Positions 1 to 64,000 of a stretch of 64,000 nt of DNA are shown here, piece after piece (positions within the stretch are counted from its first letter, which is position 1; each line of letters opens with the position of its first letter). This DNA is from an uncultured Bdellovibrio sp. Its GTDB lineage: Bacteria > Bdellovibrionota > UBA1018. The stretch is from positions 1,192 through 65,191 of the forward strand of contig CAZBEI010000065.1 in the NCBI GenBank assembly GCA_964490895.1, read 5' to 3'. The position numbers and the translations under genes were made by a program. Below the pieces are notes generated by a model. The model did no database searches. It saw only the letters and a list, made by a program, of their open reading frames with translations, and had not been told where the DNA came from.

Positions 1-1598
1 ATCAGTCTTGTATCCTCCGTGGGGTGACCAATAGTAAAATGATAGAGACTCTGGAATCCCTTATTTTTTAGCCCCAATATATCATGTACAGGATTATCGA
101 AAAAACACCCAATCCCAGTGGCTCGAATCCCAACTACCTCGGCATCAAGATAAAGGACTTGGCCTACAAGCCCGCTCTCCCAAAACAAACGAGGATAAAA
201 CCAGGGCCCATTTTCACGAATCGGTTTCTCATACTGGGTAATCATACCCAGACTAAAACAACCATCACTAGCAATATCCTGTGCGCAAGACACCGCTTTT
301 GCGGCCTCGCGCACATCACTACTCAAAAGAGAAAAAAGTGGGAGGTTATCAGGACAACCGTCTGGTTTACTCCAAGAAAATTCGGGACGAGAGTTTTCTT
401 TAAAATACGGCATGTGACTGAGATTTCGAAAGAAGAAATAGAGCCCTGGTTTCAATCCCTCAACGCGATGAATGAAAATGAGAAAATTAACTTTAGGTTC
501 CCAATCAAACACTTCAAAGGGAACTCTTCCTCTTGCAGGCAGTGTATTTTCTAGTATGGAATAGAAATTATTTGAGCTCATTGTTCCAACTCCATCAAAG
601 GCAATGGCACTACGCCTTTGATGAATCATTTTTCTAATTGGAGGGTCCATACTCCTAACCTTTATTGTTCGTTCATCATACTTAATCTGTTCCAATTTCT
701 GTTTTTCAAATGGCTTTTCTGTAAGTTCTGACATCTTTTCTACCCATTGCCAATTCACGTGTTCGGGACTGAGTTCATTTGGAGTCCCTTGCCACTCGAG
801 TAAATCAAACGCATTAAAGAGTGATTGGCTTTCCAAAATAGTATTGGGAGGTTCGTTATATTTTGGAATAATGACAAGACAACAATCAGGATGTTCCCTG
901 TCCGGTCCTGATTGGTTTCTAAGACCAAGCATAGATTCTAATTCCTTAGTTCCAATATGGGAGAGCAGTCGGGTCTCCCAACCCAAAACTGCAGCGGCAA
1001 CGGTGACAGCTCCAATGGCGTGCCCTACGTCATGATGGCAATATCGAAAAGCACGCTCTCCGTATTTCCACGCTTCTCTCCAATAGATGGAAGTGAGTGC
1101 AATAAAAAAAGTATTTTCAGGAAGATCTCTAATCATTTCTTTCCAGATAGAATTTGAGAAGCGAGCTCGCACTTCGAGCATATGTTCCTTAGGTGCATAG
1201 TGTGCCACGATGGGGCCATCGCTCATCTCTTTGATTGGACCACAAATCAAATAGCCTTCGGTGGGATGAAGGTTTCCACTTGAGGGATTTACCCTCAAGG
1301 GCCAAGCAGAGTCTTGAAAACTTTTCCAAGCAGAAAGGCCAAGGCAATCCTGAAAGAGTTGTGAAATCGTATTAAAAGTGGGGCGGCAAACAATTGTTTC
1401 AGAACGGCTCAGGACTTCCTCATAGTTTGGACCTAAATCTTCTGAGCTTAATTTAAGAGGAATTTCTTTTGCCCCCTGATACCTTCGAAAGGGGTTTGGT
1501 TGATTGGCCCAATCTAAATAACCTGGGCCGGGGGAGGATCGGTGGAATTGGTGTTTACTGAGTTCATGGTACTCAAAAACTTCCTCAATTTGATTCAT
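1..1598 (-). CDS. Nitroreductase-superfamily protein with two tandem nitroreductase-like halves (SagB/ThcOx-type dehydrogenase-like); partial, continues past the window start
   Basis: Open minus-strand frame from ATG at 1598 to the window edge (over 530 aa). Absent from the ORF track because no stop falls in the window. Translation shows nitroreductase-like segments (HYAPKEHMLEV..YWREAWKYGERAFRYCHHDVGHAIGAV, and a second half ending GIGCFFD). Confidence 0.55.
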   Translation of the reverse strand, partial: MNQIEEVFEYHELSKHQFHRSSPGPGYLDWANQPNPFRRYQGAKEIPLKLSSEDLGPNYEEVLSRSETIVCRPTFNTISQLFQDCLGLSAWKSFQDSAWPLRVNPSSGNLHPTEGYLICGPIKEMSDGPIVAHYAPKEHMLEVRARFSNSIWKEMIRDLPENTFFIALTSIYWREAWKYGERAFRYCHHDVGHAIGAVTVAAAVLGWETRLLSHIGTKELESMLGLRNQSGPDREHPDCCLVIIPKYNEPPNTILESQSLFNAFDLLEWQGTPNELSPEHVNWQWVEKMSELTEKPFEKQKLEQIKYDERTIKVRSMDPPIRKMIHQRRSAIAFDGVGTMSSNNFYSILENTLPARGRVPFEVFDWEPKVNFLIFIHRVEGLKPGLYFFFRNLSHMPYFKENSRPEFSWSKPDGCPDNLPLFSLLSSDVREAAKAVSCAQDIASDGCFSLGMITQYEKPIRENGPWFYPRLFWESGLVGQVLYLDAEVVGIRATGIGCFFDNPVHDILGLKNKGFQSLYHFTIGHPTEDTRL

Positions 1599-1639
1599 AG
1601 ACCTTACATAACATTACAACTACTCCTCAGCCACCACTC

Positions 1640-1800
1640 TTCGTGCCCAACCGGACCTCAACTATTCTTATCTTGTTCCAATTCCAGCTGCGCGAAGTTC
1701 TTTCTCGCTTACAGTTCCAGCTTTACAGCAATCAAGAAGCTTTCCGTCCACGACCACAGCGGGGACTCTTGTAATGCCGTACTGCTTTGCCTTATCGTGG
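1640..1800 (-). pseudogene. Fragment of a thioredoxin/glutaredoxin-like gene (and merT 5' end), decayed copy of the 46296-46568 locus
   Basis: About 80-85% nucleotide similarity to 46290-46470; no intact ORF. Confidence 0.4.
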
Positions 1801-2037
1801 CACTCGTTGGTATCAGGTTTTAGCCTGGATGAAATTCAAAGCCTTCTCAACCTCCGAGTCCGCTCCGTAAAACGTTGTAACCAGGTCAGATTCAAAGCTG
1901 AGCAAAAACTAAAGGATGTTCAACAAAAGATGGTGCACCTAAAAAAATTGGAACGTACTCTCAAGAGTCTCGTTTCAGACTGTGAAAATCGCGTGGTCTC
2001 TGATTGTTGCCCGATTATTGAAAAGATGGAGGTTTAG
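1774..2037 (+). pseudogene. MerR-family regulator C-terminal fragment; the N-terminal HTH is missing
   Basis: The translation GFSLDEIQSLLNLRVRSVKRCNQVRFKAEQKLKDVQQKMVHLKKLERTLKSLVSDCENRVVSDCCPIIEKMEV is about 85% identical to the C-terminal half of the intact MerR at 46675-47088. The DNA-binding half is absent. Confidence 0.55.
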
Positions 2038-2039
2038 AG

Positions 2040-2858
2040 ATGGCTGAGCTGAGGCTTATCTACTTTGAGGGATGCCCGAATGCTGAAAGAGTGAGAAGGA
2101 GTTTGGAAGGTACGGGTTATAAGTTTGATGAGGTGATTTTTGGAACGACCACTGGTTCAGAGGGCGGATGCTCATTGGAGATTCCAACGACTCAAGAGAT
2201 TCAAGCCAAGATAGTCGAGGCTGGTGTTAGGGAGACAAAGAAGGCAAAACTTCTTGCGCCAACAGGTTCCCTTGGTTCAATTATAACTGTCATTCTTTGC
2301 CCAGTTTGTAAACCCGCCATTGCGGCGCTCTTAGGATCAGTTGGTCTTGGTTTCGTTGTGAATGAATCAATCTTACAATCTGTTCTGGTTATATTCTTAG
2401 CTCTCACAATCGGCGGCCTGTTATGGTCTTTCTTGAAAGTACATCGCAATATCTGGCCTGTGATTCTTGGAGCAACAATGTCATTGGCGCTTTATCTGGG
2501 CCGCTATGTTTACTTTGGATATATGGAAAACAATGTTTTGACCTATGGAAGTATCGCTGGCCTCGTGGCAGTGAGCATTTGGAATTTCAGACTAAAAAAA
2601 AAAACACCTGTGGTTCGTGTACCAATACAGGTCCTTGAGTTGATTGGAGTAATGATGAGAAAAATTATTTTGACTTTATTGATGGCCATTCCTCTTCAGA
2701 TTTTGGCAGAGAAGTCAAAAACAACTTTTCTCGTGGAGGGGATGACATGCGCATCATGCGCAGGATCGATTGAAAAATCAGTTAGGAAAGTTCCTGAAGT
2801 AGATTCGGTGAACATTTCGGTAAAAGCAGGAAAAGTCACTGTCGGGGAATCAAAATAG
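2040..2858 (+). CDS. Mosaic ORF: thioredoxin-like N-terminus, membrane segment with CPVC motif (MerT-like) and a truncated C-terminal HMA domain (GMTCASC, MerP-like); possibly a fused or decayed MerT-MerP
   Basis: Single 272-aa frame. An internal signal-peptide-like MMRKIILTLLMAIPLQILA precedes the HMA motif. The HMA domain lacks its last ~20 aa. An A11 homopolymer lies at 2594-2604. Confidence 0.3.
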   Translation: MAELRLIYFEGCPNAERVRRSLEGTGYKFDEVIFGTTTGSEGGCSLEIPTTQEIQAKIVEAGVRETKKAKLLAPTGSLGSIITVILCPVCKPAIAALLGSVGLGFVVNESILQSVLVIFLALTIGGLLWSFLKVHRNIWPVILGATMSLALYLGRYVYFGYMENNVLTYGSIAGLVAVSIWNFRLKKKTPVVRVPIQVLELIGVMMRKIILTLLMAIPLQILAEKSKTTFLVEGMTCASCAGSIEKSVRKVPEVDSVNISVKAGKVTVGESK

Positions 2859-3261
2859 AAAGATGCGCCCGACCGATGGACCAAAGCGATTACGTCTCGG
2901 TTTTACTCTGACTTGACAGCAGGCTTGATAAGTCGAGTATTCTTAAGAAGCGCATGAAAGTTCAAATCCCATCCAATTCCGAAATACTTCGGTGGAAAAA
3001 CTCTGTCGTCATCTAAAGAAACCACTTTTTCCTGACAAATTGTGGAGTCTCGTCGTATCAACGGACAACCTAGACATGTGGTTTTGCTCACGTTGGGGAA
3101 TATCCTCGATCCCAATGTTCAGAAAATGCAAGGTCTCAAAAAATCCTGGGTTTGATCAAAAATTACAGGTAAATGTCAATTGACAGCCCAAAGCTCTTTC
3201 GAGGATATTTAACTTTACTTTTTGGATTCAATTATATAAAATAGATCCTATAAGTAAAAAT

Positions 3262-3834
3262 ATGAAGCTCAACAAATTGAAACAAAAAGGAAAAATGGTC
3301 TTTAATACTGAGGATGCACGAAAGATTGGAATTTCGCGACAACTCATTGCCCATTATCTCCATCAGGGATTGATTATACGACTTTCCCATGGTGTCTATC
3401 GTCTAGAAGGCACTGAGAGCATTGATTTTGAAGAACTGATTAAAGAGGTCCTAGCCGCTATTCCAAACTCCGTCATCGGTCTAAAAACGGCTCTAAGAAT
3501 CTATAACCTTACCGAAGAGCTGCCTTCCGAAATTGATATCATTGTGCCCAAAGAAAATGTTCCAAAAAGGAGGCTCGAAAACGTGCGTCTCTATCGCATC
3601 AAAGGGAATATTTATCGACACGATGTAAAACAAATCCATGGACTGCCCGTAACATCTCCTGAAAGAACAGTGATTGATCTTCTTAGATTCAATGAACCCA
3701 TGTCACTCATTTTGGAAGTCCTTGCTGAAGCGAAACAAAAAAGTATTGCCATTAGCATTCCTAAACTTAAAAAGATGAGTAAAATGTTTAGGGTTCAGGG
3801 AAAAATGAAGCAACTTCTTGAGGCGTGGGTATGA
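3262..3834 (+). CDS. AbiEi-family (type IV TA antitoxin-like) wHTH transcriptional regulator
   Basis: 190 aa. N-terminal wHTH (FNTEDARKIGISRQLIAHYLHQGLIIRLSHGVYRL) and a conserved C-terminal TSPERTVIDLL block typical of AbiEi. No AbiEii nucleotidyltransferase follows it. Confidence 0.5.
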   Translation: MKLNKLKQKGKMVFNTEDARKIGISRQLIAHYLHQGLIIRLSHGVYRLEGTESIDFEELIKEVLAAIPNSVIGLKTALRIYNLTEELPSEIDIIVPKENVPKRRLENVRLYRIKGNIYRHDVKQIHGLPVTSPERTVIDLLRFNEPMSLILEVLAEAKQKSIAISIPKLKKMSKMFRVQGKMKQLLEAWV

Positions 3835-3843
3835 CAAAGTGGA

Positions 3844-4074
3844 ATGAAAAGGATTTACGAACTCGTCTATCCACCATACTCCTCGACTTTGATGGTTGCA
3901 GAAGGACTAGACTTAAAAACAGTCAAAGAAATCTGTGGTCACAAAGATATCTCCACACCAATGACGGTTGTGCACTTGAGTTGCAGATTGTATTACAAAT
4001 GTTGCAAAAGTATTCGCAATAGTGCCTGCTGCAACATGTCCAAAGCTTCGTCTTGTCAGTTAGTTTTTGAGTGA
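3844..4074 (+). pseudogene. Tyrosine recombinase (phage-type integrase) C-terminal remnant, frameshifted
   Basis: LMVAEGLDLKTVKEICGHKDIST matches the integrase fragment at 62665-63024. A 1-nt indel destroys the catalytic Tyr region. Confidence 0.6.
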
Positions 4075-4101
4075 GGGCAGAGTTCTGAACATGGTTAGAC
4101 A
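3885..4101. repeat. Left copy of an ~215-bp imperfect direct repeat (integrase 3' end plus ~40 bp downstream)
   Basis: Aligns with 62848-63061 with ~10 mismatches and a 1-nt indel. The last ~100 bp are identical, then the flanks diverge sharply at 4102 / 63062. Confidence 0.7.
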
Positions 4102-4185
4102 TCCGTTAGACATCCAAAAAATTAAATTTTTAGTAGTATTATTTAGTTTTTTATACTATTTAAAACTACAAAGAGGTGAGTCACT

Positions 4186-4398
4186 ATGGGATTGCCCCAA
4201 ACAGTACGTTTTGATGATGATTTAGAAAAGAGAGTGAAAAAATATTTAGTTCAAAATAAGATAAAATTCCCCCAGCTTGTGAGGCTTGCTCTGGAGAAAT
4301 TTATTTCGGAGCCTCAGACATTAACTTTTATGCCAACAGAAAAAAGAGCTGACCCAGTCAAGCCAAAGTCTGTGCATAGAGGTCCAGGGAGAATTTAA
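4186..4398 (+). CDS. Small ribbon-helix-helix (CopG/Arc-like) DNA-binding protein
   Basis: Strong RBS AGAGGTGA 8 nt upstream. The N-terminus QTVRFDDDLEKRVKKYLVQNKIKFPQLVRLALEKFI fits a beta-strand plus two-helix RHH pattern. Confidence 0.45.
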   Translation: MGLPQTVRFDDDLEKRVKKYLVQNKIKFPQLVRLALEKFISEPQTLTFMPTEKRADPVKPKSVHRGPGRI

Positions 4399-4416
4399 CA
4401 AACTTAGGAGGTTTTT

Positions 4417-4638
4417 ATGTTTATGTCTAAGTTAATGTCATGGTTAATTACAGTTGCAATAATGCTCGCTTCAATTGGAGTTCTGGGGAAGGCGACTCTG
4501 TACCTAGCCATAAAAGCAGCAGAGTCTTGTCAATATGAACAGTTTAGTCTTGCAAAGTGGAATAGAGCTTTAGTGGGGCCCGATACTGTGGGTGCTCATT
4601 CAAAAAACAGGAATAAAGACGCTAAAGGCCACCATTAG
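4417..4638 (+). CDS. Small single-TM membrane protein
   Basis: RBS AGGAGG 7 nt upstream. Hydrophobic helix LMSWLITVAIMLASIGVLG. Paired with the RHH gene. Confidence 0.4.
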   Translation: MFMSKLMSWLITVAIMLASIGVLGKATLYLAIKAAESCQYEQFSLAKWNRALVGPDTVGAHSKNRNKDAKGHH

Positions 4639-4809
4639 AGAGAATTCTCCTTTCCAAATGCTTCGAGCCGTTTTTGAATGCAGTCTCTGATTTCTCTAAA
4701 TGAACGAAGACGGTCTTCCTTGGTGGTGCCACTTGACCCAGGATCAGAAAAGGGCCTTTATCTTGGCACTTCCTAGGATATTGCTGCACGCAAAAGCCCG
4801 TGTTTGTCG

Positions 4810-5154
4810 TCAACTTTGAGTAAAGAGCTGATAAAACGGTGGAAATGTTGTGAGCAATCCAAATAATACTAATCCAAATATGATTTTGAGCCAAAATGTT
4901 TCATCTAACTCTCTTTTTTTCATAAAGGTGTTCAAGATAAGCCACCCCATGAAATAGATGAGCACTGCTACACTGGTTTTGCCTGAAAGAGGGCCCACCG
5001 GATCGTAAAAATTTAGAGCAGGCTTAATCATTTTTGGACTTACCTCAGCTAAAATGGTGAGGATGCCCAGAGACGCGCTGCCCATTCCTGCAGCCATCAA
5101 AGCGGCGATCGGTTTTCCGTTTGGAACTAATTGATGTCGAGTAGAAGTCATCAT
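4810..5154 (-). CDS. Hypothetical integral membrane protein
   Basis: 114 aa, three hydrophobic segments. Last gene of the tightly packed minus-strand operon 4810-10012. Confidence 0.4.
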   Translation of the reverse strand: MMTSTRHQLVPNGKPIAALMAAGMGSASLGILTILAEVSPKMIKPALNFYDPVGPLSGKTSVAVLIYFMGWLILNTFMKKRELDETFWLKIIFGLVLFGLLTTFPPFYQLFTQS

Positions 5155-5169
5155 TTTATTCTCCTTTTA

Positions 5170-5700
5170 TTAACGAGTTGCAGCGACTTTGTTGATAAAA
5201 GCTCCAAATAGACCAGCCACTGCAGCAGATGCAAAGGTGATAATGAGAAGCCAAAACAGGGTGCGTCGCATGCGTGGGAAATCCTTAATTCGCTCCCCAT
5301 AATATTGAGCGCTATAGGCGATAGAGGTTAGAAGCATTGGAGCGATCCATGCCACATGCTCTTTCCATTCCATTCCAAACTCATGCCATTCTTTCGTGTT
5401 TGGTTTTGAAAGAAGAAAGTACCGAGGAAAATTAAACAGCTCAGTCCCAGCTACAGGTTTTGCCCGGTACCAGACATAGACAACCCAAGTACCCGTGATC
5501 ACCGTGCCCCAGGCAATGAGGGCCATAGCCCAAAGCCCAAGTTTCAGTCTTCGGCTGTTTTCCATAGCCCCTTCGGGGGTGATCCAGGAAGCCTTGAGTT
5601 CATATAGATCTGCAATAGCGCCGCCAAAAGCCAGCAGAAAGACTGCACCTAAAACCATTCCATGCAACACTGTCCAAATTTCTCGAATACTTAATTCCAT
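5170..5700 (-). CDS. Hypothetical integral membrane protein
   Basis: 176 aa, four predicted TM helices, Trp-rich loops. 16-bp gap to the downstream gene. Confidence 0.45.
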   Translation of the reverse strand: MELSIREIWTVLHGMVLGAVFLLAFGGAIADLYELKASWITPEGAMENSRRLKLGLWAMALIAWGTVITGTWVVYVWYRAKPVAGTELFNFPRYFLLSKPNTKEWHEFGMEWKEHVAWIAPMLLTSIAYSAQYYGERIKDFPRMRRTLFWLLIITFASAAVAGLFGAFINKVAATR

Positions 5701-5719
5701 GTGAGACCCCCTTTTAAAT

Positions 5720-6685
5720 TTATCTCAAATCAGTCACCACTTCTTTATTTTTGAGTATAAGTCGATAATGATATTGTGGATAGTTTTTGCTGAGAATTTT
5801 CTTGGCTTTTTCCTTATCCATAACAAAAGTTGCGGTGGACAAAATGTCACATACCATTGCAGATGGGCCGAGAATGGTTGTGTACAGAAATGCTTGTGCC
5901 GGTCTCAGTTTTTTTGGATCAATGAGATGGTGCCACTTTCCATCTTCAGAATAGCTCTCATTTTCTATGCCCGAAGAAGCAATGGATTCATTCTGAAGTT
6001 CGACCGGAAGGGTGCCCCGAGAGAGTGGATTATAAATCGCCACATTCCATTTTTTCCCATTTGCATGTTCTCCTTTGAGCTTTATATTACCTGAGAAATT
6101 AACCAGATAAGAAGTAATCCCTTGTTGCTCTAAGTAATTTGAAACCAGGTCAACGGCATAACCCTTAGCAATTCCGTCAAGTGTAATTGCCATCGCAGGA
6201 GTGGCAAAAGAAATCTGGTGTGCAGAGACTCTAATTTTACGATAATCAATAAGCAACTTGAGTCGGTCAAGAGATTTTTCGTCAATCAAACCAGAGCCAT
6301 TTTGAAAATGTTTTTTGATCTCCCGCAGGAGTGGCCAAACCGTGATATCAAAGTATCCGTCTGTCTTAGCTCCAGCTTCGATGGCGATTTGAATTATTTT
6401 TTTAAAATGAGTGGAGGGTTCTTCAATAAAGCCTTTCTCATTTAAACGAGAAATTTCGCTATCGATAAGGTAGAGGCTCATTGAGGCTTCTAGGTCATCC
6501 AGTATTTTTTTTATATCGAGCTGATGTTTTTTAGCTTCGGCTGACAAGCATGGATTTACGTACTGAATTTCGAAAACCGTACCCATGCTTGGAATGTGGA
6601 CTATGTGATCACAAAGTGGAGATGCCTGAAGTGGTATACCCATCAGTCCGAGCCAAAAAAAGTATACACTCCACTTAAATTTCAT
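5720..6685 (-). CDS. apbE: ApbE-family FAD:protein FMN transferase (flavin transferase) with signal peptide
   Basis: 321 aa with signal peptide. Contains the MAITLDGIAKGYAVD block matching the ApbE signature. Confidence 0.7.
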   Translation of the reverse strand: MKFKWSVYFFWLGLMGIPLQASPLCDHIVHIPSMGTVFEIQYVNPCLSAEAKKHQLDIKKILDDLEASMSLYLIDSEISRLNEKGFIEEPSTHFKKIIQIAIEAGAKTDGYFDITVWPLLREIKKHFQNGSGLIDEKSLDRLKLLIDYRKIRVSAHQISFATPAMAITLDGIAKGYAVDLVSNYLEQQGITSYLVNFSGNIKLKGEHANGKKWNVAIYNPLSRGTLPVELQNESIASSGIENESYSEDGKWHHLIDPKKLRPAQAFLYTTILGPSAMVCDILSTATFVMDKEKAKKILSKNYPQYHYRLILKNKEVVTDLR

Positions 6686-7130
6686 TTAATATCCATTCTT
6701 TTAGCATTAATAATTCGTCCATTCCGCTGGTCCAAATCTCTCCTCCATCATGGCCGGCACCTTTATTCTGGACTTTGATAAACATCAGACTCTTTTCAGG
6801 GTCTTTTGGCGTAATTTTCTTTAGACTCGACAAGTAATCTTTTTCGGCATCTCCAGTTAAATCAAAAGGCTCTCCCATTCCTTTGTGACACTCAAAACAC
6901 TTGGCTTGCATGTAGGGATAAACTTTTTTGATAAAAACCTGTTTCCCATTGGGAACGGGGGGCGGACTCTCAGTGTTTTTTGGTGCTTCTTTTGGTGAAC
7001 CTGTTTCGGGAGGCTTTGCAGGAGGATTATCAGTTGTCTTTGATGGAGCTGGCAGCCCACGCTTAAAGGGGTGGTCTGCACCACAGGAAAATAAAAACAG
7101 GACAGAAAAAAAAGGGATTAATTTATTCAT
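6675..7130 (-). CDS. Mono-heme c-type cytochrome lipoprotein
   Basis: Lipobox LFSC, a Pro-rich linker, and a single CFECH (CxxCH) haem-binding motif. Confidence 0.5.
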   Translation of the reverse strand: MNKLIPFFSVLFLFSCGADHPFKRGLPAPSKTTDNPPAKPPETGSPKEAPKNTESPPPVPNGKQVFIKKVYPYMQAKCFECHKGMGEPFDLTGDAEKDYLSSLKKITPKDPEKSLMFIKVQNKGAGHDGGEIWTSGMDELLMLKEWILNEI

Positions 7131-7138
7131 ATCAGCTC

Positions 7139-7684
7139 CTATTTTCTAGACTCCTCTTTTTTTAGTACAAAGGCATTAAAAGCAAAACTTGATTTCCTCA
7201 CAGCCTCTGATACGGCTCGAGAGGAGCGCGTAGCTCCTGAAACTGCATCAATGTCGCTTCCCACTTGAAATACCTCCGATGATTTTTTTCCTGAGAATTG
7301 TTTCAGGAACCGAAGTTCTTTTACGGGCTTGCCTCTTTCTTCGGAATATTCGATCACGCGAACAGATCTGATAATTCCGTCTGACTCAAAGCAAACTCCA
7401 ATGGTCATTGGGCCTTCTTTTCCTTCTTGAGGCACAACAGTACAGGCGACTTTTAGATGATCTTTTTCATCTTTTCCAAAATAAAATGTAAAAGAAGCAT
7501 CCGACGAAGTGTCTGCAAGTGTTTTTAGCTTTTTTAATTGTTCTGTGTTTAATACAAATGTCTCTTTAGTTTTTTTAGGAACGCTCGATAGAAATTCTTT
7601 TAGAAAATCTCTTGGTTCTTGCACTATCTCTCCTAAACAGAGGCAAGCAAAGAATGAAAATAAAATAAAGTGATAAAGTATCAT
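7139..7684 (-). CDS. FMN-binding domain protein (NqrC/RnfG/NosR-type FMN_bind), membrane-anchored
   Basis: N-terminal TM helix. C-terminal DAVSGATRSSRAVSEAV matches the FMN_bind flavinylation motif (Thr/Ser target of ApbE). Confidence 0.55.
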   Translation of the reverse strand: MILYHFILFSFFACLCLGEIVQEPRDFLKEFLSSVPKKTKETFVLNTEQLKKLKTLADTSSDASFTFYFGKDEKDHLKVACTVVPQEGKEGPMTIGVCFESDGIIRSVRVIEYSEERGKPVKELRFLKQFSGKKSSEVFQVGSDIDAVSGATRSSRAVSEAVRKSSFAFNAFVLKKEESRK

Positions 7685-8266
7685 CTATACCTCAACTGTG
7701 CCAAGGCTACGAATTTCAGGCCGTCGAAAGACTTCAAATAAAATGACAATCCAAAGCAAACCAAATGATACGGCCATCAGTGTTCCAGCTGCCGCCGTCA
7801 AATAGGCAAAAGACGGGCCTAGCAACCGAGTCACAATAAAACTTAAATTATCTAGTACAATGGTCAAATAAGGCACCCCAACTAAGGCTGTCTTAAATTT
7901 AGTCCCAACTCCTGTAAAAAGGGCCAACAACGTTAATCCAAAAAAGAAACTTGTCATCCCAAATAGATGGAAGTGTCCTTCGGCTACAAATTTTTTCATG
8001 CCCGGTTGCGAAACAGGAGGAGCCACCGTAGCTGTTTTAGCATCCAAGTCGAATGCTTCTTCCTTCTGTGCCACAACATTTGTTTTAATTTTTTCAGACG
8101 CTCCATAGTAATGAAGCGCGATTTGATCTGGTTTTAGACCTACGACCAGCGCAACATTGACGAGAGCGTAAATATATCCTGCAGTCAATGATAGCAAGTA
8201 TCCTAGAACAAGCGCTTTTAGAGGAAGAGGGGCATTTCTTAATTTAAATCTAAAAAATTCGTTCAC
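7685..8266 (-). CDS. Hypothetical integral membrane protein
   Basis: 193 aa, four or five hydrophobic helices. Abuts the FMN-binding gene with no gap. Confidence 0.45.
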   Translation of the reverse strand: MNEFFRFKLRNAPLPLKALVLGYLLSLTAGYIYALVNVALVVGLKPDQIALHYYGASEKIKTNVVAQKEEAFDLDAKTATVAPPVSQPGMKKFVAEGHFHLFGMTSFFFGLTLLALFTGVGTKFKTALVGVPYLTIVLDNLSFIVTRLLGPSFAYLTAAAGTLMAVSFGLLWIVILFEVFRRPEIRSLGTVEV

Positions 8267-8275
8267 TTTTTCTCC

Positions 8276-9316
8276 TTAAAAATCAAGCGCAAACATCAGA
8301 CGGAATAAATCATTGGGTTTTTCATCAAGTGCTTCGAGGTTCCATTGGTATTCGAGTATAAATTTCATAACGTCGATCGGAAATACAAAAGACAAATCAA
8401 AAGAGTGTGAATCTTGTTGGCTTTTTTGCTGTGAATTATTAATGTAAGTCCCATAGCGAATTCGAGGCTCAACAAAACCTAAAGCATTTGTTGCCAACTC
8501 AATATAATCTCCATATTTTCTAAAATTTCCTAATAATCCCTGAAAAATTTTAGCATCAGCAAAACCCAGTCCTAATTTTAGGTTTTTTAAAACCGGGAGA
8601 TTGACAAGATGATAATCAGTCCATAGGTCTCCTCCTAAAAGAACGAGAGGTTTTCCAATTTGCCACTGTGTGTAGTAACCCGATAGAATGAGTTTAATCT
8701 TTTCGAATGGAAATCCTGAGAGCCTGAGTCCCAGGGCCTGGGTGTTTGGGTCCGCGGGCAAGTTTAATTCTACGTCTTTGTCAGCTTTAGGTTCTCCAAA
8801 ACCATTGACGAGATAAGTATCTAAATTCCATTGATTTATCTCAAAGGTAAGTATGGCCCCATTTTCAGCCCAAATATTGGGAAACATCACTCCTTTTGCA
8901 GCAAATCCTTGTACACCCCCATAAAGATGATGGTAACGAGAAGTATCTCCAAAAGGGATCAGCACTTTTCCAAGATACGCTATTATTTTTTCAGTTGGCT
9001 TATAAATAATTTCTAAAAAACTTTTTGAGATGATTTCTCCTAAAAACGAAACTTTTTCTGAAGCATTGAGTTTTAAAAAAACTAAGAAATGATTATTTTT
9101 AAAGGTGTCATTTTGTCTGATCAGAGAAGGATTTTGATAGGGAGAAATTTCGTAAGACAAATCTAGTCTCCCTATCAATTTGAAAGGGATTTTTTCAGCT
9201 TGTGTGTTTACGTGTTTTGGAACTATTTCGGGAGAGTCTAGGTCTAAACTTTCCTCAGCCCATCCTTCAGAGAGCAGTAAAAAAACAAATAAGCTTAGTA
9301 AACCTATTTTTTTCAT
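8276..9316 (-). CDS. Putative outer-membrane beta-barrel protein
   Basis: Signal peptide, alternating amphipathic strands, C-terminal ..FALDF ending in Phe. Confidence 0.5.
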   Translation of the reverse strand: MKKIGLLSLFVFLLLSEGWAEESLDLDSPEIVPKHVNTQAEKIPFKLIGRLDLSYEISPYQNPSLIRQNDTFKNNHFLVFLKLNASEKVSFLGEIISKSFLEIIYKPTEKIIAYLGKVLIPFGDTSRYHHLYGGVQGFAAKGVMFPNIWAENGAILTFEINQWNLDTYLVNGFGEPKADKDVELNLPADPNTQALGLRLSGFPFEKIKLILSGYYTQWQIGKPLVLLGGDLWTDYHLVNLPVLKNLKLGLGFADAKIFQGLLGNFRKYGDYIELATNALGFVEPRIRYGTYINNSQQKSQQDSHSFDLSFVFPIDVMKFILEYQWNLEALDEKPNDLFRLMFALDF

Positions 9317-9325
9317 TCCGTACTC

Positions 9326-10012
9326 CTAAGGCTCTTTTTTGAGAAGAGTCTCACCCACTCTTTTCCAATCACCAGGGGCTGTAAATTTTAAAGTATTCAT
9401 TATTTTTTGTATGTTAGAAAGTATGTCGTTTGCCCTGTAAATAGTGACCTCATAGTTATCTCCTTGGTCTTTTGATATTCCAGTCCACACAAAAAACCAC
9501 TTGTGCGGTACTCCTTTTAGTTGATAGACAAAACTAATAAGGTGGGGGGATTGTGGGTCGTTTGGATTTTCTTGCCAGTCTCGACTCCATATTTGGCTGG
9601 ATTCGAACTCATTTTTTCCCATGATTTTTTGATCAGTATGAATCACTAATCGTTGCACGTCATTTTGTTCATAGTAAATATCTGCATTCCCTGTGATTTT
9701 AAAGGTGTGCCCTAGGGTCGGAGTGAGTTCAATTTTTTCAGTTTTAAATCTTAAAGTGGGATCAGGAGACATCACTTCGTCTACTTTTAGGTCATAGGCA
9801 CCTTCGAAAGAAGAAGCGAGCTTCAGATCTCGATCTGTGAGTATCCCAATTAATCGCCCCTCTTCTTGGACTGGAAGGTGTCGAATTCGATACTCCCTCA
9901 TCATCTCAAGTGCTTTTTTTAAACCGATATCATTCCCAATAGAATGTGGCATTGGGGTCATGTATGTTTGAATTTGAGGTATTTGTTTCATCTTTCTTTC
10001 TCCTTGAGTCAA
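9326..10012 (-). CDS. CBS-pair domain protein with uncharacterised C-terminal domain
   Basis: The N-terminal ~130 aa show two CBS motifs (HLPVQEEGRLIGILTDRDL). First gene of the minus-strand operon. Confidence 0.55.
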   Translation of the reverse strand: MTQGERKMKQIPQIQTYMTPMPHSIGNDIGLKKALEMMREYRIRHLPVQEEGRLIGILTDRDLKLASSFEGAYDLKVDEVMSPDPTLRFKTEKIELTPTLGHTFKITGNADIYYEQNDVQRLVIHTDQKIMGKNEFESSQIWSRDWQENPNDPQSPHLISFVYQLKGVPHKWFFVWTGISKDQGDNYEVTIYRANDILSNIQKIMNTLKFTAPGDWKRVGETLLKKEP

Positions 10013-10184
10013 ATCTTTAAATGATTCTTAAAGAGCATTAGCAAATTCTAGGCCATTCGATACAAGCTACAAAAAATTGAAATAAAAAATAGGACGGGAC
10101 ATTTTGGCGCAGAAGTTGTTTTTTATGTCCCATCTCAACTTTTAAAAGAAATCCATTTGGCCTTGTTTACTCTAGCCATATAAG

Positions 10185-10200
10185 TGGCATTGATTGTGCA
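10185..10200 (+). promoter_or_regulatory. Sigma-54 (-24/-12) promoter-like motif TGGCAT-N5-GTGCA upstream of uspA
   Basis: GG and GC separated by the canonical 10 nt. Lies 37 bp upstream of the ATG at 10237. Confidence 0.45.
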
Positions 10201-10236
10201 TACTCTTCTTAAAAATACGGGAGGTGTTAAGACAAT

Positions 10237-11152
10237 GAAAATTCTTTGGTGCTTAGATGTATTTGAAGAAAAAAATGATATTTACAATCGCACAATCAAT
10301 GTTTTAGAGAATATTACAAAAGAACACGCAAGCTCAATTGAACCAGTCTACCTATTGAGCCCAGAGCAATTCGAGCTGCCTGTTGAGTTTACTCCGTCTT
10401 GGGTAGAGCACTATCATCCAAAAGCAAAAAAAGCAGCCGAGAATAAACTTAAGGAGCATCCCCTGCCTGGTCTTTTGCCTATAAAAATTATAGGCCACGA
10501 AAAGCCCTCAATTTCGGGGTCCATTACTTCGTTGCTCAATTATGCTAAAAAAGAAAATGCGAACCTCATTGTAGTTGGATCCCACGGCAGAAGGGGGCTC
10601 TCAAGACTTTTCGTGGGGAGCTTTGCAGAGGCACTGCTCCTTCGGTCTCCTCTTCCTATTATGATTGTGGGACCCCACTCCATAAATGTTGACGGATTTA
10701 AAGAAATCCTATTCCCCACAGATTTGGGTGAAAATTTTTATGGTGTTTTTAGAGAAGTTTTAAAATTAGCTGGGCAATTAAAAACAAAGCTTACTTTACT
10801 TCATGTCATTCCTAACCCCATTGAGCCAGTGGTACAAAGTGGCGCTTTTTTATTAGGTGGAGGCTGGGTACCGATTTCAGGTTATCTGGAGAAAGAGGAG
10901 AAAAAGCAGAGAGAAATTGCTGAGCGTTGGATCAGAAAAGCAAAAAGCCATGGGATAGACGCTCAGTTTGTTTTAGATTATTCAAAACATGGGGTATTAT
11001 CTGCTATCCACGAGCATGCAAAAAACCATTGTTTTATTGCAATGGCTGCTCAAAGTGGGCCTCTTTCGGCTGCATTTTTAGGAAGTATCACCAGGCAAGT
11101 TGCAAGGTCAGCTTCTTGTCCAGTATGGTTAGTAAGAGAAAATGTGTTATAA
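10237..11152 (+). CDS. Universal stress protein, tandem UspA domains
   Basis: RBS GGGAGGTG 9 nt upstream of the ATG at 10237; the track ORF starts earlier at 10184. Two Usp domains with ATP-binding-like G-x2-G-x9-G(S) (VVGSHGRRGLSRLFVGS). Confidence 0.7.
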
Positions 11153-11162
11153 AGGATAGAGA

Positions 11163-12599
11163 ATGATTACTCCCACAAAAGGAAAGGTCCTCATAGTAGA
11201 CGACGACATGGAGATGAGATCACTTCTTGAGGATTATCTCAAGAGTGAAAACTTTCAAGTAAAAAGCTTTGCAAATGGCGTGGAGGCCCTTGAAGACTTA
11301 GAACTCCAGAGCTCTGAGACTGATTTAATTATTTCAGATATTAAGATGCCCCAAATGGATGGGTTAGAACTTACTTCAAAGCTCACGCACATTTTACCCA
11401 AAATTCCGATTCTATTAATCACTGCTTTTGGAAGCATCGAAACAGCACTTGAGGCCATGAAAAGAGGCGCATTTCATTATATTGTAAAACCTTTCAAACT
11501 TGCCGAAATGGCCGTGCATATTGAGAAGGCTTTAGAACATAGAAGACTTCAAAGAGATAACGAGGCTCTTCGAAAAGAGATAAAACAGTCCTGGGGTTTA
11601 GGAAATATCCTTGGAAAAAGCCAGGCCATGAAATCGGTCTTTGATTTAGTAACTCGTGTTTCTCAAACAACCGCGAATGTGCTCATCATGGGTGAAAGCG
11701 GGACAGGCAAAGAAATGGTAGCTCGCGCCATACACAAAACGGGCCCCAGGGCTCAAAAGCCTTTTGTTGCTATCAATTGCACGGCTATTCCCGAAACTCT
11801 TTTAGAGTCAGAGCTCTTTGGACATGCAAAAGGGTCTTTTACGGGAGCGCATCAAAGAAAACAGGGACTCTTCGAAGAGGCTGAGGGTGGGACTCTCTTT
11901 TTAGATGAGATTGGGGATATGGATGGCACTCTTCAATCTAAACTACTCAGAGTGATTCAAGAAAAGAAAGTCAGAGCTGTTGGAGACAACACGCTTCGAG
12001 ACATCAATGTAAGAATTATTGCAGCTACTCATAAAGACTTAAAAGCAGCGATGAAAGATGGCCGCTTTCGTGAAGATCTTTACTACCGCTTGAGCGTTAT
12101 TCCTATTTTGATTCCGCCCTTAAGGGAACGAAAAGAAGATATCCCATTATTGGCAGAGCATTTTTTAAAAAAATACTCTGCTACAAATAACACAAATGTG
12201 CGTGGATTCACAAAAAGCGCGATGAATAAACTCCTCACCCTGCGTTGGGAAGGGAACGTGCGCGAACTTGAAAATATTATTGAAAGGGCTGTTGTTTTGA
12301 GTTCTGGCACTTTCATTGACGAAAGGGACTTGCCCTCTCCAGAAACTCAAAATCCAGAACAGTTTTTTTCTTCTTCTACAGGAGACTTCCCTACGATCGA
12401 TCAACTCGAAAAAAGATACATGGGTCTCGTGCTCGAAAAATCAGGAGGCAGAAAAGACAAAGCAGCACAGATTTTAGGGATTAATAGAAGGACTCTCTAC
12501 CGCAAAGAAAGAGAATATGGCTTTATTACAGAGCAAGGCGATGAAATCCAAGAACAAAGTGATAAAATCCAAGAGGAGGAGGAGACTAAAAAACTTTAA
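11163..12599 (+). CDS. Sigma-54-dependent Fis-family response regulator (NtrC-like: REC + AAA+ sigma-54 activator + HTH)
   Basis: REC domain with phospho-acceptor Asp (LIISDIKMP). Walker A GESGTGKE. GAFTGA-type loop GSFTGA. C-terminal Fis-like HTH. 10-bp gap after uspA, so cotranscribed. Confidence 0.85.
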   Translation: MITPTKGKVLIVDDDMEMRSLLEDYLKSENFQVKSFANGVEALEDLELQSSETDLIISDIKMPQMDGLELTSKLTHILPKIPILLITAFGSIETALEAMKRGAFHYIVKPFKLAEMAVHIEKALEHRRLQRDNEALRKEIKQSWGLGNILGKSQAMKSVFDLVTRVSQTTANVLIMGESGTGKEMVARAIHKTGPRAQKPFVAINCTAIPETLLESELFGHAKGSFTGAHQRKQGLFEEAEGGTLFLDEIGDMDGTLQSKLLRVIQEKKVRAVGDNTLRDINVRIIAATHKDLKAAMKDGRFREDLYYRLSVIPILIPPLRERKEDIPLLAEHFLKKYSATNNTNVRGFTKSAMNKLLTLRWEGNVRELENIIERAVVLSSGTFIDERDLPSPETQNPEQFFSSSTGDFPTIDQLEKRYMGLVLEKSGGRKDKAAQILGINRRTLYRKEREYGFITEQGDEIQEQSDKIQEEEETKKL

Positions 12600-13776
12600 A
12601 CCAAATTGTAAAAACACTTCCCACTCCCAATTCACTCAGGACAGAAATTTCGCCACCCATTTCCTTTAGCAATTGAACAACAATTGCTAAACCCAAGCCT
12701 GTACCTTCTCCCACGTCTTTTGTAGTAAAAAAAGGTTTAAAAAGCTTATTTGTATTTTTTGGGTCAATCCCGCAACCGGTGTCCTTGATTTCAATGGCCA
12801 CTTTTTGCCCATGAACACTTGCTTTAATGTACAGTTGGTGTCCTGTTTTTCTTCCATCTCGAATCGCCTTATGAATGGCTTGAATCGCGTTCATCACTAA
12901 ATTTAAAATCGTTTGTTCTAAACGCCCATAATCTGCTTTTACTTTTATTTCGTCTGAGATGTCTGTCTTAATTTCTACTCCATCTTCTTTAAGATTTTGC
13001 CCTACGAGAGACAAAACCTCGTGCACAACTTGTGTAATGCTCACTTCTTCAATACGAAAATCACTAGTCCTTCGCCCCATTCTTAAGAGTGAACGAATGA
13101 GCTTAGAAATTTTATCAATTTGAGAAATAATAATTTCCAAATCTTTTTTAGGTAATTCGTCTTTGGACTGTAATATTAAAAACTCAGCTCTTCCACGAAT
13201 CACTCCAAGCGGGGTGCCCACTTCGTGCGCAAGACCACTCGAGAGCAACCCAATGGAGGCAAGTCGGTCTTGATGAAAAATTTTTGCCTCAAGTTCTTTT
13301 TTCTGAGTCATGTTTAGAGCCACACCCATGTAGCCTAAAATTTCGCCCATTTCTGACTTAAATGGAGTAATGGTCAAAAATACGGGCACATACGTTCCAT
13401 CTTTGGCACGATTGACGAGCTCGCCTTTCCAATGTGCAATTTTAGGGTCCCGAATTTTTGACCACATTTCTCTGTAAAACTCTTTGGATTGGAACCCAGA
13501 ATGCAAAAGTCCGGGAGTTTGCCCAATGGCTTCTGCATTAGAATAACCATAAGTTTGGCTCCAAGCAGGGTTGACGTAGACCAGATGACCGTCTTTGTCA
13601 CTAATCATGATGGTTTCATTGCTGTCTTCGACACATCTAAAAAAGATATTTTTGGGATCGAAATTAATCTCTAAGGGCATGAGTCCTTTTAACATCATTT
13701 CGACGTTCTTGACAGCACTTGTCTTATAAGGACGAGAAAAAATGTCCTTTTTTTTTGATTTTTGGGACAAAAACAC
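12586..13776 (-). CDS. Soluble PAS-domain sensor histidine kinase
   Basis: PAS domain (MISDKDGHLVYVNPAWSQTYGYS), HisKA H-box LAHEVGTPLG, and HATPase_c G-boxes (DTGCGI, GTGLGL). Its 3' end overlaps the response-regulator stop by 14 bp, convergent. Confidence 0.8.
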   Translation of the reverse strand: MFLSQKSKKKDIFSRPYKTSAVKNVEMMLKGLMPLEINFDPKNIFFRCVEDSNETIMISDKDGHLVYVNPAWSQTYGYSNAEAIGQTPGLLHSGFQSKEFYREMWSKIRDPKIAHWKGELVNRAKDGTYVPVFLTITPFKSEMGEILGYMGVALNMTQKKELEAKIFHQDRLASIGLLSSGLAHEVGTPLGVIRGRAEFLILQSKDELPKKDLEIIISQIDKISKLIRSLLRMGRRTSDFRIEEVSITQVVHEVLSLVGQNLKEDGVEIKTDISDEIKVKADYGRLEQTILNLVMNAIQAIHKAIRDGRKTGHQLYIKASVHGQKVAIEIKDTGCGIDPKNTNKLFKPFFTTKDVGEGTGLGLAIVVQLLKEMGGEISVLSELGVGSVFTIWFKVF

Positions 13777-13814
13777 CTCCCCCTGGTTTTCATGAAGCCT
13801 GAAACCGGGTCACT

Positions 13815-13830
13815 TGGTTTCACTTATGCA
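13815..13830 (+). promoter_or_regulatory. Sigma-54 promoter-like motif TGGTTT-N5-ATGCA upstream of cytochrome c
   Basis: GG..GC spacing is correct. Shares TTATGCA at -12 with the nirK motif. Lies 40 bp upstream of the ATG at 13870. Confidence 0.4.
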
Positions 13831-13869
13831 ACTTTGGTGCTAAAGTAAAAGTCTAATAGGAGATCAAAA

Positions 13870-14226
13870 ATGCACAAAATAAAATGCTTGGTTGGATTGG
13901 GTTTTATATTTTTGTATCAGGGAGCTTCGGCAGGTCCTCCAAAGTCTTCGCCCGAACTTATTGCAAAAGGAAAAGCCTCTTATGTGACCAACTGTTTGAC
14001 CTGTCATGGCGAAAATGGCGATGGCAATGGTCCTGCTGGACAGTACATGAATCCAAAACCTAGATCCTATACAAAAGATAAGTTTAAAAAGGGAGAGAAA
14101 CCTGAACAGGTTTTTAAAACCATTACAGCAGGGATTGATGGAACAGCAATGACTGGGTTTGGTCATTTGCCAGAAGACGAAAGATGGGGCCTTGTGTATT
14201 ACGTGCTTTCGTTTAAGAAAAAATAG
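13870..14226 (+). CDS. Class I c-type cytochrome (secreted, mono-heme), likely electron donor to NirK
   Basis: Signal peptide, CLTCH haem motif, distal Met region. RBS GGAG 9 nt upstream. Confidence 0.7.
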   Translation: MHKIKCLVGLGFIFLYQGASAGPPKSSPELIAKGKASYVTNCLTCHGENGDGNGPAGQYMNPKPRSYTKDKFKKGEKPEQVFKTITAGIDGTAMTGFGHLPEDERWGLVYYVLSFKKK

Positions 14227-14230
14227 CTAC

Positions 14231-14590
14231 TTACTCCAATTGTTTTATTTCTAGTTCGGGCATCTCTATCAAAAAAGCACGTGAAATCTCGCCAAAAGAA
14301 GTACCTTTTTGATAGACAAAGCTGGCCGCAGATTGTTCTGGAGCAAACCTCAAAGTTTTTGAATCCACAGCAGAAATTTTAGAAAACGCTTTCTTGAGGA
14401 GAGGAATTTGTTCTTTTGAGTGAAAGCCTTTGATTTCAATGACTACATAATGATTTCTAGTTTTTTCTGCCATTCTTTTATTTTTGTAAGAATAAACAGA
14501 AGCGGCCTTATCCCCCACACAAAAACCACAGGCAATGGCCTGAACGTGTGCCACTAAAAACAAAAACCCAGCCAAATAGATTATTTTCAT
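14231..14590 (-). CDS. Hypothetical small lipoprotein (CGFC motif)
   Basis: 119 aa, signal peptide with AIACGFC. No recognisable domain. Confidence 0.35.
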   Translation of the reverse strand: MKIIYLAGFLFLVAHVQAIACGFCVGDKAASVYSYKNKRMAEKTRNHYVVIEIKGFHSKEQIPLLKKAFSKISAVDSKTLRFAPEQSAASFVYQKGTSFGEISRAFLIEMPELEIKQLE

Positions 14591-14725
14591 ACCTCTCTCT
14601 TATTCATAAAATGGGCCAAGCAAAAAACCTAATTATTTTACTCTCTCAAGCTTAAAACAGAACCACAGATGGGACTAAATGTCACTCGCATGAGGCATAT
14701 TTTCTTCCTGCCGTGGCTTCTATTT

Positions 14726-14746
14726 TTTAAATCTAACGGATTTAAA
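14726..14746 (+). promoter_or_regulatory. Perfect 8-N5-8 palindrome TTTAAATC-taacg-GATTTAAA upstream of nirK (candidate regulator or IHF-type site)
   Basis: Seen directly in the sequence, 12 bp upstream of the -24 element of the nirK promoter motif. Confidence 0.3.
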
Positions 14747-14757
14747 GGGTTTTTTTT

Positions 14758-14773
14758 TGGCAAGGTTTATGCA
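14758..14773 (+). promoter_or_regulatory. Sigma-54 promoter-like motif TGGCAA-N5-ATGCA upstream of nirK
   Basis: Canonical GG/GC spacing, 31 bp upstream of the ATG at 14804. Confidence 0.45.
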
Positions 14774-14803
14774 TTTAATAAGACTTAATAGGAGGGTTTT
14801 ATC

Positions 14804-15829
14804 ATGCGTTTGGCCATTTGTTTTTTTGTGTTTATGTCTGGAAATTTATATGCGGGGGATAATCCTGACCCCTCAAAAATGATTTTTGGCCCACCCCCAG
14901 CCATTGTTCATAATAAAATTTTAGAAGGTCCTGTGATGCAGGGAGCAACGCTCCTTCCATTTGCTCCTAAACTCTCTGGTGAGCGAACCCTCAACGTTCG
15001 CTTGGATGTCACTCACAAAGTTCAAGAACTTGCAGATGGAGTTAAAATGATGGTTTGGACGTTTGGAGATTCTGTGCCAGGTCCAACTATTCGAGTCAGG
15101 CAGGGGGATCGAATTAAATTCACAATGGCAAATCGCAGCACTGAAACTGCAGCCATTACTCCTCCCATGCCTCATTCGATGGATTTTCATGCCTCTATGG
15201 TGAGCCCACAAGACAAATTTAGACCCATCTCACCGGGGCAAACATTAGAATTTGAATTCGTCGCAAATTATCCAGGGGTATACATGTACCACTGTGGAAC
15301 ACCCATGATTTTACATCACTTAGCAATGGGAATGTACGGCGCTGTCATTGTAGAACCCAAAGAAGGGTATCCCACAAAAGTAGACCGCGAGTATGTTCTT
15401 GTTCAGTCAGAATTTTATCCCCAAAAAAATGTGAATAAAAATGGAAAGAAAACAAGTGTGGTCGAATTAGACATGAACGCAGTTATCCACAAACAGGCCT
15501 CTATTGTTGCTTTTAATGGAAAGGCCTTTCGCCACCGTGACGAACCGCTCAAGGCAAAAGTAGGAGAAAGAGTGAGGCTCTTTGTGCTCAATGCAGGACC
15601 CAGTGGGACTTCGAGTTTTCATGTTGTTGGAACCATTTGGGACCGTGTTTGGCTTGAGGGAAATCCAAGCAATGAACTTCGAGGAGGTCAATCTGTGCTT
15701 TTAGGCGCAAGCAACTCAGCTATCGTTGAATTTATTATTCCAGAAAAAGGAAAATACATTATGGTCGATCATGAATTTGCTGACGCTAATGCAGGAGCAC
15801 TGGGATTAATTGATGCAACAGGAGATTAG
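14804..15829 (+). CDS. nirK: Copper-containing nitrite reductase NirK
   Basis: 341 aa with signal peptide. Cu-ligand blocks PHSMDFHA and YMYHCGTPMILHHLAMGMYGAVIVEP match the type 1 / type 2 copper sites of NirK. RBS AGGAGGG. Confidence 0.85.
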   Translation: MRLAICFFVFMSGNLYAGDNPDPSKMIFGPPPAIVHNKILEGPVMQGATLLPFAPKLSGERTLNVRLDVTHKVQELADGVKMMVWTFGDSVPGPTIRVRQGDRIKFTMANRSTETAAITPPMPHSMDFHASMVSPQDKFRPISPGQTLEFEFVANYPGVYMYHCGTPMILHHLAMGMYGAVIVEPKEGYPTKVDREYVLVQSEFYPQKNVNKNGKKTSVVELDMNAVIHKQASIVAFNGKAFRHRDEPLKAKVGERVRLFVLNAGPSGTSSFHVVGTIWDRVWLEGNPSNELRGGQSVLLGASNSAIVEFIIPEKGKYIMVDHEFADANAGALGLIDATGD

Positions 15830-15842
15830 CACAGAGTCAAAC

Positions 15843-16022
15843 GCAGCATGAGGGTTCTTCGGCTGCACTCTGTTCAACAGCACGGTGAATATAGTATTTA
15901 AAACACGGCTCACATCGTGCCGAGATTGCCCAGACCATCGCTGTGAGGATCTTAAATTTTTGAGGCGCTTCCCCATCAGAAAAAATAGCCCTCTTCCTCA
16001 TTTGGTCAATAGGCGTTGGTAG
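15843..16022 (-). pseudogene. Fragment of a second carboxymuconolactone-decarboxylase (CMD/AhpD-like) gene, in frame immediately after the stop of the upstream CMD gene
   Basis: Translates to LPTPIDQMRKRAIFSDGEAPQKFKILTAMVWAISARCEPCFKYYIHRAV-EQSAAEEPSCCV. This is about 90% identical to 45253-45627 but lacks the first ~24 codons and has a 39-codon internal in-frame deletion. Confidence 0.55.
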
Positions 16023-16619
16023 CTACTCTGGCTCTAAACGGGTCGGACAAAACCCCTGAGGTGGAATTTTTAGGGCCGCATTAAACTTACTCGAAAGGTT
16101 CTGATAAGCGATGAGAGCTGTCAACTCAATGATTTGGTTTTCATCAAAATGTATTTTTAAACGCTCAAAGAGTGTGTCCTCAATTTTTTTGTCAGATCGG
16201 GTCATTGCCTCCGTGTAAGCTAACGCTGCTCTTTCCTGTTCAGTATACGCAGGATCGCTTTCATAATTTGCTAAAGCCAGTATTTTTTCCATGGGCACCC
16301 CACGCTTCTGTAAAAGAGCACTATTAATATCAATACAAAAGGAGCAGTGATTAATCTGCGAAACACGCACAGTCACAAGCGATCTCAGTGCGGGATTTAG
16401 CGGAGAATTTTTTCTGTCGATTGCACTATAGAGAAATTGAAGCCCCATCAAAAGACGAGGCGAACGTCCCCAAAGTCGTGTAGGCTCAAGACTCGATCCA
16501 TACTTTTTTTTCTGTGCTCGAAAAATTAAACGCACCCAAAATGGGTACTCCCTTTCTGGTTTAGCTGCAATTCTCATAGGCTCCCCTTTCATTTCTGCAA
16601 GAATATCACTTTCTCTCAC
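16023..16619 (-). CDS. Carboxymuconolactone decarboxylase (CMD/AhpD-like) family protein
   Basis: 198 aa. HCSFCID CxxC-type motif and helical CMD-family pattern. Confidence 0.6.
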   Translation of the reverse strand: MRESDILAEMKGEPMRIAAKPEREYPFWVRLIFRAQKKKYGSSLEPTRLWGRSPRLLMGLQFLYSAIDRKNSPLNPALRSLVTVRVSQINHCSFCIDINSALLQKRGVPMEKILALANYESDPAYTEQERAALAYTEAMTRSDKKIEDTLFERLKIHFDENQIIELTALIAYQNLSSKFNAALKIPPQGFCPTRLEPE

Positions 16620-16738
16620 ACTTATATGTGCAAATATTTTTCAAGTCTCTTAATTATGGCGGGACATTTTGCCGCAAAATTTGTTTTTTTGTCTCATCAT
16701 GATTTTAAAAAACTCTTTTACTGCTTAAATAATTACAT

Positions 16739-16754
16739 GGCACTGATTATGCAT
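16739..16754 (+). promoter_or_regulatory. Sigma-54 promoter-like motif TGGCAC-N5-ATGCA upstream of the PLP-decarboxylase gene
   Basis: Near-consensus -24/-12. Lies inside a ~170-bp block duplicated from the uspA upstream region. Confidence 0.5.
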
Positions 16755-16821
16755 GTTAATCTTAAAAATAGGGGGCGAACATAACAAATTCTTTGGTACT
16801 TCATTCATTTGAAGCAAAAAA

Positions 16822-18546
16822 ATGACATCAAAGTGTAATACAAAAGACATTGCACTCAAGGGATTTTTCTTGGGCCCACAAGCTGAAAATGGCCCTTGGG
16901 TGTTAGAATTTATTCAAAGAGTTTTTGAGCGTTGGTTTAAGTGGAGAAGATCTCTTTATCCTGCAGATGGGAAAGGGATATCAAAATCAGATCAAAACAC
17001 CTCTGACTTTTTAGAAAGAAATCAGAATTTCAAGCTGCAGCTGGAGCGCCTCCTTTTACGTTTTGAAAACGAATTGCCAAAATTTTCTCCTCGGTACATG
17101 GGTCATATGTTTTCTGAAATTTCTCTCCCCGCACTGTTTGGACATATTGTGACCTTACTTCACAATCCCAATAATCTTTCTGGAGAATCTTCTCGAGTTG
17201 GGACTCAACTCGAAAACGAAGCCATCGGAATGTTAGCCCAAATGGTTGGTTATTCGGGAGCATGCAAAGGTCATTTTACTTCTGGGGGAACCCTTGCAAA
17301 CTTTGAAGCCATCATTCGCTCTCGAGCTCGTATTTTTTCTTGGCTTGAGCAGGGAGCCCTTGTTAAGCAAAACAACCTAAAAGAATTTGATCTTTTTTCT
17401 GCTTCACACATGGGTTGGGAATGTTTTGATCGATATCCTAAAACATTCGATGGACTCCATCTCTCTGAAAGTAATCCCTGGGAGCTTGCAAAAAAAATCG
17501 GATCTATTTTTCAGACTCCTTTTAGTGGCGGGGTCTTGCTCGTTCCAGAGAATAAACATTATTCGTGGAAAAAAGGAGTGTCTATTTTAGGACTAGGCGA
17601 TGAGGCTTTTTGGCCAATTTCATTAAACTCAGAAGGAAAACTTTGCACCCAGAGTCTCAATCAAAGAATCCATCAGGCAAGAAAAGAAAATCGGCCTATT
17701 TTTATGGTTGTCTCTGTCGCTGGAACTACGGAGCTTGGAGAAATTGACCCTGTTTCAGAAGTTCAGGAAATTTTAAATCATTGGAAAACAAACCATGGAG
17801 TTCATATTTGGCATCATGTGGATGCTGCTTATGGTGGATTTTTTTGCACACTCAAAAACCAGAACAAAAACCTCGCGGCACTTTCACAAGTAGACTCCAT
17901 TACGTTAGACCCACATAAATTAGGATATGTTCCGTTTTCATCGGGAGCTTTCTTAGTCAAAGAAAGGAGAAATTATTACATCAAGTCTTACGAAACTCCT
18001 TATCTCCAGTTTAATGAAAATGAAGACCCAGGTCCATTTACAATCGAAGGTTCTAGATCCGCAGCAGGAGCGGTGGCCACTTGGTTGACTGGGAAAACAA
18101 TTGGATTTGATGAAAATGGCTATGGACGAATTTTAGGTCGCACTTTGGACATTAAGCAAAATTTAGAAAAATTACTTCAAAAATCAAATTTGCCCATTCA
18201 AATCGCACCCCACACAGATACAAATATTCTTTGCTTTTGCGTGGTGGCCGCTCAAGGAGAACTCCTTTCGAAAACAAATGATAAAACCTTACACATCTAT
18301 GAGGCTCTTTCTGCAAAGGCAAGAGGCCCATTTATAGTCTCAAAAACAAAGCTTTATTTTAAGTCCTACAGACAGTACCTGGAGTCTTTTATTGGCTCAT
18401 GGCATGGAAAGATCGATCAGGACTCCCTTGTTTTAATCCGAATGTGCTTAATGAATCCCTTTTTTGATTCTGTAGAAATGGACGTCCAGTTTTCTCGAGA
18501 ATTTGTAGAGTGTATACGAAATTTGACTAAATATGAGGTAGGATAA
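16822..18546 (+). CDS. Pyridoxal-phosphate-dependent decarboxylase (group II, fold type I)
   Basis: 574 aa. Contains SGGTLANFEAI and DPHKLGYVP, the PLP-lysine block of group II decarboxylases. Confidence 0.7.
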   Translation: MTSKCNTKDIALKGFFLGPQAENGPWVLEFIQRVFERWFKWRRSLYPADGKGISKSDQNTSDFLERNQNFKLQLERLLLRFENELPKFSPRYMGHMFSEISLPALFGHIVTLLHNPNNLSGESSRVGTQLENEAIGMLAQMVGYSGACKGHFTSGGTLANFEAIIRSRARIFSWLEQGALVKQNNLKEFDLFSASHMGWECFDRYPKTFDGLHLSESNPWELAKKIGSIFQTPFSGGVLLVPENKHYSWKKGVSILGLGDEAFWPISLNSEGKLCTQSLNQRIHQARKENRPIFMVVSVAGTTELGEIDPVSEVQEILNHWKTNHGVHIWHHVDAAYGGFFCTLKNQNKNLAALSQVDSITLDPHKLGYVPFSSGAFLVKERRNYYIKSYETPYLQFNENEDPGPFTIEGSRSAAGAVATWLTGKTIGFDENGYGRILGRTLDIKQNLEKLLQKSNLPIQIAPHTDTNILCFCVVAAQGELLSKTNDKTLHIYEALSAKARGPFIVSKTKLYFKSYRQYLESFIGSWHGKIDQDSLVLIRMCLMNPFFDSVEMDVQFSREFVECIRNLTKYEVG

Positions 18547-18965
18547 AAGGGCCTCAAAAAGCAAAAAACTGCCACTCCAGAAACACACACATAAAGCCAC
18601 AGGCTCATTGCCCAGCGTGCGATCCTTCGATGGTGTGTATACCTTTTGGTCATCGCAAAGAACAAGCTAGTGACCACTAGTGGAGGAACCGCTGCTGCAA
18701 ATATTGTGTGTGTAAAAAGGATAGGGAAGTAGATGGACTTTATAACCCAACTCCCCTCAAAACCGACGTGTCCTACATGCATGTGGTAAATTCCATAGAG
18801 TCCGAGAAAAAGTAGAGATAAAACAAAGGCTGTGAGTACAAAAAACCGATGCACCATGGATCGTTTTTTTCGAATGAAAAAATATCCCAGTATAAGCAAA
18901 AGAGCGCTCGTTGAGTTCAGTCCTGCGTTGATGGAGGGTATGCTGTAAATGTTGATCTCACCCAT
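18417..18965 (-). CDS. DUF420-family membrane protein (accompanies caa3 oxidase clusters)
   Basis: Four TM helices. Start taken at MGEINIY with RBS AGAGGTGG; the track ORF extends to 19010. Its 3' end overlaps the convergent decarboxylase by 130 bp. Confidence 0.55.
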   Translation of the reverse strand: MGEINIYSIPSINAGLNSTSALLLILGYFFIRKKRSMVHRFFVLTAFVLSLLFLGLYGIYHMHVGHVGFEGSWVIKSIYFPILFTHTIFAAAVPPLVVTSLFFAMTKRYTHHRRIARWAMSLWLYVCVSGVAVFCFLRPFYPTSYLVKFRIHSTNSRENWTSISTESKKGFIKHIRIKTRES

Positions 18966-19142
18966 CGCCACCTCTTCCAAATTTTCTATATATCCAAAAA
19001 GCCAAGCCACACATCACCAGCGGCAGCACACTCAATAAGACTGTGACTAGAAAATAGGCATCCAAAGTGCGCCTGGGAAATCCTTGACCTGCACAAACAC
19101 TGCAAGCCCATGAGTCGTTCACTAGGACGTCCCAAAACAGAC

Positions 19143-19676
19143 TCATAAAAGATAAACCAATCCGTAAAGCAAGGGCCATAAACCAACCACAAAAAACCAA
19201 TACAAGCTTGTTGCATGGATAAAGTCTTCATTTTTAAATTCTACAAGAGCAATGCTGATTACAGCTAATCCAGCTAGCACATGAATCGCATGTGCTCCAA
19301 CAATCAGATAAAAGAAAGCGCCATAAATGCTTGAGGATGTTGTCAGCCCGTATCTCAGGAGACGCGCCCACTCGAATCCCTGAAAAGTTACAAAAAAAGA
19401 ACCCAATAAAATCGTAACGGCAAGCCAATGTCTCAACATCGTTTTTAATGCCAAGTACATCGTTACCGCACTCAATAAAAGAATCATTGTGTTAATAGCA
19501 GTTCTCTCAATCGGCAGACGTGGCTGATCAAAAGGTGGCCAGACAGCGGTGTTTGCTCGAGCAACGAGATAGGCGCTGATTAGGCCAGCAAAAAATAATG
19601 TCTCCGTTGCTAAGACCAAAAGCACTCCGAGGCTACTATTTGAAATTCTATACTTTTTTCTCACCAGGGTATTCAC
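19143..19676 (-). CDS. Second, short haem-copper oxidase subunit III-like protein
   Basis: 177 aa, five TM helices. HAIHVLAG, FEW and YWFF blocks shared with subunit III. Confidence 0.65.
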   Translation of the reverse strand: MNTLVRKKYRISNSSLGVLLVLATETLFFAGLISAYLVARANTAVWPPFDQPRLPIERTAINTMILLLSAVTMYLALKTMLRHWLAVTILLGSFFVTFQGFEWARLLRYGLTTSSSIYGAFFYLIVGAHAIHVLAGLAVISIALVEFKNEDFIHATSLYWFFVVGLWPLLYGLVYLL

Positions 19677-19682
19677 AATGAT

Positions 19683-19994
19683 TTACCTCGCTATTTTCAA
19701 ATCCACATAGACAATATCGGGTAGAACCCCGAAATACAGAAATACTAAGCACAGAGCTCCGAATCCCACGATTCCCCATACGATCTTTGGCTCCCACCGC
19801 AGATGCATGAAGTTTCCCAACACCAGCAATGTTTTTATGATGGCCAATGAAAAAATGCCTGCTACGGCCATTCTCTTGTTTCCCATAAATCCAATTGCTA
19901 GACTGACTGCCAAAAGCGCAACCAATACTGCCCAGACCATGATGTAGTTGGGATGTCCGTGGTAATTAGATTTCATATTTTCCTCCATTGCCAT
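19683..19994 (-). CDS. Cytochrome c oxidase subunit IV (prokaryotic caa3-type, CoxD/CtaF)
   Basis: 103 aa, three TM helices. Sits between the two subunit III genes; start abuts the coxC stop. Confidence 0.6.
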   Translation of the reverse strand: MAMEENMKSNYHGHPNYIMVWAVLVALLAVSLAIGFMGNKRMAVAGIFSLAIIKTLLVLGNFMHLRWEPKIVWGIVGFGALCLVFLYFGVLPDIVYVDLKIAR

Positions 19995-20579
19995 TCACTT
20001 CGCGATATAAAGAAGCGGAAATAGAAAAATCCAAACGATGTCGACGAAATGCCAGTAAAGGCCGACCATCTCAACCCGATGCAAATTCTCTCCTTTTGCT
20101 GCCTGTTTCATGATCACGAACATGGCAATCATTCCAGCCAACACGTGTGTTGCATGCAGGCCAGTCATTAGATAATAAAAACTCCAAAATAGATTTGATG
20201 TAAACGTAAACCCATGCGAAATTTCAGAGTTGTATTCGATCGCCTTAACAATCAAGAACAGAAGTCCCATGAGAATCGTAGCCGTCATATATTTTACAAC
20301 ACGTTTACGATTTCCATAAGTGGCGGCTTGGTGGGCAAGCACCACGCTTAGGCTACTCGTGAGCAAAACCAGTGTATTGAGCGCTCCCAGTGGAGTAGAC
20401 GTGTGCTCTGCATACTCACCCCAATGAGGAAATCTTGTACGGTATAATATATAGGTACAGATCAAACCTCCAAAAATGACGACTTCGGATGCGATCAACC
20501 ACCACATTGCAATTCTTCCATTGGGAACATCTGAAATCGTCGGATGGGGACTCACTTCGCTTGTGATTGCATCGCTCAT
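19995..20579 (-). CDS. coxC: Cytochrome c oxidase subunit III
   Basis: 194 aa. Conserved LHATHVLAG and YWHFVD motifs. Confidence 0.8.
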   Translation of the reverse strand: MSDAITSEVSPHPTISDVPNGRIAMWWLIASEVVIFGGLICTYILYRTRFPHWGEYAEHTSTPLGALNTLVLLTSSLSVVLAHQAATYGNRKRVVKYMTATILMGLLFLIVKAIEYNSEISHGFTFTSNLFWSFYYLMTGLHATHVLAGMIAMFVIMKQAAKGENLHRVEMVGLYWHFVDIVWIFLFPLLYIAK

Positions 20580-20594
20580 ATTTTTTTCCTCAAT

Positions 20595-22280
20595 TTAGCT
20601 GGGTACATTTTGAGGCCACCAGTCTTCGCTCCGGCCTGGCACACTGTACTCATATGCTCCTCGATAAATGCATGGAACCGTTTCGAAGTTTCCGTGTGGA
20701 GGTGGTGACGACACTGTCCACTCCAGCGTATTGGCTTGCCAAGGATTTTTACCCGCTTCTTTTCCTTTGAAGTAACTGACTATGAAATTGAATACAAAAA
20801 TCAACTGAGCTGTGATCATGCAGATCGCAGATATTGTTGCAATCTCCCGGTACCGACGAAGCTCAGGGGTCATCAGAGAAGGCCATGCCGAATAATCAAA
20901 GATGCGTCGATGTTCGCCTGCGAGACCCCCAAAAAATAAAGGCATGACCATGGTATTGAAGAAAATAGTCGTCAACCAGAAGTGAACCTTTCCCAAAGTT
21001 TCGGAGAGCATTTTTCCGGTAAACTTTGGATACCAATAATAAACAGCGGCAAATCCACCAAAAACGACAGTTGGGATCAAAGTATAATGAAAGTGCGCGA
21101 CTACAAAATAAGTGTCATGAGCGTAGATATCAAAAGCGCTCGATCCAAGGTATATCCCGGTTACTCCTCCAAGCAAAAACTCCCCGATAAAGCCAAGAGC
21201 AAATAACATGGGCGATGTAAACTGGATCGAGCCCTTCCATAATGTTGCAATACAAGAAAAGATAATCACAGCAAATGGAATCGAAATCATGATTGTAGTA
21301 ATACTAAAAAATGTGGCCATCCTCGGATCAATGCCTGCGACAAACTGATGGTGTGCCCAAACGATGAACGAAAGCACACCCGCGATCATCGTCGAATAAA
21401 TGATCATTTTATAACCAAAAATCGGTTTTCTCGAAAATGTTGAGAGAATTTCGGCGAGAAATCCAATAGCAGGGAGCAATAAAACATAGACCTCGGGATG
21501 CCCAAAAAACCAAAACAAATGTTGAAACAAAATGGGGTCGCCACCCACTGCTGGATTATAAAATCCTGTCCCTACAGTTCGATCAAGTAAAAGCATCACA
21601 GCGCCAGCAATCAAAGGTCCTACCGAAAACATAAAAATCAATATGGAGATAATGAACATCCAAATTACAACCGGCATTCGAAACCAACTCATGCCTGGCG
21701 CTCGCATGTTAAAGGAAGTCACAAGAAAATTGATTCCACCCATCAAAAAAGCGATGAACTCAAGGGCAACAGCGAGAATCCAAAGATTGCCACCCATCCC
21801 AGAAAAAAAATCAAGTCGTCCATTGTATCCACCAGCAGAAAGGGGTGGATAGGCAGTCCAACCCCCACCAAACGCTCCACCAGGAGCCAAAAATGACAGA
21901 GTTAGAATGACAGTGCTTAGAAAAAAAACCCAGTATGACATCATATTCAAAGTGGGAAATGCCATGTCTTCAGTACCAATCATGAGCGGAATGAGGAGAT
22001 TTCCGAAGCCCGCTAAAAGCAGTGGCATAGCCACCCAAAAAATCATAATCGTACCGTGCATTGTAACAAAAGTGTTGTACTGGCTAGCATCAAGCGAACC
22101 AAAACCCGGGATGGAGTGTCCTGGATACGCAAGTTGCATACGAAAAACATAAGACAAGTATCCACCGACAAATGCCATCACGAGCGCTGTGAGGATGTAC
22201 TGAGTACCGATTACTTTATGATCTGTAGAAAAAATATATTTTTTCCAGAAACTAGTGTGCGAAGTTGACATTCTAGACAT
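20595..22280 (-). CDS. coxA: Cytochrome c oxidase subunit I (haem-copper oxidase catalytic subunit)
   Basis: 561 aa, 12 TM helices. GHPEVY, WAHHMF-like HH pair and FFGHPEVY blocks. Confidence 0.9.
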   Translation of the reverse strand: MSRMSTSHTSFWKKYIFSTDHKVIGTQYILTALVMAFVGGYLSYVFRMQLAYPGHSIPGFGSLDASQYNTFVTMHGTIMIFWVAMPLLLAGFGNLLIPLMIGTEDMAFPTLNMMSYWVFFLSTVILTLSFLAPGGAFGGGWTAYPPLSAGGYNGRLDFFSGMGGNLWILAVALEFIAFLMGGINFLVTSFNMRAPGMSWFRMPVVIWMFIISILIFMFSVGPLIAGAVMLLLDRTVGTGFYNPAVGGDPILFQHLFWFFGHPEVYVLLLPAIGFLAEILSTFSRKPIFGYKMIIYSTMIAGVLSFIVWAHHQFVAGIDPRMATFFSITTIMISIPFAVIIFSCIATLWKGSIQFTSPMLFALGFIGEFLLGGVTGIYLGSSAFDIYAHDTYFVVAHFHYTLIPTVVFGGFAAVYYWYPKFTGKMLSETLGKVHFWLTTIFFNTMVMPLFFGGLAGEHRRIFDYSAWPSLMTPELRRYREIATISAICMITAQLIFVFNFIVSYFKGKEAGKNPWQANTLEWTVSSPPPHGNFETVPCIYRGAYEYSVPGRSEDWWPQNVPS

Positions 22281-22286
22281 TCTCCT

Positions 22287-23270
22287 TCATTTTACAGTCT
22301 TCAAATATTCCACGATAGCGTCTACCTCACCCTCAGTGAGGCCACCCCGCTGGGGTGGCATAAGGGGTTGGTATCCTTTTACGATGTCTACATTTGGTTC
22401 TAGAATCGATCGTCGGATATAGGCTTCGTCTGCAATAATTTCGTGTTCTTTTCCACCTGTGAGAACCACTGTTTTTCGTCCAAAAATTCCTTTATAGGAT
22501 GGACCCACAACTTTTGCTCCATCAACGCTGTGACAAGCGAGGCAGCCTTTTATTTTTACAAGCTGCATTCCTTTTGTTGCTGTTCCCAGACTGAGATTGT
22601 TCTCGTCAGGTAAATCAGGATTGTTGCGCCAACGGTCATAGTCTTCTTGCGACTCGACGATCAGTGTCCCACTCATTACGGTGTGTCCAACTCCACAAAT
22701 TTCAGCACAGGCAATCTCGTATTGTCCAATCTTATTGGCCACAAACCAGCCTGTGATGGTTCGGCCCGGCACAACATCTTGTTTGAGCCTCAGGCTGGGA
22801 ACCCAAAAACTATGCAGTACATCTTTAGATTCGAGATGAAAAACGATGGTCTTATTTACCGGCACGTGAAAGTCGTTTATTTTTTTTAGTTCGCCTTTGC
22901 TCTCAAACCTGCCGTTATTGTCAGGATAAGTAAAAAGCCACGAAAATTGTTGAGCAGTGACTCTTACAACAATGTCTCCTTTTGGAGTTGAGCCCTTAAT
23001 CTTTTCCCATGCATCAGTAGTCCGAAAGTCGATATAGAAATCCATTACAATGATAATAAGTACGGGAACAATAACCCATTTTACTTGGTGCCAAGAATTT
23101 CCAAGGATGTAGTTTGCTTTTTCTCCAGATTGCCTGCGAAATTTCACTAAAGAGTAAAAGAATATCGCTAGGACTACAAAAAGGCAGACTCCAACCAAGA
23201 TGGTGATCAAAATGGCAAGAGAGTCAATCTCAGAACCAAAACTTGATACATTTTCGGGCATGAACATCAT
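22287..23270 (-). CDS. coxB: Cytochrome c oxidase subunit II with fused C-terminal cytochrome c domain (caa3-type)
   Basis: CuA site H..CAEICGVGHTVM. C-terminal CLACH haem c motif. Confidence 0.85.
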   Translation of the reverse strand: MMFMPENVSSFGSEIDSLAILITILVGVCLFVVLAIFFYSLVKFRRQSGEKANYILGNSWHQVKWVIVPVLIIIVMDFYIDFRTTDAWEKIKGSTPKGDIVVRVTAQQFSWLFTYPDNNGRFESKGELKKINDFHVPVNKTIVFHLESKDVLHSFWVPSLRLKQDVVPGRTITGWFVANKIGQYEIACAEICGVGHTVMSGTLIVESQEDYDRWRNNPDLPDENNLSLGTATKGMQLVKIKGCLACHSVDGAKVVGPSYKGIFGRKTVVLTGGKEHEIIADEAYIRRSILEPNVDIVKGYQPLMPPQRGGLTEGEVDAIVEYLKTVK

Positions 23271-24004
23271 ACAATCTTTCTTTCAAATTCATCCAAAGAC
23301 CCATAAAGCTGACTTACATTTTCTAAAATAAAAATCCGATCTTGAAATCTATCGACTTGAAATTCCTGGTTTCGGATGATTTCTAAATTGAACGGAAGGA
23401 CTTCGGGTTCATCACTTAAGGCATAGCGACACTCAGCAAATGACGAAGCAATTCCCGCTCCAAAGATGCGTTTTCCTTTTGGAGTTTTGATCAATGCAAA
23501 TTCGACAGTGAACCAAAAGAGGCGTTCAAACTGACGAAGGATCTCAGGGTTATTTACAAATCGTGAGGCTCTTTCTCCAAACCTATGGCAGAAATCTGCA
23601 TAAGCAATGTCTGTAAAAAAAGGGAGATGTCCATAGAGATCATGAAATACGTCAGGTGCTGGCGTGTAGGACAAATCCTTTGGGTCACGAATAAAATTAC
23701 CTATCGGAAACTCCCGCCTTGCAAGCATGGGGAAAAAATCGATGGCATCTTCTAGTCCTTCGACTGGAACTCCTCTAAAGCCGGTTTTTTTTTGGAGAAT
23801 AAAATTTACTGTATCGAGGTCAGGAACGTGTTTAGAGCTGAGGCCTAAACTTTTCACTCCGTCTGAAAAAAGATCGACAATTTGCTCTGCTCTTTTTGGG
23901 GTCTGGCGTTCAAAGAGTAAGCTCCAGACCTGGTGCTCTTCGGGCGTAAACTTTCGAAAAACAACTCCACCCATATTACCGTTCTCCAGATTCGAACATT
24001 CCAC
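23267..24004 (-). CDS. phhA: Phenylalanine 4-hydroxylase (pterin-dependent aromatic amino-acid hydroxylase)
   Basis: PDVFHDLYGHLPFF, the iron-binding 2-His motif of the aromatic amino-acid hydroxylase family. About 245 aa, bacterial PhhA size. Confidence 0.75.
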   Translation of the reverse strand: MECSNLENGNMGGVVFRKFTPEEHQVWSLLFERQTPKRAEQIVDLFSDGVKSLGLSSKHVPDLDTVNFILQKKTGFRGVPVEGLEDAIDFFPMLARREFPIGNFIRDPKDLSYTPAPDVFHDLYGHLPFFTDIAYADFCHRFGERASRFVNNPEILRQFERLFWFTVEFALIKTPKGKRIFGAGIASSFAECRYALSDEPEVLPFNLEIIRNQEFQVDRFQDRIFILENVSQLYGSLDEFERKIV

Positions 24005-25067
24005 GCCTCATTTGATCGCGTTCGATAGATTTAAAGAGCGCTAGAAAGTTGCCCTCGCCAAATGAGAAATAATTTTTTCTCTGGATAATTTCAATGAAAA
24101 TAGGACCTATCAGGTTTTTAGTGAAAATTTGGAGAAGGTAGCCATTTTTATCTCCATCTACTAAGACGTTGTGGCTTTGGATACTTTTGTGGTCTTCGGT
24201 GACATTGGGGACACGGTTAAAAACTTCGCGATAATAGTCATCGTCAATATCTAGCATTTCTATAGAGGTCCCACTCAATCTATCAAGTGAGGCCAGAATA
24301 TCGCTGGTCAGAAAAGCAAGGTGTTGGATGCCTGGGCCATTATATTCTCTGAGATATTCGTTGATTTGTGATTTTTCTTCGTCTGCTTCGTTAATGGGAA
24401 TGCAAAACTTTCCACAAGGAGAGCGTAAAGCATAGGACTGAAGTCCAGTTTTCATCCCTCGGATATCAAAGTATCGGACTTCGGTGAAACCGAAGATCGT
24501 TTTATAAAACTCTGCCCACTCTCGCATCGTTCCTTTGGCTACATTGTTTGTAAGATGATCGATGGACAGAAATCCTTTGGACGGGACAAGATCGGGCTTA
24601 AAAAGATTTTCAAACTGTAGTTTTTCGTAAAGGTCTTGGTCATTGTAGTTTTCTATAAAATAAATGGGACTATCCCCAATCCCATAAATTGCAGGACACT
24701 CTATGCCTGCGGCGGTAATATAATCCCCGCCCCGGTAAACCCTTGCTCCTTTTGCGATGGCTGTATTCAAAGCGTGAGCAGCATTTTTCACTCGCCATCC
24801 CATAGAACAGATCGACGGTCCATGGACATGTCCAAAGCGAGTTCCAGAAGAGTCGGGCTCATTATTCAAAAGAAAACGGATGTCATTTTGTTGATAGTAG
24901 TCGATTTTTCTCGTCTCGTGGTGCTTGACTCTAGAAAAACCAAACTCTAAGAATAATTCGTGAAGTATGCCTGGATTTCGAGATGTAAATTCTACAAACT
25001 CAATTCCGTCTAATTCCAGTGGATTGCTTGTCACTGACTTCTCCTTTATTTCTGCCAGCTTTTCCAA
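23976..25067 (-). CDS. hppD: 4-hydroxyphenylpyruvate dioxygenase
   Basis: 363 aa, two vicinal-oxygen-chelate modules. C-terminal GPGIQHLAF and EIIQR..FGEGNF match the HPPD signature. Confidence 0.8.
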   Translation of the reverse strand: MEKLAEIKEKSVTSNPLELDGIEFVEFTSRNPGILHELFLEFGFSRVKHHETRKIDYYQQNDIRFLLNNEPDSSGTRFGHVHGPSICSMGWRVKNAAHALNTAIAKGARVYRGGDYITAAGIECPAIYGIGDSPIYFIENYNDQDLYEKLQFENLFKPDLVPSKGFLSIDHLTNNVAKGTMREWAEFYKTIFGFTEVRYFDIRGMKTGLQSYALRSPCGKFCIPINEADEEKSQINEYLREYNGPGIQHLAFLTSDILASLDRLSGTSIEMLDIDDDYYREVFNRVPNVTEDHKSIQSHNVLVDGDKNGYLLQIFTKNLIGPIFIEIIQRKNYFSFGEGNFLALFKSIERDQMRRGMFESGER

Positions 25068-26158
25068 TAGTCACTCAGTTCTACAGTTTCGGCGTGCGGG
25101 GTTTTCTTGAGAGTGTTTCGCGCATCAATCATGACCGCCACCTCATCAGTTCTCTGTATTTCTCTGGCTCTTTCGATTGCTTTTCGTTGTGGACCATGTT
25201 GAATACCTTGAGGATGAAAGGTGATCATCCCCTCCTTAATGCCCGCCCGACTGAAAAACTGGCCGCTGTGATAAAAAATCACTTCATCAAAGTCGATGTT
25301 GAGATGATAAAACGGCACTTTCATCGCTTGAGGATCCCCATTTTCAAGGGGCCGAGGAAGAAACGTGCAGATCACAAAATTGTTTGCAACAAATGTCGTG
25401 TGAGCAGAGGGTGGAAGGTGGTAACGGTCTGCAGATACAGGTCTAATGTCTCGAACATTAAGTTGCCATACTGATAATGTGCCTTTCCAACCTACTGCAT
25501 TGAGCGGATGAAAGGGATATAAAACGCGCGTGATCTCTCCGCAGTGTTGAATTCTGAGTTCATACTTTCCATTTGATTTATGCTCCATTTTTTCTGGCTC
25601 TGGTGTTGGAACACGAATCACTGCTGGATCAAATAGAGCGTGCTGTCCCAGCATCCCTTTTTCTGGAAAACAAACTTCGCTATAGGCTTCTATCAGTAGG
25701 GAGTGGGTTTCTTCCCGAGGATCAAATCGATAAACTGTACCTCTAGGAATAACAAGGTAGTCCCCAGGTTCGTAGACAAGAGGACCAAAGTCTGTTTCAA
25801 TTCGACCTTTGCCTGCATGGATGAAAAAAATTTCATCAGCGTCAGCATTTCTAAAGAAATACTGCATCTGGTTTTTTAGTCGGAAAAAAGAAATGCGAAC
25901 ATCGTCATTGTAGAGATAGCTTTGTCTGGCTTCAAGGTAATCTTGAGAAATATCCGTCACAGATCGAGCAAGATCGTAGGCTTGAGGCTTGAGGGGGCCT
26001 TCAATTTCAAGCCACTCAACAAGGGGTCGAGTACGGTAAAAGTGGGCGTACCTCCCTGAAAAACCATTTCTGGCATACTCCTCTTCGCTGGTTCCCTCTG
26101 GTATGCCCACATGAGCTTGATGAGCCACCTTCCCTTTGATGTGGGGGATTTGCATTAG
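25046..26158 (-). CDS. hmgA: Homogentisate 1,2-dioxygenase
   Basis: Cupin-fold HGO blocks (FFRNADADEIFFIHAGKG, FHPQGIQHGP). Start placed at MQIPHIKG with RBS GGAAAGAGGA. The longer track ORF (to 26290) would overlap the divergent LysR gene. Confidence 0.75.
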   Translation of the reverse strand, partial: LMQIPHIKGKVAHQAHVGIPEGTSEEEYARNGFSGRYAHFYRTRPLVEWLEIEGPLKPQAYDLARSVTDISQDYLEARQSYLYNDDVRISFFRLKNQMQYFFRNADADEIFFIHAGKGRIETDFGPLVYEPGDYLVIPRGTVYRFDPREETHSLLIEAYSEVCFPEKGMLGQHALFDPAVIRVPTPEPEKMEHKSNGKYELRIQHCGEITRVLYPFHPLNAVGWKGTLSVWQLNVRDIRPVSADRYHLPPSAHTTFVANNFVICTFLPRPLENGDPQAMKVPFYHLNIDFDEVIFYHSGQFFSRAGIKEGMITFHPQGIQHGPQRKAIERAREIQRTDEVAVMIDARNTLKKTPHAETVELSDYWKSWQK

Positions 26159-26261
26159 AATCCTCTTTCCTTTGGAAACAAGTATAGAAAATTTTCTGTA
26201 TATTAAAAGTATAGAAAACAGTGTAAGACTGTAAAAAAAACTCACAAAGAGGAAACTACCC

Positions 26262-27179
26262 GTGCATATCACTTTGGAAGAAGCCCGCACTTTGGATGCT
26301 GTTGTTCAGTTCGGAAGTTTTTCGAAAGCAGCACAAAATCTTCGCAAGAGTCATTCTGCTATCATCTATTCGCTGAAATCCTTAGAAACACAAACGGGTT
26401 TGCGCATTCTCGACAGAACGCAGTATCGAACCACGCTCACGCCCACAGGGAAACGCGTGTGGGAGCAGTGTAAAAAACTTTTGTCTTCTGAGCAAGATTT
26501 TACACACCTTTGCCGGAATCTTGGCTCTGGATGGGAGCCCTACCTAAAAATTGTGGTCGACGGACTCATTCCATTCGATTCCATTTTGCAGGCGCTCGAA
26601 AAACTAAGCCAACAGAAAGTTCCCACCAAAATCATGCTCTATGAGGAGTTTCTAGGTGGCGTGGAAAACAGTTTTATAGAAAATAGTGCGGATGTTATGA
26701 TCTCGGTGATTCCTCCAGAAAAAACTGTGCTTGAACCCATAAAACTTTGCCCGATCAGTAGCTACTTGGTCGTGAACAAGGAGCACTTCTTGGCTAAAAC
26801 ACGCAAGCGCCTGACGATTAGCCAGCTGCAAGAGTATCCCTTTCTCACCGTACGAGGATCGGATACAAGACTCAATCTCACAACCTCTGCCTTCGAGGAA
26901 TCATCGGCTTATCACCTGAACAATTTTCAGTCGAAGAAAGCAGCCATTCTCAAAGGGCTAGGTTTTGGTTGGCTACCGGAGTATTTGATCCATAAGGAAC
27001 TTGCAAAGAAAGAGCTTAAAATTGTTTACTGGGAGAAAAGCAGCGCGCACACTTACTTTCCTCATATCTATTGTCGAGGAACAAAGCATTTAGGTAAGGC
27101 TGGCTTGTCGTTTCTAAATGCATTGCTTTCATTTCAGCAGGTACCGAACTGTGAAGAATGTGCTCTTAAAACAAAATAA
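26262..27179 (+). CDS. LysR-family transcriptional regulator (divergent from hmgA-hppD-phhA)
   Basis: N-terminal HTH (LDAVVQFGSFSKAAQNLRKSHSAIIYSLKSLE). GTG start with RBS AAGAGGA. Confidence 0.8.
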   Translation: MHITLEEARTLDAVVQFGSFSKAAQNLRKSHSAIIYSLKSLETQTGLRILDRTQYRTTLTPTGKRVWEQCKKLLSSEQDFTHLCRNLGSGWEPYLKIVVDGLIPFDSILQALEKLSQQKVPTKIMLYEEFLGGVENSFIENSADVMISVIPPEKTVLEPIKLCPISSYLVVNKEHFLAKTRKRLTISQLQEYPFLTVRGSDTRLNLTTSAFEESSAYHLNNFQSKKAAILKGLGFGWLPEYLIHKELAKKELKIVYWEKSSAHTYFPHIYCRGTKHLGKAGLSFLNALLSFQQVPNCEECALKTK

Positions 27180-27267
27180 AAAAGCAAGATTGTGACAAAA
27201 AGGTATAATTAGAGAATTATTGTCTCATTTTTTTTCCAACATTAGAAACTTTATGCTTAATCCCACC

Positions 27268-27283
27268 TGGCATATTATTTGCA
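27268..27283 (+). promoter_or_regulatory. Sigma-54 promoter-like motif TGGCAT-N5-TTGCA (inside repeated element copy A)
   Basis: Near-consensus -24/-12. A TTGTGACAA palindrome lies ~75 bp upstream (27189-27197). Confidence 0.5.
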
Positions 27284-27301
27284 TCAGCACTGTACTTAAA
27301 A

Positions 27302-28057
27302 ATGCAAAAAAAAGTGGCCTCTAAAATTTTTGTAGTCAGTGCTATTTTTTTCCTAAGCGCCAATGCGACTGCACTCGAACAAACTGTCACACAAGGCATC
27401 AAGTCACTGGATTGCCAGAAAGAAATTTTAAGTCAACTCTCTCAGTGGGGAACCAAAAATGAGTGGATGACTCTGAAGCGTCCATTTGAAGACGAAAATT
27501 CCTACTTGAGTCCCACTCACGAAATCGGCGTTTGGGTCAAAATTCAATTTCAAACCCCACATGCACTTACCGCTTATCGAATGAATACAGAGCAAACAGA
27601 AAAAATCAATTGGGACAAAAAATGCCAAGCAACTTCTCAAATTCATGACACAAAAGGGGCGGAAGAAAAAAAAGACCCGGATTTATTGAGTGACAGTGAC
27701 TTAAAAGTCTTGATCAAAGATAATCCTTCTGGAATTTTATTTGTTTGGACCCCTCACACCCCTTGCTCGATCAAAGGGCTGAGAAATATCCAAATGGCTG
27801 CAAAAACACTCGGAGTTAAACTTTTTCCACTTTTACACCCCGCCTCCAACAGAAAGAGGGCTTGGCAAATGATCAGAGAGCTGCAACTTCCAGTCGATCA
27901 GTTGAGAGAAGTGGCGTCTTTAGAGCTTATTTTGAGAGGACTCATCAATCATGCTCCATCGATGATTGTGTTTTCGAAGGGAGAAATTAAAACTCCGATC
28001 TTGCGAGGCCCACACAGTTCTCTTAGATACCTCAACTTTGTAAAAGAAACCCTATGA
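27302..28057 (+). CDS. Secreted hypothetical protein
   Basis: Signal peptide; no recognised domain. Starts with MQKK, shared with the duplicated element. Confidence 0.45.
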   Translation: MQKKVASKIFVVSAIFFLSANATALEQTVTQGIKSLDCQKEILSQLSQWGTKNEWMTLKRPFEDENSYLSPTHEIGVWVKIQFQTPHALTAYRMNTEQTEKINWDKKCQATSQIHDTKGAEEKKDPDLLSDSDLKVLIKDNPSGILFVWTPHTPCSIKGLRNIQMAAKTLGVKLFPLLHPASNRKRAWQMIRELQLPVDQLREVASLELILRGLINHAPSMIVFSKGEIKTPILRGPHSSLRYLNFVKETL

Positions 28058-28067
28058 GGACAGGAAC

Positions 28068-29510
28068 TTGACAATGAAAAATATTCTCTCATGCTTGATA
28101 GTAGGGTTATTTTTTCTAAAACCCTCTCTAGCATCTTTGCCAAGCTATTGTTCTTTGCCTTCAGTGTATACAAAAATTTTACATACTTTTCCACGAGACG
28201 GTAAATTTTTAGACAATATTGCTTGGCTTTCAAATCCTGTCCCCAATTCTGTAGGACTTCCCTATCTCATTAGTTTTAGTCAGTTCATGGAAGATGGCAA
28301 AGACAAAAACTATATTCTCAATTTAGCCTCTGGAAAAACAGTCACTATTCCGGGTCAAGGAGATCCTGTGGTCACTCCAGACGGAAAATTTTTGACTATT
28401 CCAGGAGCTCACTCTGGAGAAAGCCAACTCCTTATTTTTTTAACTAAAACTGTTTTGAGGACTTTATTAAAAAAAGAGGCCGGCATTAATAGTCTCGAAA
28501 AAATAAAGCCCCTTTTTGTAGATCCAAAAGTCGAGGGGTATTGCCAGTCCTTTGGAGTATTGCCAAGCAAAAAAGGCACAATCCGATACAGACTCCTACA
28601 CACAGAAGGAGGCGGGCCCTTTCAGCTCACGGAGTACGAAGTTCATGAAAAAAACGGAAAATTTGAATTTAAAAATCTCGGGGCCATGCAGGTCTGTAGC
28701 AACATGCCGAATTCAGTCCACGACAATGGTACCGCGATTCTCTCAAAAGATGGACGCTATGTCTCTCTCTATGACTCTCAAGCACAGTCTACAAAGATTT
28801 TTGAACTCGAAGTAGCACAGGGAAAATGCTCTTGCAAAGAAGCCGTGGACTTCGGGTTTCCAACAGGAAGAGTGGATTTTAGCTACGATGGGAAAAAAAT
28901 TACTTTTCATGTCAATTTCTTAGGTATTGATTATGCAGACAATTATGTTTTAAAAGTCCCAGCATCTAAAATAAAAGACGTTTTTGTGGCCGAGCTTGAT
29001 TATAAAAATGGAAAAATAACCGGCATCAAAAAAATGGCGCGCTTGACAGCTTCTCAAAAAATGGGCGAAGGCTCTTATTTTCCGACTTTTTTGCCCAATG
29101 GAAAAATCTTTTATGTCTATCAAGACAACAGTGACCAACAGGACCGAAAATATCGACTTGAAGTCGTAGACTCTCGAAGTGCTAAGTATGAGGAAAATTT
29201 ATTTTCAAAACTCGACTCAGAAAAAGAGCAGGCTCGGTTTTTATCCAAAGTAGCATTGGGAAGACTTTGGTCCAAAGCCTGCGAACAAAAAATACTCACC
29301 CCCATTCAGTCAGCTCTGTACGCCATGAGTTTAGATACAAAATCCTGTCAATCTGTTGTGCGAGGTTCTTGGTCAAAATATAAATCTCAGATTTTAGTTG
29401 AGTTAACAGCTAACCGGAATGAAACGAGCTCAAGACTTAAAAAAATCAAGGACTCTGTTTTTAGACGTAAGATTTTTCAAGAGACACTCTTGGCGGCTTG
29501 TAGGCAATGA
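28068..29510 (+). CDS. Secreted protein with TolB/WD40-like beta-propeller repeats
   Basis: Signal peptide. Repeated DG-hydrophobic blades (TPDGKFLTIPG, SKDGRYVSLYD, SYDGKKITFHV, LPNGKIFYVYQD). Confidence 0.5.
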   Translation: MTMKNILSCLIVGLFFLKPSLASLPSYCSLPSVYTKILHTFPRDGKFLDNIAWLSNPVPNSVGLPYLISFSQFMEDGKDKNYILNLASGKTVTIPGQGDPVVTPDGKFLTIPGAHSGESQLLIFLTKTVLRTLLKKEAGINSLEKIKPLFVDPKVEGYCQSFGVLPSKKGTIRYRLLHTEGGGPFQLTEYEVHEKNGKFEFKNLGAMQVCSNMPNSVHDNGTAILSKDGRYVSLYDSQAQSTKIFELEVAQGKCSCKEAVDFGFPTGRVDFSYDGKKITFHVNFLGIDYADNYVLKVPASKIKDVFVAELDYKNGKITGIKKMARLTASQKMGEGSYFPTFLPNGKIFYVYQDNSDQQDRKYRLEVVDSRSAKYEENLFSKLDSEKEQARFLSKVALGRLWSKACEQKILTPIQSALYAMSLDTKSCQSVVRGSWSKYKSQILVELTANRNETSSRLKKIKDSVFRRKIFQETLLAACRQ

Positions 29511-29624
29511 GTGTGCTCAAAACACTATCCATATAAAAAGCAAGATTGTGACAAAAAAGCATTTTTTTGAGAATTATTGTCCCGTTTTTTTAAAACGTTA
29601 GAAACTTTAATGCTTAACATTGCC

Positions 29625-29640
29625 TGGCCTATTACTTGCA
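29625..29640 (+). promoter_or_regulatory. Sigma-54 promoter-like motif TGGCCT-N5-TTGCA (inside repeated element copy B) upstream of the Mo-enzyme operon
   Basis: Near-consensus -24/-12, 17 bp upstream of the ATG at 29657. The TTGTGACAA palindrome lies ~75 bp upstream (29544-29552). Confidence 0.5.
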
Positions 29641-29656
29641 CCAATAAAGACTACAA

Positions 29657-30466
29657 ATGCAAAAAAGAGGGGCTGAGAGCCAAGAAATTGACTTCGACTG
29701 TGTAGATTTTCATCGCCGATGGGAAAGAGCACGTATTTCTGCTCTTAAAAAAGCATTAGATTTTATCCCACAGGCTCTAGATACGGAAAAAGAGTTTCAA
29801 CTTCTCACACTGGTAAGACCAGAATCTGAAAACCTTGTGTTAAAGCTTGTGTTTGACCATAGTTTTCAACTTGGAAAAAGTTTATCCCTGTTTTTGAAAC
29901 GCCCCATCACACTGAAAGAAATCAAAAAAATCATAACCTCATCAAACCAATCTTGTCACCAGGGAGTTTGGCAAGATAAAGGCTTTGCTTTTGTATTAGA
30001 ACGAGAGGGATGTGATTCACAAAAGAAAACAGGAAAGTTTTACTGCCAGTACTCTAGGGAAGCTATGGATGGTTTGACTATGGGGGCGTGCAAAGACGAG
30101 GGGTATGCACGCCACAAAAGCGTAGGGCATGGAGATGAAAACTGTGTTGATGTTTTCTACAGTGAAAATGCGAGATCCAATCAGTTTGGAGGCATTGCAA
30201 AAGAAATATCTGAAAAACTAGAGTTTCTGCAAGAAGAGTTTGAAAAAATGAACTTGAACCTCGTTTTTGATGGAATTCGAGAAGGTACGTTATTTTACCA
30301 ACTTACCTCTAAAAATAGCTCTCTGTGTGGAAGTTCTGAAGACTTATTTCACCGTACCATTCAAGAAAGAATTAAAAAAGAATTCCCACTCCTTATCGTT
30401 CAAAATAGAACACCAAAATCTGTATTGGCAAAAAACAAAAATCACGAGGTGTATCCCCATGCCTAA
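29657..30466 (+). CDS. Hypothetical Cys/His-rich cytoplasmic protein translationally coupled to the molybdoenzyme alpha subunit
   Basis: 269 aa, no signal peptide. Its stop overlaps the alpha start (ATGCCTAA). Start codon uncertain. Confidence 0.4.
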   Translation: MQKRGAESQEIDFDCVDFHRRWERARISALKKALDFIPQALDTEKEFQLLTLVRPESENLVLKLVFDHSFQLGKSLSLFLKRPITLKEIKKIITSSNQSCHQGVWQDKGFAFVLEREGCDSQKKTGKFYCQYSREAMDGLTMGACKDEGYARHKSVGHGDENCVDVFYSENARSNQFGGIAKEISEKLEFLQEEFEKMNLNLVFDGIREGTLFYQLTSKNSSLCGSSEDLFHRTIQERIKKEFPLLIVQNRTPKSVLAKNKNHEVYPHA

Positions 30467-33400
30467 CGCAATTAAAAGAAGAGATTTTCTAAAAGGAATG
30501 GCTTATGTGGGCTCTTGGGGAGTGGCTTCGTCATGGATGCTCTCCCATAAACTCATGGCTGCTCCCATTCGTTACTTTAAACCCACCCACATCGAAAATC
30601 CTCTCGCTTTTTATCCGAATCGAGACTGGGAAAAAGTCTATCGTAATATTTTTGAACCAGACTCCTCTTTTGTTTTTTTATGCGCCCCCAATGACACCCA
30701 CAACTGCCTCCTAAAAGCTTATGTAAAAAATGGAGTCATTATCCGAATTGGACCCAGTTATGGTTATGGAAAAGCAACGGACCTCTATGGCAATCAGGCT
30801 TCTCATCGGTGGGATCCGAGAATTTGTCAAAAGGGGCTCGCTCTTGTTCGCAGAATATATGGAGACCGTAGAGTAAAAGCTCCCATGGTGAGGCGAGGGT
30901 TTAAGCAGTGGGTAGAAGACGGATTTCCAAGAGATCCATTGACTGGAAAACCAGATCCTAAATATTTCGAGCGCGGAAAAGACAAGTGGTTAAGGATCGA
31001 CTGGGAGGGAGCCTATGATTTGTCAGCTCGTACGATTGAGAATATCAGCAAAACTTATTCTGGAGAAAGTGGAGCAAAATTGCTTAAAGCACAAGGATAT
31101 GACCCCAGCATGATTGAGGCAACAGAAGGTGCGGGGACTCAGACTATTAAGCTTCGGGGTGGGATGGCATTCTTGGGTGCAACACGGATTTTTGGGCTTT
31201 ATCGATTTGCCAATATGCTCGCACTCATGGATGCAAAACAGCGTGGAGTTTCGCCTGATCAAGCCATCGGTGCAAGAGGTTGGGACAGTTATAGCTGGCA
31301 CACGGATCTCCCTCCTGGGCATCCCATGGTTACAGGGGCACAGACCAATGACTTTGATCTTTTTTCTACAGAATATTCAAAATTAATCATTGCCTGGGGA
31401 ATGAATTGGATCACCACTAAAATGCCAGACTCCCATTGGCTAACAGAGGCGCGGTTGAAGGGAGCAAAGACTGTTGCTGTAACGGTAGAATACAGTGCTA
31501 CGGGATCAAAGTGTGACGATGTCATTATTATCCGTCCTGGAACAGATCCTGCATTTGCCCTGGGAGTTGCGCAAGTTATTATTTCTAAAAAATTGTATGA
31601 CGAAGACTTTGTGCAAAAAAATACGGATTTACCTTTTTTAATTCGCTTAGACACGCTCCAACCTCTCCGCCCAGAAGAAGTGTTTGCAAACTATAAAGCC
31701 ACTCCTATCGAAACCATGAGCTTTATCAAGAAAGGCGAAAAAACATTACCAGGGAATTTACAAAAAAATCAATTTGCAAATGAGAACATGCAAAAAGATT
31801 TTAGTCCGTACGTTATTTTTGATAAAAAAATAAAAAAATTAGTCCCGGTAACACGAGACCAATGGGGACAGACATTCTCTCAAACCGAAATGAAGCCAGA
31901 CCTAAGAGCCCATCGAAAAATAAAACTCATTAACGGCAATGAAGTCGAAGTCAGAACGGTTTTCCATTTGACAGAGGAATATCTCAATAAAAACTTTACA
32001 CCCAAACTCACCGCTCTTGTCACAGGAACCCCAGAAAAAACCATCGTCAATCTTGCACTGGATATTGCAAAAAATAAGGAAAAAACTCTTTTTGCCTGCG
32101 GAATGGGCCCCAATCAGTTTTTTAACTCAGATCTAAAAGACAGGGCTATTTTTTTAGTGGCTGCTCTGACTCGAAATGTTGGCTTTCCGGGTGGAAACGT
32201 GGGGAGCTATGCCGGAAATTATAGAGCGGCACTTTTTGGAGGGATACCACAATTTGCAACAGAAGATCCCTTTCACCTCCAACTTGAAAAAGGAGGCAAA
32301 ATTACAGTAAAAAAATATCTCCATTATGAGTCACTCCATTATTTTAACTATGGAGACAGACCCTTAAGACTTGGCAACAAACTTTTTACAGGACATGGCC
32401 ACTTGCCCACTCCTACAAAAATGATGTGGTTAAATAACTCTAACTCAGTGATCGGTAACATTAAATGGCATTTCGATGTCGTCAATAATACTCTTCCAAA
32501 GCTAGAGTTTATTGCTTACTCAGATTGGTGGTGGACTGGATCCTGCGAGTACTCAGACATTGTATATGGTGTAGATAGTTGGGCTGAGTTCAAGGTTCCA
32601 GACATGTGTGGCTCTTGCACGAACCCTTTTGTTCAGATTTATCCGAGAACTCCCGTTCCAAGAATTTTTAATACCAAAAGTGATATTGAAGTGATTGCTG
32701 GTGTATCCAAACGATTGGGCGAGATTTTGAACGAACCTCGCATGAAAGACATGTGGAAGTTTGTTTCCGATGGTGACGTCGACGAATATCTGCAGAGAGT
32801 GATTGATCATTCGTTTACGCTAAAAGGATATGACTTTAAAACTCTAGAAAAAAATGCCAAAGAAGGGATTCCAGCTTTACTCAATACAAGGACTTACCCG
32901 AGAGTTTCCTCCTTTGAGCAAGCAAAAAACGAACAACCTTGGCACACAAAATCTGGTCGGCTAGAGTTTTATCGATTCGAATCGGACTTCATTGATAGCG
33001 GAGAAAACATGGTTGTTTACCGAGAGCCCATTGACTCCACTCATTATGAACCTAACGTGATTGTAGCTCATCCTCATACAGCCATTCGGCCAAAAACTCC
33101 AAAAGATTATGGACTCGATCCAAAGGATCTTTCGGTGGAGGCAAGACAGGTCAGAAATGTTCTGAAAACGCCAGAAGAGTTGATTCGATCTCAACATCCG
33201 CTGAAATTAAAATTATACTCTCACGTTTACCACACTCCTAAGTACCGACATGGAGCTCATTCGACCCCTGTCGATACTGATTATACTTCGGTTTGGTTTG
33301 GTCCATTTGGGGACGTGTATCGACACGACAAGAGAATGCCTGCCAACTCTGAAGGCTACGTTGACATCAATCCGCTCGATGCAAAGGCTTTAGGCGTAGA

Positions 33401-33941
33401 AGATGGAGATTATGTCTATATTGACGCTGACCCAGAAGATCGGCCTTTTAGGGGTTGGAAAGAAAATACACTGGAGTACAAAGTCGCACGGCTGCTTTTG
33501 AGAGCTCGTTATTACCCGGGCACACCCCGTGGAATCGCGCGCACTTGGCACAACATGTATGGTGCGACGTTGGGCAGCGTAAAAGCTCACGAAACGAGGC
33601 CAGACGGTTTGGCAAAAAATACTGAAACCAACTATCAGTCTATGTACCGTTATGGGAGCCATCAAAGTGCCACACGAGCATGGCTCAGGCCCACTCTCAT
33701 GACAGAATCCCTTGTCCACAAGGGCATGTTTGGCCAAGGAATTGAAAAGGGTTTTGCTCCTGATATTCATTGCCCAGTGGGTGCTCCCAGAGAAGCTTTT
33801 GTGAAAATCACTAAAGCAGAATTAGGGGGTATGGATGGAAAGGGAATGTGGAGGCCCGCCTCACTTGGCTTCAGACCTACCTACGAAAACAAAGCAATGA
33901 AAGAGTATCTAAAGGGTCATTTCTTAAAGAAAAAATCTTAG
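30459..33941 (+). CDS. Type II DMSO-reductase-family molybdoenzyme alpha subunit, periplasmic nitrate reductase / nitrite oxidoreductase-like (NarG/NxrA-type), Tat-exported
   Basis: Start at MPNAIKRRDFLKG (twin-arginine motif) with RBS GAGGTG; the track ORF begins upstream at 30267. About 1160 aa. The first Fe-S (FS0) motif C-x3-D-x3-C aligns to NarG H-x3-C-x3-C next to YVKNG. The Mo-ligand Asp region TTKMPDSHWLTEARLKGAKTVAV parallels NarG. Confidence 0.85.
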   Translation: MPNAIKRRDFLKGMAYVGSWGVASSWMLSHKLMAAPIRYFKPTHIENPLAFYPNRDWEKVYRNIFEPDSSFVFLCAPNDTHNCLLKAYVKNGVIIRIGPSYGYGKATDLYGNQASHRWDPRICQKGLALVRRIYGDRRVKAPMVRRGFKQWVEDGFPRDPLTGKPDPKYFERGKDKWLRIDWEGAYDLSARTIENISKTYSGESGAKLLKAQGYDPSMIEATEGAGTQTIKLRGGMAFLGATRIFGLYRFANMLALMDAKQRGVSPDQAIGARGWDSYSWHTDLPPGHPMVTGAQTNDFDLFSTEYSKLIIAWGMNWITTKMPDSHWLTEARLKGAKTVAVTVEYSATGSKCDDVIIIRPGTDPAFALGVAQVIISKKLYDEDFVQKNTDLPFLIRLDTLQPLRPEEVFANYKATPIETMSFIKKGEKTLPGNLQKNQFANENMQKDFSPYVIFDKKIKKLVPVTRDQWGQTFSQTEMKPDLRAHRKIKLINGNEVEVRTVFHLTEEYLNKNFTPKLTALVTGTPEKTIVNLALDIAKNKEKTLFACGMGPNQFFNSDLKDRAIFLVAALTRNVGFPGGNVGSYAGNYRAALFGGIPQFATEDPFHLQLEKGGKITVKKYLHYESLHYFNYGDRPLRLGNKLFTGHGHLPTPTKMMWLNNSNSVIGNIKWHFDVVNNTLPKLEFIAYSDWWWTGSCEYSDIVYGVDSWAEFKVPDMCGSCTNPFVQIYPRTPVPRIFNTKSDIEVIAGVSKRLGEILNEPRMKDMWKFVSDGDVDEYLQRVIDHSFTLKGYDFKTLEKNAKEGIPALLNTRTYPRVSSFEQAKNEQPWHTKSGRLEFYRFESDFIDSGENMVVYREPIDSTHYEPNVIVAHPHTAIRPKTPKDYGLDPKDLSVEARQVRNVLKTPEELIRSQHPLKLKLYSHVYHTPKYRHGAHSTPVDTDYTSVWFGPFGDVYRHDKRMPANSEGYVDINPLDAKALGVEDGDYVYIDADPEDRPFRGWKENTLEYKVARLLLRARYYPGTPRGIARTWHNMYGATLGSVKAHETRPDGLAKNTETNYQSMYRYGSHQSATRAWLRPTLMTESLVHKGMFGQGIEKGFAPDIHCPVGAPREAFVKITKAELGGMDGKGMWRPASLGFRPTYENKAMKEYLKGHFLKKKS

Positions 33942-33949
33942 GAGAGTTT

Positions 33950-35080
33950 ATGTCAAAAGTAAAAAATTGGCACTTGGGACGTGAGATGGAATATGTTTAC
34001 GAAGAACATCGCCCCAAAAAACAATGGTCCATAGTATTCGATTTGAATAAATGCATTGCCTGCCAAACTTGTACACTGGCTTGTAAAACCACCTGGACGA
34101 GTGGAAAAGGCCAGGAATACATGTTTTGGAATAATGTCGAAACAAAGCCCTATGGGAGCTATCCACTGGCATGGGATGTGCGAGTTTTAGAAAAACTAGG
34201 TCAACAAGAGTGGGGGAAAAAAGAACCTTATTACGGGAAGACGATTTTTGAGGGAGCCCTGCCGACCGAAAGGGCCGTACACTTTCATCCCAAAGACGAA
34301 GACTGGATGTATCCCAATCAGGGCGAAGATGATTGCTTAGGAAATGTAACAAGGGGTGACTCTATTACTCTTCCGCACGACAAGTGGTTTTTTTATTTAC
34401 CTAGAACTTGTGCTCATTGTACTTATCCCGCTTGTCTCGCTGCATGCCCCAGAAAAGCAATTTATAAAAGAGACGAAGACGGAATTGTTTTGATCGATCA
34501 ATCCAGGTGCAAAGGCTATGGAGAATGCGTTCGAGCCTGCCCATACAAAAAATCAATGTACAACCCTTATACAAGAGTGAGCGAAAAATGTATCGGTTGC
34601 TATCCCGCAGTTGAGAAGGGCTATCAACCCATGTGTGTGCAAAACTGTATTGGGAAAATTAGAATCATGGGGTTTGTAAACCCTCCCTGGAAAGTGAGAG
34701 AGAATAATCCAATTGATTATTTGATTCACAAAAAAGAATTAGCCCTGCCTTACTATCCACAACTGGGATTAGAGCCTAATATCTATTACATCCCACCCAT
34801 CCATGCTGATAAAACATACCTCACTCAAATGTTTGGACCCAATGTCGAACACTCAATAGAACAATATAAAAAAATAAAGAACGACATTACAACACAGGGT
34901 CTTTTGGTTTTGATGGGTAGTACGGATCGAATTATTCATAGTTTTGAAGTTAAAAACAATACGGCCTATGGATATGACGAAAAGGGAGACGAAATTGTCC
35001 ATGTTCCTATCACAGAACCACTTTATGAGAGAGAAAGCTTTGATGCCAAACGTCAGGTTGTCAGGAACAATACGCCCTAA
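33950..35080 (+). CDS. Molybdoenzyme beta subunit (four Fe-S clusters; NarH/NxrB-like)
   Basis: Start at MSKVKNW with RBS GGAGAG. Cys clusters CIACQTCTLAC, CAHCTYPACLAACP, CKGYGECVRACP, CIGCYP..C. Confidence 0.8.
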   Translation: MSKVKNWHLGREMEYVYEEHRPKKQWSIVFDLNKCIACQTCTLACKTTWTSGKGQEYMFWNNVETKPYGSYPLAWDVRVLEKLGQQEWGKKEPYYGKTIFEGALPTERAVHFHPKDEDWMYPNQGEDDCLGNVTRGDSITLPHDKWFFYLPRTCAHCTYPACLAACPRKAIYKRDEDGIVLIDQSRCKGYGECVRACPYKKSMYNPYTRVSEKCIGCYPAVEKGYQPMCVQNCIGKIRIMGFVNPPWKVRENNPIDYLIHKKELALPYYPQLGLEPNIYYIPPIHADKTYLTQMFGPNVEHSIEQYKKIKNDITTQGLLVLMGSTDRIIHSFEVKNNTAYGYDEKGDEIVHVPITEPLYERESFDAKRQVVRNNTP

Positions 35081-35093
35081 CTAAGGAGTAAAC

Positions 35094-35954
35094 ATGAAAA
35101 TAAAAAGAAACTTATTTTTACTTTTTTTTATATTAAATTTATGTCCCTCAATTGATGCAGCCGAACTTATTTCTAAGTTTGTGAAGGCAGACTTCTCCCA
35201 TTTTCCAATGGGCGATGACATCTGGAAGGGAGCACGCGAAGAAACAATTAAACTCATGGCTCAACCCATGGCCATCCCAAGACCCAAAGAAACAAACACA
35301 TCCGAAATTTATGTCAAAACCTTAAATGATGGAAAATGGATTGCCTTTCGAATCAGGTGGAAAGACACAGAGAAAAACGAAGCAGGTAGGTTGGGTCAGT
35401 TTTCGGATGCACTTGCTCTTGAGTTTCCAGTCAAAAGTAACCTTTCTCCACCTCCGATTTTCATGGGTGCCAAAGATAACCCTGTTCATGTTTTTCATTG
35501 GCGCGCTCAGTATCAGGCAGACAAAGAACGCGGAAAACCCACGATGAAGGATCTTTATCCCAATATGAATGTCGACATTTATCCTATGGAATTTCAGGAC
35601 CAAGGCTACCTCATGGGATTAACCGAAGAAAAAAGAGAAGTCTTCTCACATGGGATGGCAGCAGGAAATCCTCAGTCGTACAGAAAAATCCATGGTGTGG
35701 ATGAGATTTTTGCTGAAGGTTTTGGGAGTAGCTCCGTCATTGAAAACGTTGAGTCAATTGCACAGGGGGCTTGGAAAAATAATGAATGGGATCTCGTTTT
35801 GTCTAGATCGCTTAAGCGCGAAAACGGATCTATTTTAGAGTCTGGAAAAGGGAGCTTTGTAGGTTTTGCTGTTTGGCAGGGAGGCAAAGACGAAGTGGGA
35901 TCTAGAAAATCAGTCACCATGAATTGGACACCCCTTAAGATTCAAGCAGAATAG
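35094..35954 (+). CDS. Gamma subunit, EbdC/NxrC-like periplasmic haem-b protein (ethylbenzene-dehydrogenase gamma family)
   Basis: Signal peptide, 286 aa. Conserved FPMGDDIWKGA..W.A.Y pattern of type II gamma subunits. Gene order matches alpha-beta-gamma-delta. Confidence 0.7.
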   Translation: MKIKRNLFLLFFILNLCPSIDAAELISKFVKADFSHFPMGDDIWKGAREETIKLMAQPMAIPRPKETNTSEIYVKTLNDGKWIAFRIRWKDTEKNEAGRLGQFSDALALEFPVKSNLSPPPIFMGAKDNPVHVFHWRAQYQADKERGKPTMKDLYPNMNVDIYPMEFQDQGYLMGLTEEKREVFSHGMAAGNPQSYRKIHGVDEIFAEGFGSSSVIENVESIAQGAWKNNEWDLVLSRSLKRENGSILESGKGSFVGFAVWQGGKDEVGSRKSVTMNWTPLKIQAE

Positions 35955-35965
35955 GAGTACTTATT

Positions 35966-36649
35966 ATGGAAAATAATTTTGCAAATAAAGTCTCACAGTT
36001 TGTCTTGGCTTCACTTATTACGTCTTACCCAGACACAGCTTTTCCCGATCATCTGTCAAAAATATCTCAAACTGAGCTTGATTGTAGTGAACTCATGGCA
36101 ATGCTCCACTCCTATTGCGAAAGCCAAATCAAATTAGATAACCTCAGGTCTGATTATATTGACATTTTTGATCGAGGAAAAAATCTAAACCCTCTTTATG
36201 AAACAGAATATGAGAGAGAGCGAACACAAGTAAAAGCCACAACGCTTTCAGATATTGCTGGATTTTATAAGGCGTTTGGATTTGACTTCGATGGCACAAG
36301 CTATCCAGAAATGGTGGACCATGTGTCTGTTGAGCTTGAGTTTTATGCCTTGTTGCTCATGAAACAAGCTTATCTTGAAGAAAATAAAACGACAGAGGGT
36401 GTGTCCATAACATTAGATGCTAGGAAAAAATTTCTAAAAGATCACTTGGGTCGCTTTGTTGGTTCCATTGCTGAACGGCCAGGGGTCAAAGAAAACCATT
36501 TTTATTCTCGTGTTTTTGATTGGTGTAAAGATTTGATTCAAACAGAATGCCAAGAACTTGGGGTCAAAGTGATTCCAGCCCAGTGGTTTTCAGTATCACA
36601 AAAGCCGCAAGATTCTGGCGAAATGTGCTGCGGGGATCATAAAAATTGA
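35966..36649 (+). CDS. TorD/NarJ-family redox-enzyme maturation chaperone (delta subunit)
   Basis: 227 aa, all-helical. The DIFDRG..YETEYE..EL.FY..L pattern is typical of the NarJ/TorD family. Confidence 0.65.
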   Translation: MENNFANKVSQFVLASLITSYPDTAFPDHLSKISQTELDCSELMAMLHSYCESQIKLDNLRSDYIDIFDRGKNLNPLYETEYERERTQVKATTLSDIAGFYKAFGFDFDGTSYPEMVDHVSVELEFYALLLMKQAYLEENKTTEGVSITLDARKKFLKDHLGRFVGSIAERPGVKENHFYSRVFDWCKDLIQTECQELGVKVIPAQWFSVSQKPQDSGEMCCGDHKN

Positions 36650-37629
36650 CAAAATTACAAGATCCTTTTGATAGGAAATTTTCTTATCTCCGACTTTCTG
36701 TTACAGATGTCTGTAATTTTAGGTGCGTTTATTGCCTCCCCAAGGGCTATCAAAAACCAAAAAAATCTTTTACTCCTTTAACATTAGTTGAAATCAAAAA
36801 TCTCGTGCTCGCATTTTCTGAGCTAGGTATCACCAAAGTGAGGCTGACCGGTGGAGAGCCCACAACAAGACATGACATTGTCGAAATAGCTCGAGTGATT
36901 TCAGAAATCCAAGGAATAAAAAAAATCGCACTGACCACCAATGGTTATCGTTTAAGTGAACTCGTTCCCCACCTTAAAGCAACGGGTCTGTCCTCCCTCA
37001 ATGTCAGTGTGGACAGCTTAGATCCTGAAAATTTTTCTAGTATTACGGGCAAGCCCTTGCTTCATAAAGTTCTCGACGGGATAAGTCGCGCAATTCAAGT
37101 CGGAATAGCATCAGTAAAAATAAACGTAGTTTATTTGAAAAAAATAAATAGCGCAGAACTTGAGCGATTTTTAGACTGGGCCAAAGAAACCCCTGTCGCT
37201 ATTCGCTTTATTGAGCTCATGGAGACTGGAAAAAATAAAGTATTATTTCAATCCCATCACCTCTCATTAGGAGAAATTCAATTTTACCTTTTAAAGTCGG
37301 GCTGGAGTTTAATCCCAAAAGAAACTGACAGTGGGCCCGCCTGGGAGTACTGCCACCCAGAGTATAGGGGTCAAATTGGAGTCATTGCTCCCTACTCAAA
37401 AGATTTTTGCCAGTCTTGCAACCGGCTACGCATTTCTTCTCAAGGCGAACTCAAACTCTGTCTTTTTGGTGAAAAAAATTACTCTTTGCGCCACCTCCTC
37501 CAATCGCAAAAATATAAAGAAGAGCTCAAATCAACAATCCAACATTTGATCTATCAGAAACCCATTTCACATTTCTTACACGAGGGAAAATATGGAAACA
37601 CATGGAATCTATCCTCCATCGGAGGATAA
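36646..37629 (+). CDS. moaA: GTP 3',8-cyclase MoaA (radical SAM)
   Basis: CNFRCVYC radical-SAM motif and a C-terminal CQSCNRLR..G cluster. Confidence 0.85.
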   Translation: MTKLQDPFDRKFSYLRLSVTDVCNFRCVYCLPKGYQKPKKSFTPLTLVEIKNLVLAFSELGITKVRLTGGEPTTRHDIVEIARVISEIQGIKKIALTTNGYRLSELVPHLKATGLSSLNVSVDSLDPENFSSITGKPLLHKVLDGISRAIQVGIASVKINVVYLKKINSAELERFLDWAKETPVAIRFIELMETGKNKVLFQSHHLSLGEIQFYLLKSGWSLIPKETDSGPAWEYCHPEYRGQIGVIAPYSKDFCQSCNRLRISSQGELKLCLFGEKNYSLRHLLQSQKYKEELKSTIQHLIYQKPISHFLHEGKYGNTWNLSSIGG

Positions 37630-38602
37630 CTCTTCGCAAATGGTGGATGTTAGCTCAAAAGACATCACCTTACGCAAAGCGCGTGCAACAGGAAGAATTC
37701 AAGTTTCTCTAGAAATCATAGAAAAAATCAAATCAAACACAATTCCAAAGGGAGATGTTTTTAGAGTGGCAGAAGTCGCTGGCATTCTTGCTGCCAAAAA
37801 AACTCCAGAGATCATCCCCCTTTGCCATCCCATCCTTATTGAGTCTGTTCGAATCCATTGCGAAATAAAAACGCCACATGCGATAGAAGTGACCTCCGAA
37901 GTCATAGCCCAAGCCAAAACAGGTGTTGAAATGGAAGCTTTGGTGGCCGTGCAAGCGGCACTGCTGTGCATTTATGACATGACAAAGGGGCTTTATCCCT
38001 ACGCTACCATCGAAGACGTTCATGTTGTATCTAAAACGGGTGGAAAATCGGAACATTGGCCAAACCCTAAAAACAACACACAACAATTAGATATAAAAGT
38101 TGGGATCCTGACCGTGAGTGACCGTTGTTCAAAAGGCAAACAAGAAGACAAATCCGGAAAAACAATTGAGTGTTTTTTTACTGAAACAAACTCTACTCTC
38201 ATCGGGAGTCTCATCGTACCAGACGATGTGGGCAAAATTCAAAGTGCCATCAAAAATTTAGCATTTGAGGAAAAAGCAGACCTCATTATCACAACAGGTG
38301 GGACTGGACTCGGCCCTCGAGATCAAACTCCTTTAGCGCTACAGACGCTTTGGACAAAGCCCTTGCCAGGAGTTGGAGAACTCTTAAGGAGTAAAGGTTC
38401 GCTACACACTCCACTTTCTTGGCTGAGCCAAATGGAGGCTGGATTGATCGAAAATACCCTGGTGGTCTCCCTACCAGGCAGCCCAAAGGCTGTAAAAGAG
38501 TCCCTAGATATTTTGAGCCCCTTACTGGTGCATATTTTTGACATGATTCGCGGAGAGAATCATGAAGGTAAAATGATTCGCGGAGAGAATCATGAAACTT
38601 AA
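37592..38602 (+). CDS. moaC: Bifunctional MoaC (cyclic pyranopterin monophosphate synthase) and MogA/MoaB-like molybdopterin adenylyltransferase fusion
   Basis: N-terminal half has MVDVSSKDITLRKARA..EIIPLCHP (MoaC). C-terminal half has GILTVSDR..IITTGGTGLGPRD (MogA/MoaB). Confidence 0.75.
   Translation: METHGIYPPSEDNSSQMVDVSSKDITLRKARATGRIQVSLEIIEKIKSNTIPKGDVFRVAEVAGILAAKKTPEIIPLCHPILIESVRIHCEIKTPHAIEVTSEVIAQAKTGVEMEALVAVQAALLCIYDMTKGLYPYATIEDVHVVSKTGGKSEHWPNPKNNTQQLDIKVGILTVSDRCSKGKQEDKSGKTIECFFTETNSTLIGSLIVPDDVGKIQSAIKNLAFEEKADLIITTGGTGLGPRDQTPLALQTLWTKPLPGVGELLRSKGSLHTPLSWLSQMEAGLIENTLVVSLPGSPKAVKESLDILSPLLVHIFDMIRGENHEGKMIRGENHET
38543..38602. repeat. 30-bp tandem duplication (atgattcgcggagagaatcatgaa + 6 nt) at the moaC-mogA / transporter junction
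   Basis: Two adjacent 30-bp units with 26/30 identity. Each carries GGAGAG-N4-ATG. The first gives the mini-ORF MKVK; the second is the transporter start. Confidence 0.8.
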
Positions 38603-39683
38603 ATGGCTATCCAATCAATTTCTTGGAGCCTTTTCTGACGGAGCGATTTTGATTCCTATGATCGCTGTGCTCTCTGCAAAGTCTGGATATAATATTAAAA
38701 CTCTACTCTTCAGTGCAGGGATTATTTATTGTGTGAGTGGAGCTTATTTTAAAATCCCAATGGCTGTGCAACCTCTAAAATCACTGGTGATCACGGCTCT
38801 TGCAATTCAAGCAAGTCTCACCGAAATTAGGCTAGTGGGAGCATTGATTGGACTACTTTGCCTGTTTTTGACTCTCTTTGATGCCAATGCACTTGCTAAA
38901 AAAGTACCCATTGAGCTGATACACGGGCTCCAAGTAGCATTGGGTGTTTTACTTATTTTACAAGGGTTTAGAGCTATCCACACAGAAGTGCTTGTTGTTT
39001 TAGTTGTTTTAGTTATTATTTACTATTTCTTCGAATTTCCGATTTTAGGCGTATTGGCTTGCCTTGGAATTTTATTCTCTTTCACACGCACACTACCCAT
39101 CCCTGGCAGCACAATCAATATAAACGGAAGTGAGTTTAGATTTTCAGTTATTATTTCACTTTTACTTCCGCAAATAATTCTGACACTCAGCAATTCAGTC
39201 ATTGGAACGTATCACGTTTCACAGTACTATTTTCCAAAAGGGGCAAGCAAAGTAACTCCCAAACGACTTTTAACTTCGATTGGGATTGGAAACATTTTGA
39301 CAGCCTTATTTGCGGGTCTCCCCTTTTGTCATGGCTCTGGTGGAATTACGGCACATTACTTGGGTGGAGCCAGACATTACATTTCAAACTTTATTGTAGG
39401 CTTTTTTCTAATTGGAGTATTCATTTTTCTCCAATTTTCTAAAAATTATTTTACCTTTCACTATCCTCCCATTCTTTTGTCAAGCTTGCTCATATCAGTA
39501 GGAGTTTTTCATATCAAATTAGCAAAAGAGACTTGGATTAAAAAAGAAAATGGCAAACCAACCCTCATGCTGATGGCTCTTACTGCACTGACAACACAAA
39601 ACTTACTCTACGCACTGGGGATTGGAATATTTCTAGAACTCATCAGTAAACGGATCTATAAATTGACAGGAGCACGCTCATGA
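38592..39683 (+). CDS. Polytopic membrane transporter embedded in the Moco cluster (possible molybdate/sulfate-family permease)
   Basis: 363 aa, about 10 TM helices. Position between mogA and moeA suggests molybdate uptake; family not securely identified. Confidence 0.5.
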   Translation: MKLKWLSNQFLGAFSDGAILIPMIAVLSAKSGYNIKTLLFSAGIIYCVSGAYFKIPMAVQPLKSLVITALAIQASLTEIRLVGALIGLLCLFLTLFDANALAKKVPIELIHGLQVALGVLLILQGFRAIHTEVLVVLVVLVIIYYFFEFPILGVLACLGILFSFTRTLPIPGSTININGSEFRFSVIISLLLPQIILTLSNSVIGTYHVSQYYFPKGASKVTPKRLLTSIGIGNILTALFAGLPFCHGSGGITAHYLGGARHYISNFIVGFFLIGVFIFLQFSKNYFTFHYPPILLSSLLISVGVFHIKLAKETWIKKENGKPTLMLMALTALTTQNLLYALGIGIFLELISKRIYKLTGARS

Positions 39684-40939
39684 TCACTTATGCACAAGCT
39701 TTAGAGATCATCTATGAAGCTGGAAATAAAAAAATATTAGGAACAGAAAAAATTTCAATAGAACTATCCATCGGAAGAGTCTTAGCGGAATCCATTTATA
39801 GCCCAGAGGATCTGCCAGGATTTGACAACTCAGCGATGGATGGTTTTTGTGTTGTCTCAAAAGAGACTCTCACCGCAAGTCAAGCTCACCCCATTGAGCT
39901 TTCAATTTTAGATACAATTGCAGCAGGGGACTCCAAGAAATTTGATCCAAGCACATTGGCTGAAAATCTTATCTGCTTCGAAATCATGACCGGAGCTCCT
40001 CTTCCTCATACGCAGTTTGATGCAGTGGTTAAGGTAGAAGATGTAAAGCGGTTGGGAAATAAAATCATATTGACCCGACCCATTCTCAGCAAAGAAAATG
40101 TTCGACATCAAGGTTCCGATACTCAGATGGGAACTTTAATCCTTGGATCTGGGACTCCACTCTCGCACCAACACTTACTCATGCTCGCAGCACTGGGCAT
40201 AAGCGAAGTTTCTGTATTTAAAAAGCTAAAACTAGCCCTTATTTCAACTGGAAAAGAACTGGCTCATTATACCGAAAAGGAGTTAAAACCAGGACAAATT
40301 AGAAATTCTACAGCGCCCTATTTATTGAGCCTACTAAACTCTCTGGGGTTTAACGTGACCTATATAGGAAACATCCAAGATGATCCGGGTTACTTCAAAA
40401 AAAAATGTGACAAAATTATTTTTGATGATTTTGATATTCTTCTTACAACGGGTGCTGTCTCTGTAGGGAAATTTGATTTCATCAAAGAAGTATTAACTCA
40501 AATGAAGACAGAAATTCTATTTCACAAATCTGCTATTCGACCTGGCAAGCCTATTCTGTTTGGCGAATTTTGCCACCTTGCCAGTCATCACTCTGTGTTT
40601 TTTGGGATGCCTGGAAATCCAATCTCAACGGCAGTTGGGGTGAGGTTTTTTTTAATTCCCTACCTGCGTTGTATCACAAAACAACCCATGGAGGCGCCTC
40701 TTTTGATTGAGCTTGAAAACGAAGTGAGAAAACCCAAAGACCTGCGCTGTTTTTATAAAGCTAAACTCACTATTGTCTCCTCAAAAGCTAAGGTGACTGT
40801 TTTACCTGGACAGGCCTCGTTTATGGTCAGCCCACTCTTAGAGTCAAGCGCTTGGGCTGTTCTTCCAGATAGCAAAGAGGTGTTCGAGCCTGGAGAAAAA
40901 ATCGATGTTTATCCATTATTACCCCAAACCTATTTTTAA
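39680..40939 (+). CDS. moeA: Molybdopterin molybdotransferase MoeA
   Basis: 419 aa. PGFDNSAMDGFCV and GGVSVG blocks. Confidence 0.85.
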   Translation: MITYAQALEIIYEAGNKKILGTEKISIELSIGRVLAESIYSPEDLPGFDNSAMDGFCVVSKETLTASQAHPIELSILDTIAAGDSKKFDPSTLAENLICFEIMTGAPLPHTQFDAVVKVEDVKRLGNKIILTRPILSKENVRHQGSDTQMGTLILGSGTPLSHQHLLMLAALGISEVSVFKKLKLALISTGKELAHYTEKELKPGQIRNSTAPYLLSLLNSLGFNVTYIGNIQDDPGYFKKKCDKIIFDDFDILLTTGAVSVGKFDFIKEVLTQMKTEILFHKSAIRPGKPILFGEFCHLASHHSVFFGMPGNPISTAVGVRFFLIPYLRCITKQPMEAPLLIELENEVRKPKDLRCFYKAKLTIVSSKAKVTVLPGQASFMVSPLLESSAWAVLPDSKEVFEPGEKIDVYPLLPQTYF

Positions 40940-40959
40940 ATTAAGCCAAGGAAAATAAA

Positions 40960-41226
40960 ATGATTAAAATAAAATTTCAATTTTTTGGTCTGTTAAAAAA
41001 GCAAATTCCAGCTCCTTTTATCGAAATGGAAGTCGAAGAAGGAATAAAACTAAACCAACTCGTCACAAGGCTTCTCAATGTATTAAAAAACGAAGGACAC
41101 TGCTTACTCAATATCTCTACTCTTGACGAGTGCGCTATTGCCAACGAATCAAGAGTACTAGATAAAAATGAAGCAATCCATGAGAGCTGCACTCTTTCAC
41201 TTTTGCCGCCAGTTTGTGGAGGTTAA
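40960..41226 (+). CDS. moaD: Molybdopterin synthase sulfur-carrier subunit MoaD-like
   Basis: 88 aa ending in Gly-Gly (VCGG). Confidence 0.65.
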   Translation: MIKIKFQFFGLLKKQIPAPFIEMEVEEGIKLNQLVTRLLNVLKNEGHCLLNISTLDECAIANESRVLDKNEAIHESCTLSLLPPVCGG

Positions 41227-41273
41227 GTATTTTGTTTAAATATAAAATAAAAATAACAAAAAAGCCGATAGAA

Positions 41274-41732
41274 ATGAGTAAAATCCTAGAGGAACTTCAA
41301 GACCCACGGAGTGGGGCCTCGACGCTCTTTGTTGGCTCTGTTCGCAATCAGAATCTCGGGCGAGTTGTAAAATCCGTTCACTACGAAGCTTTTGTTCCAC
41401 TTGCACTTAAAACCCTTGTTTTGATTTGTAAAAATGCAAAAAAACAGTTTAGCCCCAATAAAGAACTTCTTAAAATCGCCATCGTTCATCGGTTAGGAAA
41501 ACTCAGTGTTGGTGAAATGAGTGTCGCAATTGGCGTGGCAACGAAACATCGCGACGAGTCGTACAAAATATCGAGATTCATTATTGAAGAACTAAAAAAA
41601 CAGGTCCCCATTTGGAAAAAAGAACATTATGTAGACGGAGAAAGCGAGTGGCTTAAAGGACATGCACTTTGCAACAAAAACCATCGGCGTCGTGCTCATG
41701 GGCGGTCAATCGAGCAGAATGAAGTCTCCTAA
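41274..41732 (+). CDS. moaE: Molybdopterin synthase catalytic subunit MoaE
   Basis: Start taken at MSKILEEL; the track ORF starts at 41214. GASTLFVGSVRN and VAIGVATKHR blocks. Confidence 0.7.
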   Translation: MSKILEELQDPRSGASTLFVGSVRNQNLGRVVKSVHYEAFVPLALKTLVLICKNAKKQFSPNKELLKIAIVHRLGKLSVGEMSVAIGVATKHRDESYKISRFIIEELKKQVPIWKKEHYVDGESEWLKGHALCNKNHRRRAHGRSIEQNEVS

Positions 41733-42270
41733 GGAGGATCTCATCTTTCAAGGAAAAAAATGGATTGACCACCAACTCAGCACTCTTACAAAGACCCTCA
41801 AAGGGATTCCATCCTTTGTCGTTGTCAGTGGCAAACCAAAAGGCTACCCCTCAGTCAAAGATATCAAAAAAAACCTGGGACCGCTGGGTGGGATATATTC
41901 TGTGCTCAGAAATTTTTACCCTATTCTAAAGAATAGCTCTATTCTCTTTATTCCAATTGACATGCCATTTCTTTCCGAAAAATCACTCAAAAAATTAATT
42001 CAAGCTCCTGTGACTCAAAATATTGATTACATAGGTTTTAAATCATACGAACTTCCTTTTTTATTAAAAATATCTGAAAAAACAGTCAAATTGGCACAGT
42101 CCTTTTGTGATGACTCAATCTGCTCTCGCGATCGCTCGATCAAAAAATTTCTGGCGTGTTTGAATTCGCGTATCATTGGTGTTCCAAAACAACTGCAGTT
42201 TGAGTTCTGCAATATCAACACTCCCGAGGAATGGAAGCTACTTTATGAACATTCGATTATCTCCGAATGA
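41662..42270 (+). CDS. mobA: Molybdenum cofactor guanylyltransferase MobA
   Basis: N-terminal GVVLMGGQSSRM nucleotide-binding motif. Confidence 0.7.
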   Translation: MHFATKTIGVVLMGGQSSRMKSPKEDLIFQGKKWIDHQLSTLTKTLKGIPSFVVVSGKPKGYPSVKDIKKNLGPLGGIYSVLRNFYPILKNSSILFIPIDMPFLSEKSLKKLIQAPVTQNIDYIGFKSYELPFLLKISEKTVKLAQSFCDDSICSRDRSIKKFLACLNSRIIGVPKQLQFEFCNINTPEEWKLLYEHSIISE

Positions 42271-42619
42271 AATTCGATTTCGTTTTAAAAAAAATGAGCT
42301 TGAGAATCTATTAAAAACAGAAAAAATCGAAGAGACTCTCTTCTTTTCCAGAGAAATGGGTTTTAGTTACTGTGTTTTAATGAAACGAAATATTTCAGAA
42401 ATGGAGCTTTGTTTGTACCCCAATCAATTTGTATTGCATATCCATCCTCATCAGATAGAAACGTTATTAAACCAAGATCTAAGAAAAAACTCAGGTCTGT
42501 TTCAGGAAATTTATAGGGACGAAACAAATGTGTTAAAACTAAAAGTCGAGATTGATTTAGATCCTCACCCTTTTTCGAGGGGGCCTTTCCAGGCCGAAAA
42601 GCCGCCCTCAAGCGAATAG
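42245..42619 (+). CDS. Hypothetical small protein at the end of the Moco operon
   Basis: About 124 aa from MNIRLSPN. No recognised domain. Its 3' end overlaps the convergent moeB by 55 bp. Confidence 0.3.
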   Translation: MNIRLSPNEIRFRFKKNELENLLKTEKIEETLFFSREMGFSYCVLMKRNISEMELCLYPNQFVLHIHPHQIETLLNQDLRKNSGLFQEIYRDETNVLKLKVEIDLDPHPFSRGPFQAEKPPSSE

Positions 42620-43668
42620 ACATCTAGAATTCCCTTATTTTTTATGTCTAAAACAAGTTTTTTTGAGCTATTCCCTACTCCACAATAAAAGACATATTTT
42701 TTACCTAAATAGTGTATATTTTTAAGTTGCTCGTCATTGAGACAGAGAGACCCTGGGATACGACCCAACTTCCATTCGAGAGGACTTCTGAGATCAATCA
42801 AGACCAGGTGTTCTGTTTGCATGAGTGCAGTCAATTCTTTTTGTGCCAGTTCAAGGTTTTGAGTCTGAAATACCTCCAAAGGACTCTGCATTTTGCTTTG
42901 ACCTATATTTTGAAAAGAACAAGTCGTACAATTTGAATTTTTTTGAGTTTTAAAAATTGAAAAATTCATAGTTTGAGTGTCCATCACAAGAAGCTTATTT
43001 AATAATAATTCAAAAGGTGCTGGAGGACTGTCTTGAGACAAAATCCATTTTAAAGTTTCCAGGGCTAGTATAGATCCTAGGATACCTGCCACAGGACCTA
43101 AAATTCCAGTTTCAGAGCAATTAGGGACCCCTTCCTTTGGAGGCTCTGGGTAAAGACAACGGTAACAATTTCCTTTTCCGCCTCCTTTTTCTGGCCAAAA
43201 CAGCGACGCTCTCACCTCAAATTGGGAGAGAGCGCCGAAAACCCAAGGGGTATTCATTTTTGTGCAATAGTCATTGATTAAATATTTAGTGTCAAAGTTA
43301 TCTGTGCCATCAATAACAATATCATAACCAGAAAAGACATCCGCTACATTTTGTGAACTCAGCAAGTCCGGGTAAGTTTGAATTTCGACTTTAGAGTTGA
43401 GTTGAGTGAGTTTTTCTTTTGCAACCTCAGTTTTTAATTCTCCCTGATCTGATTCAGAATATAAAACTTGTCGATTTAAGTTTGATCTATCCACACGATC
43501 AAAATCTACTAGACCTATTTTTCCAATACCTGCTGCAACTAAATATTGAGATGCGGGCACGCCTAAGCCACCCACCCCAACACAAAGTACTTTAGCTTTC
43601 GAAATTTTTTCCTGGCCTTTTTCTCCTACCTCTTTGAGTAGAATTTGTTTTATGTAGCGCTGATCCAT
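42565..43668 (-). CDS. moeB: MoeB/ThiF-type adenylyltransferase with C-terminal rhodanese domain (MoeZ-like)
   Basis: GVGGLGVPASQYLVAAGIG nucleotide-binding fold, CxxC pairs, and a C-terminal rhodanese-like region with active-site Cys (YCGVGN). Confidence 0.75.
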   Translation of the reverse strand: MDQRYIKQILLKEVGEKGQEKISKAKVLCVGVGGLGVPASQYLVAAGIGKIGLVDFDRVDRSNLNRQVLYSESDQGELKTEVAKEKLTQLNSKVEIQTYPDLLSSQNVADVFSGYDIVIDGTDNFDTKYLINDYCTKMNTPWVFGALSQFEVRASLFWPEKGGGKGNCYRCLYPEPPKEGVPNCSETGILGPVAGILGSILALETLKWILSQDSPPAPFELLLNKLLVMDTQTMNFSIFKTQKNSNCTTCSFQNIGQSKMQSPLEVFQTQNLELAQKELTALMQTEHLVLIDLRSPLEWKLGRIPGSLCLNDEQLKNIHYLGKKYVFYCGVGNSSKKLVLDIKNKGILDVYSLEGGFSAWKGPLEKG

Positions 43669-43674
43669 ACTTTT

Positions 43675-45132
43675 TCAGCTTGTCTGGCCGCTTAAATAAG
43701 AAATTACATGGTGTGCCGTGTAAGATTGCTGTCCATGGGGAAGAAATTGCTTTAACTGAAGCAAATCATCCCCTGCAGTAAGAAGAGGTAGCTCTTGATA
43801 ACCATTTTTTTGAATTTGCCCAAGTCCGATGTTTGACATGAGTGCATTACACAAGCACTTCCGACCGACGGTGTCTTCGATCTTGCCGCCCTTGTGAACA
43901 TAGTCGTCAATAGGTTCTGCCGGGCAGCGATAGATCATACTTCCATCTGGACGATTTACGATTTGCCTGAGATAGCCGAGATCACACTTCCGAGAACGTG
44001 CTTGATACAAAGCACTTTCTGACAACGTCCCTTCTAGTGGAGCAATCTTAAACGGAAACCCCGTGGGTGATGCAAAAGGATCAGTAAAGACAGCCTCGGG
44101 TTTGGTAGGATTATTAAAACACCACTTTTCGATCACTGCTTTTCGTAAATGCTCCGACAAACCCGACTCGTTGCAAAACGCAAATGCGGTGCCAACCTGT
44201 ATGCCAGTTGCACCGACACTGAGCGCTTGCTGGAGTTTATCTGGAGATCCAAATGATCCTGCAAGCCAGAATGGAAGACCGATCTTTCGAATTGCCTCCA
44301 AGTCAGCTTCGTCCTTTGCACTGTAAATGGGTTCACCTCGTTCATTGAGTTGCAGAGGTCCTCTAGGTGGGGCGTTATGTCCTCCCGCCAAAGGACCTTC
44401 GATTATGAAACCATCTACCTTACCTGTAGATTTTCGAGCCAGATGTAGAGCTAGTGTAGCTGACGAAATAATCGCTAAAAACTTTGGCCTTATTAAGGAA
44501 GACCGAGCCATTTTTGGAAATACGTGCATCGGATCAAAGCTGATTCGAATGTCTGTGTCAGGATTAGACTCGGCAACTACGATCTTAATCGAGGCTTCAT
44601 TTTGCTCTGAAAATCTGTCCAAGACGCCAGGAATTTCGCGAGGAACACCTGCTCCCATGAGTACGTAATCTACCCCAGCAAGCATTGCACCATAGATACC
44701 AGGAAGATTCGAAGTTTGAAGTTTTTCTAGAAAGTTGATCCCAATAACTCCGTCGTGGCCTTCTTTTGCGAGAAAAACTTCAACAAAACTAGCAACCACA
44801 CTCAACTGCTGTAAAAAAAGAGGTGCACTCACCGAAGGAAGTGGGATCCTCTTATAGCCTTTTCCAAGAGAGCGGCCATTTTGCAGCCAAAAAGAGGAAA
44901 GAACCTGTTCGATAAGAACGCCATCAGGAAAGTGAGCAAGTGCCCGCCGCACGTGTCCTTCGGCGTCACTATCTTGAAGTCTGCGGATCAAAATCGTATT
45001 GATGCCTGTCCCAGATACCACTCCCAGTTGTCCGAGCGTAGAGACGGCCTTTGCTAGTCTCCAATCAGATACTCCGACACCCATGCCTCCTTGAATAATC
45101 AGCGGTAGACTCATATCCTTCCCATAACACAT
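43675..45132 (-). CDS. Nitronate monooxygenase / 2-nitropropane dioxygenase family flavoprotein (long form)
   Basis: N-terminal IIQGGMGVGVS motif and a TIM-barrel FMN-binding pattern. 485 aa. Confidence 0.7.
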   Translation of the reverse strand: MCYGKDMSLPLIIQGGMGVGVSDWRLAKAVSTLGQLGVVSGTGINTILIRRLQDSDAEGHVRRALAHFPDGVLIEQVLSSFWLQNGRSLGKGYKRIPLPSVSAPLFLQQLSVVASFVEVFLAKEGHDGVIGINFLEKLQTSNLPGIYGAMLAGVDYVLMGAGVPREIPGVLDRFSEQNEASIKIVVAESNPDTDIRISFDPMHVFPKMARSSLIRPKFLAIISSATLALHLARKSTGKVDGFIIEGPLAGGHNAPPRGPLQLNERGEPIYSAKDEADLEAIRKIGLPFWLAGSFGSPDKLQQALSVGATGIQVGTAFAFCNESGLSEHLRKAVIEKWCFNNPTKPEAVFTDPFASPTGFPFKIAPLEGTLSESALYQARSRKCDLGYLRQIVNRPDGSMIYRCPAEPIDDYVHKGGKIEDTVGRKCLCNALMSNIGLGQIQKNGYQELPLLTAGDDLLQLKQFLPHGQQSYTAHHVISYLSGQTS

Positions 45133-45252
45133 TTTTACCCACTCAAGGGTTCAAAATTGAGAGATTCCACCATCCCGCGGATGCTGAAATTTGGGTTTGG
45201 TTTTCCGAAGGAGCCGAGCCTAGCCATCGCTAAAACTGAAAAACATTAGTAG

Positions 45253-45627
45253 TCAAGCACAGCATGAAGGCTCTTCTGCTGAAGCACTTTGCCCAGATAC
45301 CGCTTCTTTATATGCTTTAAATGCTTTAATAGCCCACATTTCACCCACACAGCCACCCATAGTAGAGGCAATAGCTAAAAACTCACCAAGTTCTATTTCT
45401 GTAGTGCCAACTGCTACTGCGCGATGGATATAGTATTTAAAACATGGCTCACATCGAGCCGAGATAGCCCAAACCATCGCAGTGAGAATTTTAAATTTCT
45501 GAGGTACCTCACCATCTGAAAAGATTGCCTTCTTCCTCATTTGATCAATCAGTGCTGGGATTCCACTTGTGATTTTAGAAAAGTCCTTCATTAAGTTTAA
45601 GGCAGGATCAATTTTATTATAATCCAT
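45253..45627 (-). CDS. Carboxymuconolactone decarboxylase (CMD/AhpD-like) family protein
   Basis: 124 aa. CEPC redox motif. Last gene of the mer-like operon. Confidence 0.65.
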   Translation of the reverse strand: MDYNKIDPALNLMKDFSKITSGIPALIDQMRKKAIFSDGEVPQKFKILTAMVWAISARCEPCFKYYIHRAVAVGTTEIELGEFLAIASTMGGCVGEMWAIKAFKAYKEAVSGQSASAEEPSCCA

Positions 45628-45637
45628 AAGTCCTCCA

Positions 45638-45931
45638 TTAGTTTTCTATTTTTTTGCATTCTTGAGACGTTGCTTTATATCCCACATCGTTAATTGCTTT
45701 CTTAATAGCTTCTGCATTCGTTTGTGCGGGATCAAATTGAACAACTGCATTTTTCTTTTCAACAAAGACTTTGGCTACTTCAACGCCCTTAATCTTCTTC
45801 ACGGCAGCTTTCACCGTGATGCCACAGGTAGCGCAGGTCATCCCTTGTACATTATAACAAGCCTGCTCTGCCCTGGCTAAGCTTGCTACGTTGAGCATGC
45901 TTATAAAAACCAAGTATATTATTTTTCTCAT
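45638..45931 (-). CDS. merP: Periplasmic heavy-metal-binding protein, MerP-like (signal peptide + HMA domain)
   Basis: Start at MRKIIYLVF with RBS AAGGAGGGAG. GMTCATCGITV metal-binding loop. The track ORF extends upstream to 46012. Confidence 0.65.
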   Translation of the reverse strand: MRKIIYLVFISMLNVASLARAEQACYNVQGMTCATCGITVKAAVKKIKGVEVAKVFVEKKNAVVQFDPAQTNAEAIKKAINDVGYKATSQECKKIEN

Positions 45932-45942
45932 TTCTCCCTCCT

Positions 45943-46299
45943 TTAGGAAAAAAACCAGACAACCCACTGTGGGGAGGTTATTCCCAAGACAGCAACTGAA
46001 ACTCCAATCCAATAAAATATAACCATCTTTCTATATTTTTTGGGATCGGCACAAATGGACCCTGGTTCACAACTGTTACGTCTTCGATAAAGTGTAAAAC
46101 CAGCAACTCCAAAAAGCACTAAGACTAAAATTAACATGGGTACGCGGATCACATCAAATTTTGCCAGAGCTGCTGCACCAGATACTCCAAGAATTGTCAA
46201 AATGAGAGGACCTACACAACATAAAGGGACTAGCATAGAAGCAATAATTCCAGTTGTCACAAGCCATCCAGATTTATTTCCGACTTTGCTCTTGTTCAT
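45943..46299 (-). CDS. merT: MerT-like metal transport membrane protein
   Basis: TM1 Cys pair LVPLCCVGPL and cytoplasmic loop Cys pair SCEPGSIC as in MerT. About 118 aa from MNKSKVG. Confidence 0.6.
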   Translation of the reverse strand: MNKSKVGNKSGWLVTTGIIASMLVPLCCVGPLILTILGVSGAAALAKFDVIRVPMLILVLVLFGVAGFTLYRRRNSCEPGSICADPKKYRKMVIFYWIGVSVAVLGITSPQWVVWFFS

Positions 46300-46568
46300 C
46301 TCGTTCCAACTCCCGCTGCTCGCAGTTCCTTTTCGCTCACGGTACCACTTATACAGCAATCAAGAAGTCTACCGTCTACAACGATAGCAGGAACTTTTGT
46401 AATGCCATATTTTTTTGCTTTATCTCTACACTCATTGGTGGCACATCCAGCATTAAGGTCGTAGATTACGACATTGCATGATGAACATGCTATTTTTTTA
46501 ACTAGGGCCACAACGGGCTCACAAACCGGACAGCCAGAAGTGAAAACCTCAATTTTTCTATTAGCCAT
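46296..46568 (-). CDS. Thioredoxin/glutaredoxin-like small redox protein
   Basis: 90 aa. N-terminal CPVC motif. First gene after the merR-divergent promoter. Confidence 0.55.
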   Translation of the reverse strand: MANRKIEVFTSGCPVCEPVVALVKKIACSSCNVVIYDLNAGCATNECRDKAKKYGITKVPAIVVDGRLLDCCISGTVSEKELRAAGVGTR

Positions 46569-46674
46569 AATTTAGGACTCCTTCTATCATCAGCTTAACC
46601 CCTATACCCAAGTATAGGGTCAATAGAAATTATTTTCTTGGCCTTGTACCTATATATAGGGTTAGAATATAAGC

Positions 46675-47088
46675 ATGAGAAACGGTGTGTCTAAAACTTT
46701 AACTATTGGTCAACTAGCGAAGGCTGCTGATGTTAACATTCAAACCGTTCGTTTTTATGAAAGAAAAGGAATTTTAAAACCCCAAACACGACTAGAATCA
46801 GGCTATCGTATTTACAACGAAGACAGTCTTAGACGTCTTCGTTTTATTCGTCACGCAAAGGATTTGGGTTTTAGTCTTAATGAGATTCAAAGTCTCCTCA
46901 ATCTCAGGGTGCGTTCAGTAGAAAGTTGCAATCAAGTTAAATTGAAGGCTGAGCAAAAGCTGAAAGATGTTCAGCAAAAGATCGTCCAACTCAGAACGTT
47001 AGAACGAACCCTCAAGGGTCTCGTTTCTGATTGTGAAAATCGTGTCGTTTCAGACTGTTGCCCAATAATTAAAAAAATGGAAATCTAA
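46675..47088 (+). CDS. MerR-family metal-responsive transcriptional regulator
   Basis: N-terminal HTH (LTIGQLAKAADVNIQTVRFYERKGIL), coiled coil, and C-terminal Cys cluster CENRVVSDCCPI. Confidence 0.8.
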   Translation: MRNGVSKTLTIGQLAKAADVNIQTVRFYERKGILKPQTRLESGYRIYNEDSLRRLRFIRHAKDLGFSLNEIQSLLNLRVRSVESCNQVKLKAEQKLKDVQQKIVQLRTLERTLKGLVSDCENRVVSDCCPIIKKMEI

Positions 47089-47262
47089 ACTATTCTGTTA
47101 AAGCTTGTTTCGGGGGCCATTGCCGCCACAGCTTTAGTGTTTTCATACAGCAATTTTGAAGGGTTCCCAAATGCTCCATGTAAGGCTGGCTAATCTTGAA
47201 AAATATAAAAAAATGACGGTAGAGCAGGTTTGTAATATATTTACTATATTCATATTGTTTAT

Positions 47263-50200
47263 TTAATTAGCCCTTGGCATCACTACCGAAGAAGAGGGAA
47301 CTACAGTTCCCTCTTTCATTTCAAACTTCCACTTCCAGATAAAGTAGATCGCTGGGTACACAAGAAGTTCTAGAGCGAAACTCGTTACGAGCCCTCCCAC
47401 CATGGGGGCAGCAATACGTCTCATCACGTCGCTGCCTGCTCCTGCAGCCCACATAATGGGTAGTAACCCCATAAATGCTGCCATGACCGTCATCATCTTT
47501 GGGCGTATCCTCTTGACGGCACCGTGTATGATAGCGTCACAGAGGTCTTCTTTTGTTTTCATTTGCCCAGCCTTAACTTTTTCTTCGTAAGCCAGATCGA
47601 GATAAAGGAGCATAAAGACTCCTGTCTCAGCATCCAAACCCATCAGAGCAATCATGCCCACCCATACGGCAATCGAAATATTGTATCCAAGCAAAAAAAG
47701 AAGCCACACACTCCCAATAACAGAAAAAGGTACCGCGAGCATTACAATGCCAGTTTTTATAATAGATTTTGTATTCATGTAGAGCAAAAGAGCAATCAGA
47801 AAAAGAGTCAGAGGTATGACAACCTTGAGGCGCTCCTTTACGCGAATCATATTTTCGAACTGTCCGCTCCAGACGAGATTATATCCTGTGGGCACTTTTA
47901 CTTTTTGTTCGACAACTTGCTTAGCTTCTTCTACATAACCGCCGATGTCTCTCCCAGCCATATCAACATAGACAAAACCAGCAAGAAGTCCGTTTTCGTT
48001 TCTGATCATCGATGGCCCTTCGACCATCTTAATGTCTGCAATCTGAGCCATTGGGATTTGAACTCCATTTGCTGCAGGAACAAGAACCCGCTTAAGTGCG
48101 TTGATATTATCTCTGAATTCTCTGGCGTATCGAATATTGATAGGATATCGCTCTCGACCCTCTATGGTTGAGGTGATGTTTTCACCTCCAACGGCAGAAC
48201 TGATAACCATTTGAGCTTCGTTGACAGAAATGCCGTATCTCGCAAGCTCATCACGATTTAAAACAAAATCTAAATAATATCCCCCTGCGGCTCTCTCAGC
48301 ATAAACGTTTCGAGTTCCACGAATCCCTCTGACCGCGGCTTCAATTTGTTCACTGGTGGCTTGTATGACTTTAAGATCAGGTCCCATGACTTTAATGCCG
48401 ATCGGGGTTCTGATTCCTGTAGAGAGCATGTCGATGCGGTTTTTGATGGGCATTGTCCAAATATTAGGGATTCCCGCAAATTTTAGTTTTTCATTCATTT
48501 CATTCTGGAGCTCATCAAATGTTTTATGAGGTGGAGTAGTCCAAGAAAAGAGTGGATACATAAATTGAGGGAGCCACGTGTACCATCGCTTGACGTGAGG
48601 CCATTCTGCTACAGGCTTCAGAACAACAGTCGTTTCGACCATCGAAAAAGGAGCAGGATCTGTAGGTGTTTCAGCACGTCCTGCTTTACCAAAAACACTT
48701 TTGACTTCTCCAAATTCTTTAATGAGCTTGTCTTGAATTTGCAAAATACGCTCGGCTTCTGTAACAGACATTCCGGGAAATGCTGTTGGCATATAAAGAA
48801 AAGCTCCCTCATTGAGAGGCGGCATGAACTCTGAGCCTAACTTCATGTAAATTGGTATCGTGGACAAAACTAGAATCACTGCTGCGGTAATTACTTGTTT
48901 GGGATACTTGAGAACAAAGTGAACTGCCGGTTCATAATATTTGAAAAGAACCCGGCTAATAGGATGCTTTTCTTCGGGGTAGTATTTGCCAACGAGGATC
49001 TGATTACCCAGCCAAATGATTTTTTTTCTTAAAAATTCGACCTGGTGATAAAACTTTGGGAGAACTCTAGTCAATGGTGAGTAGACAAAATAATCCATTC
49101 TTGTGAACATCATGCGAAGGGCAGGGTCAACCGTTACGGCAAGAAGAGCTGCTAAAGCCATTGCCAAAGTTTTTGAAAAAGCAAGCGGAGTAAAGAGTCT
49201 TCCCTCTTGATCTACCAAAGTAAAAACAGGCAAAAACGAAACAGCGATAACAAGGAGAGAAAAAAATACAGAGGGCCCTACTTGTTTAAGAGCATTTAAG
49301 CGAACTTCGTGAAAATCGCCCTTTCTTCCTGTAGAATTCCACTCCTCAAGTTTCTTATAAGCATTTTCGACTTCCACTATGGCCCCATCCACCAAAACAC
49401 CAATAGAAATAGCAATTCCAGCCAAAGACATGATGTTAGTCGTAAGCCCCAAGAAGTACATGGGGATAAAGGCTAGGAAAACTGAAATCGGAATGGTAAC
49501 AATAGGGACTGTTGCCGAAGGGATATGCCACAAAAAAAGAAGTATGACAAAGCTCACAATGATTACCTCAAGCTTTAGTTCATGCTTGAGAGTGTCGATG
49601 GCTCTTGTGATCAGATCAGAACGGTCATAGACAGGAACGATTTTTAATCCCGGAGGAAGACTTGGTTTTATTTCTTCGAGTTTTTCTTTTACTCGATTGA
49701 TAACATTAAGAGCATTTTCTCCTTGGCGCATGACAACGATGCCACCAACAGCGTCTCCCATCCCATTGAGATCAGTGACACCTCTCCTGATATCAGGACC
49801 TAGTTCCACGTTGGCTAAGTGTTTAACCAGTATAGGAACACCTGTTTTGGGATCATGTCCCACTACGACTTTTTCAATATCACTTTTTTGCTTAATATAT
49901 CCACGGCCACGAACCATGTATTCGGTGCCAGCAAATTCGAGCACCCTTCCACCCGTATCGCTATTGCCCTTTCGGACGGAGTCCACAAGCTGTGTGAGAG
50001 TCATCCCATAAGAAATAAGACGGTTGGGATCTACGTTAATTTGGTACTGTTTTACAAATCCTCCCACAGAGGCCACCTCCGCAACTCCGGGAACAGATTG
50101 CAGGTGGAATTTTAGCTGCCAATCTTGGATACTTTTCATTTGAGCAAGATTGAGATGATCTGACTCATCAATAAGGGCGTATTGGTAGACCCAACCCACA

Positions 50201-50601
50201 CTTGTGGCATCAGGGCCAATTTCTGTTTTGACCCCTTCGGGAAGTCTTGGCAGGATTTTACTTAGATATTCTATAACGCGTGACCTTGCCCAATAGAGAT
50301 CAGTTCTGTCTTCAAAAATAACATAGACATAGGAGTATCCAAAATCTGATAACCCTCGAACAGTTTTTATTTTTGGTGCGCCCAAAAGAGCTGTAACAAT
50401 GGGATAAGTGACTTGATCTTCGAGTATGTCTGGTGACCTATCCCATCTTGAATAAATAATGACCTGCGTATCAGATAAATCTGGAATCGCATCCAGAGGG
50501 ATATGTCTCACACACCACCACGCTCCTACCATGGCTACACCAGTGAGGATAAAAACGAGCAATTTATTTTTTGCACTCCACTCAATGAGGTTTTCAATCA
50601 T
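47263..50601 (-). CDS. cusA: Heavy-metal efflux RND transporter, CusA/CzcA family
   Basis: 1112 aa, 12 TM helices, two large periplasmic loops. HME-RND family. Confidence 0.9.
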   Translation of the reverse strand: MIENLIEWSAKNKLLVFILTGVAMVGAWWCVRHIPLDAIPDLSDTQVIIYSRWDRSPDILEDQVTYPIVTALLGAPKIKTVRGLSDFGYSYVYVIFEDRTDLYWARSRVIEYLSKILPRLPEGVKTEIGPDATSVGWVYQYALIDESDHLNLAQMKSIQDWQLKFHLQSVPGVAEVASVGGFVKQYQINVDPNRLISYGMTLTQLVDSVRKGNSDTGGRVLEFAGTEYMVRGRGYIKQKSDIEKVVVGHDPKTGVPILVKHLANVELGPDIRRGVTDLNGMGDAVGGIVVMRQGENALNVINRVKEKLEEIKPSLPPGLKIVPVYDRSDLITRAIDTLKHELKLEVIIVSFVILLFLWHIPSATVPIVTIPISVFLAFIPMYFLGLTTNIMSLAGIAISIGVLVDGAIVEVENAYKKLEEWNSTGRKGDFHEVRLNALKQVGPSVFFSLLVIAVSFLPVFTLVDQEGRLFTPLAFSKTLAMALAALLAVTVDPALRMMFTRMDYFVYSPLTRVLPKFYHQVEFLRKKIIWLGNQILVGKYYPEEKHPISRVLFKYYEPAVHFVLKYPKQVITAAVILVLSTIPIYMKLGSEFMPPLNEGAFLYMPTAFPGMSVTEAERILQIQDKLIKEFGEVKSVFGKAGRAETPTDPAPFSMVETTVVLKPVAEWPHVKRWYTWLPQFMYPLFSWTTPPHKTFDELQNEMNEKLKFAGIPNIWTMPIKNRIDMLSTGIRTPIGIKVMGPDLKVIQATSEQIEAAVRGIRGTRNVYAERAAGGYYLDFVLNRDELARYGISVNEAQMVISSAVGGENITSTIEGRERYPINIRYAREFRDNINALKRVLVPAANGVQIPMAQIADIKMVEGPSMIRNENGLLAGFVYVDMAGRDIGGYVEEAKQVVEQKVKVPTGYNLVWSGQFENMIRVKERLKVVIPLTLFLIALLLYMNTKSIIKTGIVMLAVPFSVIGSVWLLFLLGYNISIAVWVGMIALMGLDAETGVFMLLYLDLAYEEKVKAGQMKTKEDLCDAIIHGAVKRIRPKMMTVMAAFMGLLPIMWAAGAGSDVMRRIAAPMVGGLVTSFALELLVYPAIYFIWKWKFEMKEGTVVPSSSVVMPRAN

Positions 50602-51806
50602 TTTAGTTTTTGCAGTACCCCACGTAATTTTGATTCAGAATCAATGAGAAAATTGGCCGATGTGACAACCACATCACTCTCCTTAAGCCCTGAGAGTACT
50701 TCGTAATAATCATCTGTTCTAACGCCAACTTTTATGGGCTGGGGCTCGAAACGTCCCTTGTCATTGACAAGAAAAACAAAAGATTGTTGTTCAGAATGCA
50801 TCACTGAGTTTTCAGGCACTACAAGTCGTTTACCTAAATCCACTTTGATCCTGACATTCAAGAAGGTATCTGGCCTGAGCAGACCTTCTGTGTCGGGAAC
50901 TAGGGCTCTGAGACGAACAGTTCTTGTTGGAGAATTTACAACCGGGCTTATGCTTGAGATTTTACCGTGAAATGTTTTACCGGGAATGGATGGGGACTCG
51001 GCCTCTACTTCTGCCGAAGCACTTAGCCCCGCGACTTCATATTCGAAAACTTCTGCGTATACCCACACAGAACCGCTGGGTAAAAGCAGGTTGAGTGAAT
51101 TACTCCCTCCCTTCGAAAGACCACGGATTTGAGTGTCTCCTAACCCCAGCAGCCGGAGCTTTGTTTTAGCAGATGTGATGAGTTCATTGGCTTGCTTTTG
51201 CAGTCCAGGATAAGAATTTCCCTCCATCTGAGACCTTGCAGTCACAGCCTGTTGATATTCTTCGATTGCTATGTATAAATCAGGATCAAAAGCAACTCGC
51301 CCGCTAGCCTTTACCTCACGATTTAATTGCTTAAACTCCACTTTTGCTTTTGTTACACCAATGAGCTGCTGTCTTTCGGATGATAATGTAAAACTCCCTC
51401 GGCCCTCCACTTGAGTTGATCCATTTTCCTCAACCTCGTCCGAATAGACAGCTACATAATCCATTCCCATATTGTCCTTAGTTGGTGCGGGCGAAGTAAC
51501 TTTTGGATCCATAGGATTTCTGTAATAGAGAACCTTTCTTTCGTTTTTGTCAGAAGGTTTGTCAGAAGGTTTGTCAGAAGGTGTGTCAGCTGTGGCCCCA
51601 TCGTCTACTTTTTGTAAATCCATGTGACAAACTGGGCATTGATCTGGATGATCCGAAATTACCGAAGGATGCATGGGGCAACTGTAAACTGTTTTTGGAG
51701 CTCTTCCGTGTCCAGCTGACTCCTGGAATTTTTTTTTGGCAATGATATAACCACCCATACCAAAAACAAGGGCAAAGGACGTACATAAAGCCAAAATTTT
51801 TTTCAT
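50598..51806 (-). CDS. cusB: RND efflux periplasmic adaptor (CusB/CzcB-like) with N-terminal metal-binding CPMHP..CPVCHM motif
   Basis: Signal/TM anchor, a YSCPMHPSV....CPVCHMDL finger-like motif, beta-barrel/lipoyl membrane-fusion-protein domains. Contains a (PSDK)x3 repeat. Confidence 0.8.
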   Translation of the reverse strand: MKKILALCTSFALVFGMGGYIIAKKKFQESAGHGRAPKTVYSCPMHPSVISDHPDQCPVCHMDLQKVDDGATADTPSDKPSDKPSDKNERKVLYYRNPMDPKVTSPAPTKDNMGMDYVAVYSDEVEENGSTQVEGRGSFTLSSERQQLIGVTKAKVEFKQLNREVKASGRVAFDPDLYIAIEEYQQAVTARSQMEGNSYPGLQKQANELITSAKTKLRLLGLGDTQIRGLSKGGSNSLNLLLPSGSVWVYAEVFEYEVAGLSASAEVEAESPSIPGKTFHGKISSISPVVNSPTRTVRLRALVPDTEGLLRPDTFLNVRIKVDLGKRLVVPENSVMHSEQQSFVFLVNDKGRFEPQPIKVGVRTDDYYEVLSGLKESDVVVTSANFLIDSESKLRGVLQKLK

Positions 51807-53122
51807 TTTAGACTCTCTCCTAGTGGCTCGCCCAACAAGGCTTCTAGTTCAGCAATTTTAGATTCATAGTTTACCAGTGCTTCGTAATAGGACAACTCTG
51901 TTTGAAAACGAGTTTTTATGAGATTAAGGAGAGACGCATACTCAATTTTACCTGTAGAATAAGCTAATTTGCCACTCTGTGTAGACTGCTCAGCAAGGGG
52001 TAGCAGTCCCCCACCAAATAAACTCAGTCGTTTGTTAGCTTCTTGTAGTTCTGAAAAAATCGTGTGAACGCTATGAAGAATATGGTTTCTTTCTTCGTTT
52101 AACAGGGCGTCAGACTTTGCTTCTTGAGCTCTTGCGCCTTTAACCTCCTCTGATTGCTTGCTAAAGGTCCAAATAGGAAGTGACATAAAAACTCCACCTG
52201 AGACAAGACTTACACCTCGATCACCAGGACTTGGCTGTCTCTTTGTGTAGGAAACTTTGAATTCAAAATCAGGAAGATAGTTCCACTTTGCATAAGAGAG
52301 TTTAGTTTCAGCAGACTCAAGCAGAGCTCTCGCTGATTTGATACTAGGATTTTTAGAAATAATTTTTTCTGCTAAAATTTTCTCATTTATTGCTGAAAAA
52401 TTAATGGAGGTTTTTTTGATTTCTTCAGGTTTACCAATTTCATGATGACTGGGTCTTCCTAAGATATGATTTAAATCCCCGGTTTTAGTTTGAATCAGTC
52501 TTTCAGCACTAAACAAATGATCTGTAAACGCGGCCTCCTCAAGCTGTACACTGAGAAGCTCAGCTAGAGTGATTTTGCCAAGAGAATTTCGACTGCGAGT
52601 CACTGCAACCATCTGTTTCATCACTCCCAATTGTTCGTGAGTGATGTCTTCCCTTTTATATGCTAAAAATAACTCATAGTAGGCAAGCCGCACATCTTTA
52701 ATGAGTTGCAATTGTTGATTATTAAAATTTTCTTTTTTGGAGTTGTATTCGTGGGTTGTGGCTCTGCTCAACTTTGTGAGCTTTCCCGGAAATGGTATTT
52801 TCTGAGTAATACTCAGCTGGTTCCCAGTCATTCCAAACTCTCTTGAACTCAAAGTATCGGCTGGATAATTCATTGCCTCAAATCCAATCATTGGATCCTC
52901 ATAAGCACCTCTCGGCCCTATCTCCGCTTCCTTGGAAAGAGCTTCATATTTTGATGCCTTAAGTAGTAGATTATTATCTAAAGCTTCTTGAATAACGTCT
53001 TTGAGTCTTATAGAGTCTTGGGCCAGGCCTTTGACCGATGGTAAAGCAGCCCCAAAAAGAAAACAACCAAAAAGAAAACAATAAGATAGCCAAAATAAAT
53101 TAAACCGGGTGTTAAATACCAT
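51803..53122 (-). CDS. cusC: Outer-membrane efflux protein (TolC/CusC family)
   Basis: 439 aa, signal peptide, two coiled-coil repeats. Overlaps cusB by 4 nt. Confidence 0.8.
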   Translation of the reverse strand: MVFNTRFNLFWLSYCFLFGCFLFGAALPSVKGLAQDSIRLKDVIQEALDNNLLLKASKYEALSKEAEIGPRGAYEDPMIGFEAMNYPADTLSSREFGMTGNQLSITQKIPFPGKLTKLSRATTHEYNSKKENFNNQQLQLIKDVRLAYYELFLAYKREDITHEQLGVMKQMVAVTRSRNSLGKITLAELLSVQLEEAAFTDHLFSAERLIQTKTGDLNHILGRPSHHEIGKPEEIKKTSINFSAINEKILAEKIISKNPSIKSARALLESAETKLSYAKWNYLPDFEFKVSYTKRQPSPGDRGVSLVSGGVFMSLPIWTFSKQSEEVKGARAQEAKSDALLNEERNHILHSVHTIFSELQEANKRLSLFGGGLLPLAEQSTQSGKLAYSTGKIEYASLLNLIKTRFQTELSYYEALVNYESKIAELEALLGEPLGESLK

Positions 53123-53227
53123 GTTTTACATCTTTCCCCGTTAATTAATACGCGCCACTATACATTTTTGTGACATTCAAACTTAAATTTTGTCATATCT
53201 AAAACCTGTAATATTCCTGGCGTCACA

Positions 53228-53932
53228 CTACAAACTAGTCACAATACCTAGCAAAAAAGAATGACCAGAGAAATTCTCGCCAGTGACTGGAGAAAATATG
53301 TGACGATAATCAACCATCAATTGAGTTTTATCCGTACCCATCCAAGCAAGGTTATGGCGGATACCGAGCGTCGCATGATAAGCCAACGAACCTCCTCGTC
53401 TCTGAGCTCCGTCAAGGTCTGAAGACTGTAAATAGGTGTAATATCCCACCCCAAGTTCAACGACTGGCATCGCCCATTTCATTATTGGAGCATAGTCTCC
53501 CAAGTAGACTAACCCAAAAGTCAGCGGTAACAGTGAGAGCCGACTGGGGCCTGCGGGTATGCCATCTGCGAAGCTTGCGTTGCCTATGTGTGAACTGTAA
53601 CCCAAGTCTACCCGTACACCCCAGCTTCCGAGAAATGTAATCGGAGTCGTTTCCCAGCCGATTTCTAAAGCAAACGCGGAATCATTTTTAGGATAATAAA
53701 AATTATAAGCGTCTCCAGTTAAGGTTGTTCCATTGAGCGATCTTGTTCCGATTTGAAATTGTAAGGTAGAAAAATGACTTGAGTCAGCTGAGGACAATTG
53801 CTCTAGGTAAACGACGTTTTGAGAGGACTTCGAAGCTCCTGGATCTAGAAGTAGGGGCAATTTTTCATTCCCAGCAGCCAATGACCCAGCAGCCGATAGA
53901 GCAACAAAACTCATTACGAGAACCCGATTCAC
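53228..53932 (-). CDS. Small outer-membrane beta-barrel protein
   Basis: Signal peptide, eight or more amphipathic strands, aromatic-rich C-terminus. Confidence 0.45.
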   Translation of the reverse strand: MNRVLVMSFVALSAAGSLAAGNEKLPLLLDPGASKSSQNVVYLEQLSSADSSHFSTLQFQIGTRSLNGTTLTGDAYNFYYPKNDSAFALEIGWETTPITFLGSWGVRVDLGYSSHIGNASFADGIPAGPSRLSLLPLTFGLVYLGDYAPIMKWAMPVVELGVGYYTYLQSSDLDGAQRRGGSLAYHATLGIRHNLAWMGTDKTQLMVDYRHIFSPVTGENFSGHSFLLGIVTSL

Positions 53933-55266
53933 TTTGCCACCTTCAGATTAGCAATCTCGCCAAGGCCCTCGTGAAAAATTAAGCCTTCGATATTTTTACC
54001 GGCATGAAGCCCCTTTAATGTTAGGGGATAGGCACCGGCCGTTTGAGCGACCAATCGGCGTGTATAAATATTAAATTCAACACGAGAAAATGGGAGTTCC
54101 ACGTACTCAGTCGAGCCAAAAGCACCAAAATACAATCTCATGTTTCCGGTAATTGAAATCCCGTCAGGTTGAGAAAGATCCTCTGAGCTAATGAAATTCG
54201 CCGTGACCCTTTCGGGCAAATGGGATTGAGTATTCGTATTTTCAAGTTTCCCCTGGTAGATCCCAGCCAGAGACTGAATTTTTTCGTATCCAAGAGGAAA
54301 TAAGGGATAAGATGATCCGACTGAAAAAATAACTTCTCCTGTTTCTCCCATAAAACGGTTACTCCAGTGTCCTCGCATGTCTGCGCCCACAAACTGTCCA
54401 AAGAGTGAGACATTGAGACCCTCTTGTCTCAGAGTGAGTTGCCCACTGATCGGGTTAAAGGACACATCATCGTAGGAATAAGTCGTTTGCTCTGTGGAGT
54501 TATCATCCCCAAAAATCAATCTCAATGTCGCTCTCACGTTGATAGCGTCAGGAAGTTTGACTGACGTACTCAGAGCCAACTTCGCCAATTGGAGTTGGTT
54601 TGATTTATCCCAAAGGGCAAGGCCTCTGTATTCGCCCTTAATATGATGGAGGGGGTGATCAGAAATTTTGCCTGTTCCACCCGATGATACCGAGCGAACG
54701 AGTTCCAGGCTCCCCTGCTCGGAAGCACTAGGAGCAGACCAAGTTCCATGCAAGACCGCTCTGTTAGTAGAAACATCAAGATAGATGAAAATGTCTTTAT
54801 ATTGGCTATTATTCACAACCAAGTTCATCTTTGCAGTATTCAGATCAAAATCACCCTTACCAACAGAGAAACTCACAAACTCAGAGCTAGAGTCATTTGG
54901 CAAATTTGGCGGCGAATTTGGAGCCGCTTCTGAAAAATTAAAGCGAATGAACCCCGACAATGTTGGAACAAGAATGGGATCCACCTGTCCATCTTGAGTT
55001 TCAGGAACATTTTTAATTTCTAAATTCAAGGTTATATTTTCTTGAGTTCCGGCAGATCGTATAAACTTTCCGTGGTATTCCCCAGCGACTTGCTGGAGCT
55101 CTTTAGTTTTTGTCTGCGTTTTGAGCTGATTTCGCTCTCTTAAACTTTCTCTTTCGCTTTTGTTATTGGTCCCACATGAAACAAAAAAGACAATAGAAAT
55201 GCTTATTAGGACGCAGTGAAGCACAGATTGGATGATACTTGCTTTTACTTTCATACTTATGGCCAT
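53929..55266 (-). CDS. Lipoprotein with two copies of a novel ~100-aa module (paralog 1 of 3)
   Basis: Lipobox FVSC. Repeated blocks LRLIFGDDNSTEQTTYSYDDVSFNPISGQLTL and MRLYFGAFGSTEYVELPFSRVEFNIYTRRLVAQT. Confidence 0.5.
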   Translation of the reverse strand: MAISMKVKASIIQSVLHCVLISISIVFFVSCGTNNKSERESLRERNQLKTQTKTKELQQVAGEYHGKFIRSAGTQENITLNLEIKNVPETQDGQVDPILVPTLSGFIRFNFSEAAPNSPPNLPNDSSSEFVSFSVGKGDFDLNTAKMNLVVNNSQYKDIFIYLDVSTNRAVLHGTWSAPSASEQGSLELVRSVSSGGTGKISDHPLHHIKGEYRGLALWDKSNQLQLAKLALSTSVKLPDAINVRATLRLIFGDDNSTEQTTYSYDDVSFNPISGQLTLRQEGLNVSLFGQFVGADMRGHWSNRFMGETGEVIFSVGSSYPLFPLGYEKIQSLAGIYQGKLENTNTQSHLPERVTANFISSEDLSQPDGISITGNMRLYFGAFGSTEYVELPFSRVEFNIYTRRLVAQTAGAYPLTLKGLHAGKNIEGLIFHEGLGEIANLKVAK

Positions 55267-56087
55267 TTCTGCATTGTGACTCGTCCCACTTTTCCGAGTC
55301 CATCGGTATACAAGTCTCCCTCCGCTGTTGCATCGTAGGACATATACCCCTTAAAAGTAAGACCGTAGTTTTCGGTTTTAGCGGTCAAAAACCGACTGTA
55401 AGAATTAAACTGTACGTCCGTAAATTTTATTTCTATGTATTCTAGAGAATTGAAACTTCCAAGATACAATCTCAAATTTCCATTAATTGCTAACTTCGGT
55501 GTAGGGCCAGAGAGATCTTGGGTTGCAACAAATGACATTGTCAATCTTTCCGGAAGACTGGATTGGGGATTTGTGTTTGCAAGTATACCACGATAATATC
55601 CAGACAACTCTTTGACGTTTGTTGATGCAAGCGGTGGAACAGGAAAGTTGTCTTTTGTTGCTATAAATTTTCCAACCCGACCGACAATCGAAGAATACCA
55701 GTCCCCCTCAATTTGGCCCCCCTTAAGAATGGCTACGGCACTCACATCGCTTCCGTCGTTGGTAAATACCAGTTGTCCAGTGATGGGATTAAGGGGCACG
55801 TTCGCAAATTCGTAAGTTAGAAACTCATTCGAATCGGCTGCGCCAAAGATAATCCTCATATTAGCAGAAATTTTGAATTCTCCGCTCGGATTTGTTGTTT
55901 TTAAGGTGATCAGTCCGAACTGATAATAGTTAGTACCTTCATGCTGAAAGATAACCTTATAAAGTCCCGCAACTGAACTCACGTCCTGCGAGATAGCATA
56001 TTGAGAAAAGACAAGGGCAACCAAAAAAGTCGCTGAAAAAATTAAACGAGCCAAAGCTGAGCGTGACACTAATATAAAACGAAACAT
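55257..56087 (-). CDS. Secreted protein with two copies of the same novel module (paralog 2 of 3)
   Basis: Start at MFRFIL with RBS GAAGGGGGG. Blocks MRIIFGAADSNEFLTYEFANVPLNPITGQLVFT and LRLYLGSFNSLEYIEIKFTDVQFNSYSRFLTAKT. Confidence 0.5.
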   Translation of the reverse strand: MFRFILVSRSALARLIFSATFLVALVFSQYAISQDVSSVAGLYKVIFQHEGTNYYQFGLITLKTTNPSGEFKISANMRIIFGAADSNEFLTYEFANVPLNPITGQLVFTNDGSDVSAVAILKGGQIEGDWYSSIVGRVGKFIATKDNFPVPPLASTNVKELSGYYRGILANTNPQSSLPERLTMSFVATQDLSGPTPKLAINGNLRLYLGSFNSLEYIEIKFTDVQFNSYSRFLTAKTENYGLTFKGYMSYDATAEGDLYTDGLGKVGRVTMQKWP

Positions 56088-56194
56088 AGAACCCCCCTTC
56101 GCATGCATTCACCCTTGACGTATACCTATCTTGGGGTATATGTCAAGGCTAAGAAAAAATGCTGTAAAAAGAGAAAAACTAGGGGGGGTTTTAA

Positions 56195-56644
56195 ATGAAA
56201 TTTAAAAAATTAAGTGATTTGATCTCTGGGGTCTTTATTGTGGGAATACTGAGTTTAAGTATTTCAGCCTTAGCAGCTGATCTCCATTGCAGTATTTGTA
56301 GCATGAAAATCCCACAGAGTTCAAAAAACCATCTTGTCCTAAAAAACTTGGATCCCAAGAAACCATCTCTTCATGCTTGCTCACTATCTTGTGCGACTAA
56401 GGCCAGAAAATATGACCCAAAATACGCTCAAATAGAGGTTTCTAATTTTAATCATCCTGACGAATTTCTCTCTGGTGAAAAAGCTTTTTTTCTCATGAAG
56501 AGTGAAAAAATTCAGGCCGATCTTGGCCCAATGGCGATGCTCCCTTATTTTGGTGCTTTTAGTACAAAAGCAGAAGCAGAGGCAGCTCAAAAAAAATATG
56601 GGGACGGAGTCATTGTCCAAGGATTTGAGGGTGCTTTAAAATGA
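56195..56644 (+). CDS. nosL: NosL-family copper-binding lipoprotein (Cu chaperone)
   Basis: Signal peptide. CSICSM aligns to the NosL CxxCxM motif. C-terminal A.LGPMAMLPYFGAF..AEA.AAQKKYGG..V.F resembles NosL. Confidence 0.55.
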   Translation: MKFKKLSDLISGVFIVGILSLSISALAADLHCSICSMKIPQSSKNHLVLKNLDPKKPSLHACSLSCATKARKYDPKYAQIEVSNFNHPDEFLSGEKAFFLMKSEKIQADLGPMAMLPYFGAFSTKAEAEAAQKKYGDGVIVQGFEGALK

Positions 56645-57120
56645 GAACCCGCACACTTTTTTCGGCGGTTTTTTTGGGTCTGTTATTGGGTTGTGGTCCT
56701 ATGAATTCTCCCAAAAAAATAAACTCAGATGATCAAAATAAAAAAAAATCTTCTCCTACCGCCTCTGGAGCTACTCGAGTTTCAAAAAATAACCAGTTCT
56801 ATGTTTATGCAACACCTGTAAATCCATCTGCGTCTAATATACCAAGCTCCACGCGTCTAGAGATAGGCGAAAATACTTATCTCTTTCGGTTTTCGCATTG
56901 CGAAGATCTAAAAAATCCATCTGATCAAGCGACCCTCAAAATTACTTATTGGATGCCAGAGATGCCAGACATGGGCAAATCTGATGGAGTGGCCGTTCGT
57001 CAAACAGATGGATCTTATACATCGACACTTTTCTTTGGGATGCCAGGCCATTGGGAAATCACACTCAAAATGCAAGATGGAAATATACAGGATGATTATG
57101 TCTTTGATGAAAATTTCTGA
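56641..57120 (+). CDS. YtkA/FixH-like Met-rich copper-binding lipoprotein
   Basis: Lipobox LLGC. WMPEMPDMG Met motif and GMPGHWEITL block. Confidence 0.5.
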   Translation: MRTRTLFSAVFLGLLLGCGPMNSPKKINSDDQNKKKSSPTASGATRVSKNNQFYVYATPVNPSASNIPSSTRLEIGENTYLFRFSHCEDLKNPSDQATLKITYWMPEMPDMGKSDGVAVRQTDGSYTSTLFFGMPGHWEITLKMQDGNIQDDYVFDENF

Positions 57121-58057
57121 TATTTCGAAAAGCACTCTTTTGTTTTCATTTGTTTTCATTTGTTTTTCTGTACCTTCCTACGCTTCAAGCTGTTGTGCTG
57201 GAAGTGGAGGGCAAAGTCTTTGTGTTTTACCTTCGGAACAAAGCTACCAATTGGGGGCATCCAGTGCTTACCGGTCTATCGAAGGGCGCTTTGATCCTTA
57301 TGGACAATATACTGCCAATAAAGAGGGTGATCGCATTCGCTCCATTGTCACAGTTCTTGGAGCTGCCTATCGCCTTAATCATGATTGGCAGTTGGGTCTG
57401 AGTGTCCCCATTACAAGTAATCAGCAAAGTTTTTCTGGAAAAAACCATGGGGCAACCTCTCTGGGAGACCCTGCCTTTGAAGCGAGGTATACTTTTTTGG
57501 AGGACCTAAGCTTTCTCACATTTCGACCCGGACTTACTTTCTATGGAGGAGTTCGTTTGCCTGTTGGAAAATCTATTTATAATTCGACAGACCCTTACAA
57601 TGCAGATGCTGTGGGTGATGGAACAACGACTTTTCATATGGGGCTGAATGCCTCAAAAATCTATAGCCCAATAAAACTCACTTTTGATAGTGCATTTTTT
57701 TATCCGTTCAGTAAGAAAGTTACCGAAATGCGGGGAGACCCTGTTTCATCCCCCTACCCACTTAAAAGTGGAAACAAAGTGCAACTTCTAGAGAGCGCTG
57801 GTTATCTGGTCAATGAACACTGGAGTGGCACTTTAGGTGTAAAGCAGCTTTGGATTTTCGAAAGCTCTCTCAATTCAGAGCCTGTATTGGGCTCTGCGGG
57901 GCGTCTTTTTTCGAGTCTCATCACACTTAATTATTTTCACAACGCTTCTTTAGGTTTGGGTCTCACTTATGAAACAGCATTTCCATTTTACCATTACCTA
58001 GCGAATCAGCCCTATGTCCAACAAATTTCTTTGGCCGCAACTTATGGAGGATTTTAA
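57107..58057 (+). CDS. Outer-membrane beta-barrel channel protein
   Basis: Start at MKISDISKS with signal peptide; the track ORF starts at 56984. Amphipathic strands. Ends ..AATYGGF. Confidence 0.5.
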   Translation: MKISDISKSTLLFSFVFICFSVPSYASSCCAGSGGQSLCVLPSEQSYQLGASSAYRSIEGRFDPYGQYTANKEGDRIRSIVTVLGAAYRLNHDWQLGLSVPITSNQQSFSGKNHGATSLGDPAFEARYTFLEDLSFLTFRPGLTFYGGVRLPVGKSIYNSTDPYNADAVGDGTTTFHMGLNASKIYSPIKLTFDSAFFYPFSKKVTEMRGDPVSSPYPLKSGNKVQLLESAGYLVNEHWSGTLGVKQLWIFESSLNSEPVLGSAGRLFSSLITLNYFHNASLGLGLTYETAFPFYHYLANQPYVQQISLAATYGGF

Positions 58058-58495
58058 ATGAAACAATCAACACTGAATGTCTTTGGGCTTAGTAACTGGT
58101 TAGCAGTTACTCTAATTTTTGGAATTTTCAGTCTGGGATCCAACTCTGGCTGGACTGACTCAAATCCTATAAAGTTTGATCCTGCAGAGCCAAGTGCGGG
58201 TGGGAACTATCAAGTTTCAGGCAATTGGTTAGAACTCAAGCGGGGCTGGAATGTCTTAACTCTTCAAATTGTAGATTCTAACTCCAATCCTGTCACTGGG
58301 GCAGAGCTAAAAGTTATCTACGACATGGTTGGAATGCCCATGAATCCTCCCAATAAGCCAGTAGAGGAAAAGGGGGAGGGTCGTTACAATAAACAGGTTT
58401 TTTTAGGGATGCGAGGTCAATGGAAATTTGATCTGACGATCCACAAAGACACTGTAGAAGACACGCTCTCACACATTGAAAACGTTAAAAATTAG
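58058..58495 (+). CDS. Second YtkA/FixH-like Met-rich lipoprotein (paralog of 56641-57120)
   Basis: YDMVGMPMNPP and GMRGQWKFDLTI blocks parallel the first copy. Confidence 0.5.
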   Translation: MKQSTLNVFGLSNWLAVTLIFGIFSLGSNSGWTDSNPIKFDPAEPSAGGNYQVSGNWLELKRGWNVLTLQIVDSNSNPVTGAELKVIYDMVGMPMNPPNKPVEEKGEGRYNKQVFLGMRGQWKFDLTIHKDTVEDTLSHIENVKN

Positions 58496-58532
58496 AAATA
58501 TTGAGAGTGAGTATTGGTTCTAAGGAGGTTTT

Positions 58533-60131
58533 ATGAAAGTTCTCTATTTTTTATTTTTGCAGCTTTTACTGTCCACTATAATTGCACCCACAAATGCACA
58601 GACTAGCGAAGGCTCCGTATTTGGAAGATATCTGGGTGTTCTTGAACACGAAAGAACGGGAGAACAGCAGTTAGCTAAACTTGATTTTATACTGGACCGA
58701 AATGAGGGTTCAACGCTTGCTTTGAAAGCAATTCTGACATTGCATTTTGGAGATTATACAAGCCAAGAATACGCTGCATTTCATTTTAATCAGGTTCAAT
58801 TCAATCTGCTGACTTCTAGTCTTGTCTTTGATCAGCCTGATCAAGACGTGAGAGTTGTTGTAGAGCGATTCGAGGGTGGAGTGCTTTCGGGCACGTTAAA
58901 ATCAAATATTTTTGGAACCGTAGGAAAAATAAAATTACAAAGAGATGAGGGCCAGAGTGCTGTTCTAAGCTCACTCCCTTTGATTGAACCCGTGCAGGGC
59001 GAATACAAGGGTAAATGCAATAACAAAGAGTCCTGGTTAAGACTCTTTACCTATCGAGCTACCGAAGATATTACTAAAACTGGAAACCCATTTGGGGCCT
59101 ATGAAATAGTGGGTCACATTGCCCAATATGATTTTGCTCTTTGCGGGCCAGACCCTGAAAGACCTTGTGTTTTAGCAGAGTATAATGCAGGTTCTTATGA
59201 TTATTTTTCGCAGGAGCTTAAGCTGATCGGAAGACTGAGCCGACTAAAATGTAAAAAAATAGGATCACAGTTGAATTGTGATTCTTGTCAATTTCAAAGA
59301 GTTTCGAATGAAAACGAATTAAAAAACCTACACCCACCCACATCAGTACCAGAACTTTTTGTATTAAGCTCTGATAGTTCTCCTCACCCATCACAACCGA
59401 TGTCTATCAGTGGCGAATACGAAGGATATTTGTATCATGAGTATTTGAACACCTATCAAAAAGCACGAATTGATCTTTCAACTTTTCAAACAATAGAAAA
59501 TGGAGAAAGTCACTTCAAAGTATCGGCAGCCGCACGGCTTATTTTTGGCAATGGCAATAAAGAAGCCGAGGAGATTTTGAGTTACCGCTTTGATAATGTG
59601 GACTACCCAAACCCAACCCGACCTTTTCAACTTGTATTTGCTCGTTCCTCAGCTGATGTGGATGCTATCATTCGGATTTCGTCTTTTAAGGATGGAGTGA
59701 TTAAAGGCGAATGGTTTTCTCTCATGTTTGGCCGAGTGGGTGCTTTTGAACTCCGGAAAAAAGAGTTAGAGCAGCTACCCACCCCAAAACAACTCATGAC
59801 AGGTCTTACAGGTGAGTATAAAAACAGCACGTGGTTCATTAGTCTTGCTGCTCGATTAGGAAGAACACCTATTAATACAGATAATCCATTTTTCCCTTTG
59901 CAGTTGGAAGGGTTTGTTGGTCCTAATAATAGATTTTTTAGAAAAGATGACATCCAAAGAGGAAGTTATGATTTTTACACTGGAAAATTTGCATTACTCT
60001 ATGACAATAATTATTTACTAACCGGAACTCGATTTCAAGATGGAAATTTTTCCCTTTCTTACGTTGCCAATAAGTTTGCTGTATTGGCTCAGAATTTTTA
60101 TCCAGATCTTTATAAAAAAATAAATGAATAG
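58533..60131 (+). CDS. Secreted protein with two copies of the novel module plus a Cys-rich insert (paralog 3 of 3)
   Basis: RBS AAGGAGG. Blocks LTLHFGDYTSQEYAAFHFNQVQFNLLTSSLVFDQ and ARLIFGNGNKEAEEILSYRFDNVDYPNPTRPFQLVF. Confidence 0.5.
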   Translation: MKVLYFLFLQLLLSTIIAPTNAQTSEGSVFGRYLGVLEHERTGEQQLAKLDFILDRNEGSTLALKAILTLHFGDYTSQEYAAFHFNQVQFNLLTSSLVFDQPDQDVRVVVERFEGGVLSGTLKSNIFGTVGKIKLQRDEGQSAVLSSLPLIEPVQGEYKGKCNNKESWLRLFTYRATEDITKTGNPFGAYEIVGHIAQYDFALCGPDPERPCVLAEYNAGSYDYFSQELKLIGRLSRLKCKKIGSQLNCDSCQFQRVSNENELKNLHPPTSVPELFVLSSDSSPHPSQPMSISGEYEGYLYHEYLNTYQKARIDLSTFQTIENGESHFKVSAAARLIFGNGNKEAEEILSYRFDNVDYPNPTRPFQLVFARSSADVDAIIRISSFKDGVIKGEWFSLMFGRVGAFELRKKELEQLPTPKQLMTGLTGEYKNSTWFISLAARLGRTPINTDNPFFPLQLEGFVGPNNRFFRKDDIQRGSYDFYTGKFALLYDNNYLLTGTRFQDGNFSLSYVANKFAVLAQNFYPDLYKKINE

Positions 60132-60141
60132 GAGAGTCGAT

Positions 60142-61152
60142 ATGAGGTTTAAATTTTTTGAAAATGCTATTGCCTTTACAGTAAGCTGCGTTTTTATCCT
60201 ATTATTGTCTCAAGAAGGGTTTACTTACCCCAGCATAAGAACATACCTTGGAAAAAGCTTTCTTGGAAAATCAGCCGAAAATAAAAAGCAGTGCGAAGAC
60301 CTTTTGCCAAAATTAGTTGCAACAATCGATCATGTTAAAGAATCAGGGATTAAAGTGGTTCATAGTCAATGTAGGGAAAATGAAAATTCCTATCAAATAG
60401 AGATTGATTATGGATATCAGCTCTCGGATCCACTCTATTCTGATATTCTTACACCCAAATCTCAAAATTCATGCTCCACAGATGTTCTAGATGTTAGACA
60501 AAGGCTATCGGAGGCAAAAAACAGTCTTTATTTACTAGATGTGTATTGCAAACCTGATGGAGAAAACGAAAGAATTCAAATCGATTACTTTAATCCAGAA
60601 CATTTAGTTTTAGTTCAAATAGAATATCCATTGCAGTTTTCTAAGCATAGTGACTGCGAAGCAGAGTCCTCTCGTCTATTCAAATCTATTTCTAGTAGCG
60701 TGATTTTCGCACTTCGAAACTATTGCAGAAGGGTCACCTATAGTACCACCGGAGAGATTTCGTTTCGCTCTATCGTTGATTATTATAAGCCTATCTACAA
60801 ATCCATTAGAACTGAAATCGTGCTAAGCACAACGGACAAAACCGAATGTGTCCACCAGTTAGAGGTTGTGAAGGCAAAATTCAATCAGCATAAGTTCACA
60901 GATATTTTTTTGGCTTGCACTTTAGAAGGTGGTTTGTTTATGGGGGTTTTGGCTTTTGTAGAAACTACGGATAGAAGTTTAAGCTTTGTTTCGCCTGAGC
61001 ATTTTTATGACAAGAAGACTTGCGAACAAAAAGGAGAACTCATGTCACGGTACTATGAAAAATTAAACACACCTGTTGTGCATTGGAGTTGTACACAGCA
61101 GTACGTCAATGGCTCATATGATCTATTGTTTTTTTATTACTATCAAATTTAA
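60142..61152 (+). CDS. Secreted hypothetical protein (Cys-rich)
   Basis: Start at MRFKFF with RBS AGGAGAG; the track ORF starts at 60124. Signal/TM anchor. No recognised domain. Confidence 0.4.
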   Translation: MRFKFFENAIAFTVSCVFILLLSQEGFTYPSIRTYLGKSFLGKSAENKKQCEDLLPKLVATIDHVKESGIKVVHSQCRENENSYQIEIDYGYQLSDPLYSDILTPKSQNSCSTDVLDVRQRLSEAKNSLYLLDVYCKPDGENERIQIDYFNPEHLVLVQIEYPLQFSKHSDCEAESSRLFKSISSSVIFALRNYCRRVTYSTTGEISFRSIVDYYKPIYKSIRTEIVLSTTDKTECVHQLEVVKAKFNQHKFTDIFLACTLEGGLFMGVLAFVETTDRSLSFVSPEHFYDKKTCEQKGELMSRYYEKLNTPVVHWSCTQQYVNGSYDLLFFYYYQI

Positions 61153-61213
61153 ATAGGGAGAAAAATAGGGTCTGATCTAAAATAGTTAGGAGTGGACTAC
61201 AATCAATAAATGT

Positions 61214-61729
61214 TCAATTAAGAGCCCCCTCTTTTTTTAGAAACTTTGATCTATTTATAGCAGTTAAAATATTGCCTATGGCAACTTTTCCACTCCAACT
61301 GCCAACAAGATTTCTTTCGCGATTAAACAGAAAAATTTGTGGAACTGATTTTATTTCACCAGAAAGCGTCTTTGATGCGTCTTTACTTGGAATCCATTGT
61401 TCATATTGAGGCTGAAAATGTGAGACAAACGCTTCTATTTCTTTTTTTCTAGATTGAATAGGAATCCCTAAAATAAAAAGCCGCTTTTCTTCATGGTTGA
61501 TACTTTTTAGGAGTGCGTTTAACTCTTGAACCTCTTGGCCACATGGGGCACAAAATGGGCTCCAGAATTGAAGCAACACAAAATCTTCTTTGATCTTGTG
61601 GAGTTGGGTTCTGATTTCTGGTTGCTCATTGATTTTAATTGGGCTGTCTTGCACAGATGCCTTTAGTTCTAAAGCTGAAAAAACAATTAAACCACAAGTA
61701 AGGCTCATCACTAGATTTTGAAATCTCAC
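61214..61729 (-). CDS. TlpA/ResA-like periplasmic thiol-disulfide oxidoreductase
   Basis: Signal peptide and FWSPFCAPCGQE CxxC thioredoxin-fold motif. Confidence 0.65.
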   Translation of the reverse strand: MRFQNLVMSLTCGLIVFSALELKASVQDSPIKINEQPEIRTQLHKIKEDFVLLQFWSPFCAPCGQEVQELNALLKSINHEEKRLFILGIPIQSRKKEIEAFVSHFQPQYEQWIPSKDASKTLSGEIKSVPQIFLFNRERNLVGSWSGKVAIGNILTAINRSKFLKKEGALN

Positions 61730-61916
61730 ATGGTTTTTTATCTGGGTTATAGAAGTTTGTAAAGTTCAATACTTTACGCATTATTTGGGGATAAAAAATG
61801 GGCATTCCTCAAAAACAGAAACAATATTTGCTATCAGCTCAATCAACGCATCCAGGGCCCCTGCCAGGGGTGGGCCTTGAAACTCTGGATTTCCTGCTAA
61901 GGAAGATTATTATCTA

Positions 61917-62270
61917 TCAAAAACTAATTCCAAATTTTTTGAGCAATGAAATATAACACATGTATCCAATTAACATGAGAACACAAGAAAGGGTCATTGC
62001 CCATTCAAATCGAACACCATTTCTCAGCAAAATAGGAAGACTTAATAAAAATAAAAATGACGGGAGAATTGCCCAAAAAATATTTATGGAAAGATCGGCT
62101 ACTTTTCCAGTGTCTTTGGTATCTGAGTAAAGCCATAACATGGTCATGAGCGAAGTCATTGGTAAAGCTGCTAAAATCGCAGCAAAAGCGGATGACCTTT
62201 TTCCAATTTCAGAAACTGCCGAAATAATTAAAGCTGAAATGACAGTTTTAAGAATAAATCTCATTAACAA
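61917..62270 (-). CDS. Hypothetical small membrane protein
   Basis: 117 aa, three or four TM helices. Confidence 0.4.
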   Translation of the reverse strand: MLMRFILKTVISALIISAVSEIGKRSSAFAAILAALPMTSLMTMLWLYSDTKDTGKVADLSINIFWAILPSFLFLLSLPILLRNGVRFEWAMTLSCVLMLIGYMCYISLLKKFGISF

Positions 62271-62311
62271 TACCTCCCCTGTTTCTTTTTTTTCACATGA
62301 ACCTCCTCGAC

Positions 62312-62641
62312 CTAAAAATGATGAGCATAAATTAGTCCTGTCTCCTCCAGCTTCAAAAGGAGGTCCCTTCTTTGTTGAGCAAGATTTTTTAGACGTTGCC
62401 TTTTGTATGGATGGATCTTGGCAATATCAAAAACGACTAACGCCAGTTCTGTAACTTTTGGATCTGGAGAAGTCTTGAGCAGTTCAAGCCACTTGATATT
62501 TTTCAAGGAGATGTGGGACTGCTTTAAAAACCCAAAGATCTCATCTTTCTGCTCGATAGTGTCACGTATCTCAATAGGCATCCGATTGCAATCTTTACAA
62601 ATATGATTCCTGTGACCACCACCCAAAGGGGAAAAGGTCAA
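62312..62641 (-). CDS. Hypothetical protein
   Basis: 109-aa ORF. Has a CKDC motif; no recognised domain. Confidence 0.3.
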   Translation of the reverse strand: MTFSPLGGGHRNHICKDCNRMPIEIRDTIEQKDEIFGFLKQSHISLKNIKWLELLKTSPDPKVTELALVVFDIAKIHPYKRQRLKNLAQQRRDLLLKLEETGLIYAHHF

Positions 62642-62664
62642 GGTATGTCCCTTGTAACCCCTTT

Positions 62665-63024
62665 TTGTATGCTGAACTAAGCCAGCTGATTCAAGCTAAA
62701 AGGCTTTTGCCAGAGCAAACCTTATTCAGCTCTGAAAAGGGGACTCCGATTGATCATGATAATTTTGTGGGCCGATATTTTGAAAAAGACCTCAAAGATG
62801 CGGGGTTAAAAAAAATTCGGTTTCATGACTTGCGACATACGGGAGTGACTTTGATGGTTGCAGAAGGACTAGACTTAAAAACAGTCAAAGAAATCTGCGG
62901 TCACAAAGATATCTCTACAACAATGAAGTATGTGCACTTAGTAGCAGATTGTATTAAAAATGTTGCAAAAGTATTCGCAATAGTGCCTGCTGCAGCATGT
63001 CCAAAGCTTCGTCTTGTCAGTTAG
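62665..63024 (+). pseudogene. Tyrosine recombinase/integrase C-terminal fragment (N-terminally truncated)
   Basis: Catalytic-domain blocks RFHDLRHTGVTLMVAEG and GHKDISTTMKYVHL (active-site Arg, His and Tyr). Only ~119 aa, with an upstream in-frame stop. Confidence 0.7.
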
Positions 63025-63061
63025 TTTTTGAGTGAGGGCAGAGTTCTGAGCATGGTTAGAC
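62848..63061. repeat. Right copy of the ~215-bp direct repeat
   Basis: Aligns with 3885-4101. Confidence 0.7.
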
Positions 63062-63091
63062 AAGCATGACTTGCTAAGCCCTTGAAATCAT

Positions 63092-63141
63092 TGGAGCCGA
63101 CGGCCGGAATCGAACCGGCGACCTACGCTTTACGAAAGCAT
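63092..63141 (-). tRNA. tRNA-Thr(CGT) 3' fragment (anticodon arm, variable loop, T-arm, acceptor 3' strand, CCA); no D-arm or 5' acceptor strand, att-site-like remnant
   Basis: The reverse complement reads ATGCTTTCGTAAAGCGTAGGTCGCCGGTTCGATTCCGGCCGTCGGCTCCA. T-arm GCCGG/TTCGATT/CCGGC, anticodon loop TTCGTAA. The upstream sequence cannot form a D-arm. Confidence 0.5.
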
Positions 63142-63416
63142 GCGATAGACTTAGACGTAAGTGTTCAAAAAGATTCAAAAAAATACCTTCAAAACCACTC
63201 TTTTGTAGCTCAAATCATGGCGAAACTCGCCGAAAAAATCCTAATCATTCTGCGGGCTGCCACAAGTCCTTGCTACACCGGTGCTACACAAACTTTTACA
63301 GAGCCATCTGACCCAGTAGAAGCGAAGCAGGCATTAGATTCTAAAAACAAAATTTCAAATCCAATAAATCAAAAAAGAAAGCGGGGAAAAAATTCTATGG
63401 ACCCGCCATAAATAAA

Positions 63417-63452
63417 AAAGCCCGGCGGGTTCTCCGACGGGCTTTTCGAAAC
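63417..63452. terminator. Bidirectional rho-independent terminator-like hairpin (A-run / GC stem / T-run)
   Basis: aaaaaGCCCGGCGGgttctCCGACGGGCttttcg: 9-bp GC-rich stem with one mismatch, flanked by A6 and T4. Confidence 0.6.
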
Positions 63453-63605
63453 TTAGTTGTCGTCAGTGTTTGGTTGCCACCGATGCTGACGGCTATCACT
63501 TTTTAATCGGAACTGCTTTTACGAGCGGTTCCTGAATATGGATACGAACGGACATCTCCATTGTTACGGGGATGTCGTTGATCCGTCAACATTTGGAGAA
63601 AATAT

Positions 63606-64000
63606 ATGGAATTACGGACAAGCCCGATCATTGCAGTCTGCACGCAAAAGGGCGGGGTGGGAAAAACTACTACCGCTATCAATCTTGCTCAAGCTCTTGC
63701 TCTTCACGATTTGAAAATTTTGCTCGTTGATCTAGATCCCCAGGGAAATGCCACTTGTGGAGTGGGTATCAAGCTCGAATCAATTCAGACTTCTGTTGCG
63801 GATTTAATTCGCGACCGGGATTTACTGGCTGAGAAAGCCATCTACAAAGGAGATGGGCTAGATATAATCCCAGCCACTCCCTATCTCGCGCGAGTGGAGC
63901 GAGAGATGGTTGGCATGACCAATAGTGAGCTTAGGCTTATGCGAAAACTCGCTCAAGTACGTGAAAAATATTCAGCAATTATTTTGGATACTCCCCCAAC
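63606..64000 (+). CDS. parA: ParA/Soj-family partitioning ATPase (5' part, continues past the window end)
   Basis: RBS GGAG. Deviant Walker A KGGVGKTTTAINLA, then DLDPQGNAT. Confidence 0.8.
   Translation, partial: MELRTSPIIAVCTQKGGVGKTTTAINLAQALALHDLKILLVDLDPQGNATCGVGIKLESIQTSVADLIRDRDLLAEKAIYKGDGLDIIPATPYLARVEREMVGMTNSELRLMRKLAQVREKYSAIILDTPP

Follow-up and report, generated by a model that had tools for sequence, protein, structure and literature searches.

Among the redox-enzyme maturation proteins that serve Tat-exported molybdoenzymes (NarJ/TorD/DmsD, NapD, NapF and FdhE), FdhE and NapF are Cys-rich metal proteins, and NapF is proposed to deliver an Fe-S cluster to NapA. Metal sites are also described in proteins of the V4R/TRAPPC3 fold: in DmpR a Zn site made up of C151, E172, C177 and C185 lies next to the ligand pocket (PMC7264223), and in Thor-TRAPPC3 four Cys ligate Zn (PMC10933270). 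Heterotrophic bacteria commonly have periplasmic Nxr-like enzymes; whether the periplasmic nxr-like genes of non-nitrifiers serve nitrite oxidation or nitrate reduction is not known (PMC9306079). Here we describe a protein encoded at the head of one such operon, a position for which our literature search returned no described gene. We call this product of the open reading frame at 29657-30466 X. It is predicted to fold into a ligand-binding domain with four cysteines, which makes it a new candidate for an accessory or sensor protein of nitrogen-cycle molybdoenzymes.

The window, by which we mean the whole stretch of 64,000 nucleotides that was analysed, carries X together with the following genes.

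29657-30466, + strand: gene X, a 269-aa cytoplasmic protein with an ATG start, from an unannotated family
30446-30466, + strand: coupling junction, with GAGG at 30446-30449, the alpha ATG at 30459-30461 and the X stop TAA at 30464-30466
30459-33941, + strand: alpha, 1160 aa with a Tat signal, a periplasmic NxrA/NarG-like Mo-bisPGD subunit (7b04_B, TIGR03479, PF00384)
33950-35080, + strand: beta, 376 aa with four Fe-S clusters (TIGR03478, E=1.3e-78; Fer4_11)
35094-35954, + strand: gamma, 286 aa, EB_dh haem-b type with a signal peptide (PF09459, E=8e-27; TIGR03477)
35966-36649, + strand: delta, a NarJ/TorD-type chaperone of 227 aa (PF02613, E=3e-16; TIGR03482)
36646-37629, + strand: moaA, the 3' end of the syntenic module X-alpha-beta-gamma-delta-moaA (Radical_SAM and Mob_synth_C)
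37592-38602: moaC-mog fusion
38592-39683: MOT1-type molybdate transporter
39680-40939: moeA
40960-41226: moaD
41214-41732: moaE
41662-42270: mobA
42565-43668, - strand: moeB-like gene

The alpha product begins MPNAIKRRDFLKG, a twin-arginine signal, and its best solved relative is Kuenenia NxrA (PDB 7b04_B, E=2.2e-274); its Mo-ligand motif, Y278-x4-D283-x11-Q295-T, is invariant in 10 homologues and can be compared with published Mo-ligand patterns (PMC6050957). With a Tat-exported alpha, a four-cluster beta, an EB_dh gamma and a NarJ-like delta, the operon has the full set of components of a periplasmic Nxr/Nar-like type II enzyme, and it runs on into an island that is complete for Moco biosynthesis and molybdate uptake. 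The profile matches of alpha, beta, gamma and delta, the Mo motif and the Moco genes together identify the predicted product as a periplasmic Nxr/Nar-like complex, a DMSO-reductase family member of type II, with its own cofactor supply. Because the NCBIfam scores fall below the curated cut-offs, we place the enzyme in a divergent clade. X is the only member of this otherwise self-contained enzyme-plus-Moco-biosynthesis unit without an assigned role.

Judged from its sequence and that of its relatives, X genuinely encodes a protein and heads the Nxr/Nar-like operon as its first cistron. No in-frame start other than the ATG at 29657 retains the family-invariant R21, W22 and R26, and the N-terminus, MQKRGAESQEIDFDCVDFHRRWERAR, is hydrophilic on inspection, for which reason we regard X as cytoplasmic; the original prediction of a 269-aa reading frame without a signal peptide thus agrees with what we find. 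The alpha start codon lies inside the 3' end of X in an 8-nt overlap read directly from the sequence (ATGCCTAA, 30459-30466), as had been proposed, and the Shine-Dalgarno GAGG of alpha falls within the X coding sequence. Stop/start overlaps of 4-8 nt, or short gaps, between X and either alpha or a small intervening ORF occur in the window and in L001, L003, L004, L006 and L010. Such coupling is not universal, because in several loci X and alpha are separated by 50-180 nt or by another gene; indeed, many X-bearing loci have a 115-135-aa ORF with a Tat signal between the two, which the window lacks. X and alpha are predicted to be co-transcribed and often translationally coupled.

A HMMER search of 1.84 billion representatives, with clusters defined at 50% identity, returned 240 cluster representatives of the X family at E<=1e-3 and 108 at E<=1e-30, whereas a word-indexed search with the X protein had found only one relative. 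Nearly all homologues are 240-290 aa long and align end to end, and they keep amino-acid conservation at 25-38% identity, where nucleotide similarity is lost. Their source annotations are "hypothetical protein" or none. For the window protein, Pfam and NCBIfam gave no family at E<=0.1, and Pfam gave no match at E<=1 in any of 82 aligned members; neither the single protein nor the 82-member profile found anything credible in the PDB by sequence, the matches to 6t5l, Mediator and RNase at E 0.2-0.9 being noise. The description of X as uncharacterised therefore stands: it is conserved yet unannotated, with no Pfam, NCBIfam or PDB sequence match. We found no added domains or fusions among the members; the extra N-termini of longer ones are only low-complexity or probably mis-called. 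A His-rich, metallochaperone-like tail was seen in one of 165 sequences (P0148), so it is not a trait of the family.

We examined the genomic setting of X from both directions. In all ten informative contigs retrieved through X (L001, L003, L004, L005, L006/7, L008, L010, L012, L013 and L014), X lies immediately 5' of alpha on the same strand, and the order on that strand is X, alpha (1152-1160 aa), beta (~377 aa), gamma (EB_dh), a NarJ-like gene and MoaA, the last at the same position in L006, L008, L010 and L014; overlaps of 4 nt are frequent at the junctions. X-bearing contigs are assigned to Oligoflexia, Planctomycetota and unbinned metagenomes, with the proviso that labels of MAG contigs, such as 'Bifidobacteriales', may be wrong. 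In the reverse direction, 80 metagenome loci were fetched via alpha and searched with the X profile: X lies directly upstream in 22 of the 25 testable loci (those with enough upstream DNA) whose alpha is at least 67% identical to that of the window, these 22 amounting to about 19 distinct sequences since several loci are duplicates. The same profile search found X in none of about 50 loci whose alpha is 56-63% identical, some of these neighbouring clades carrying Rieske-like and cytochrome-b-like genes upstream instead. A filter-free hmmsearch of the related loci was bimodal, with scores either below 1e-30 or in the noise, and nothing between 1e-30 and ~1. X was not found in the available DNA of L015, L027 and L043 (alpha 68-78% identical), where it is accordingly either dispensable or encoded elsewhere.

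Because it is present in 22 of 25 loci within the clade and in none of the roughly 50 beyond it, X is a near-obligate marker of one alpha clade, marking these periplasmic Nxr-like enzymes almost one-to-one, and a clade-specific module rather than an oddity of the window genome. The statement that known type II operons carry no gene at this position consequently holds for characterised enzymes and for the distant Nxr-like clades, but fails for the clade of the window's own alpha. Co-occurrence of X homologues with nxr/nar-like operons, suggested as a check, was found in the ten contigs as in the 22 metagenome loci; X homologues accompany related operons almost without exception, contrary to what a non-conserved ORF or an untranslated leader would give.

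An AlphaFold model of X built from a 17-sequence alignment has a pLDDT of 87.3 and a pTM of 0.67, and was used for fold searches; an AF2 run from a two-sequence alignment gave a pLDDT of 50.8 and was discarded. The model and the conserved segment map onto the gene as follows.

29699-30181, + strand: residues ~15-175, a predicted helical layer and four-stranded sheet, TRAPPC3/V4R/H-NOX-like
29954-30145, + strand: segment with four invariant Cys, accompanied by R152, H153, S155, H158 and D165
30194-30421, + strand: residues ~180-255, a predicted alpha-beta-beta-alpha-beta unit, Nfu/NifU-C-like and CDF-transporter-CTD-like

After N-terminal helices, the model has strands at 104-107 and 111-116, a helix at 127-144, and strands at 148-154 and 163-169. 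Foldseek against the PDB matched X to TRAPPC3/Bet3, H-NOX, the V4R phenol-sensor domains of PoxR, MopR and DmpR, and the V4R protein MJ1460, with the Thorarchaeota protein Thor-TRAPPC3 (7yh3) at rank 3; the matches have probabilities of 0.9-1.0 but TM-scores of only 0.3-0.5, a moderate similarity. In the model, helices pack against an antiparallel sheet of four strands, the two-layer architecture in which this superfamily encloses its ligand cavity. The first domain is thus predicted to adopt the ligand-binding fold of the V4R/TRAPPC3/H-NOX superfamily, and the second to be a small alpha/beta unit resembling Nfu and CDF-transporter C-terminal domains. Such a V4R/H-NOX-like plus Nfu-like arrangement is compatible both with an accessory or cofactor-handling role and with a sensor.

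Residue conservation, counted across 82 diverse members, is concentrated on four cysteines: C119 (30011-30013), C130 (30044-30046) and C163 (30143-30145) are kept in all 82 and C100 (29954-29956) in 81. R26, G139, G143, R152, D165 and G206 are likewise kept in all 82, and R21, W22, R116, R134, E135, S155, G159, P244, P253 and V256 in at least 90% of them; H153 is retained in 72, C224 in 58 and H158 in 49. The several Cys/His clusters originally noted are there in the window protein, with its 7 Cys and 8 His, but only C100, C119, C130 and C163 are family-invariant. In the model, C130 opens the long helix, C163 opens the fourth strand, and C100 and C119 flank the hairpin of the first two strands; H153, H158 and C163 sit on the element formed by the third strand, a loop and the fourth strand. 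The cysteines are spaced x18, x10 and x32, and the spacing of C130/H153/H158/C163 (x22, x4, x4) is close to that of the DmpR site (x20, x4, x7). The four cysteines, whose spatial clustering is taken from model topology only, most likely form an equivalent metal site, for Zn or for another metal or an Fe-S cluster.

How X compares with families of related fold can be stated motif by motif. With the V4R/TRAPPC3 proteins (DmpR, PoxR, MopR, XylR, MJ1460 and Thorarchaeota TRAPPC3) it shares the predicted two-layer fold and, for V4R proteins, sigma-54 contexts, and it may share a Cys-rich metal site joining the long helix to the sheet (in X, the candidate C130...H153...H158...C163 with C100 and C119). 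Neither the window protein nor any of the 82 members matches PF02830 (V4R) at E<=1, however, and in contrast to V4R regulators X has no AAA+ or HTH output domains; it has in addition a conserved R-W-x3-R helix at its N-terminus and the Nfu-like domain at its C-terminus, its conserved residues are mostly charged (R116, R134, E135, D138, R152 and D165) where V4R has a hydrophobic phenol pocket, and its genomic partner is a molybdoenzyme rather than a catabolic regulon. H-NOX proteins resemble X in being small and stand-alone, in sharing an operon with the protein acted on and in their nitrogen-oxide context, but their partners are kinases or cyclases, whereas that of X is an oxidoreductase. Across the 82 members, the H-NOX signature is missing: there is no conserved His in helix 127-144 and no Y-x-S-x-R, and Pfam HNOB matches neither X nor any of them. 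The helix conserves C130, R134, E135, D138 and G139, with C130 occupying the region of the proximal His, and the strand motif is R152-H-x-S155. H-NOX-type haem binding was rejected for want of the proximal His and YxSxR, as was Nfu-type cluster binding for want of a CxxC, PF01106 (Nfu/NifU C-terminal) also giving no profile match; since these defining motifs are missing, X is excluded from both families. In comparison with CDF-transporter C-terminal domains, we identified no comparable metal-binding residues in X, nor any match in sequence.

The likeness to maturation proteins (NarJ/TorD/DmsD, NapD, NapF and FdhE) is one of setting: X is a small cytoplasmic protein, is predicted to share a transcript with the catalytic subunit, is confined to one lineage of the enzyme and evolves fast, as does the operon's own NarJ-like delta. 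Mean pairwise identity over eight operons is 39.5% for X, 46% for delta, 57% for gamma, 72% for alpha and 80% for beta, so that X appears roughly to keep pace in divergence with the NarJ-like chaperone and to change much more quickly than the subunits of the enzyme. In family and fold it differs: PF02613 (NarJ/TorD/DmsD) matches delta but not X, the NapD, NapF, FdhE and FdhD models match neither the window protein (E<=0.1) nor the 82 members (E<=1), X has no similarity to known families of Tat-proofreading chaperone, and its predicted fold is unlike the all-helical one of NarJ/TorD/DmsD. X is a new protein family and domain combination within the established role-space of enzyme-specific accessory and sensor proteins.

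Upstream of X, two features are apparent.

29535-29656, + strand: upstream regulatory region, the second copy of a ~135-nt duplication, 84% identical to the region upstream of 27302
29625-29640, + strand: sigma-54-type -24/-12 element TGGCCTATTACTTGCA, TGGC-N7-TTGCA with GG/GC spacing

Sigma-54-like elements within ~70 nt upstream of X occur in 12 of 28 X-bearing upstream regions, the window included, where the background would lead one to expect about 1.7, in a scan that allowed at most one mismatch with GG/GC intact; on this account X would typically be the gene next to the promoter in a sigma-54-type unit. An enhancer-binding protein, the activator of sigma-54, is found near X in only 2-3 of 36 X-bearing loci. 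FNR boxes are weakly enriched (4 of 28 loci, with a perfect box in L006), and genes for a CRP/FNR regulator, NnrS, hemerythrin or cytochrome c' adjoin X operons in a few loci; together these hint at an anaerobic or NO-responsive context.

On balance we favour, tentatively and with some way to go before calling it probable, the reading that X serves one clade as a maturation or cofactor-handling factor, stabilised by metal and binding a ligand, and acts on alpha before Tat export. As a clade-specific accessory factor, X would be made together with alpha; the metal site of the four cysteines would tie its long helix to the beta-sheet and so shape an internal cavity, in which it may bind a small molecule, most plausibly the enzyme cofactor or a cofactor precursor. 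It would act in the cytoplasm on unfolded or cofactor-less alpha, alongside the NarJ-like delta and ahead of Tat export, in cofactor handling, holding or proofreading. The strict synteny (10 of 10 contigs and 22 of 25 loci, against none of about 50 with distant alphas), the stop/start coupling of X with alpha or the intervening ORF, the lack of DNA-binding or enzymatic domains and of fusions, and an evolutionary rate like that of a dedicated chaperone rather than of the subunits all argue for it. So do the fold matches, which point consistently to a single ligand-binding superfamily with an Nfu/CDF-CTD-like domain besides, the metal-site precedents of Cys4 Zn in Thor-TRAPPC3 and Cys3Glu in PoxR/DmpR, and the Moco/molybdate island, of which X is the sole component with no maturation role assigned. 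Against it, the V4R/H-NOX superfamily consists mostly of sensors, the L015, L027 and L043 operons have an alpha of the same clade and no X in the available DNA, the classical maturation role is already filled by a NarJ-like chaperone, and coupling to alpha is not universal. The superfamily's bias makes it possible, if on present evidence doubtful, that X is instead a stand-alone small-molecule sensor, holding nitrite, nitrate, NO, O2 or a redox-active molecule in its V4R/H-NOX-like cavity and controlling operon or enzyme by contact with other proteins (a sigma-54 enhancer-binding protein, for instance, to which it could be a trans-acting partner or an anti-activator), with control of its own promoter as feedback. 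Its closest folds are H-NOX and the V4R domains of the sigma-54 activators DmpR, PoxR and MopR; the module begins with X in every case, sigma-54-type elements lie just upstream more often than expected (12 regions against ~1.7), and some loci have the neighbours of an NO or anaerobiosis regulon (CRP/FNR, NnrS, hemerythrin or cytochrome c', and the perfect FNR box of L006). Yet X has no output or DNA-binding domain, enhancer-binding proteins are rare nearby (2-3 of 36 loci), the H-NOX haem signature of proximal His and YxSxR is missing, the extra Nfu-like domain goes unexplained, and a regulator is seldom coupled so tightly in translation to a structural gene that is highly expressed. The two roles could also meet in one protein: X would then be a ligand-gated maturation factor of a new V4R/TRAPPC3-fold class, whose Cys4-metal cavity binds a Moco intermediate or a nitrogen oxide and licenses cofactor insertion and Tat export in the presence of that ligand and not otherwise, thereby combining sensing and assembly and marking a distinct, widespread Nxr-like clade in non-nitrifying bacteria. 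We think this unlikely, and offer it as speculation.

The four invariant cysteines admit a further use, as ligands of a [4Fe-4S] or [2Fe-2S] cluster that X would carry, or assemble as a scaffold, and deliver to the N-terminal FS0 site of alpha or to beta. C224 lies, in the model, in the loop where Nfu proteins carry their CxxC, and an FeS_assembly_P gene is found near the operon in L006; but X has no CxxC, C224 is kept in only 58 of 82 members, the x18, x10, x32 spacing is unlike any ferredoxin-type motif, Cys-rich sites in the same fold serve to bind structural Zn, and no NifU, Nfu or NapF model matches by sequence, all of which leaves a carrier decidedly improbable. Predicted co-transcription and coupling with alpha, and a restriction to a single alpha clade that suggests physical co-adaptation, would also suit an extra structural subunit that folds onto alpha and hitch-hikes through Tat as beta does. 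X diverges far more than alpha, beta or gamma, however, and is missing, within the available DNA, from three operons whose alpha is 68-78% identical; moreover, the solved NXR, 7b04, is described as comprising subunits A, B and C only. A subunit is therefore a very unlikely identity for X. That the reading frame is an untranslated leader or a chance ORF has a chance close to nil: ATG 29657 has no obvious Shine-Dalgarno before it, and if the sigma-54-like promoter is used transcription might start only ~6-7 nt upstream, leaving a leader of that length, but 240 homologous cluster representatives, invariant residues along the whole length, a confident fold prediction and protein-level conservation at 25-38% identity all tell against it, and homologue count, synteny and invariant residues led us to reject a spurious ORF.

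If X is a maturation factor, as we favour, it may be what heterologous production of this class of enzymes has been lacking; were it a sensor, knowing its ligand would show to which physiological signal the enzyme answers and so in which direction it works. On either reading, the predicted V4R/TRAPPC3/H-NOX fold would gain a new kind of partner, a Tat-exported molybdoenzyme.

The upstream element of X occurs twice in the window. Positions 27179-27318 and 29535-29673 are 84% identical, and the first copy (27179-27301) precedes an unrelated gene for a secreted protein at 27302. Homologues of the two secreted proteins behind this first copy (27302-29510) were found in none of 94 related loci, which places them outside the conserved module. 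The first copy has its own TGGC-N7-TTGCA with sigma-54 -24/-12 spacing at 27268-27283, and the window as a whole has four sigma-54-type sites against 1.28 expected. Both copies also contain a sigma-70-like GTGACA-17/18-AATTAT, in the second as GTGACA-18-AATTAT at 29548-29577. Since sigma-54-like and sigma-70-like sites occur together in each copy, the promoter of X may be of either type; the original placement of the X start inside a duplicated sigma-54 element is right as to the 84%-identical copy and the sigma-54 pattern, and is qualified by the sigma-70-like site. The alignment of the two copies extends through the ATG and the codons MQK (ATG-CAA-AAA), so that X and the gene at 27302 do, as noted at the outset, begin with the same codons.

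The gene for X, the 269-aa cytoplasmic protein encoded directly upstream of the NxrA/NarG-like molybdoenzyme subunit alpha, is preceded by the second copy of a duplicated regulatory region of ~135 nt (27179-27318 and 29535-29673). The copies are 84% identical, the identity extending across the start codon and first three codons, and each contains both a sigma-54-like element (TGGC-N7-TTGCA) and a sigma-70-like element (GTGACA-17/18-AATTAT). Transcription from the sigma-54 site would give the genes behind both copies leaders of just ~6-7 nt, with no Shine-Dalgarno sequence. The window encodes a single enhancer-binding protein, an NtrC-type activator ~18 kb from X; its gene, its neighbours and those of the first promoter copy are as follows.

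10040-10055, minus strand: further sigma-54-like site, in front of a divergent operon
10184-11152: tandem-Usp protein, preceding the activator gene
11163-12599: NtrC-type sigma-54 activator with REC, AAA+ and HTH_8 domains
26262-27179: LysR-type regulator gene, its end coinciding exactly with the start of the first copy
27302-28057: secreted protein of 251 aa with no assigned function, driven by the first copy
28068-29510: secreted 480-aa protein, likewise with no assigned function, that matches a PD40 beta-propeller weakly; also driven by the first copy

Neither secreted protein had a homologue across 94 related loci, and the pair looks like a lineage-specific insertion that is co-regulated with the nxr-like operon.

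Among the related loci retrieved through X or alpha, L006 carries a perfect FNR/Dnr box (TTGATCCAGATCAA; 9934-9947) ~55 nt upstream of X, and X operons are flanked by genes for CRP/FNR regulators, NnrS, hemerythrins, cytochrome c' and DUF2249 proteins (L006 neighbours; L001 3970-6628); together, these suggest that the enzyme is part of an anaerobic or NO-responsive regulon in some lineages.

Downstream of the enzyme genes lies the following island, with which they form a self-contained module.

36646-43668: complete molybdenum-cofactor island

Its gene order is moaA, a moaC-mog fusion, a molybdate transporter of the MOT1 type (eukaryote-like MFS), moeA, moaD, moaE, mobA and a divergent moeB/ThiF-rhodanese gene. 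In alpha itself (30459-33941), the Mo-site motif at residues 278-297 reads Y-x4-D-x11-QT, whereas it ends in QN in Nitrospira and QM in Nitrotoga; because the QT is invariant in 10 homologues from alpha's clade, it is a possible determinant of substrate or direction.

In many related operons, but not in the window, X and alpha are separated by an ORF of 115-135 aa whose product carries a twin-arginine signal. This ORF shows weak similarity to the Rieske-like Tat proteins encoded just before cytochrome-b-like genes at loci with more distant alphas. The CxH/CxxH cluster ligands are missing from it, and it could represent a degenerate Rieske remnant.

L001 7576-7983; L003 1123-1479; L004 1922-2269: Tat-signal ORF between X and alpha
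L016, L018, L023, L026, L032: the same ORF, further loci
L046 276-746; L048 3924-4394: Rieske-like Tat proteins before cytochrome-b-like genes

Of 165 X-family sequences, P0148 alone has a long C-terminal His-rich tail (residues ~320-368; HEHGHGHGHGHTHEHGH...HPHAHPHAHPH) of a kind typical of Ni/Zn metallochaperones. At L082, where alpha is more distant (58% identity), a Cys-rich ORF (5339-6001) occupies the position upstream of alpha; its N-terminus appears similar to that of FmdE/FwdE-type proteins, and it may encode another kind of accessory protein in a position analogous to that of X.

Follow-up and report, generated by a model that had tools for sequence, protein, structure and literature searches.

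The molybdenum cofactor (Moco) system of Escherichia coli comprises moaABCDE, mogA, moeAB, mobAB and modABC, with a Moco riboswitch on moaA (PMC2408646). A comparative-genomics survey of 2018 listed the transporter MOT1 for eukaryotes only (PMC6147048), and in plants, MOT1.2 binds directly to Cnx1, the MogA-MoeA fusion protein that acts as Mo insertase (PMC9147641). A gene of the MOT1 family (PF16983) inside a Moco locus has already been described in Caldithrix abyssi, where Cabys_2008 lies downstream of a Moco riboswitch in the locus Cabys_2007-2011 (PMC5317091). Finally, the catalytic subunit of the nitrite oxidoreductase (NXR) of Kuenenia stuttgartiensis, KsNXR-A, has the ligands C67/N70/D71/C75 and D275 (PMC8387239).

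Here, we analysed a stretch of 64 kb from an uncultured Bdellovibrio sp. (hereafter the window), in which a Moco biosynthesis gene set (36646-43668) is directly joined to an NXR-type enzyme operon. We consider it likely that this is a lineage-typical Moco cassette of a Bdellovibrionota-like bacterium, located directly behind the operon of a periplasmic NXR-type nitrite oxidoreductase/nitrate reductase.

Gene content of the Moco cassette

The cassette is tightly packed 3' of the NarJ-like chaperone gene nxrD, in the order moaA, moaC/moaB fusion, transporter gene, moeA, moaD, moaE, mobA and a DUF7009 gene, with a convergent moeB-rhodanese gene at its end. All the genes named in a preliminary description of this DNA were found where it had placed them, as full-length family members (Pfam, NCBIfam); only a ninth gene, that for DUF7009 between mobA and moeB, had been overlooked. 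Every cassette gene has kept its catalytic and signature motifs, and none of them is a fragment.

The product of moaA (36646-37629, + strand; TIGR02666, 332 bits, cutoff 284), a GTP 3',8-cyclase of the radical SAM type, contains the CNFRCVYC and CxxCx13C motifs and a C-terminal GG. The moaC/moaB (mogA-like) fusion (37592-38602, + strand) matches the bifunctional MoaC/MoaB model NF002947 (351 bits, cutoff 285) as well as PF01967 and PF00994; its product retains the DMTK, TGGTG and PGSP motifs and is predicted to combine a cPMP synthase with a molybdopterin adenylyltransferase-type domain. The same fusion is present in relatives (L001, L002, L004 and L009). The molybdenum insertase encoded by moeA (39680-40939, + strand) has all three MoeA domains (MoeA_N, MoCF_biosynth and MoeA_C) and a PGNP motif, and aligns full-length to the MoeA structures 1uz5 and 1fc5. 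For moaD (40960-41226, + strand), the small sulfur-carrier subunit of MPT synthase, the ThiS score of 22.2 bits is just under the cutoff of 22.5 and TIGR01682 is matched at E 4.6e-6; the product ends in GG and has homologues at the same position in relatives. The large subunit is encoded by moaE (41214-41732, + strand; PF02391, 104 bits), whose start must lie upstream of 41253 since the PF02391 profile begins at residue 14 of the TTG ORF. The mobA-like gene (41662-42270, + strand; NTP_transf_3, 71 bits) encodes a divergent Moco guanylyltransferase. Among the NCBIfam models, it matches MobA best (TIGR02665, E 4.7e-14, under the cutoff of the model); its alignment with MobA 3ngw runs over the full length, and it contains GGQSSRM and DMPF motifs. 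MobA, MoaD, MoaE and MoeA all score below NCBIfam equivalog cutoffs and can thus be regarded as divergent. The moeB-rhodanese fusion (42565-43668, - strand; ThiF 254 bits, Rhodanese 56 bits), a MoaD adenylyltransferase/sulfurtransferase, exhibits GVGGLG, two CxxC motifs and the rhodanese motif CGVGNS, and its convergent orientation recurs in L001, L019, L020, L024, L025 and L028. Both gene fusions noted earlier are real, but they belong to catalogued types (NF002947 and MoeZ/MOCS3-like MoeB-rhodanese).

The DUF7009 gene (42245-42619, + strand; PF22668, 50.8 bits, cutoff 27; family HMM, 102 bits) adds a small, conserved and as yet unstudied protein to the cassette. Of 80 MOT1-anchored loci, 20 have this gene immediately 3' of mobA, as do L001, L002, L004 and L009; in L011, a locus without mobA, it follows moeA directly. 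The protein might have a role in the MobA step.

The junctions were originally described as overlaps or gaps under 50 bp. This holds for most of them: moaA and moaC overlap by 38 nt (or are 10 nt apart with a start at 37640), moaCB and the transporter gene by 11 nt, the transporter gene and moeA by 4 nt, and moaD and moaE by 13 nt, with a 20-nt gap between moeA and moaD. The overlaps of moaE with mobA (71 nt) and of the convergent 3' ends (55 nt), however, are longer. The moeB-rhodanese gene starts 6 nt past the stop of an NMO-like gene on the minus strand, with which, rather than with the cassette, it is probably co-transcribed.

The cluster encodes each dedicated step from GTP to bis-MGD, as had been proposed, by means of MoaA, MoaC, MoaD/E, MoeB-rhodanese, the MogA/MoaB-type domain, MoeA and MobA, in addition to the NarJ-like chaperone. 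GTP would be converted to cPMP by MoaA and the MoaC domain, and cPMP to molybdopterin by MoaD/MoaE, with MoaD recharged by the MoeB-rhodanese fusion. Molybdopterin would be adenylated by the MoaB/MogA-type domain, while molybdate would cross the inner membrane via a MOT1-family permease of SLC26 fold. MoeA could then insert Mo and MobA produce bis-MGD, which NxrD would load into apo-NxrA ahead of Tat export.

The NXR-type operon and expression of the cassette

The nxrA-like gene (30459-33941, + strand) encodes the catalytic subunit of a Tat-exported bis-MGD enzyme that matches Kuenenia NXR subunit A over its full length (phmmer against PDB: 7b04_B, E 2e-274, 917 bits). It carries an RRDFL Tat motif, C75-x3-D79-x3-C83 with N78, and D283, and these residues (C75/N78/D79/C83 and D283) match the ligands of KsNXR-A (PMC8387239). 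The ORF as listed begins at TTG 30267; we place the start at 30459, as indicated by the 1159-aa homologue of L002 and by the position of the Tat signal. The nxrB-like gene for the iron-sulfur subunit (33848-35080, + strand; Fer4_11, 101 bits; TIGR03478 DMSO_red_II_bet, 264 bits) has a product 78% identical to the L002/L018 homologue, and its true start is probably downstream of 33848. It is followed by an nxrC-like gene for a haem b subunit of the EB_dh family (35094-35954, + strand; PF09459, 95 bits; TIGR03477) and by nxrD (35966-36649, + strand; PF02613, 60 bits; TIGR03482), previously termed the delta subunit, which encodes a NarJ/TorD-type cofactor-insertion chaperone. The enzyme is thus a Tat-exported nitrite oxidoreductase/nitrate reductase of the NXR type, and the nxrA product is the client of the cofactor cassette.

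The Moco riboswitch RF01055 was found directly upstream of moaA in 13 of the 16 relatives scanned (6/8 stand-alone and 7/8 nxr-linked cassettes), so that in most relatives the cassette would form a separate unit gated by this riboswitch. The window has lost it: no Moco riboswitch was detected there, even at E<=1. Promoter and terminator scans gave results at chance level. As the TGA stop of nxrD overlaps the TTG start of moaA by 4 nt (TTGA) and the riboswitch is missing, cofactor synthesis and Mo uptake are probably co-expressed with the cofactor-consuming enzyme in this genome. Gene overlaps, the sole basis here for judging co-transcription, suggest that the nxr operon drives the cassette.

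The MOT1-family permease

The transporter gene (38592-39683, + strand) encodes a permease of 363 aa without a STAS domain, a predicted molybdate importer. It had been attributed to an uncharacterised family with 10 TM segments. Profile searches recovered the expected Moco families around it and assigned it to MOT1 (PF16983, 102 bits, cutoff 30), with no match to the Sulfate_transp profile; 'putative sulfate/molybdate transporter' is already the RefSeq/NCBI name for proteins of this kind. An AF2 model (pLDDT 91) exhibits the 7+7 fold of SLC26/SulP proteins, with 14 membrane segments, and its top Foldseek match is the TM domain of SLC26Dg (5iof_A, E 5.6e-10, TM 0.72). The motifs VQPLK (59-63) and CHGSGG (246-251) show no or almost no variation among 68 homologues and, in the model, fall at strand/half-helix elements corresponding to TM3 and TM10. 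They retain the cores of both published MOT1 signature motifs (PMC10385300), although several positions depart from the eukaryotic consensus (e.g. Q replaced by H255), with 7/11 and 12/19 specified positions matching. A tandem duplication with a 30-nt period (38543-38596, + strand) consists of two identical 24-mers with the ribosome-binding site and ATG of the gene.

The family membership, the Moco gene context in relatives and their riboswitches make this permease a good candidate molybdate importer, and no relationship to an unrelated substrate family was found, so that the core of the earlier proposal stands. In the literature searched, we found no report of a transport assay for any bacterial or other prokaryotic PF16983 protein; the specificity for molybdate, tungstate or sulfate is therefore predicted. 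We regard the interest of the locus as modest: bacterial MOT1 permeases and DUF7009 are, as far as we found, without experimental test.

Distribution, origin and substrate

At least 22 species-level genomes, most of them Bdellovibrionota-type MAGs, carry the cassette with the permease gene between moaC/B and moeA, and the same nxr operon precedes it in 10 to 12 of them. Among 80 species-level loci with a MOT1 homologue, 56 have a Moco biosynthesis gene within 8 kb and 22 the exact order moaC/B-MOT1-moeA. The cassette is thus a conserved but sequence-diverged block, found beside differing nitrate/nitrite enzymes in many Bdellovibrionota-type genomes. Bdellovibrio-like bacteria typically have this arrangement, which is neither a new invention nor a demonstrably mobile island.

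The preliminary description had suggested transfer into hosts lacking Moco, for which scans of the window for composition, tRNAs and mobility markers gave no support. GC is flat (0.39-0.44), the module and the entire window correlate in tetranucleotide usage at 0.96-0.97, among the highest values in the window, the tRNA scan was negative, and the ORFs searched with Pfam, each of about 125 aa or more, included no integrase or transposase. We thus find it unlikely that the cassette and nxr operon form a horizontally acquired island equipping such hosts, even though the block is functionally self-contained and the cassette of relatives nearly always lies beside what is perhaps the sole local molybdoenzyme (NXR-like, Nas-like or NarK/NarG). 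A phage-type integrase gene 3' of moeB in L002 and similar cassettes in a small number of gammaproteobacterial, alphaproteobacterial and Myxococcota genomes would fit such transfers, as would the 73-85% identity of NxrA/B in comparisons of genomes in which the Moco proteins share only 30-57% identity. On the other hand, no close copy was found on plasmids, the flanking NMO-like gene also occurs near the L019 cassette (68% identity), and deep protein divergence with kept gene order fits long vertical residence.

The lineage-typical cassette could still harbour a permease for another oxyanion (sulfate, tungstate, selenate or nitrite), or one that exports excess molybdate, instead of the molybdate importer for Moco. 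This seems unlikely to us, as the MOT1 profile is matched and that of Sulfate_transp is not, STAS is lacking, and the gene lies consistently between those for MPT adenylation and Mo insertion, downstream of Moco riboswitches in relatives. In unrelated lineages, a Terriglobia homologue adjoins a ModE-like HTH+TOBE regulator and another homologue adjoins a stand-alone MoeA_C gene. The fold, however, is common to sulfate, bicarbonate and other anion carriers, many sources label homologues 'SulP family sulfate permease', and several consensus positions differ from eukaryotic MOT1. Tungstate blocks Chlamydomonas MOT1 (PMC10385300), so W/Mo discrimination is not a given. Import of nitrite or nitrate would be unneeded, since the active site of the client molybdoenzyme is periplasmic; relatives carry separate NarK or HPP transporters.

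Comparison with known systems

The enzymology of the cassette resembles that of E. coli step for step, and relatives of the window share the same riboswitch class on moaA. Whereas the E. coli genes are scattered, those of the window form one block, in which, within the 64 kb seen, a single secondary permease takes the place of the ABC importer ModABC; a modABC system or another set of Moco genes may lie in the rest of the genome. MobB is absent from the cassette and DUF7009 holds the position after mobA; unlike in E. coli, MoaC carries a fused MoaB/MogA domain and MoeB a fused rhodanese.

The upstream operon is similar to periplasmic NXR of the Kuenenia stuttgartiensis/Nitrospira type (PDB 7b04), with NxrB, an EB_dh-type NxrC and a full-length NxrA alignment (917 bits); NxrA also shares the 3Cys/1Asp set of FS0 ligands, the substrate Asn and the Asp that serves as Mo ligand. 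In contrast to these enzymes, it resides in a Bdellovibrionota-like genome, where it could work in either catalytic direction (nitrite oxidation or nitrate reduction).

The Caldithrix locus likewise contains a PF16983 permease gene with moaA, moaC and moeA, and its riboswitch link matches the relatives of the window, whereas the window itself has no riboswitch and is joined to the nxr operon. It differs in belonging to another phylum and in encoding a MOSC-domain protein, and no mobA, DUF7009 or moeB is described there (PMC5317091).

Eukaryotic MOT1 proteins (Chlamydomonas MOT1, Arabidopsis MOT1.1/MOT1.2) belong to the same Pfam family above threshold, lack STAS as well, and share the motif cores VQP(L/M)K and PxCHG(S)GG...Y..G(A)R. 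The permease of the window is bacterial and shorter (363 aa), with TAH in place of LAxQ among the replaced consensus positions. The position of its gene, between the mogA-like and moeA genes, parallels the interaction of plant MOT1.2 with Cnx1.

The molybdenum cofactor cassette

An ORF listing combined with Pfam and NCBIfam profiles bore out, with corrections, the gene series from moaA to a moeB-rhodanese fusion claimed in the preliminary description, and the signature residues are intact. On the plus strand, moaA (36646-37629; TIGR02666, 332 bits against an NCBIfam cutoff of 284) encodes a protein in which CxxxCxxC, CxxCx13C and a C-terminal GG can be read by inspection. It is followed by moaC fused with a MoaB/MogA-type domain (37592-38602; NF002947 'bifunctional MoaC/MoaB', 351 bits against a cutoff of 285), which retains DMTK, TGGTG and PGSP and whose adenylation domain is PF00994. 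A membrane transporter gene (38592-39683, plus strand) comes next, matching PF16983 in two stretches with 102.3 bits against a gathering score of 30. The same strand continues with moeA (39680-40939), which has three of three MoeA domains and PGNP, with moaD (40960-41226), which ends in CGG and scores slightly below the family cutoffs, and with moaE (41214-41732; Pfam MoaE, 104 bits) and mobA (41662-42270). The mobA product, which keeps the GGxSxRM and DxPF motifs as GGQSSRM and DMPF, is best matched by MobA TIGR02665 (E 4.7e-14, full-length alignment), although its 52.8 bits fall short of the 151.85 set as cutoff; MocA is the weaker candidate. A DUF7009 gene (42245-42619, plus strand; PF22668, 50.8 bits against a cutoff of 27) overlaps the mobA terminus on one side and, on the other, the 3' end of the convergent moeB-rhodanese fusion on the minus strand (43668-42565; ThiF 254 bits, Rhodanese 56 bits), where MoeB has GVGGLG and two CxxC and the rhodanese domain CGVGNS.

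For the bis-MGD pathway, we found MoaA with both Fe-S motifs and GG, together with MoaC, for the cPMP step; MoaD, MoaE and, for activation, a MoeB that has a sulfur-transfer domain for the MPT synthase step; and a MogA/MoaB-type domain and MoeA for MPT adenylation and molybdenum insertion. We rejected truncation or pseudogenization of mobA or moeA: each of the two products can be aligned from end to end with homologues of solved structure (1uz5 and 1fc5 over the full length of MoeA), and therefore neither is a fragment, as the preliminary description requires. The gene content partly supports a predicted self-contained bis-MGD cassette, and both gene fusions are of already known types. The tight packing reported earlier holds for most junctions, where neighbouring genes overlap by 4-38 nt or are at most 20 nt apart; the two exceptions are moaE and mobA, which overlap by 71 nt, and the convergent 3' ends, which share 55 nt. 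DUF7009 had been overlooked. Clusters of this kind adjoining molybdoenzyme operons are routine, and the present cassette is a well-preserved example.

Around the transporter start, at 38543-38596, a 24-nt sequence occurs twice in identical form with a period of 30 nt, so that a Shine-Dalgarno-like GGAGAG and the transporter ATG are both duplicated. The first copy starts a 4-codon mini-ORF (MKVK and a stop), and the duplication puts MIRGENHE twice on the C-terminus of the MoaC/MoaB fusion.

The contigs of the closest homologues carry the same block of moaA, moaC/B, the permease gene MOT1, moeA, moaD, moaE, mobA, DUF7009 and moeB, and the enzyme beside it varies: Nas/Nap-like with an HPP protein on contig L001, the same NXR-like operon in the Pseudobdellovibrio sp. 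MAG L002, and NarK/NarG on contig L004. An NXR-like operon lies directly upstream in 10 to 12 of the best 80 loci, its NxrA being 61-85% identical. These nxr-linked loci belong to MAGs labelled Oligoflexia, Bacteriovoracaceae, Pseudobdellovibrionaceae and Bdellovibrionales, one of them (L050) being labelled only 'delta proteobacterium'.

The embedded permease

The transporter had been described as a 10-TM protein of an uncharacterized family, and both points need revision. Besides the PF16983 match at 102 bits, the family is carried by 120 of 120 homologues among the matches listed, and some homologues already bear transporter names: JGI uses 'SulP family sulfate permease' and NCBI 'molybdate transporter family protein' or 'putative sulfate/molybdate transporter', with the same name used in RefSeq plasmid records. 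The transporter family is therefore a known one. Eukaryotic MOT1 proteins bear the signature motifs PxPVQPMKx(I/L)(A/G)AxA and FGxMPxCHG(S/A)GGLAxQ(Y/H)xFG(A/G)RxG (PMC10385300). The permease has their cores (P56 and VQPLK at 59-63; PFCHGSGG at 244-251, then Y256 and GAR261) and, by our own count, matches the first motif at 7 of its 11 specified positions and the second at 12 of 19, several flanking positions being different. The motif-core residues are invariant or nearly so in 68 aligned homologues, and the departures from the eukaryotic consensus are common to the entire bacterial clade.

By sequence, the permease gave no match at E<=1 in the PDB. An AlphaFold (AF2) model built from 68 sequences (pLDDT 91, pTM 0.89) is a membrane domain throughout, with the STAS domain absent, and its top structural match is the TM domain of SLC26Dg (E 5.6e-10, TM 0.72), with BicA, prestin, AtSULTR4;1 and UraA as further matches. 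Its secondary structure consists of two seven-element repeats, each with a short strand followed by a half-helix that bears one conserved motif. Given the known SLC26/UraA architecture, these motif-bearing elements would be the substrate-site elements TM3 and TM10. The model predicts 14 membrane segments, as two repeats of seven, forming a SulP/SLC26-type domain without STAS. An MFS-type transporter, as the Pfam name MFS_MOT1 suggests, was rejected on the grounds of this SLC26/UraA-like model.

Scanning one genome per species turned up 253 genomes with a relative that carries CHGSGG[IVL]TA. Among the best 80 loci, 56 have one or more Moco biosynthesis genes within 8 kb, and 22 have the exact order moaC/B-MOT1-moeA; a nitrate/nitrite-type molybdoenzyme or a NarK-like transporter adjoins 17 of the 22. 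Distant MOT1 homologues adjoin a ModE-like HTH+TOBE regulator on a Terriglobia contig (L005, 7463-9233) and, elsewhere (L007, 7659-9155), a stand-alone MoeA_C-domain protein. Such neighbours in unrelated lineages are independent genomic ties of the MOT1 family to molybdenum. In Caldithrix abyssi, a Moco riboswitch precedes a PF16983 gene that forms part of a Moco locus (PMC5317091), and MOT1-like SulP proteins have been recorded in sulfate reducers (PMC5840216). A transport assay of a bacterial PF16983 member was not found in the literature searched. The earlier proposal of a candidate molybdate importer is plausible in view of the Moco gene context and of the riboswitch found in relatives.

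Riboswitch and operon structure

In Rfam searches, 13 of 16 related cassettes have a full-length Moco riboswitch (RF01055): it directly precedes moaA in 6 of 8 cassettes that stand alone, and does so between nxrD and moaA in 7 of 8 nxr-linked ones. This class governs moa operons, molybdate transporters and Moco enzymes (PMC2408646), and with RF01055 ahead of moaA, the permease of these relatives therefore sits in a Moco-responsive operon. No RF01055 came up when the window itself was scanned with Rfam at the gathering score, nor when the limit was relaxed to E<=1; rli47, the lone sub-threshold match then obtained, is spurious. Here the TGA of nxrD overlaps the TTG of moaA, and in the related locus L028 just ~45 nt separate the two genes. 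Taken together, the missing RF01055 and the nxrD/moaA overlap indicate that this genome has lost the riboswitch and that its cassette is joined to the nxr operon. The preliminary description of a module fused to the enzyme operon captured a genuine peculiarity of the window as far as the overlap and the absent riboswitch are concerned; co-transcription of nxr and cassette is something we infer from the sequence. Scans for consensus promoters and terminators gave matches at chance level and were uninformative. Loss of a riboswitch with fusion to a client operon represents a natural example of regulatory rewiring.

Transcription of the convergent moeB may follow another logic. A minus-strand run at 43675-47088 (merT-like, merP-like with HMA, CMD/AhpD-like and NMO-like genes, with a divergent merR-family gene) ends 6 nt before the moeB-rhodanese gene, and moeB may therefore be transcribed with these metal-related genes rather than with the cassette.

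DUF7009, a conserved cassette member

A word-indexed search with DUF7009 returned only the protein itself, a full HMMER scan 7 weak matches and a profile search 35 members, in which R11 and R13 are invariant. The gene lies on the same strand directly 3' of mobA, usually overlapping the mobA stop, in 20 of the best 80 MOT1-anchored loci; within Moco cassettes, members of the family nearly always take this place. It also follows mobA in L001, L002, L004 and Thermomonas alba (there upstream of narK-narG), and comes after moeA on contig L011. Our searches found no literature on DUF7009 and no informative structural relative. As a hypothesis only, by analogy with the position of mobB in E. coli, it could act with MobA. 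DUF7009 stands as a conserved member of the cassette without known function.

Genomic context and origin of the block

The upstream flank holds cytochrome c oxidase and tyrosine catabolism genes and a LysR regulator, and the downstream flank mer-like and Cus-like metal genes. Two ORFs at 27302-29510 (251 and 480 aa), situated between the LysR gene and the nxr region, have N-termini resembling signal peptides and match no family. Metal-handling genes are plentiful on the contig: at 47263-53122 and 2040-2858 it encodes a Cus/Czc-like heavy-metal RND efflux system, comprising an AcrB-family pump, an outer-membrane factor and an HlyD_D23 adaptor that has an HMBD domain, as well as a protein in which MerC is fused to HMA. 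Two runs of ORFs of 234-532 aa without Pfam match occupy 53228-56108 and 56984-61152.

The idea of an island moved into hosts lacking Moco finds no support in this region. GC is flat across the window (0.39-0.44), and in tetranucleotide usage the module correlates with the whole window at 0.96-0.97, which ranks among the window's highest values. A tRNA scan of the window found no tRNA gene, and no integrase or transposase is present among the 67 ORFs (~125 aa and longer) scanned against Pfam. The plasmid database holds no close copy of the cassette or of nxrA, and only distant permease homologues (25-30% identity) on megaplasmids, which lends carriage by plasmids no support. Moreover, the flanking NMO-like gene has a homologue (68% identity) near the cassette in the related locus L019. 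Against this background, a recent lateral transfer of the nxr genes and cassette as a block appears unlikely, although some observations in relatives would be compatible with lateral movement of this block. A phage-type integrase gene directly follows moeB in L002 (15179-15847), where the nxr-plus-Moco block ends, and is the sole mobility marker seen beside any cassette copy; a few Gammaproteobacteria have similar cassettes, Natronospira and Wenzhouxiangella among them; the Thermomonas cassette includes DUF7009 and lacks the permease; and sequence identity between genomes is much higher for NxrA/B (73-85%) than for the Moco proteins (30-57%). Of the carriers of related cassettes, Natronospira elongata AB-CW1 (L036) and Thermomonas alba (L009) are isolates.

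It is tempting, if still rather speculative, to propose a broader scheme in which a single MOT1-type secondary permease, and not ModABC, would be the dedicated molybdate supply for Moco synthesis in Bdellovibrionota and some other bacteria, DUF7009, through translational coupling to mobA, would be a new accessory for the last step of MGD formation or cofactor delivery in place of MobB, and riboswitch control would have been swapped here for coupling to the NXR operon. A survey of molybdenum utilization in 2018 listed MOT1 for eukaryotes only and counted 278 molybdenum-using bacteria without a known transporter (PMC6147048). Prokaryotic MOT1-type permeases are nevertheless widespread and tightly tied to Moco genes and riboswitches.

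The enzyme served by the cassette

According to profile searches, the four genes upstream of the cassette form a type II DMSO-reductase-family operon (30459-36649), an NXR-type (Kuenenia/Nitrospira-like) nitrite oxidoreductase/nitrate reductase in an apparently Bdellovibrionota-like genome. The 'delta' gene (nxrD, 35966-36649) encodes the NarJ-like chaperone of such an enzyme. The likeliest start of NxrA is at 30459, with the twin-arginine signal MPNAIKRRDFLKG. NxrA matches subunit A of the Kuenenia stuttgartiensis nitrite oxidoreductase (7b04_B) over its whole length (E 2e-274, 917 bits), the runner-up matches, perchlorate reductase and NarG, reaching at most 180 bits.

Directly upstream of nxrA, a Cys/His-rich ORF of 269 aa (orf269, 29657-30466) has no Pfam or NCBIfam match, and L002 (32% identity) and the related locus L040 (35%) have homologues placed likewise; it may encode an NXR-associated accessory protein or regulator. 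In L040, only an internal fragment of NxrA (residues 551-734, 82% identical) is found between the orf269 homologue and moaA (4396-6037), either because the nxr operon has decayed or through an error of assembly.

NXR-type enzymes with their own cofactor supply, recurrent in Bdellovibrionota-type genomes, bear on how nxr marker genes are read in metagenomes. The features of the periplasmic NXR type are present in this operon: a Tat signal, a 3Cys/1Asp FS0 site with Asn, an Asp molybdenum ligand, and genes for beta, EB_dh gamma and NarJ-like delta proteins. Homology and residue pattern together indicate that the cassette's client is a periplasmic NXR-type enzyme requiring bis-MGD. The FS0 ligands C67/D71/C75, the substrate Asn70 and the molybdenum ligand Asp275 of KsNXR-A (PMC8387239) show the same pattern as NxrA of the window, with C75-x3-D79-x3-C83, N78 preceding the Asp and D283 in WHTD.

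Follow-up and report, generated by a model that had tools for sequence, protein, structure and literature searches.

Mer operons and related systems

The mer operons of Tn501 and Tn21 (merR-merT-merP-merA-merD) are the textbook case of import followed by reduction with MerA. In the established mechanism, MerP passes the metal to the vicinal cysteines of MerT, which hand it on to a cytosolic loop; the C-terminal tail of MerA and NmerA then take Hg(II) from other thiols and deliver it to a buried Cys pair. Escherichia coli carrying MerT and MerP without MerA is hypersensitive to Hg. The locus described here lies in a 64-kb stretch of DNA, analysed as a whole and called the window below. It resembles the Tn501/Tn21 operons in its divergent merR, whose product has the three Hg-ligand cysteines, in its long-spacer promoter with a 7/8-4-7/8 dyad, in a MerT with CC and C-x5-C pairs and in a periplasmic MerP with GMTCxxC. 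It differs from them in lacking merA, merD and merE and in encoding two additional cytoplasmic Cys-rich proteins, whose genes precede merT and follow merP, respectively. Its components also score below the NCBI equivalog cutoffs, and its operator half-site reads CCCTATAC instead of TCCGTAC.

The cluster ‘merRTΔP’ of Cupriavidus metallidurans CH34 pMOL30 (Rmet_5990-5992) has the same merR / merT-merP-CMD arrangement, CMD standing for carboxymuconolactone decarboxylase. Its CMD protein, with CEPC and a C-terminal SCCQ, is 60% identical to that of the window (CMD-CC hereafter). The pMOL30 cluster has no gene for a thioredoxin-like (Trx-like) protein, the reading frame of its merP is broken close to the signal peptide, and its operator is the canonical merO; CH34 carries complete mer operons elsewhere. 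In the open-access literature the cluster is named ‘truncated merRTΔP’ with the function given as ‘?’, and the CMD gene is not counted with it (PMC2864759; PMC6266692). We found no description of accessory CMD or Trx-like proteins of mer-type operons in that literature.

A cysteine- and selenocysteine-overloaded thioredoxin-like protein, SaoT, belongs to the SAO system of anaerobes, a gene cluster rich in CC/CU motifs for which import of a mercury-like metal species has been proposed (Haft and Gwadz, bioRxiv 10.1101/2022.07.06.499078). SaoT and the Trx-like protein of the window are both small, MJ0307-related thioredoxin-fold proteins with extra cysteines, but the latter belongs to another family, has its extra cysteines at other positions and contains no Sec. 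The SAO partners (MerB-like, an ABC transporter and DsrE-like) and regulator are also unlike those of the window, and its host range is Firmicutes and other anaerobes. The arsenic metallochaperone ArsD likewise has a thioredoxin fold, on which vicinal cysteines bind a soft metalloid and pass it to a partner; it shares only this general fold with the Trx-like protein, and Cys motifs and partners differ.

Organization of the locus

The cluster comprises merR on the forward strand (46675-47088), encoding a MerR-family metal-sensing activator of 137 aa, and a compact divergent operon on the reverse strand. The operon begins with the trx-like gene (46296-46568, 90 aa) and continues with merT (45943-46299, 118 aa) for a mercuric-ion transporter of the inner membrane, merP (45638-45931, 97 aa) for a periplasmic metal-binding protein of HMA fold, and the CMD/AhpD-fold gene for CMD-CC (45253-45627, 124 aa). 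These are the five genes, at the same coordinates, that had been listed by a reading made from the sequence alone (the sequence-only reading). All are real ORFs with scores above the Pfam gathering thresholds: MerR_1 (69.8 bits) and MerR-DNA-bind (67.6 bits), as well as MerR, for the regulator, Thioredoxin_3 (31.9 bits), MerT (73.9 bits), HMA (52 bits, MerP) and CMD (38.1 bits). The assignment of MerT and MerP thus survives profile search. The motifs named in that reading are also present in the sequence, namely CC in the first transmembrane segment and the C-x5-C loop of MerT, GMTCATC in MerP, which has a signal peptide, CPVC in the Trx-like protein and CEPC in CMD-CC.

The stop codon of trx-like and the start codon of merT overlap in ATGA, and the remaining gaps of 11 and 10 nt each contain a GGAG-type ribosome-binding site. 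merT and merP start at internal ATGs (118 and 97 aa) and not at the TTGs of longer ORFs. The operon is flanked by cusA (47263-50601) on one side and an NMO-like gene (43675-45132) on the other; terminator prediction in the 120-nt gap downstream of it gave none. The NMO-like gene and a MoeB/rhodanese gene, both downstream, were considered as operon members and rejected, because they adjoin the module in none of the related loci.

Neither merA nor merB is present in the operon, as had been noted from the sequence alone. An iterated profile search of the 64-kb window found no ORF for a pyridine-nucleotide-disulfide oxidoreductase or merA-like flavoprotein. Since the operon is moreover bounded by cusA and the NMO-like gene, no merA follows as a further gene of it; such a merA would have spoken against that reading.

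Other genes of interest lie nearby. Copper/silver-type cusCBA genes stand beside the module in the window, and relatives of the module have bufferin copper-RiPP clusters and ECF sigma factors in their vicinity. In the window and in two related loci (L067 and L074), genes for MoeA and a MOT1-type molybdate transporter are found close to the module; we take this link to molybdenum genes as a coincidence, because gene order differs between the three. The window also contains a second, decayed copy.

Sensor, operator and import proteins

Judged by its residues, the regulator has a classical three-Cys MerR site and is a sensor of the metal type, not of the SoxR/NmlR type. Its best PDB matches are the MerR structures 5CRL and 4UA1, with whose three Hg(II) ligands Cys85, Cys120 and Cys129 align; in Tn501 MerR these ligands are C82, C117 and C126. 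All three are invariant in the regulators of related modules (55/55), and an extra C128 accompanies them in the window. The view of the sequence-only reading that this is not a classical Hg(II) site was therefore mistaken. Among NCBIfam models, MerR TIGR02051 scores highest, with 130.4 bits against a cutoff of 150.85.

MerT and MerP behave similarly. MerT reaches 58.8 bits with NF010314 (cutoff 150) and MerP 72.7 bits with TIGR02052 (cutoff 92.55), so that for all three proteins the top-scoring NCBIfam family is a mer model and the score lies below the equivalog cutoff; they are therefore divergent members. The functional residues are well kept: the Cys pairs of MerT, in the first transmembrane segment and on the cytosolic side, are found in 54-56 of 57 related proteins, and the CxxC of periplasmic MerP in 51 of 52. 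An extra Cys pair of MerP, formed by the mature N-terminus and the C-terminus, occurs in 18 of the 52.

A MerR-type promoter for the structural operon can be read at 46592-46623 on the reverse strand, with a -35 element TTGACC (46623-46618), a 20-nt spacer and a -10 element TAAGCT (46597-46592). The spacer holds the operator dyad CCCTATAC-N4-GTATAGGG (46600-46619; inverted repeat I2, 8-4-8, 100% complementary). TTGACC-N20-TAAGCT with this perfect dyad has the long spacer of 19-20 nt typical of mer promoters; a standard scan for spacers of 16-18 nt misses it, as expected. TTGAnn-N19/20-TAnnnT promoters with merO-like dyads were found in 28 related loci. Canonical merO, TCCGTAC-N4-GTACGGA, is among them and is carried by the Proteobacterial versions; the half-site of the window departs from it. 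A second palindrome, CCTATATATAGG (46649-46660; inverted repeat I3, 6+6 nt, 100% complementary, without strand assignment), lies just 5' of the merR start codon. It is similar to the operator half-sites and may be a site of autoregulation.

These data bear on the metal. In the lineage of the window, the module might act on a thiophilic metal or metalloid other than Hg, with Cd, Pb, Zn, Cu/Ag, Au and As as candidates; a different soft metal or metalloid had been one suggestion of the sequence-only reading. The ZntR, CueR and CadR/PbrR models score close behind MerR on the regulator (125-102 against 130 bits), and PbrR, represented among its PDB matches by 5GPE, has the same three-Cys spacing. 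The half-site CTATAC is nearer to the pbr operator than to a GTAC-type merO. The cusCBA genes next to the module and the bufferin copper-RiPP and ECF sigma factor genes beside its relatives point the same way, as do the CMD-type domains fused to ArsM in NCBIfam. However, the first cysteine, which is Ser in monovalent-metal sensors such as CueR, is invariant here, and MerT and MerP have the full Hg-type motifs. Moreover, orthologous Proteobacterial modules carry canonical merO, and members of both accessory families are found in operons that also encode a bona fide MerA of equivalog level. On this evidence we do not favour another metal and regard it as unlikely.

Recurrence across bacteria

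CMD-CC was surveyed in 75 loci, mostly one per species, from Bdellovibrionota, Alpha-, Beta- and Gammaproteobacteria, Acidobacteriota, Planctomycetota, Chlamydiia and others. MerT or MerP is encoded within 2.5 kb of CMD-CC in 60 of the 75 loci; taken singly, MerT is found within this distance in 57, MerR in 55 and MerP in 52. The order merR-merT-merP-CMD is the main genomic context of the family. It is present with intact ORFs in dozens of species of several phyla, and the gene cluster is therefore not a product of chance. In the window, the gene for a CMD protein with CEPC, Cys93/Glu96 and a C-terminal Cys pair comes straight after merT and merP and is controlled by a three-Cys MerR, and most of the 75 loci show this arrangement of merT, merP and then CMD-CC under such a regulator. 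By these features the cluster is a member of a proposed class of mer variants, merR-merT-merP-CMD, that is widespread, has no name as yet and includes ‘merRTΔP’ of pMOL30.

The recurrence also bears on a further reading, in which the cluster is what is left of a classical mer operon that lost merA and is decaying, with an unrelated CMD gene beside it by chance. The description of the pMOL30 cluster as ‘truncated merRTΔP’ (PMC2864759; PMC6266692), its disrupted merP frame and the decayed second copy inside the window could be read in this way. The conservation data contradict it: the four-gene order is intact in dozens of species and several phyla, and features specific to the CMD protein, including a MerA-like CC tail, are conserved along with the mer context. 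The window itself has five intact, coupled genes and an intact promoter. We consider a remnant highly improbable. The cluster probably represents unrecognised intracellular mercury handling and not a broken operon, because its design recurs in many bacterial phyla.

The accessory proteins

CMD-CC has the CMD fold with the CxxC of AhpD-type proteins (PF02627). Its profile matches 5DIK with an E-value of 3.6e-13. The AlphaFold model (pLDDT 87.5, with a low-confidence tail) gives the small CMD proteins 5DIK, 1P8C and 1VKE as top Foldseek matches. The same all-helical fold, in which CxxC begins the same helix and an MGG motif is conserved, is found in AhpD and small CMD proteins (M. tuberculosis AhpD, Legionella Lpg0406 in 5DIK, TM1620).

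Five cysteines mark the protein: C59 and C62 in CEPC, C93, which with E96 is invariant in GGCVGEMW, and C122 and C123 in SCCA of an acidic, disordered C-terminal tail. All five are invariant in an alignment of 28 sequences and kept in distant relatives. Among the best 120 homologues, CEPC is present in all and the C-terminal CC in 119. CMD-CC proteins are a tight family marked by CEPC, one further invariant cysteine in the body of the protein and a flexible, MerA-like Cys-Cys tail. The flexible end SCC(A/x) resembles the Cys558/Cys559 tails of MerA (LSCCAG), but unlike the MerA tail and NmerA it is borne by an unrelated fold without flavin. The non-Cys residues E60, P61, E96, W98 and K101 are also strongly conserved, which makes the protein look more enzyme-like than sponge-like. 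CMD-type domains fused to ArsM are known as an NCBIfam family.

CMD-CC is not an AhpD peroxidase, because the catalytic His of AhpD (CxxCxxxH), present in 5DIK, is replaced by an invariant Tyr66. The proton-relay Glu, expected from the AhpD motif 12 residues before C59, is absent, and the operon contains no AhpC partner. CMD-CC further differs from AhpD in the invariant Cys93/Glu96, in its disordered Cys-pair tail and in having mer genes, not AhpC, as genomic partners.

The Trx-like protein is cytoplasmic and has eight cysteines in four pairs: CPVC, CSSC, C-x4-C and a vicinal CC. They are kept in 70-81 of 81 homologues, all 81 of which have CPxC and P60, the cis-proline of the Trx fold. With TIGR00411 (MJ0307 family) the protein scores 33.5 bits, below the cutoff of 92.75; its closest solved relatives are 1FO5 and 2HLS, and the six extra conserved cysteines are missing in 1FO5. 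AlphaFold predicts a Trx fold (pLDDT 75.7). A fold search with this model retrieved generic thioredoxins only, with ArsD relatives among the weak matches (3KTB). In 78 metagenome loci, the eight-Cys Trx family adjoins MerR in 49, MerT or MerC in 34 and CMD-CC in 17, and sometimes merA.

A CMD/AhpD fold and a Trx fold, each with CxxC, could suggest a defence against peroxide or disulfide stress, in which an AhpD-type peroxidase and a thioredoxin borrow mer transport parts. This idea, also raised by the sequence-only reading, is hard to reconcile with Tyr66 in place of the catalytic His, the lack of AhpC in the operon, six Trx-like cysteines that MJ0307-type thioredoxins do not have and a three-Cys sensor of the metal type; we give it very little credence.

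Proposed role of the module

On balance, with somewhat better than even confidence, we favour a functional, MerR-controlled module for mercury-type capture and hand-off that has no mercuric reductase of its own. MerR would sit on the dyad in the over-long 20-nt spacer, whose anatomy is plain, and binding of a divalent thiophilic metal, most probably Hg(II), to the three-Cys site would switch on trx-merT-merP-CMD. MerP would capture the metal in the periplasm, and the vicinal cysteines of MerT would pass it to the cytosolic C-x5-C loop; the residues that define this mer pathway are present in the window. CMD-CC and the eight-Cys Trx-like protein would then act in place of MerA as cytoplasmic acceptors, drawing Hg(II) off MerT through an exchange of thiol ligands and shielding cellular thiols. 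The Cys-Cys tail of CMD-CC would mimic that of MerA and could feed the CEPC/Cys93 site. The metal might be held, the proteins serving as an inducible sink, or go to a reductase encoded elsewhere, MerA or a MerA-like flavoprotein. Against this reading count the scores of MerR, MerT and MerP below the equivalog cutoffs, the departure of the half-site from canonical merO, the copper/silver-type neighbours and the enzyme-like conservation of CMD-CC. A stoichiometric sink would also be a costly design, because MerT and MerP without MerA make E. coli hypersensitive to Hg. Of the sequence-only reading, the genes, the motifs and the idea of thiol-based import and handling hold; its view of the regulator does not, and its suggestions of a different soft metal and of redox stress are unlikely.

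Such a module would challenge the scheme of import followed by reduction with MerA: many phyla keep a complete sensor-import unit that ends differently in the cytoplasm, and cells must therefore cope with imported Hg(II) otherwise. The two accessory families, at present annotated only as ‘carboxymuconolactone decarboxylase family protein’ and ‘thioredoxin family protein’, would gain a specific link to mercury handling, and ‘merRTΔP’ of pMOL30 appears to belong with these functional modules and not to be a truncated operon. Environmental counts based on merA only would overlook merR-merT-merP-CMD systems. These modules also bear on the open question of MerB-encoding genomes without MerA, which made up about half of the MerB-encoding genomes in a survey of mer genes (PMC8261052).

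Links to MerA and to a MerA-like flavoprotein

MerA-like flavoproteins accompany CMD-CC or Trx-like proteins in other genomes. A bona fide merA lies directly 5' of the CMD-CC gene in three loci (L061, L065 and L074), its product scoring 473-532 bits with TIGR02053 (MerA; cutoff 454 bits). In L144 the CMD-CC gene precedes a putative MerA with an SCCAT tail. A different flavoprotein of 447-469 aa, which we call PYR, has a CALRGC motif and lacks both a C-terminal CC and NmerA; it has Tyr at the position of the GR/Lpd catalytic His, as in MerA.

The presence of PYR raises the question of whether CMD-CC is itself a detoxifying enzyme that replaces MerA, its recycling being left to the Trx-like protein or to a MerA-like flavoprotein with no C-terminal Cys pair. 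Candidate activities would be Hg(II) reduction by a two-component or flavin-remote enzyme, or the processing of Hg-S or Hg-C bonds. The operons MerR-Trx-CMD-PYR and merR-merT-merP-CMD-PYR recur, and among four sampled contexts PYR occupies the merA position of a MerR-MerT/HMA operon in one and in another is oriented divergently to an ArsR-type MerT/HMA cluster. M. tuberculosis AhpD, which is recycled through an Lpd-dependent relay, offers a precedent for an AhpD-flavoprotein pair, and acidic residues are invariant beside the cysteines of CMD-CC (C59-E60 and C93-x-x-E96). However, PYR is not encoded in the 64-kb window and is absent within reach in 29 of the 39 loci that have at least 8 kb on both sides. 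We know of no dithiol-driven reduction of Hg(II), a reaction that we estimate to be thermodynamically marginal, and a second reductase would be redundant where CMD-CC co-occurs with a complete MerA. An enzymatic replacement of MerA by CMD-CC is thus improbable in our estimation.

We would give slightly less weight still to CMD-CC as the catalytic heart of a new cytoplasmic mercury route, a tail-fed dithiol enzyme of AhpD fold that processes Hg(II) or an organomercurial. The accompanying proposal, that the eight-Cys Trx-like protein or the tail-less MerA-like flavoprotein recycles it, seems to us equally doubtful. If true, CMD-CC would act as a mercuric reductase of a split or alternative kind, which would explain the absence of merA from so many uptake operons of mer type and from so many MerB-encoding genomes.

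We also considered CMD-CC as a plain substitute for NmerA. Of the MerA proteins whose genes neighbour those of CMD-CC or the Trx-like protein, nine are without NmerA and four have it; these counts stand without a background rate and are suggestive only, and we place no weight on them.

Gene content and regulation of the module

The five-gene mer-like module proposed in the sequence-only reading was confirmed by ORF scan, sequence inspection and Pfam. The merR gene (46675-47088, plus strand; MerR_1, MerR and MerR-DNA-bind) is divergent from four tightly packed minus-strand genes: a 90-aa thioredoxin-like gene (46568-46296; Thioredoxin_3), merT (46299-45943; MerT), merP (45931-45638; HMA) and a 124-aa CMD-family gene (45627-45253; CMD). 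The ATG of merT shares bases with the TGA stop of the thioredoxin-like gene (ATGA overlap). All five proteins pass the Pfam gathering scores, and the MerT and MerP assignments hold on profile search. The top NCBIfam models are MerR, MerT and MerP, all three scoring below the equivalog cutoff; consequently, these proteins are divergent members of the mer families. In addition to GMTCATC, MerP carries another pair of cysteines, one at the mature N-terminus (...EQAC) and one at the C-terminus (...QEC); 18 of 52 MerP from related modules share it. When a pyridine-nucleotide-disulfide oxidoreductase was used as query for an iterated profile search, the entire 64-kb window gave no hits, and the operon is bounded by an NMO-like gene and by cusA (47263-50601, convergent with merR), which bears out the reported absence of merA.

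The regulator had been thought to lack a classical Hg(II) site at its C-terminus. This was wrong: its closest solved relatives are genuine MerR proteins (5CRL from Tn501 and 4UA1 from Bacillus), and Cys85, Cys120 and Cys129 align with their three Hg(II) ligands with identical C-x8-C-P spacing, the sole oddity being an additional cysteine, C128. Upstream of the thioredoxin-like gene, a -35 (TTGACC) and a -10 (TAAGCT) element were read in the sequence, separated by a 20-nt spacer containing the perfect dyad CCCTATAC-N4-GTATAGGG. Such a long-spacer promoter with an internal dyad is the hallmark MerR-family promoter; a generic promoter scan with 16-18-nt spacers misses it, as expected from the spacer length. 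A second palindrome, CCTATATATAGG, immediately precedes the merR start. Promoters of the form TTGAnn-N19/20-TAnnnT with perfect dyads were detected by strict pattern matching at 28 related loci, and many of the dyads are canonical merO (TCCGTAC-N4-GTACGGA or close variants). The operator half-site of the module departs from merO and its regulator scores below the MerR cutoff; these features, together with the neighbouring cusCBA genes in the window and the bufferin copper-peptide genes in relatives, speak for a module handling another thiophilic metal, which we nevertheless consider unlikely.

Two cysteine-rich accessory families

The CMD-family protein is characterized by a CEPC motif and a C-terminal Cys-Cys tail, and both the protein and its family are here called CMD-CC. 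The CEPC motif is present in all 120 best homologues, and 119 of them have a Cys-Cys pair in the final ten residues. Invariant positions in a 28-sequence alignment are C59, C62, C93, C122 and C123, as well as E60, P61, E96, W98 and K101. Searched against 1.84 billion representatives, the family reduces to a handful of 50%-identity clusters (7 at E<1e-30); remoter members retain CEPC, GC(V/P)GE.W and the C-terminal CC, which is replaced by C-G-C in two lineages. Judged from its sequences, CMD-CC is a distinct, tightly conserved family.

The AlphaFold model shows a confident six-helix CMD fold (pLDDT 87.5), to which small CMD proteins are the nearest folds; the low confidence of the final ~14 residues would fit a flexible tail. 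Alignment of the family profile to the small AhpD-like protein Lpg0406 (5DIK) places the invariant Tyr66 at the position of the catalytic His after CxxC, and reveals Cys93 as a family-specific insertion in the MGG motif. Thus, CMD-CC belongs to the CMD superfamily by fold but does not match AhpD in its catalytic residues. The possibility that CMD-CC is itself a detoxifying enzyme with a redox partner appears to us rather improbable. The CMD-CC tail, ...EEPSCCA, resembles the C-terminus of MerA from related loci, ...LSCCAG.

The thioredoxin-like protein has eight cysteines in four pairs, conserved among 81 database relatives (CPxC in 81, CxSC in 80, C-x4-C in ~70 and vicinal CC in 79-80). It has the fold of the MJ0307-type thioredoxins, which are closest to it among solved structures, but neither their score nor their cysteine pattern; six of its eight cysteines are missing from them. 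Signal peptides are absent from CMD-CC and from the thioredoxin-like protein; both are cytoplasmic and rich in paired cysteines.

Genomic context across bacteria

Scanning a single genome from each species for the family yielded 78 loci. Within 2.5 kb of CMD-CC in 75 strong-match loci (the window and 74 of the 78), we found MerT in 57, MerR in 55, MerP in 52, either MerT or MerP in 60 and all three in 44. The hosts include Bdellovibrionota, Alpha-, Beta- and Gammaproteobacteria, Acidobacteriota, Planctomycetota, Chlamydiia, Zixibacteria and others. The defining cysteines are kept in 55/55 MerR, 54-56 of 57 MerT and, for the CxxC of MerP, 51/52 proteins of these modules. The genomic setting of the family is mer.

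The thioredoxin-like gene lies beside MerR and either MerC or MerT in all four sampled contexts (Geobacter, Elusimicrobia and Acidobacteria included), none of which has merA within 4 kb of it. In 78 metagenome loci, many of them short, its neighbours are MerR (49), MerT or MerC (34), CMD-CC (17), MerA (6) and a ~450-aa flavoprotein disulfide oxidoreductase with a CALRGC motif (6). Operon types include MerR-Trx-MerT-MerP-CMD, the arrangement of the window for which a survey had been suggested, MerR-Trx-MerT-MerP-CMD-MerA and MerR-Trx-CMD-flavoprotein. Since shared operon types recur, the two form a recurrent pair, and each protein is seen with and without merA; the thioredoxin-like protein is a mer accessory too. 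We regard a redox-stress system as a highly improbable reading of the module. Genes for SAM-dependent methyltransferases of the UbiE/Methyltransf_11 or TehB-like type stand no more than a few genes from the thioredoxin-like gene in three of the four sampled contexts (Geobacter, Elusimicrobia and Acidobacteria; loci L092-L097).

MAGs of Bdellovibrionales and Pseudobdellovibrionaceae harbour the closest relatives of both the module and its flanks, with CMD protein identity of up to 88%. One related locus, L014, is ~74-75% identical to the window in nucleotides across the module, and trx, cus-type RND and bufferin genes are also found in its vicinity. RND genes occur near the module in 11 related loci, adaptor genes in 11 and OEP genes in 7. 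In Bdellovibrionota, the module repeatedly has bufferin sets (BufA2 precursor, MbnB/DUF692 enzyme and DUF2063 partner; L014 5307-7474, L021, L023, L024 and others), ECF sigma factors and YceI genes within a few kb, and the CMD-CC gene of the Legionella plasmid NZ_CP021280.1 (L013) is directly preceded by genes of the DUF692 and DUF2063 types. L025, L029, L032, L036 and L038 (2602-3270 in L038), Methylocella-type loci and one Gemmataceae locus, encode a conserved 203-223-aa protein that matches nothing in Pfam or NCBIfam. Its gene comes after CMD-CC, either immediately or with one merP in between, and usually has a second merP or the flavoprotein on its other side. Two proteins of the representative library, P0206 and P0217 (1161 and 852 aa), each match the CMD profile in six stretches and have N-terminal hydrophobic stretches and ...LPQTG... 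motifs close to the C-terminus; they look like cell-wall-anchored surface proteins with multiple CMD domains.

Cupriavidus metallidurans CH34 also has a family member, on its plasmid pMOL30. The cluster Rmet_5990-5992 is catalogued as 'merRTΔP', with mechanism 'HgTra' and function '?', and called truncated (PMC2864759; PMC6266692). The adjacent CMD gene, which goes unmentioned in the parts of these accounts dealing with merRTΔP, encodes a protein that ends in SCCQ and shares 60% identity with its counterpart in the window. Conservation across CMD-CC modules argues that merRTΔP is a member of a functional class rather than debris; that the module is a decay product seems very doubtful.

Links to MerA and proposed working

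CMD-CC immediately follows merA in L061 (Acidobacteriota), L065 and L074 (Zixibacteria), where merA scores 473-532 bits against the TIGR02053 equivalog cutoff of 454; in L062 a merA above this cutoff (541 bits) is divergent from merR-CMD. In five more genome loci, a 447-468-aa flavoprotein with the CALRGC redox motif, lacking C-terminal CC and NmerA, lies 3' of CMD-CC, adjacent or within ~1.5 kb, and a DedA-fused flavoprotein is nearby in several Bdellovibrionota and Oligoflexales relatives. The flavoproteins near CMD-CC have, as in MerA, a Tyr at the catalytic-His position of glutathione reductase and lipoamide dehydrogenase; the second MerA Tyr is missing. Of the 39 CMD-CC loci with flanks of 8 kb or more in both directions, 29 lack such a flavoprotein within reach. 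The merA-less state of the window is the common one.

The CALRGC family (L029, L032, L036, L066, L082, L121, L139, L146, L149, L151, L180 and L181), annotated in the sources as glutathione reductase or NAD(P)/FAD-dependent oxidoreductase, is large, lacks NmerA and a C-terminal Cys pair throughout, and has 'FAYPT' where the His-Glu dyad would be. Its genes come after CMD-CC or are located within or next to mer-like clusters, occupying the merA position in L180, and the family may represent an unrecognised MerA-like enzyme.

The MerR-type switch anatomy, the Hg-type ligand sets in MerR, MerT and MerP, and the co-inheritance of the accessories with mer genes incline us, by a little, to see in the module a mercury-type capture and hand-off system. 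Binding of Hg(II) by MerR would switch the operon on, MerP and MerT would carry Hg(II) to the cytosolic face, and the CC tail of CMD-CC and the cysteine pairs of the thioredoxin-like protein would accept it via ligand exchange. By analogy with the MerA tail feeding the MerA active site, the CMD-CC tail could swing Hg(II) into a CEPC/Cys93 pocket. As candidate end-points, Hg(II) may be sequestered, passed on to a reductase whose gene lies elsewhere, or chemically processed by CMD-CC. The module would work like the first half of a mer operon of the Tn501 type, all of whose defining anatomical features it has except MerA. Conceptually, the nearest precedents for the accessory proteins are MerA itself, with its tail and NmerA, the metallochaperone ArsD and, from the SAO system, the Cys/Sec-overloaded SaoT (bioRxiv 10.1101/2022.07.06.499078); neither accessory family is described as a mer component in the open-access literature searched. 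The module makes the fate of imported Hg(II) in cells without MerA testable, and a mer-gene survey poses the same no-MerA question for MerB-encoding genomes (PMC8261052).

Other features of the window

The window also holds a decayed second copy of the module (1671-2858 and 15837-16022). A merR 3' fragment (1801-2034, plus strand; residues 60-137, 79% identical) abuts the 3' half of a thioredoxin-like gene (1811-1671, minus strand; residues 44-90, 83% identical); apparently, one deletion took both 5' ends and the shared promoter. An intact gene for a 272-aa MerC-HMA fusion (2040-2858, plus strand) immediately follows the merR fragment, and a nearby AbiEi-type antitoxin gene (3262-3834) hints that this region belongs to a segment that is variable or mobile. 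Fourteen kb away, an internally deleted CMD-CC remnant (15837-16022, minus strand; DNA 84% identical to the intact gene) keeps CEPC and an ...EEPSCCV tail. Directly upstream is another CMD-family gene (16023-16619, minus strand; 198 aa, HCSFC motif), and a multicopper-oxidase/cupredoxin-like gene (14804-15829, plus strand) adjoins both; 14804-16619 looks like another metal or redox-stress patch.

The cus-type tripartite RND efflux system converging on merR (within 47263-56108) comprises the RND pump (cusA), a CusB-like adaptor with an N-terminal heavy-metal-binding domain (50598-51806) and an OEP (51803-53122); three upstream ORFs on the same strand (53228-56108) have no Pfam match. A large molybdoenzyme cluster (30267-43668), including a 1224-aa and a 410-aa ORF, resembles the type II DMSO-reductase family (selenate, chlorate and perchlorate reductases) in its EB_dh-type gamma subunit and NarJ-like chaperone. 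It also contains molybdenum-cofactor genes (MoaA, a MoaC/MoCF-domain fusion, MoeA, MoaE, MobA and a MoeB-rhodanese fusion), with which a MOT1-type molybdate transporter is listed.
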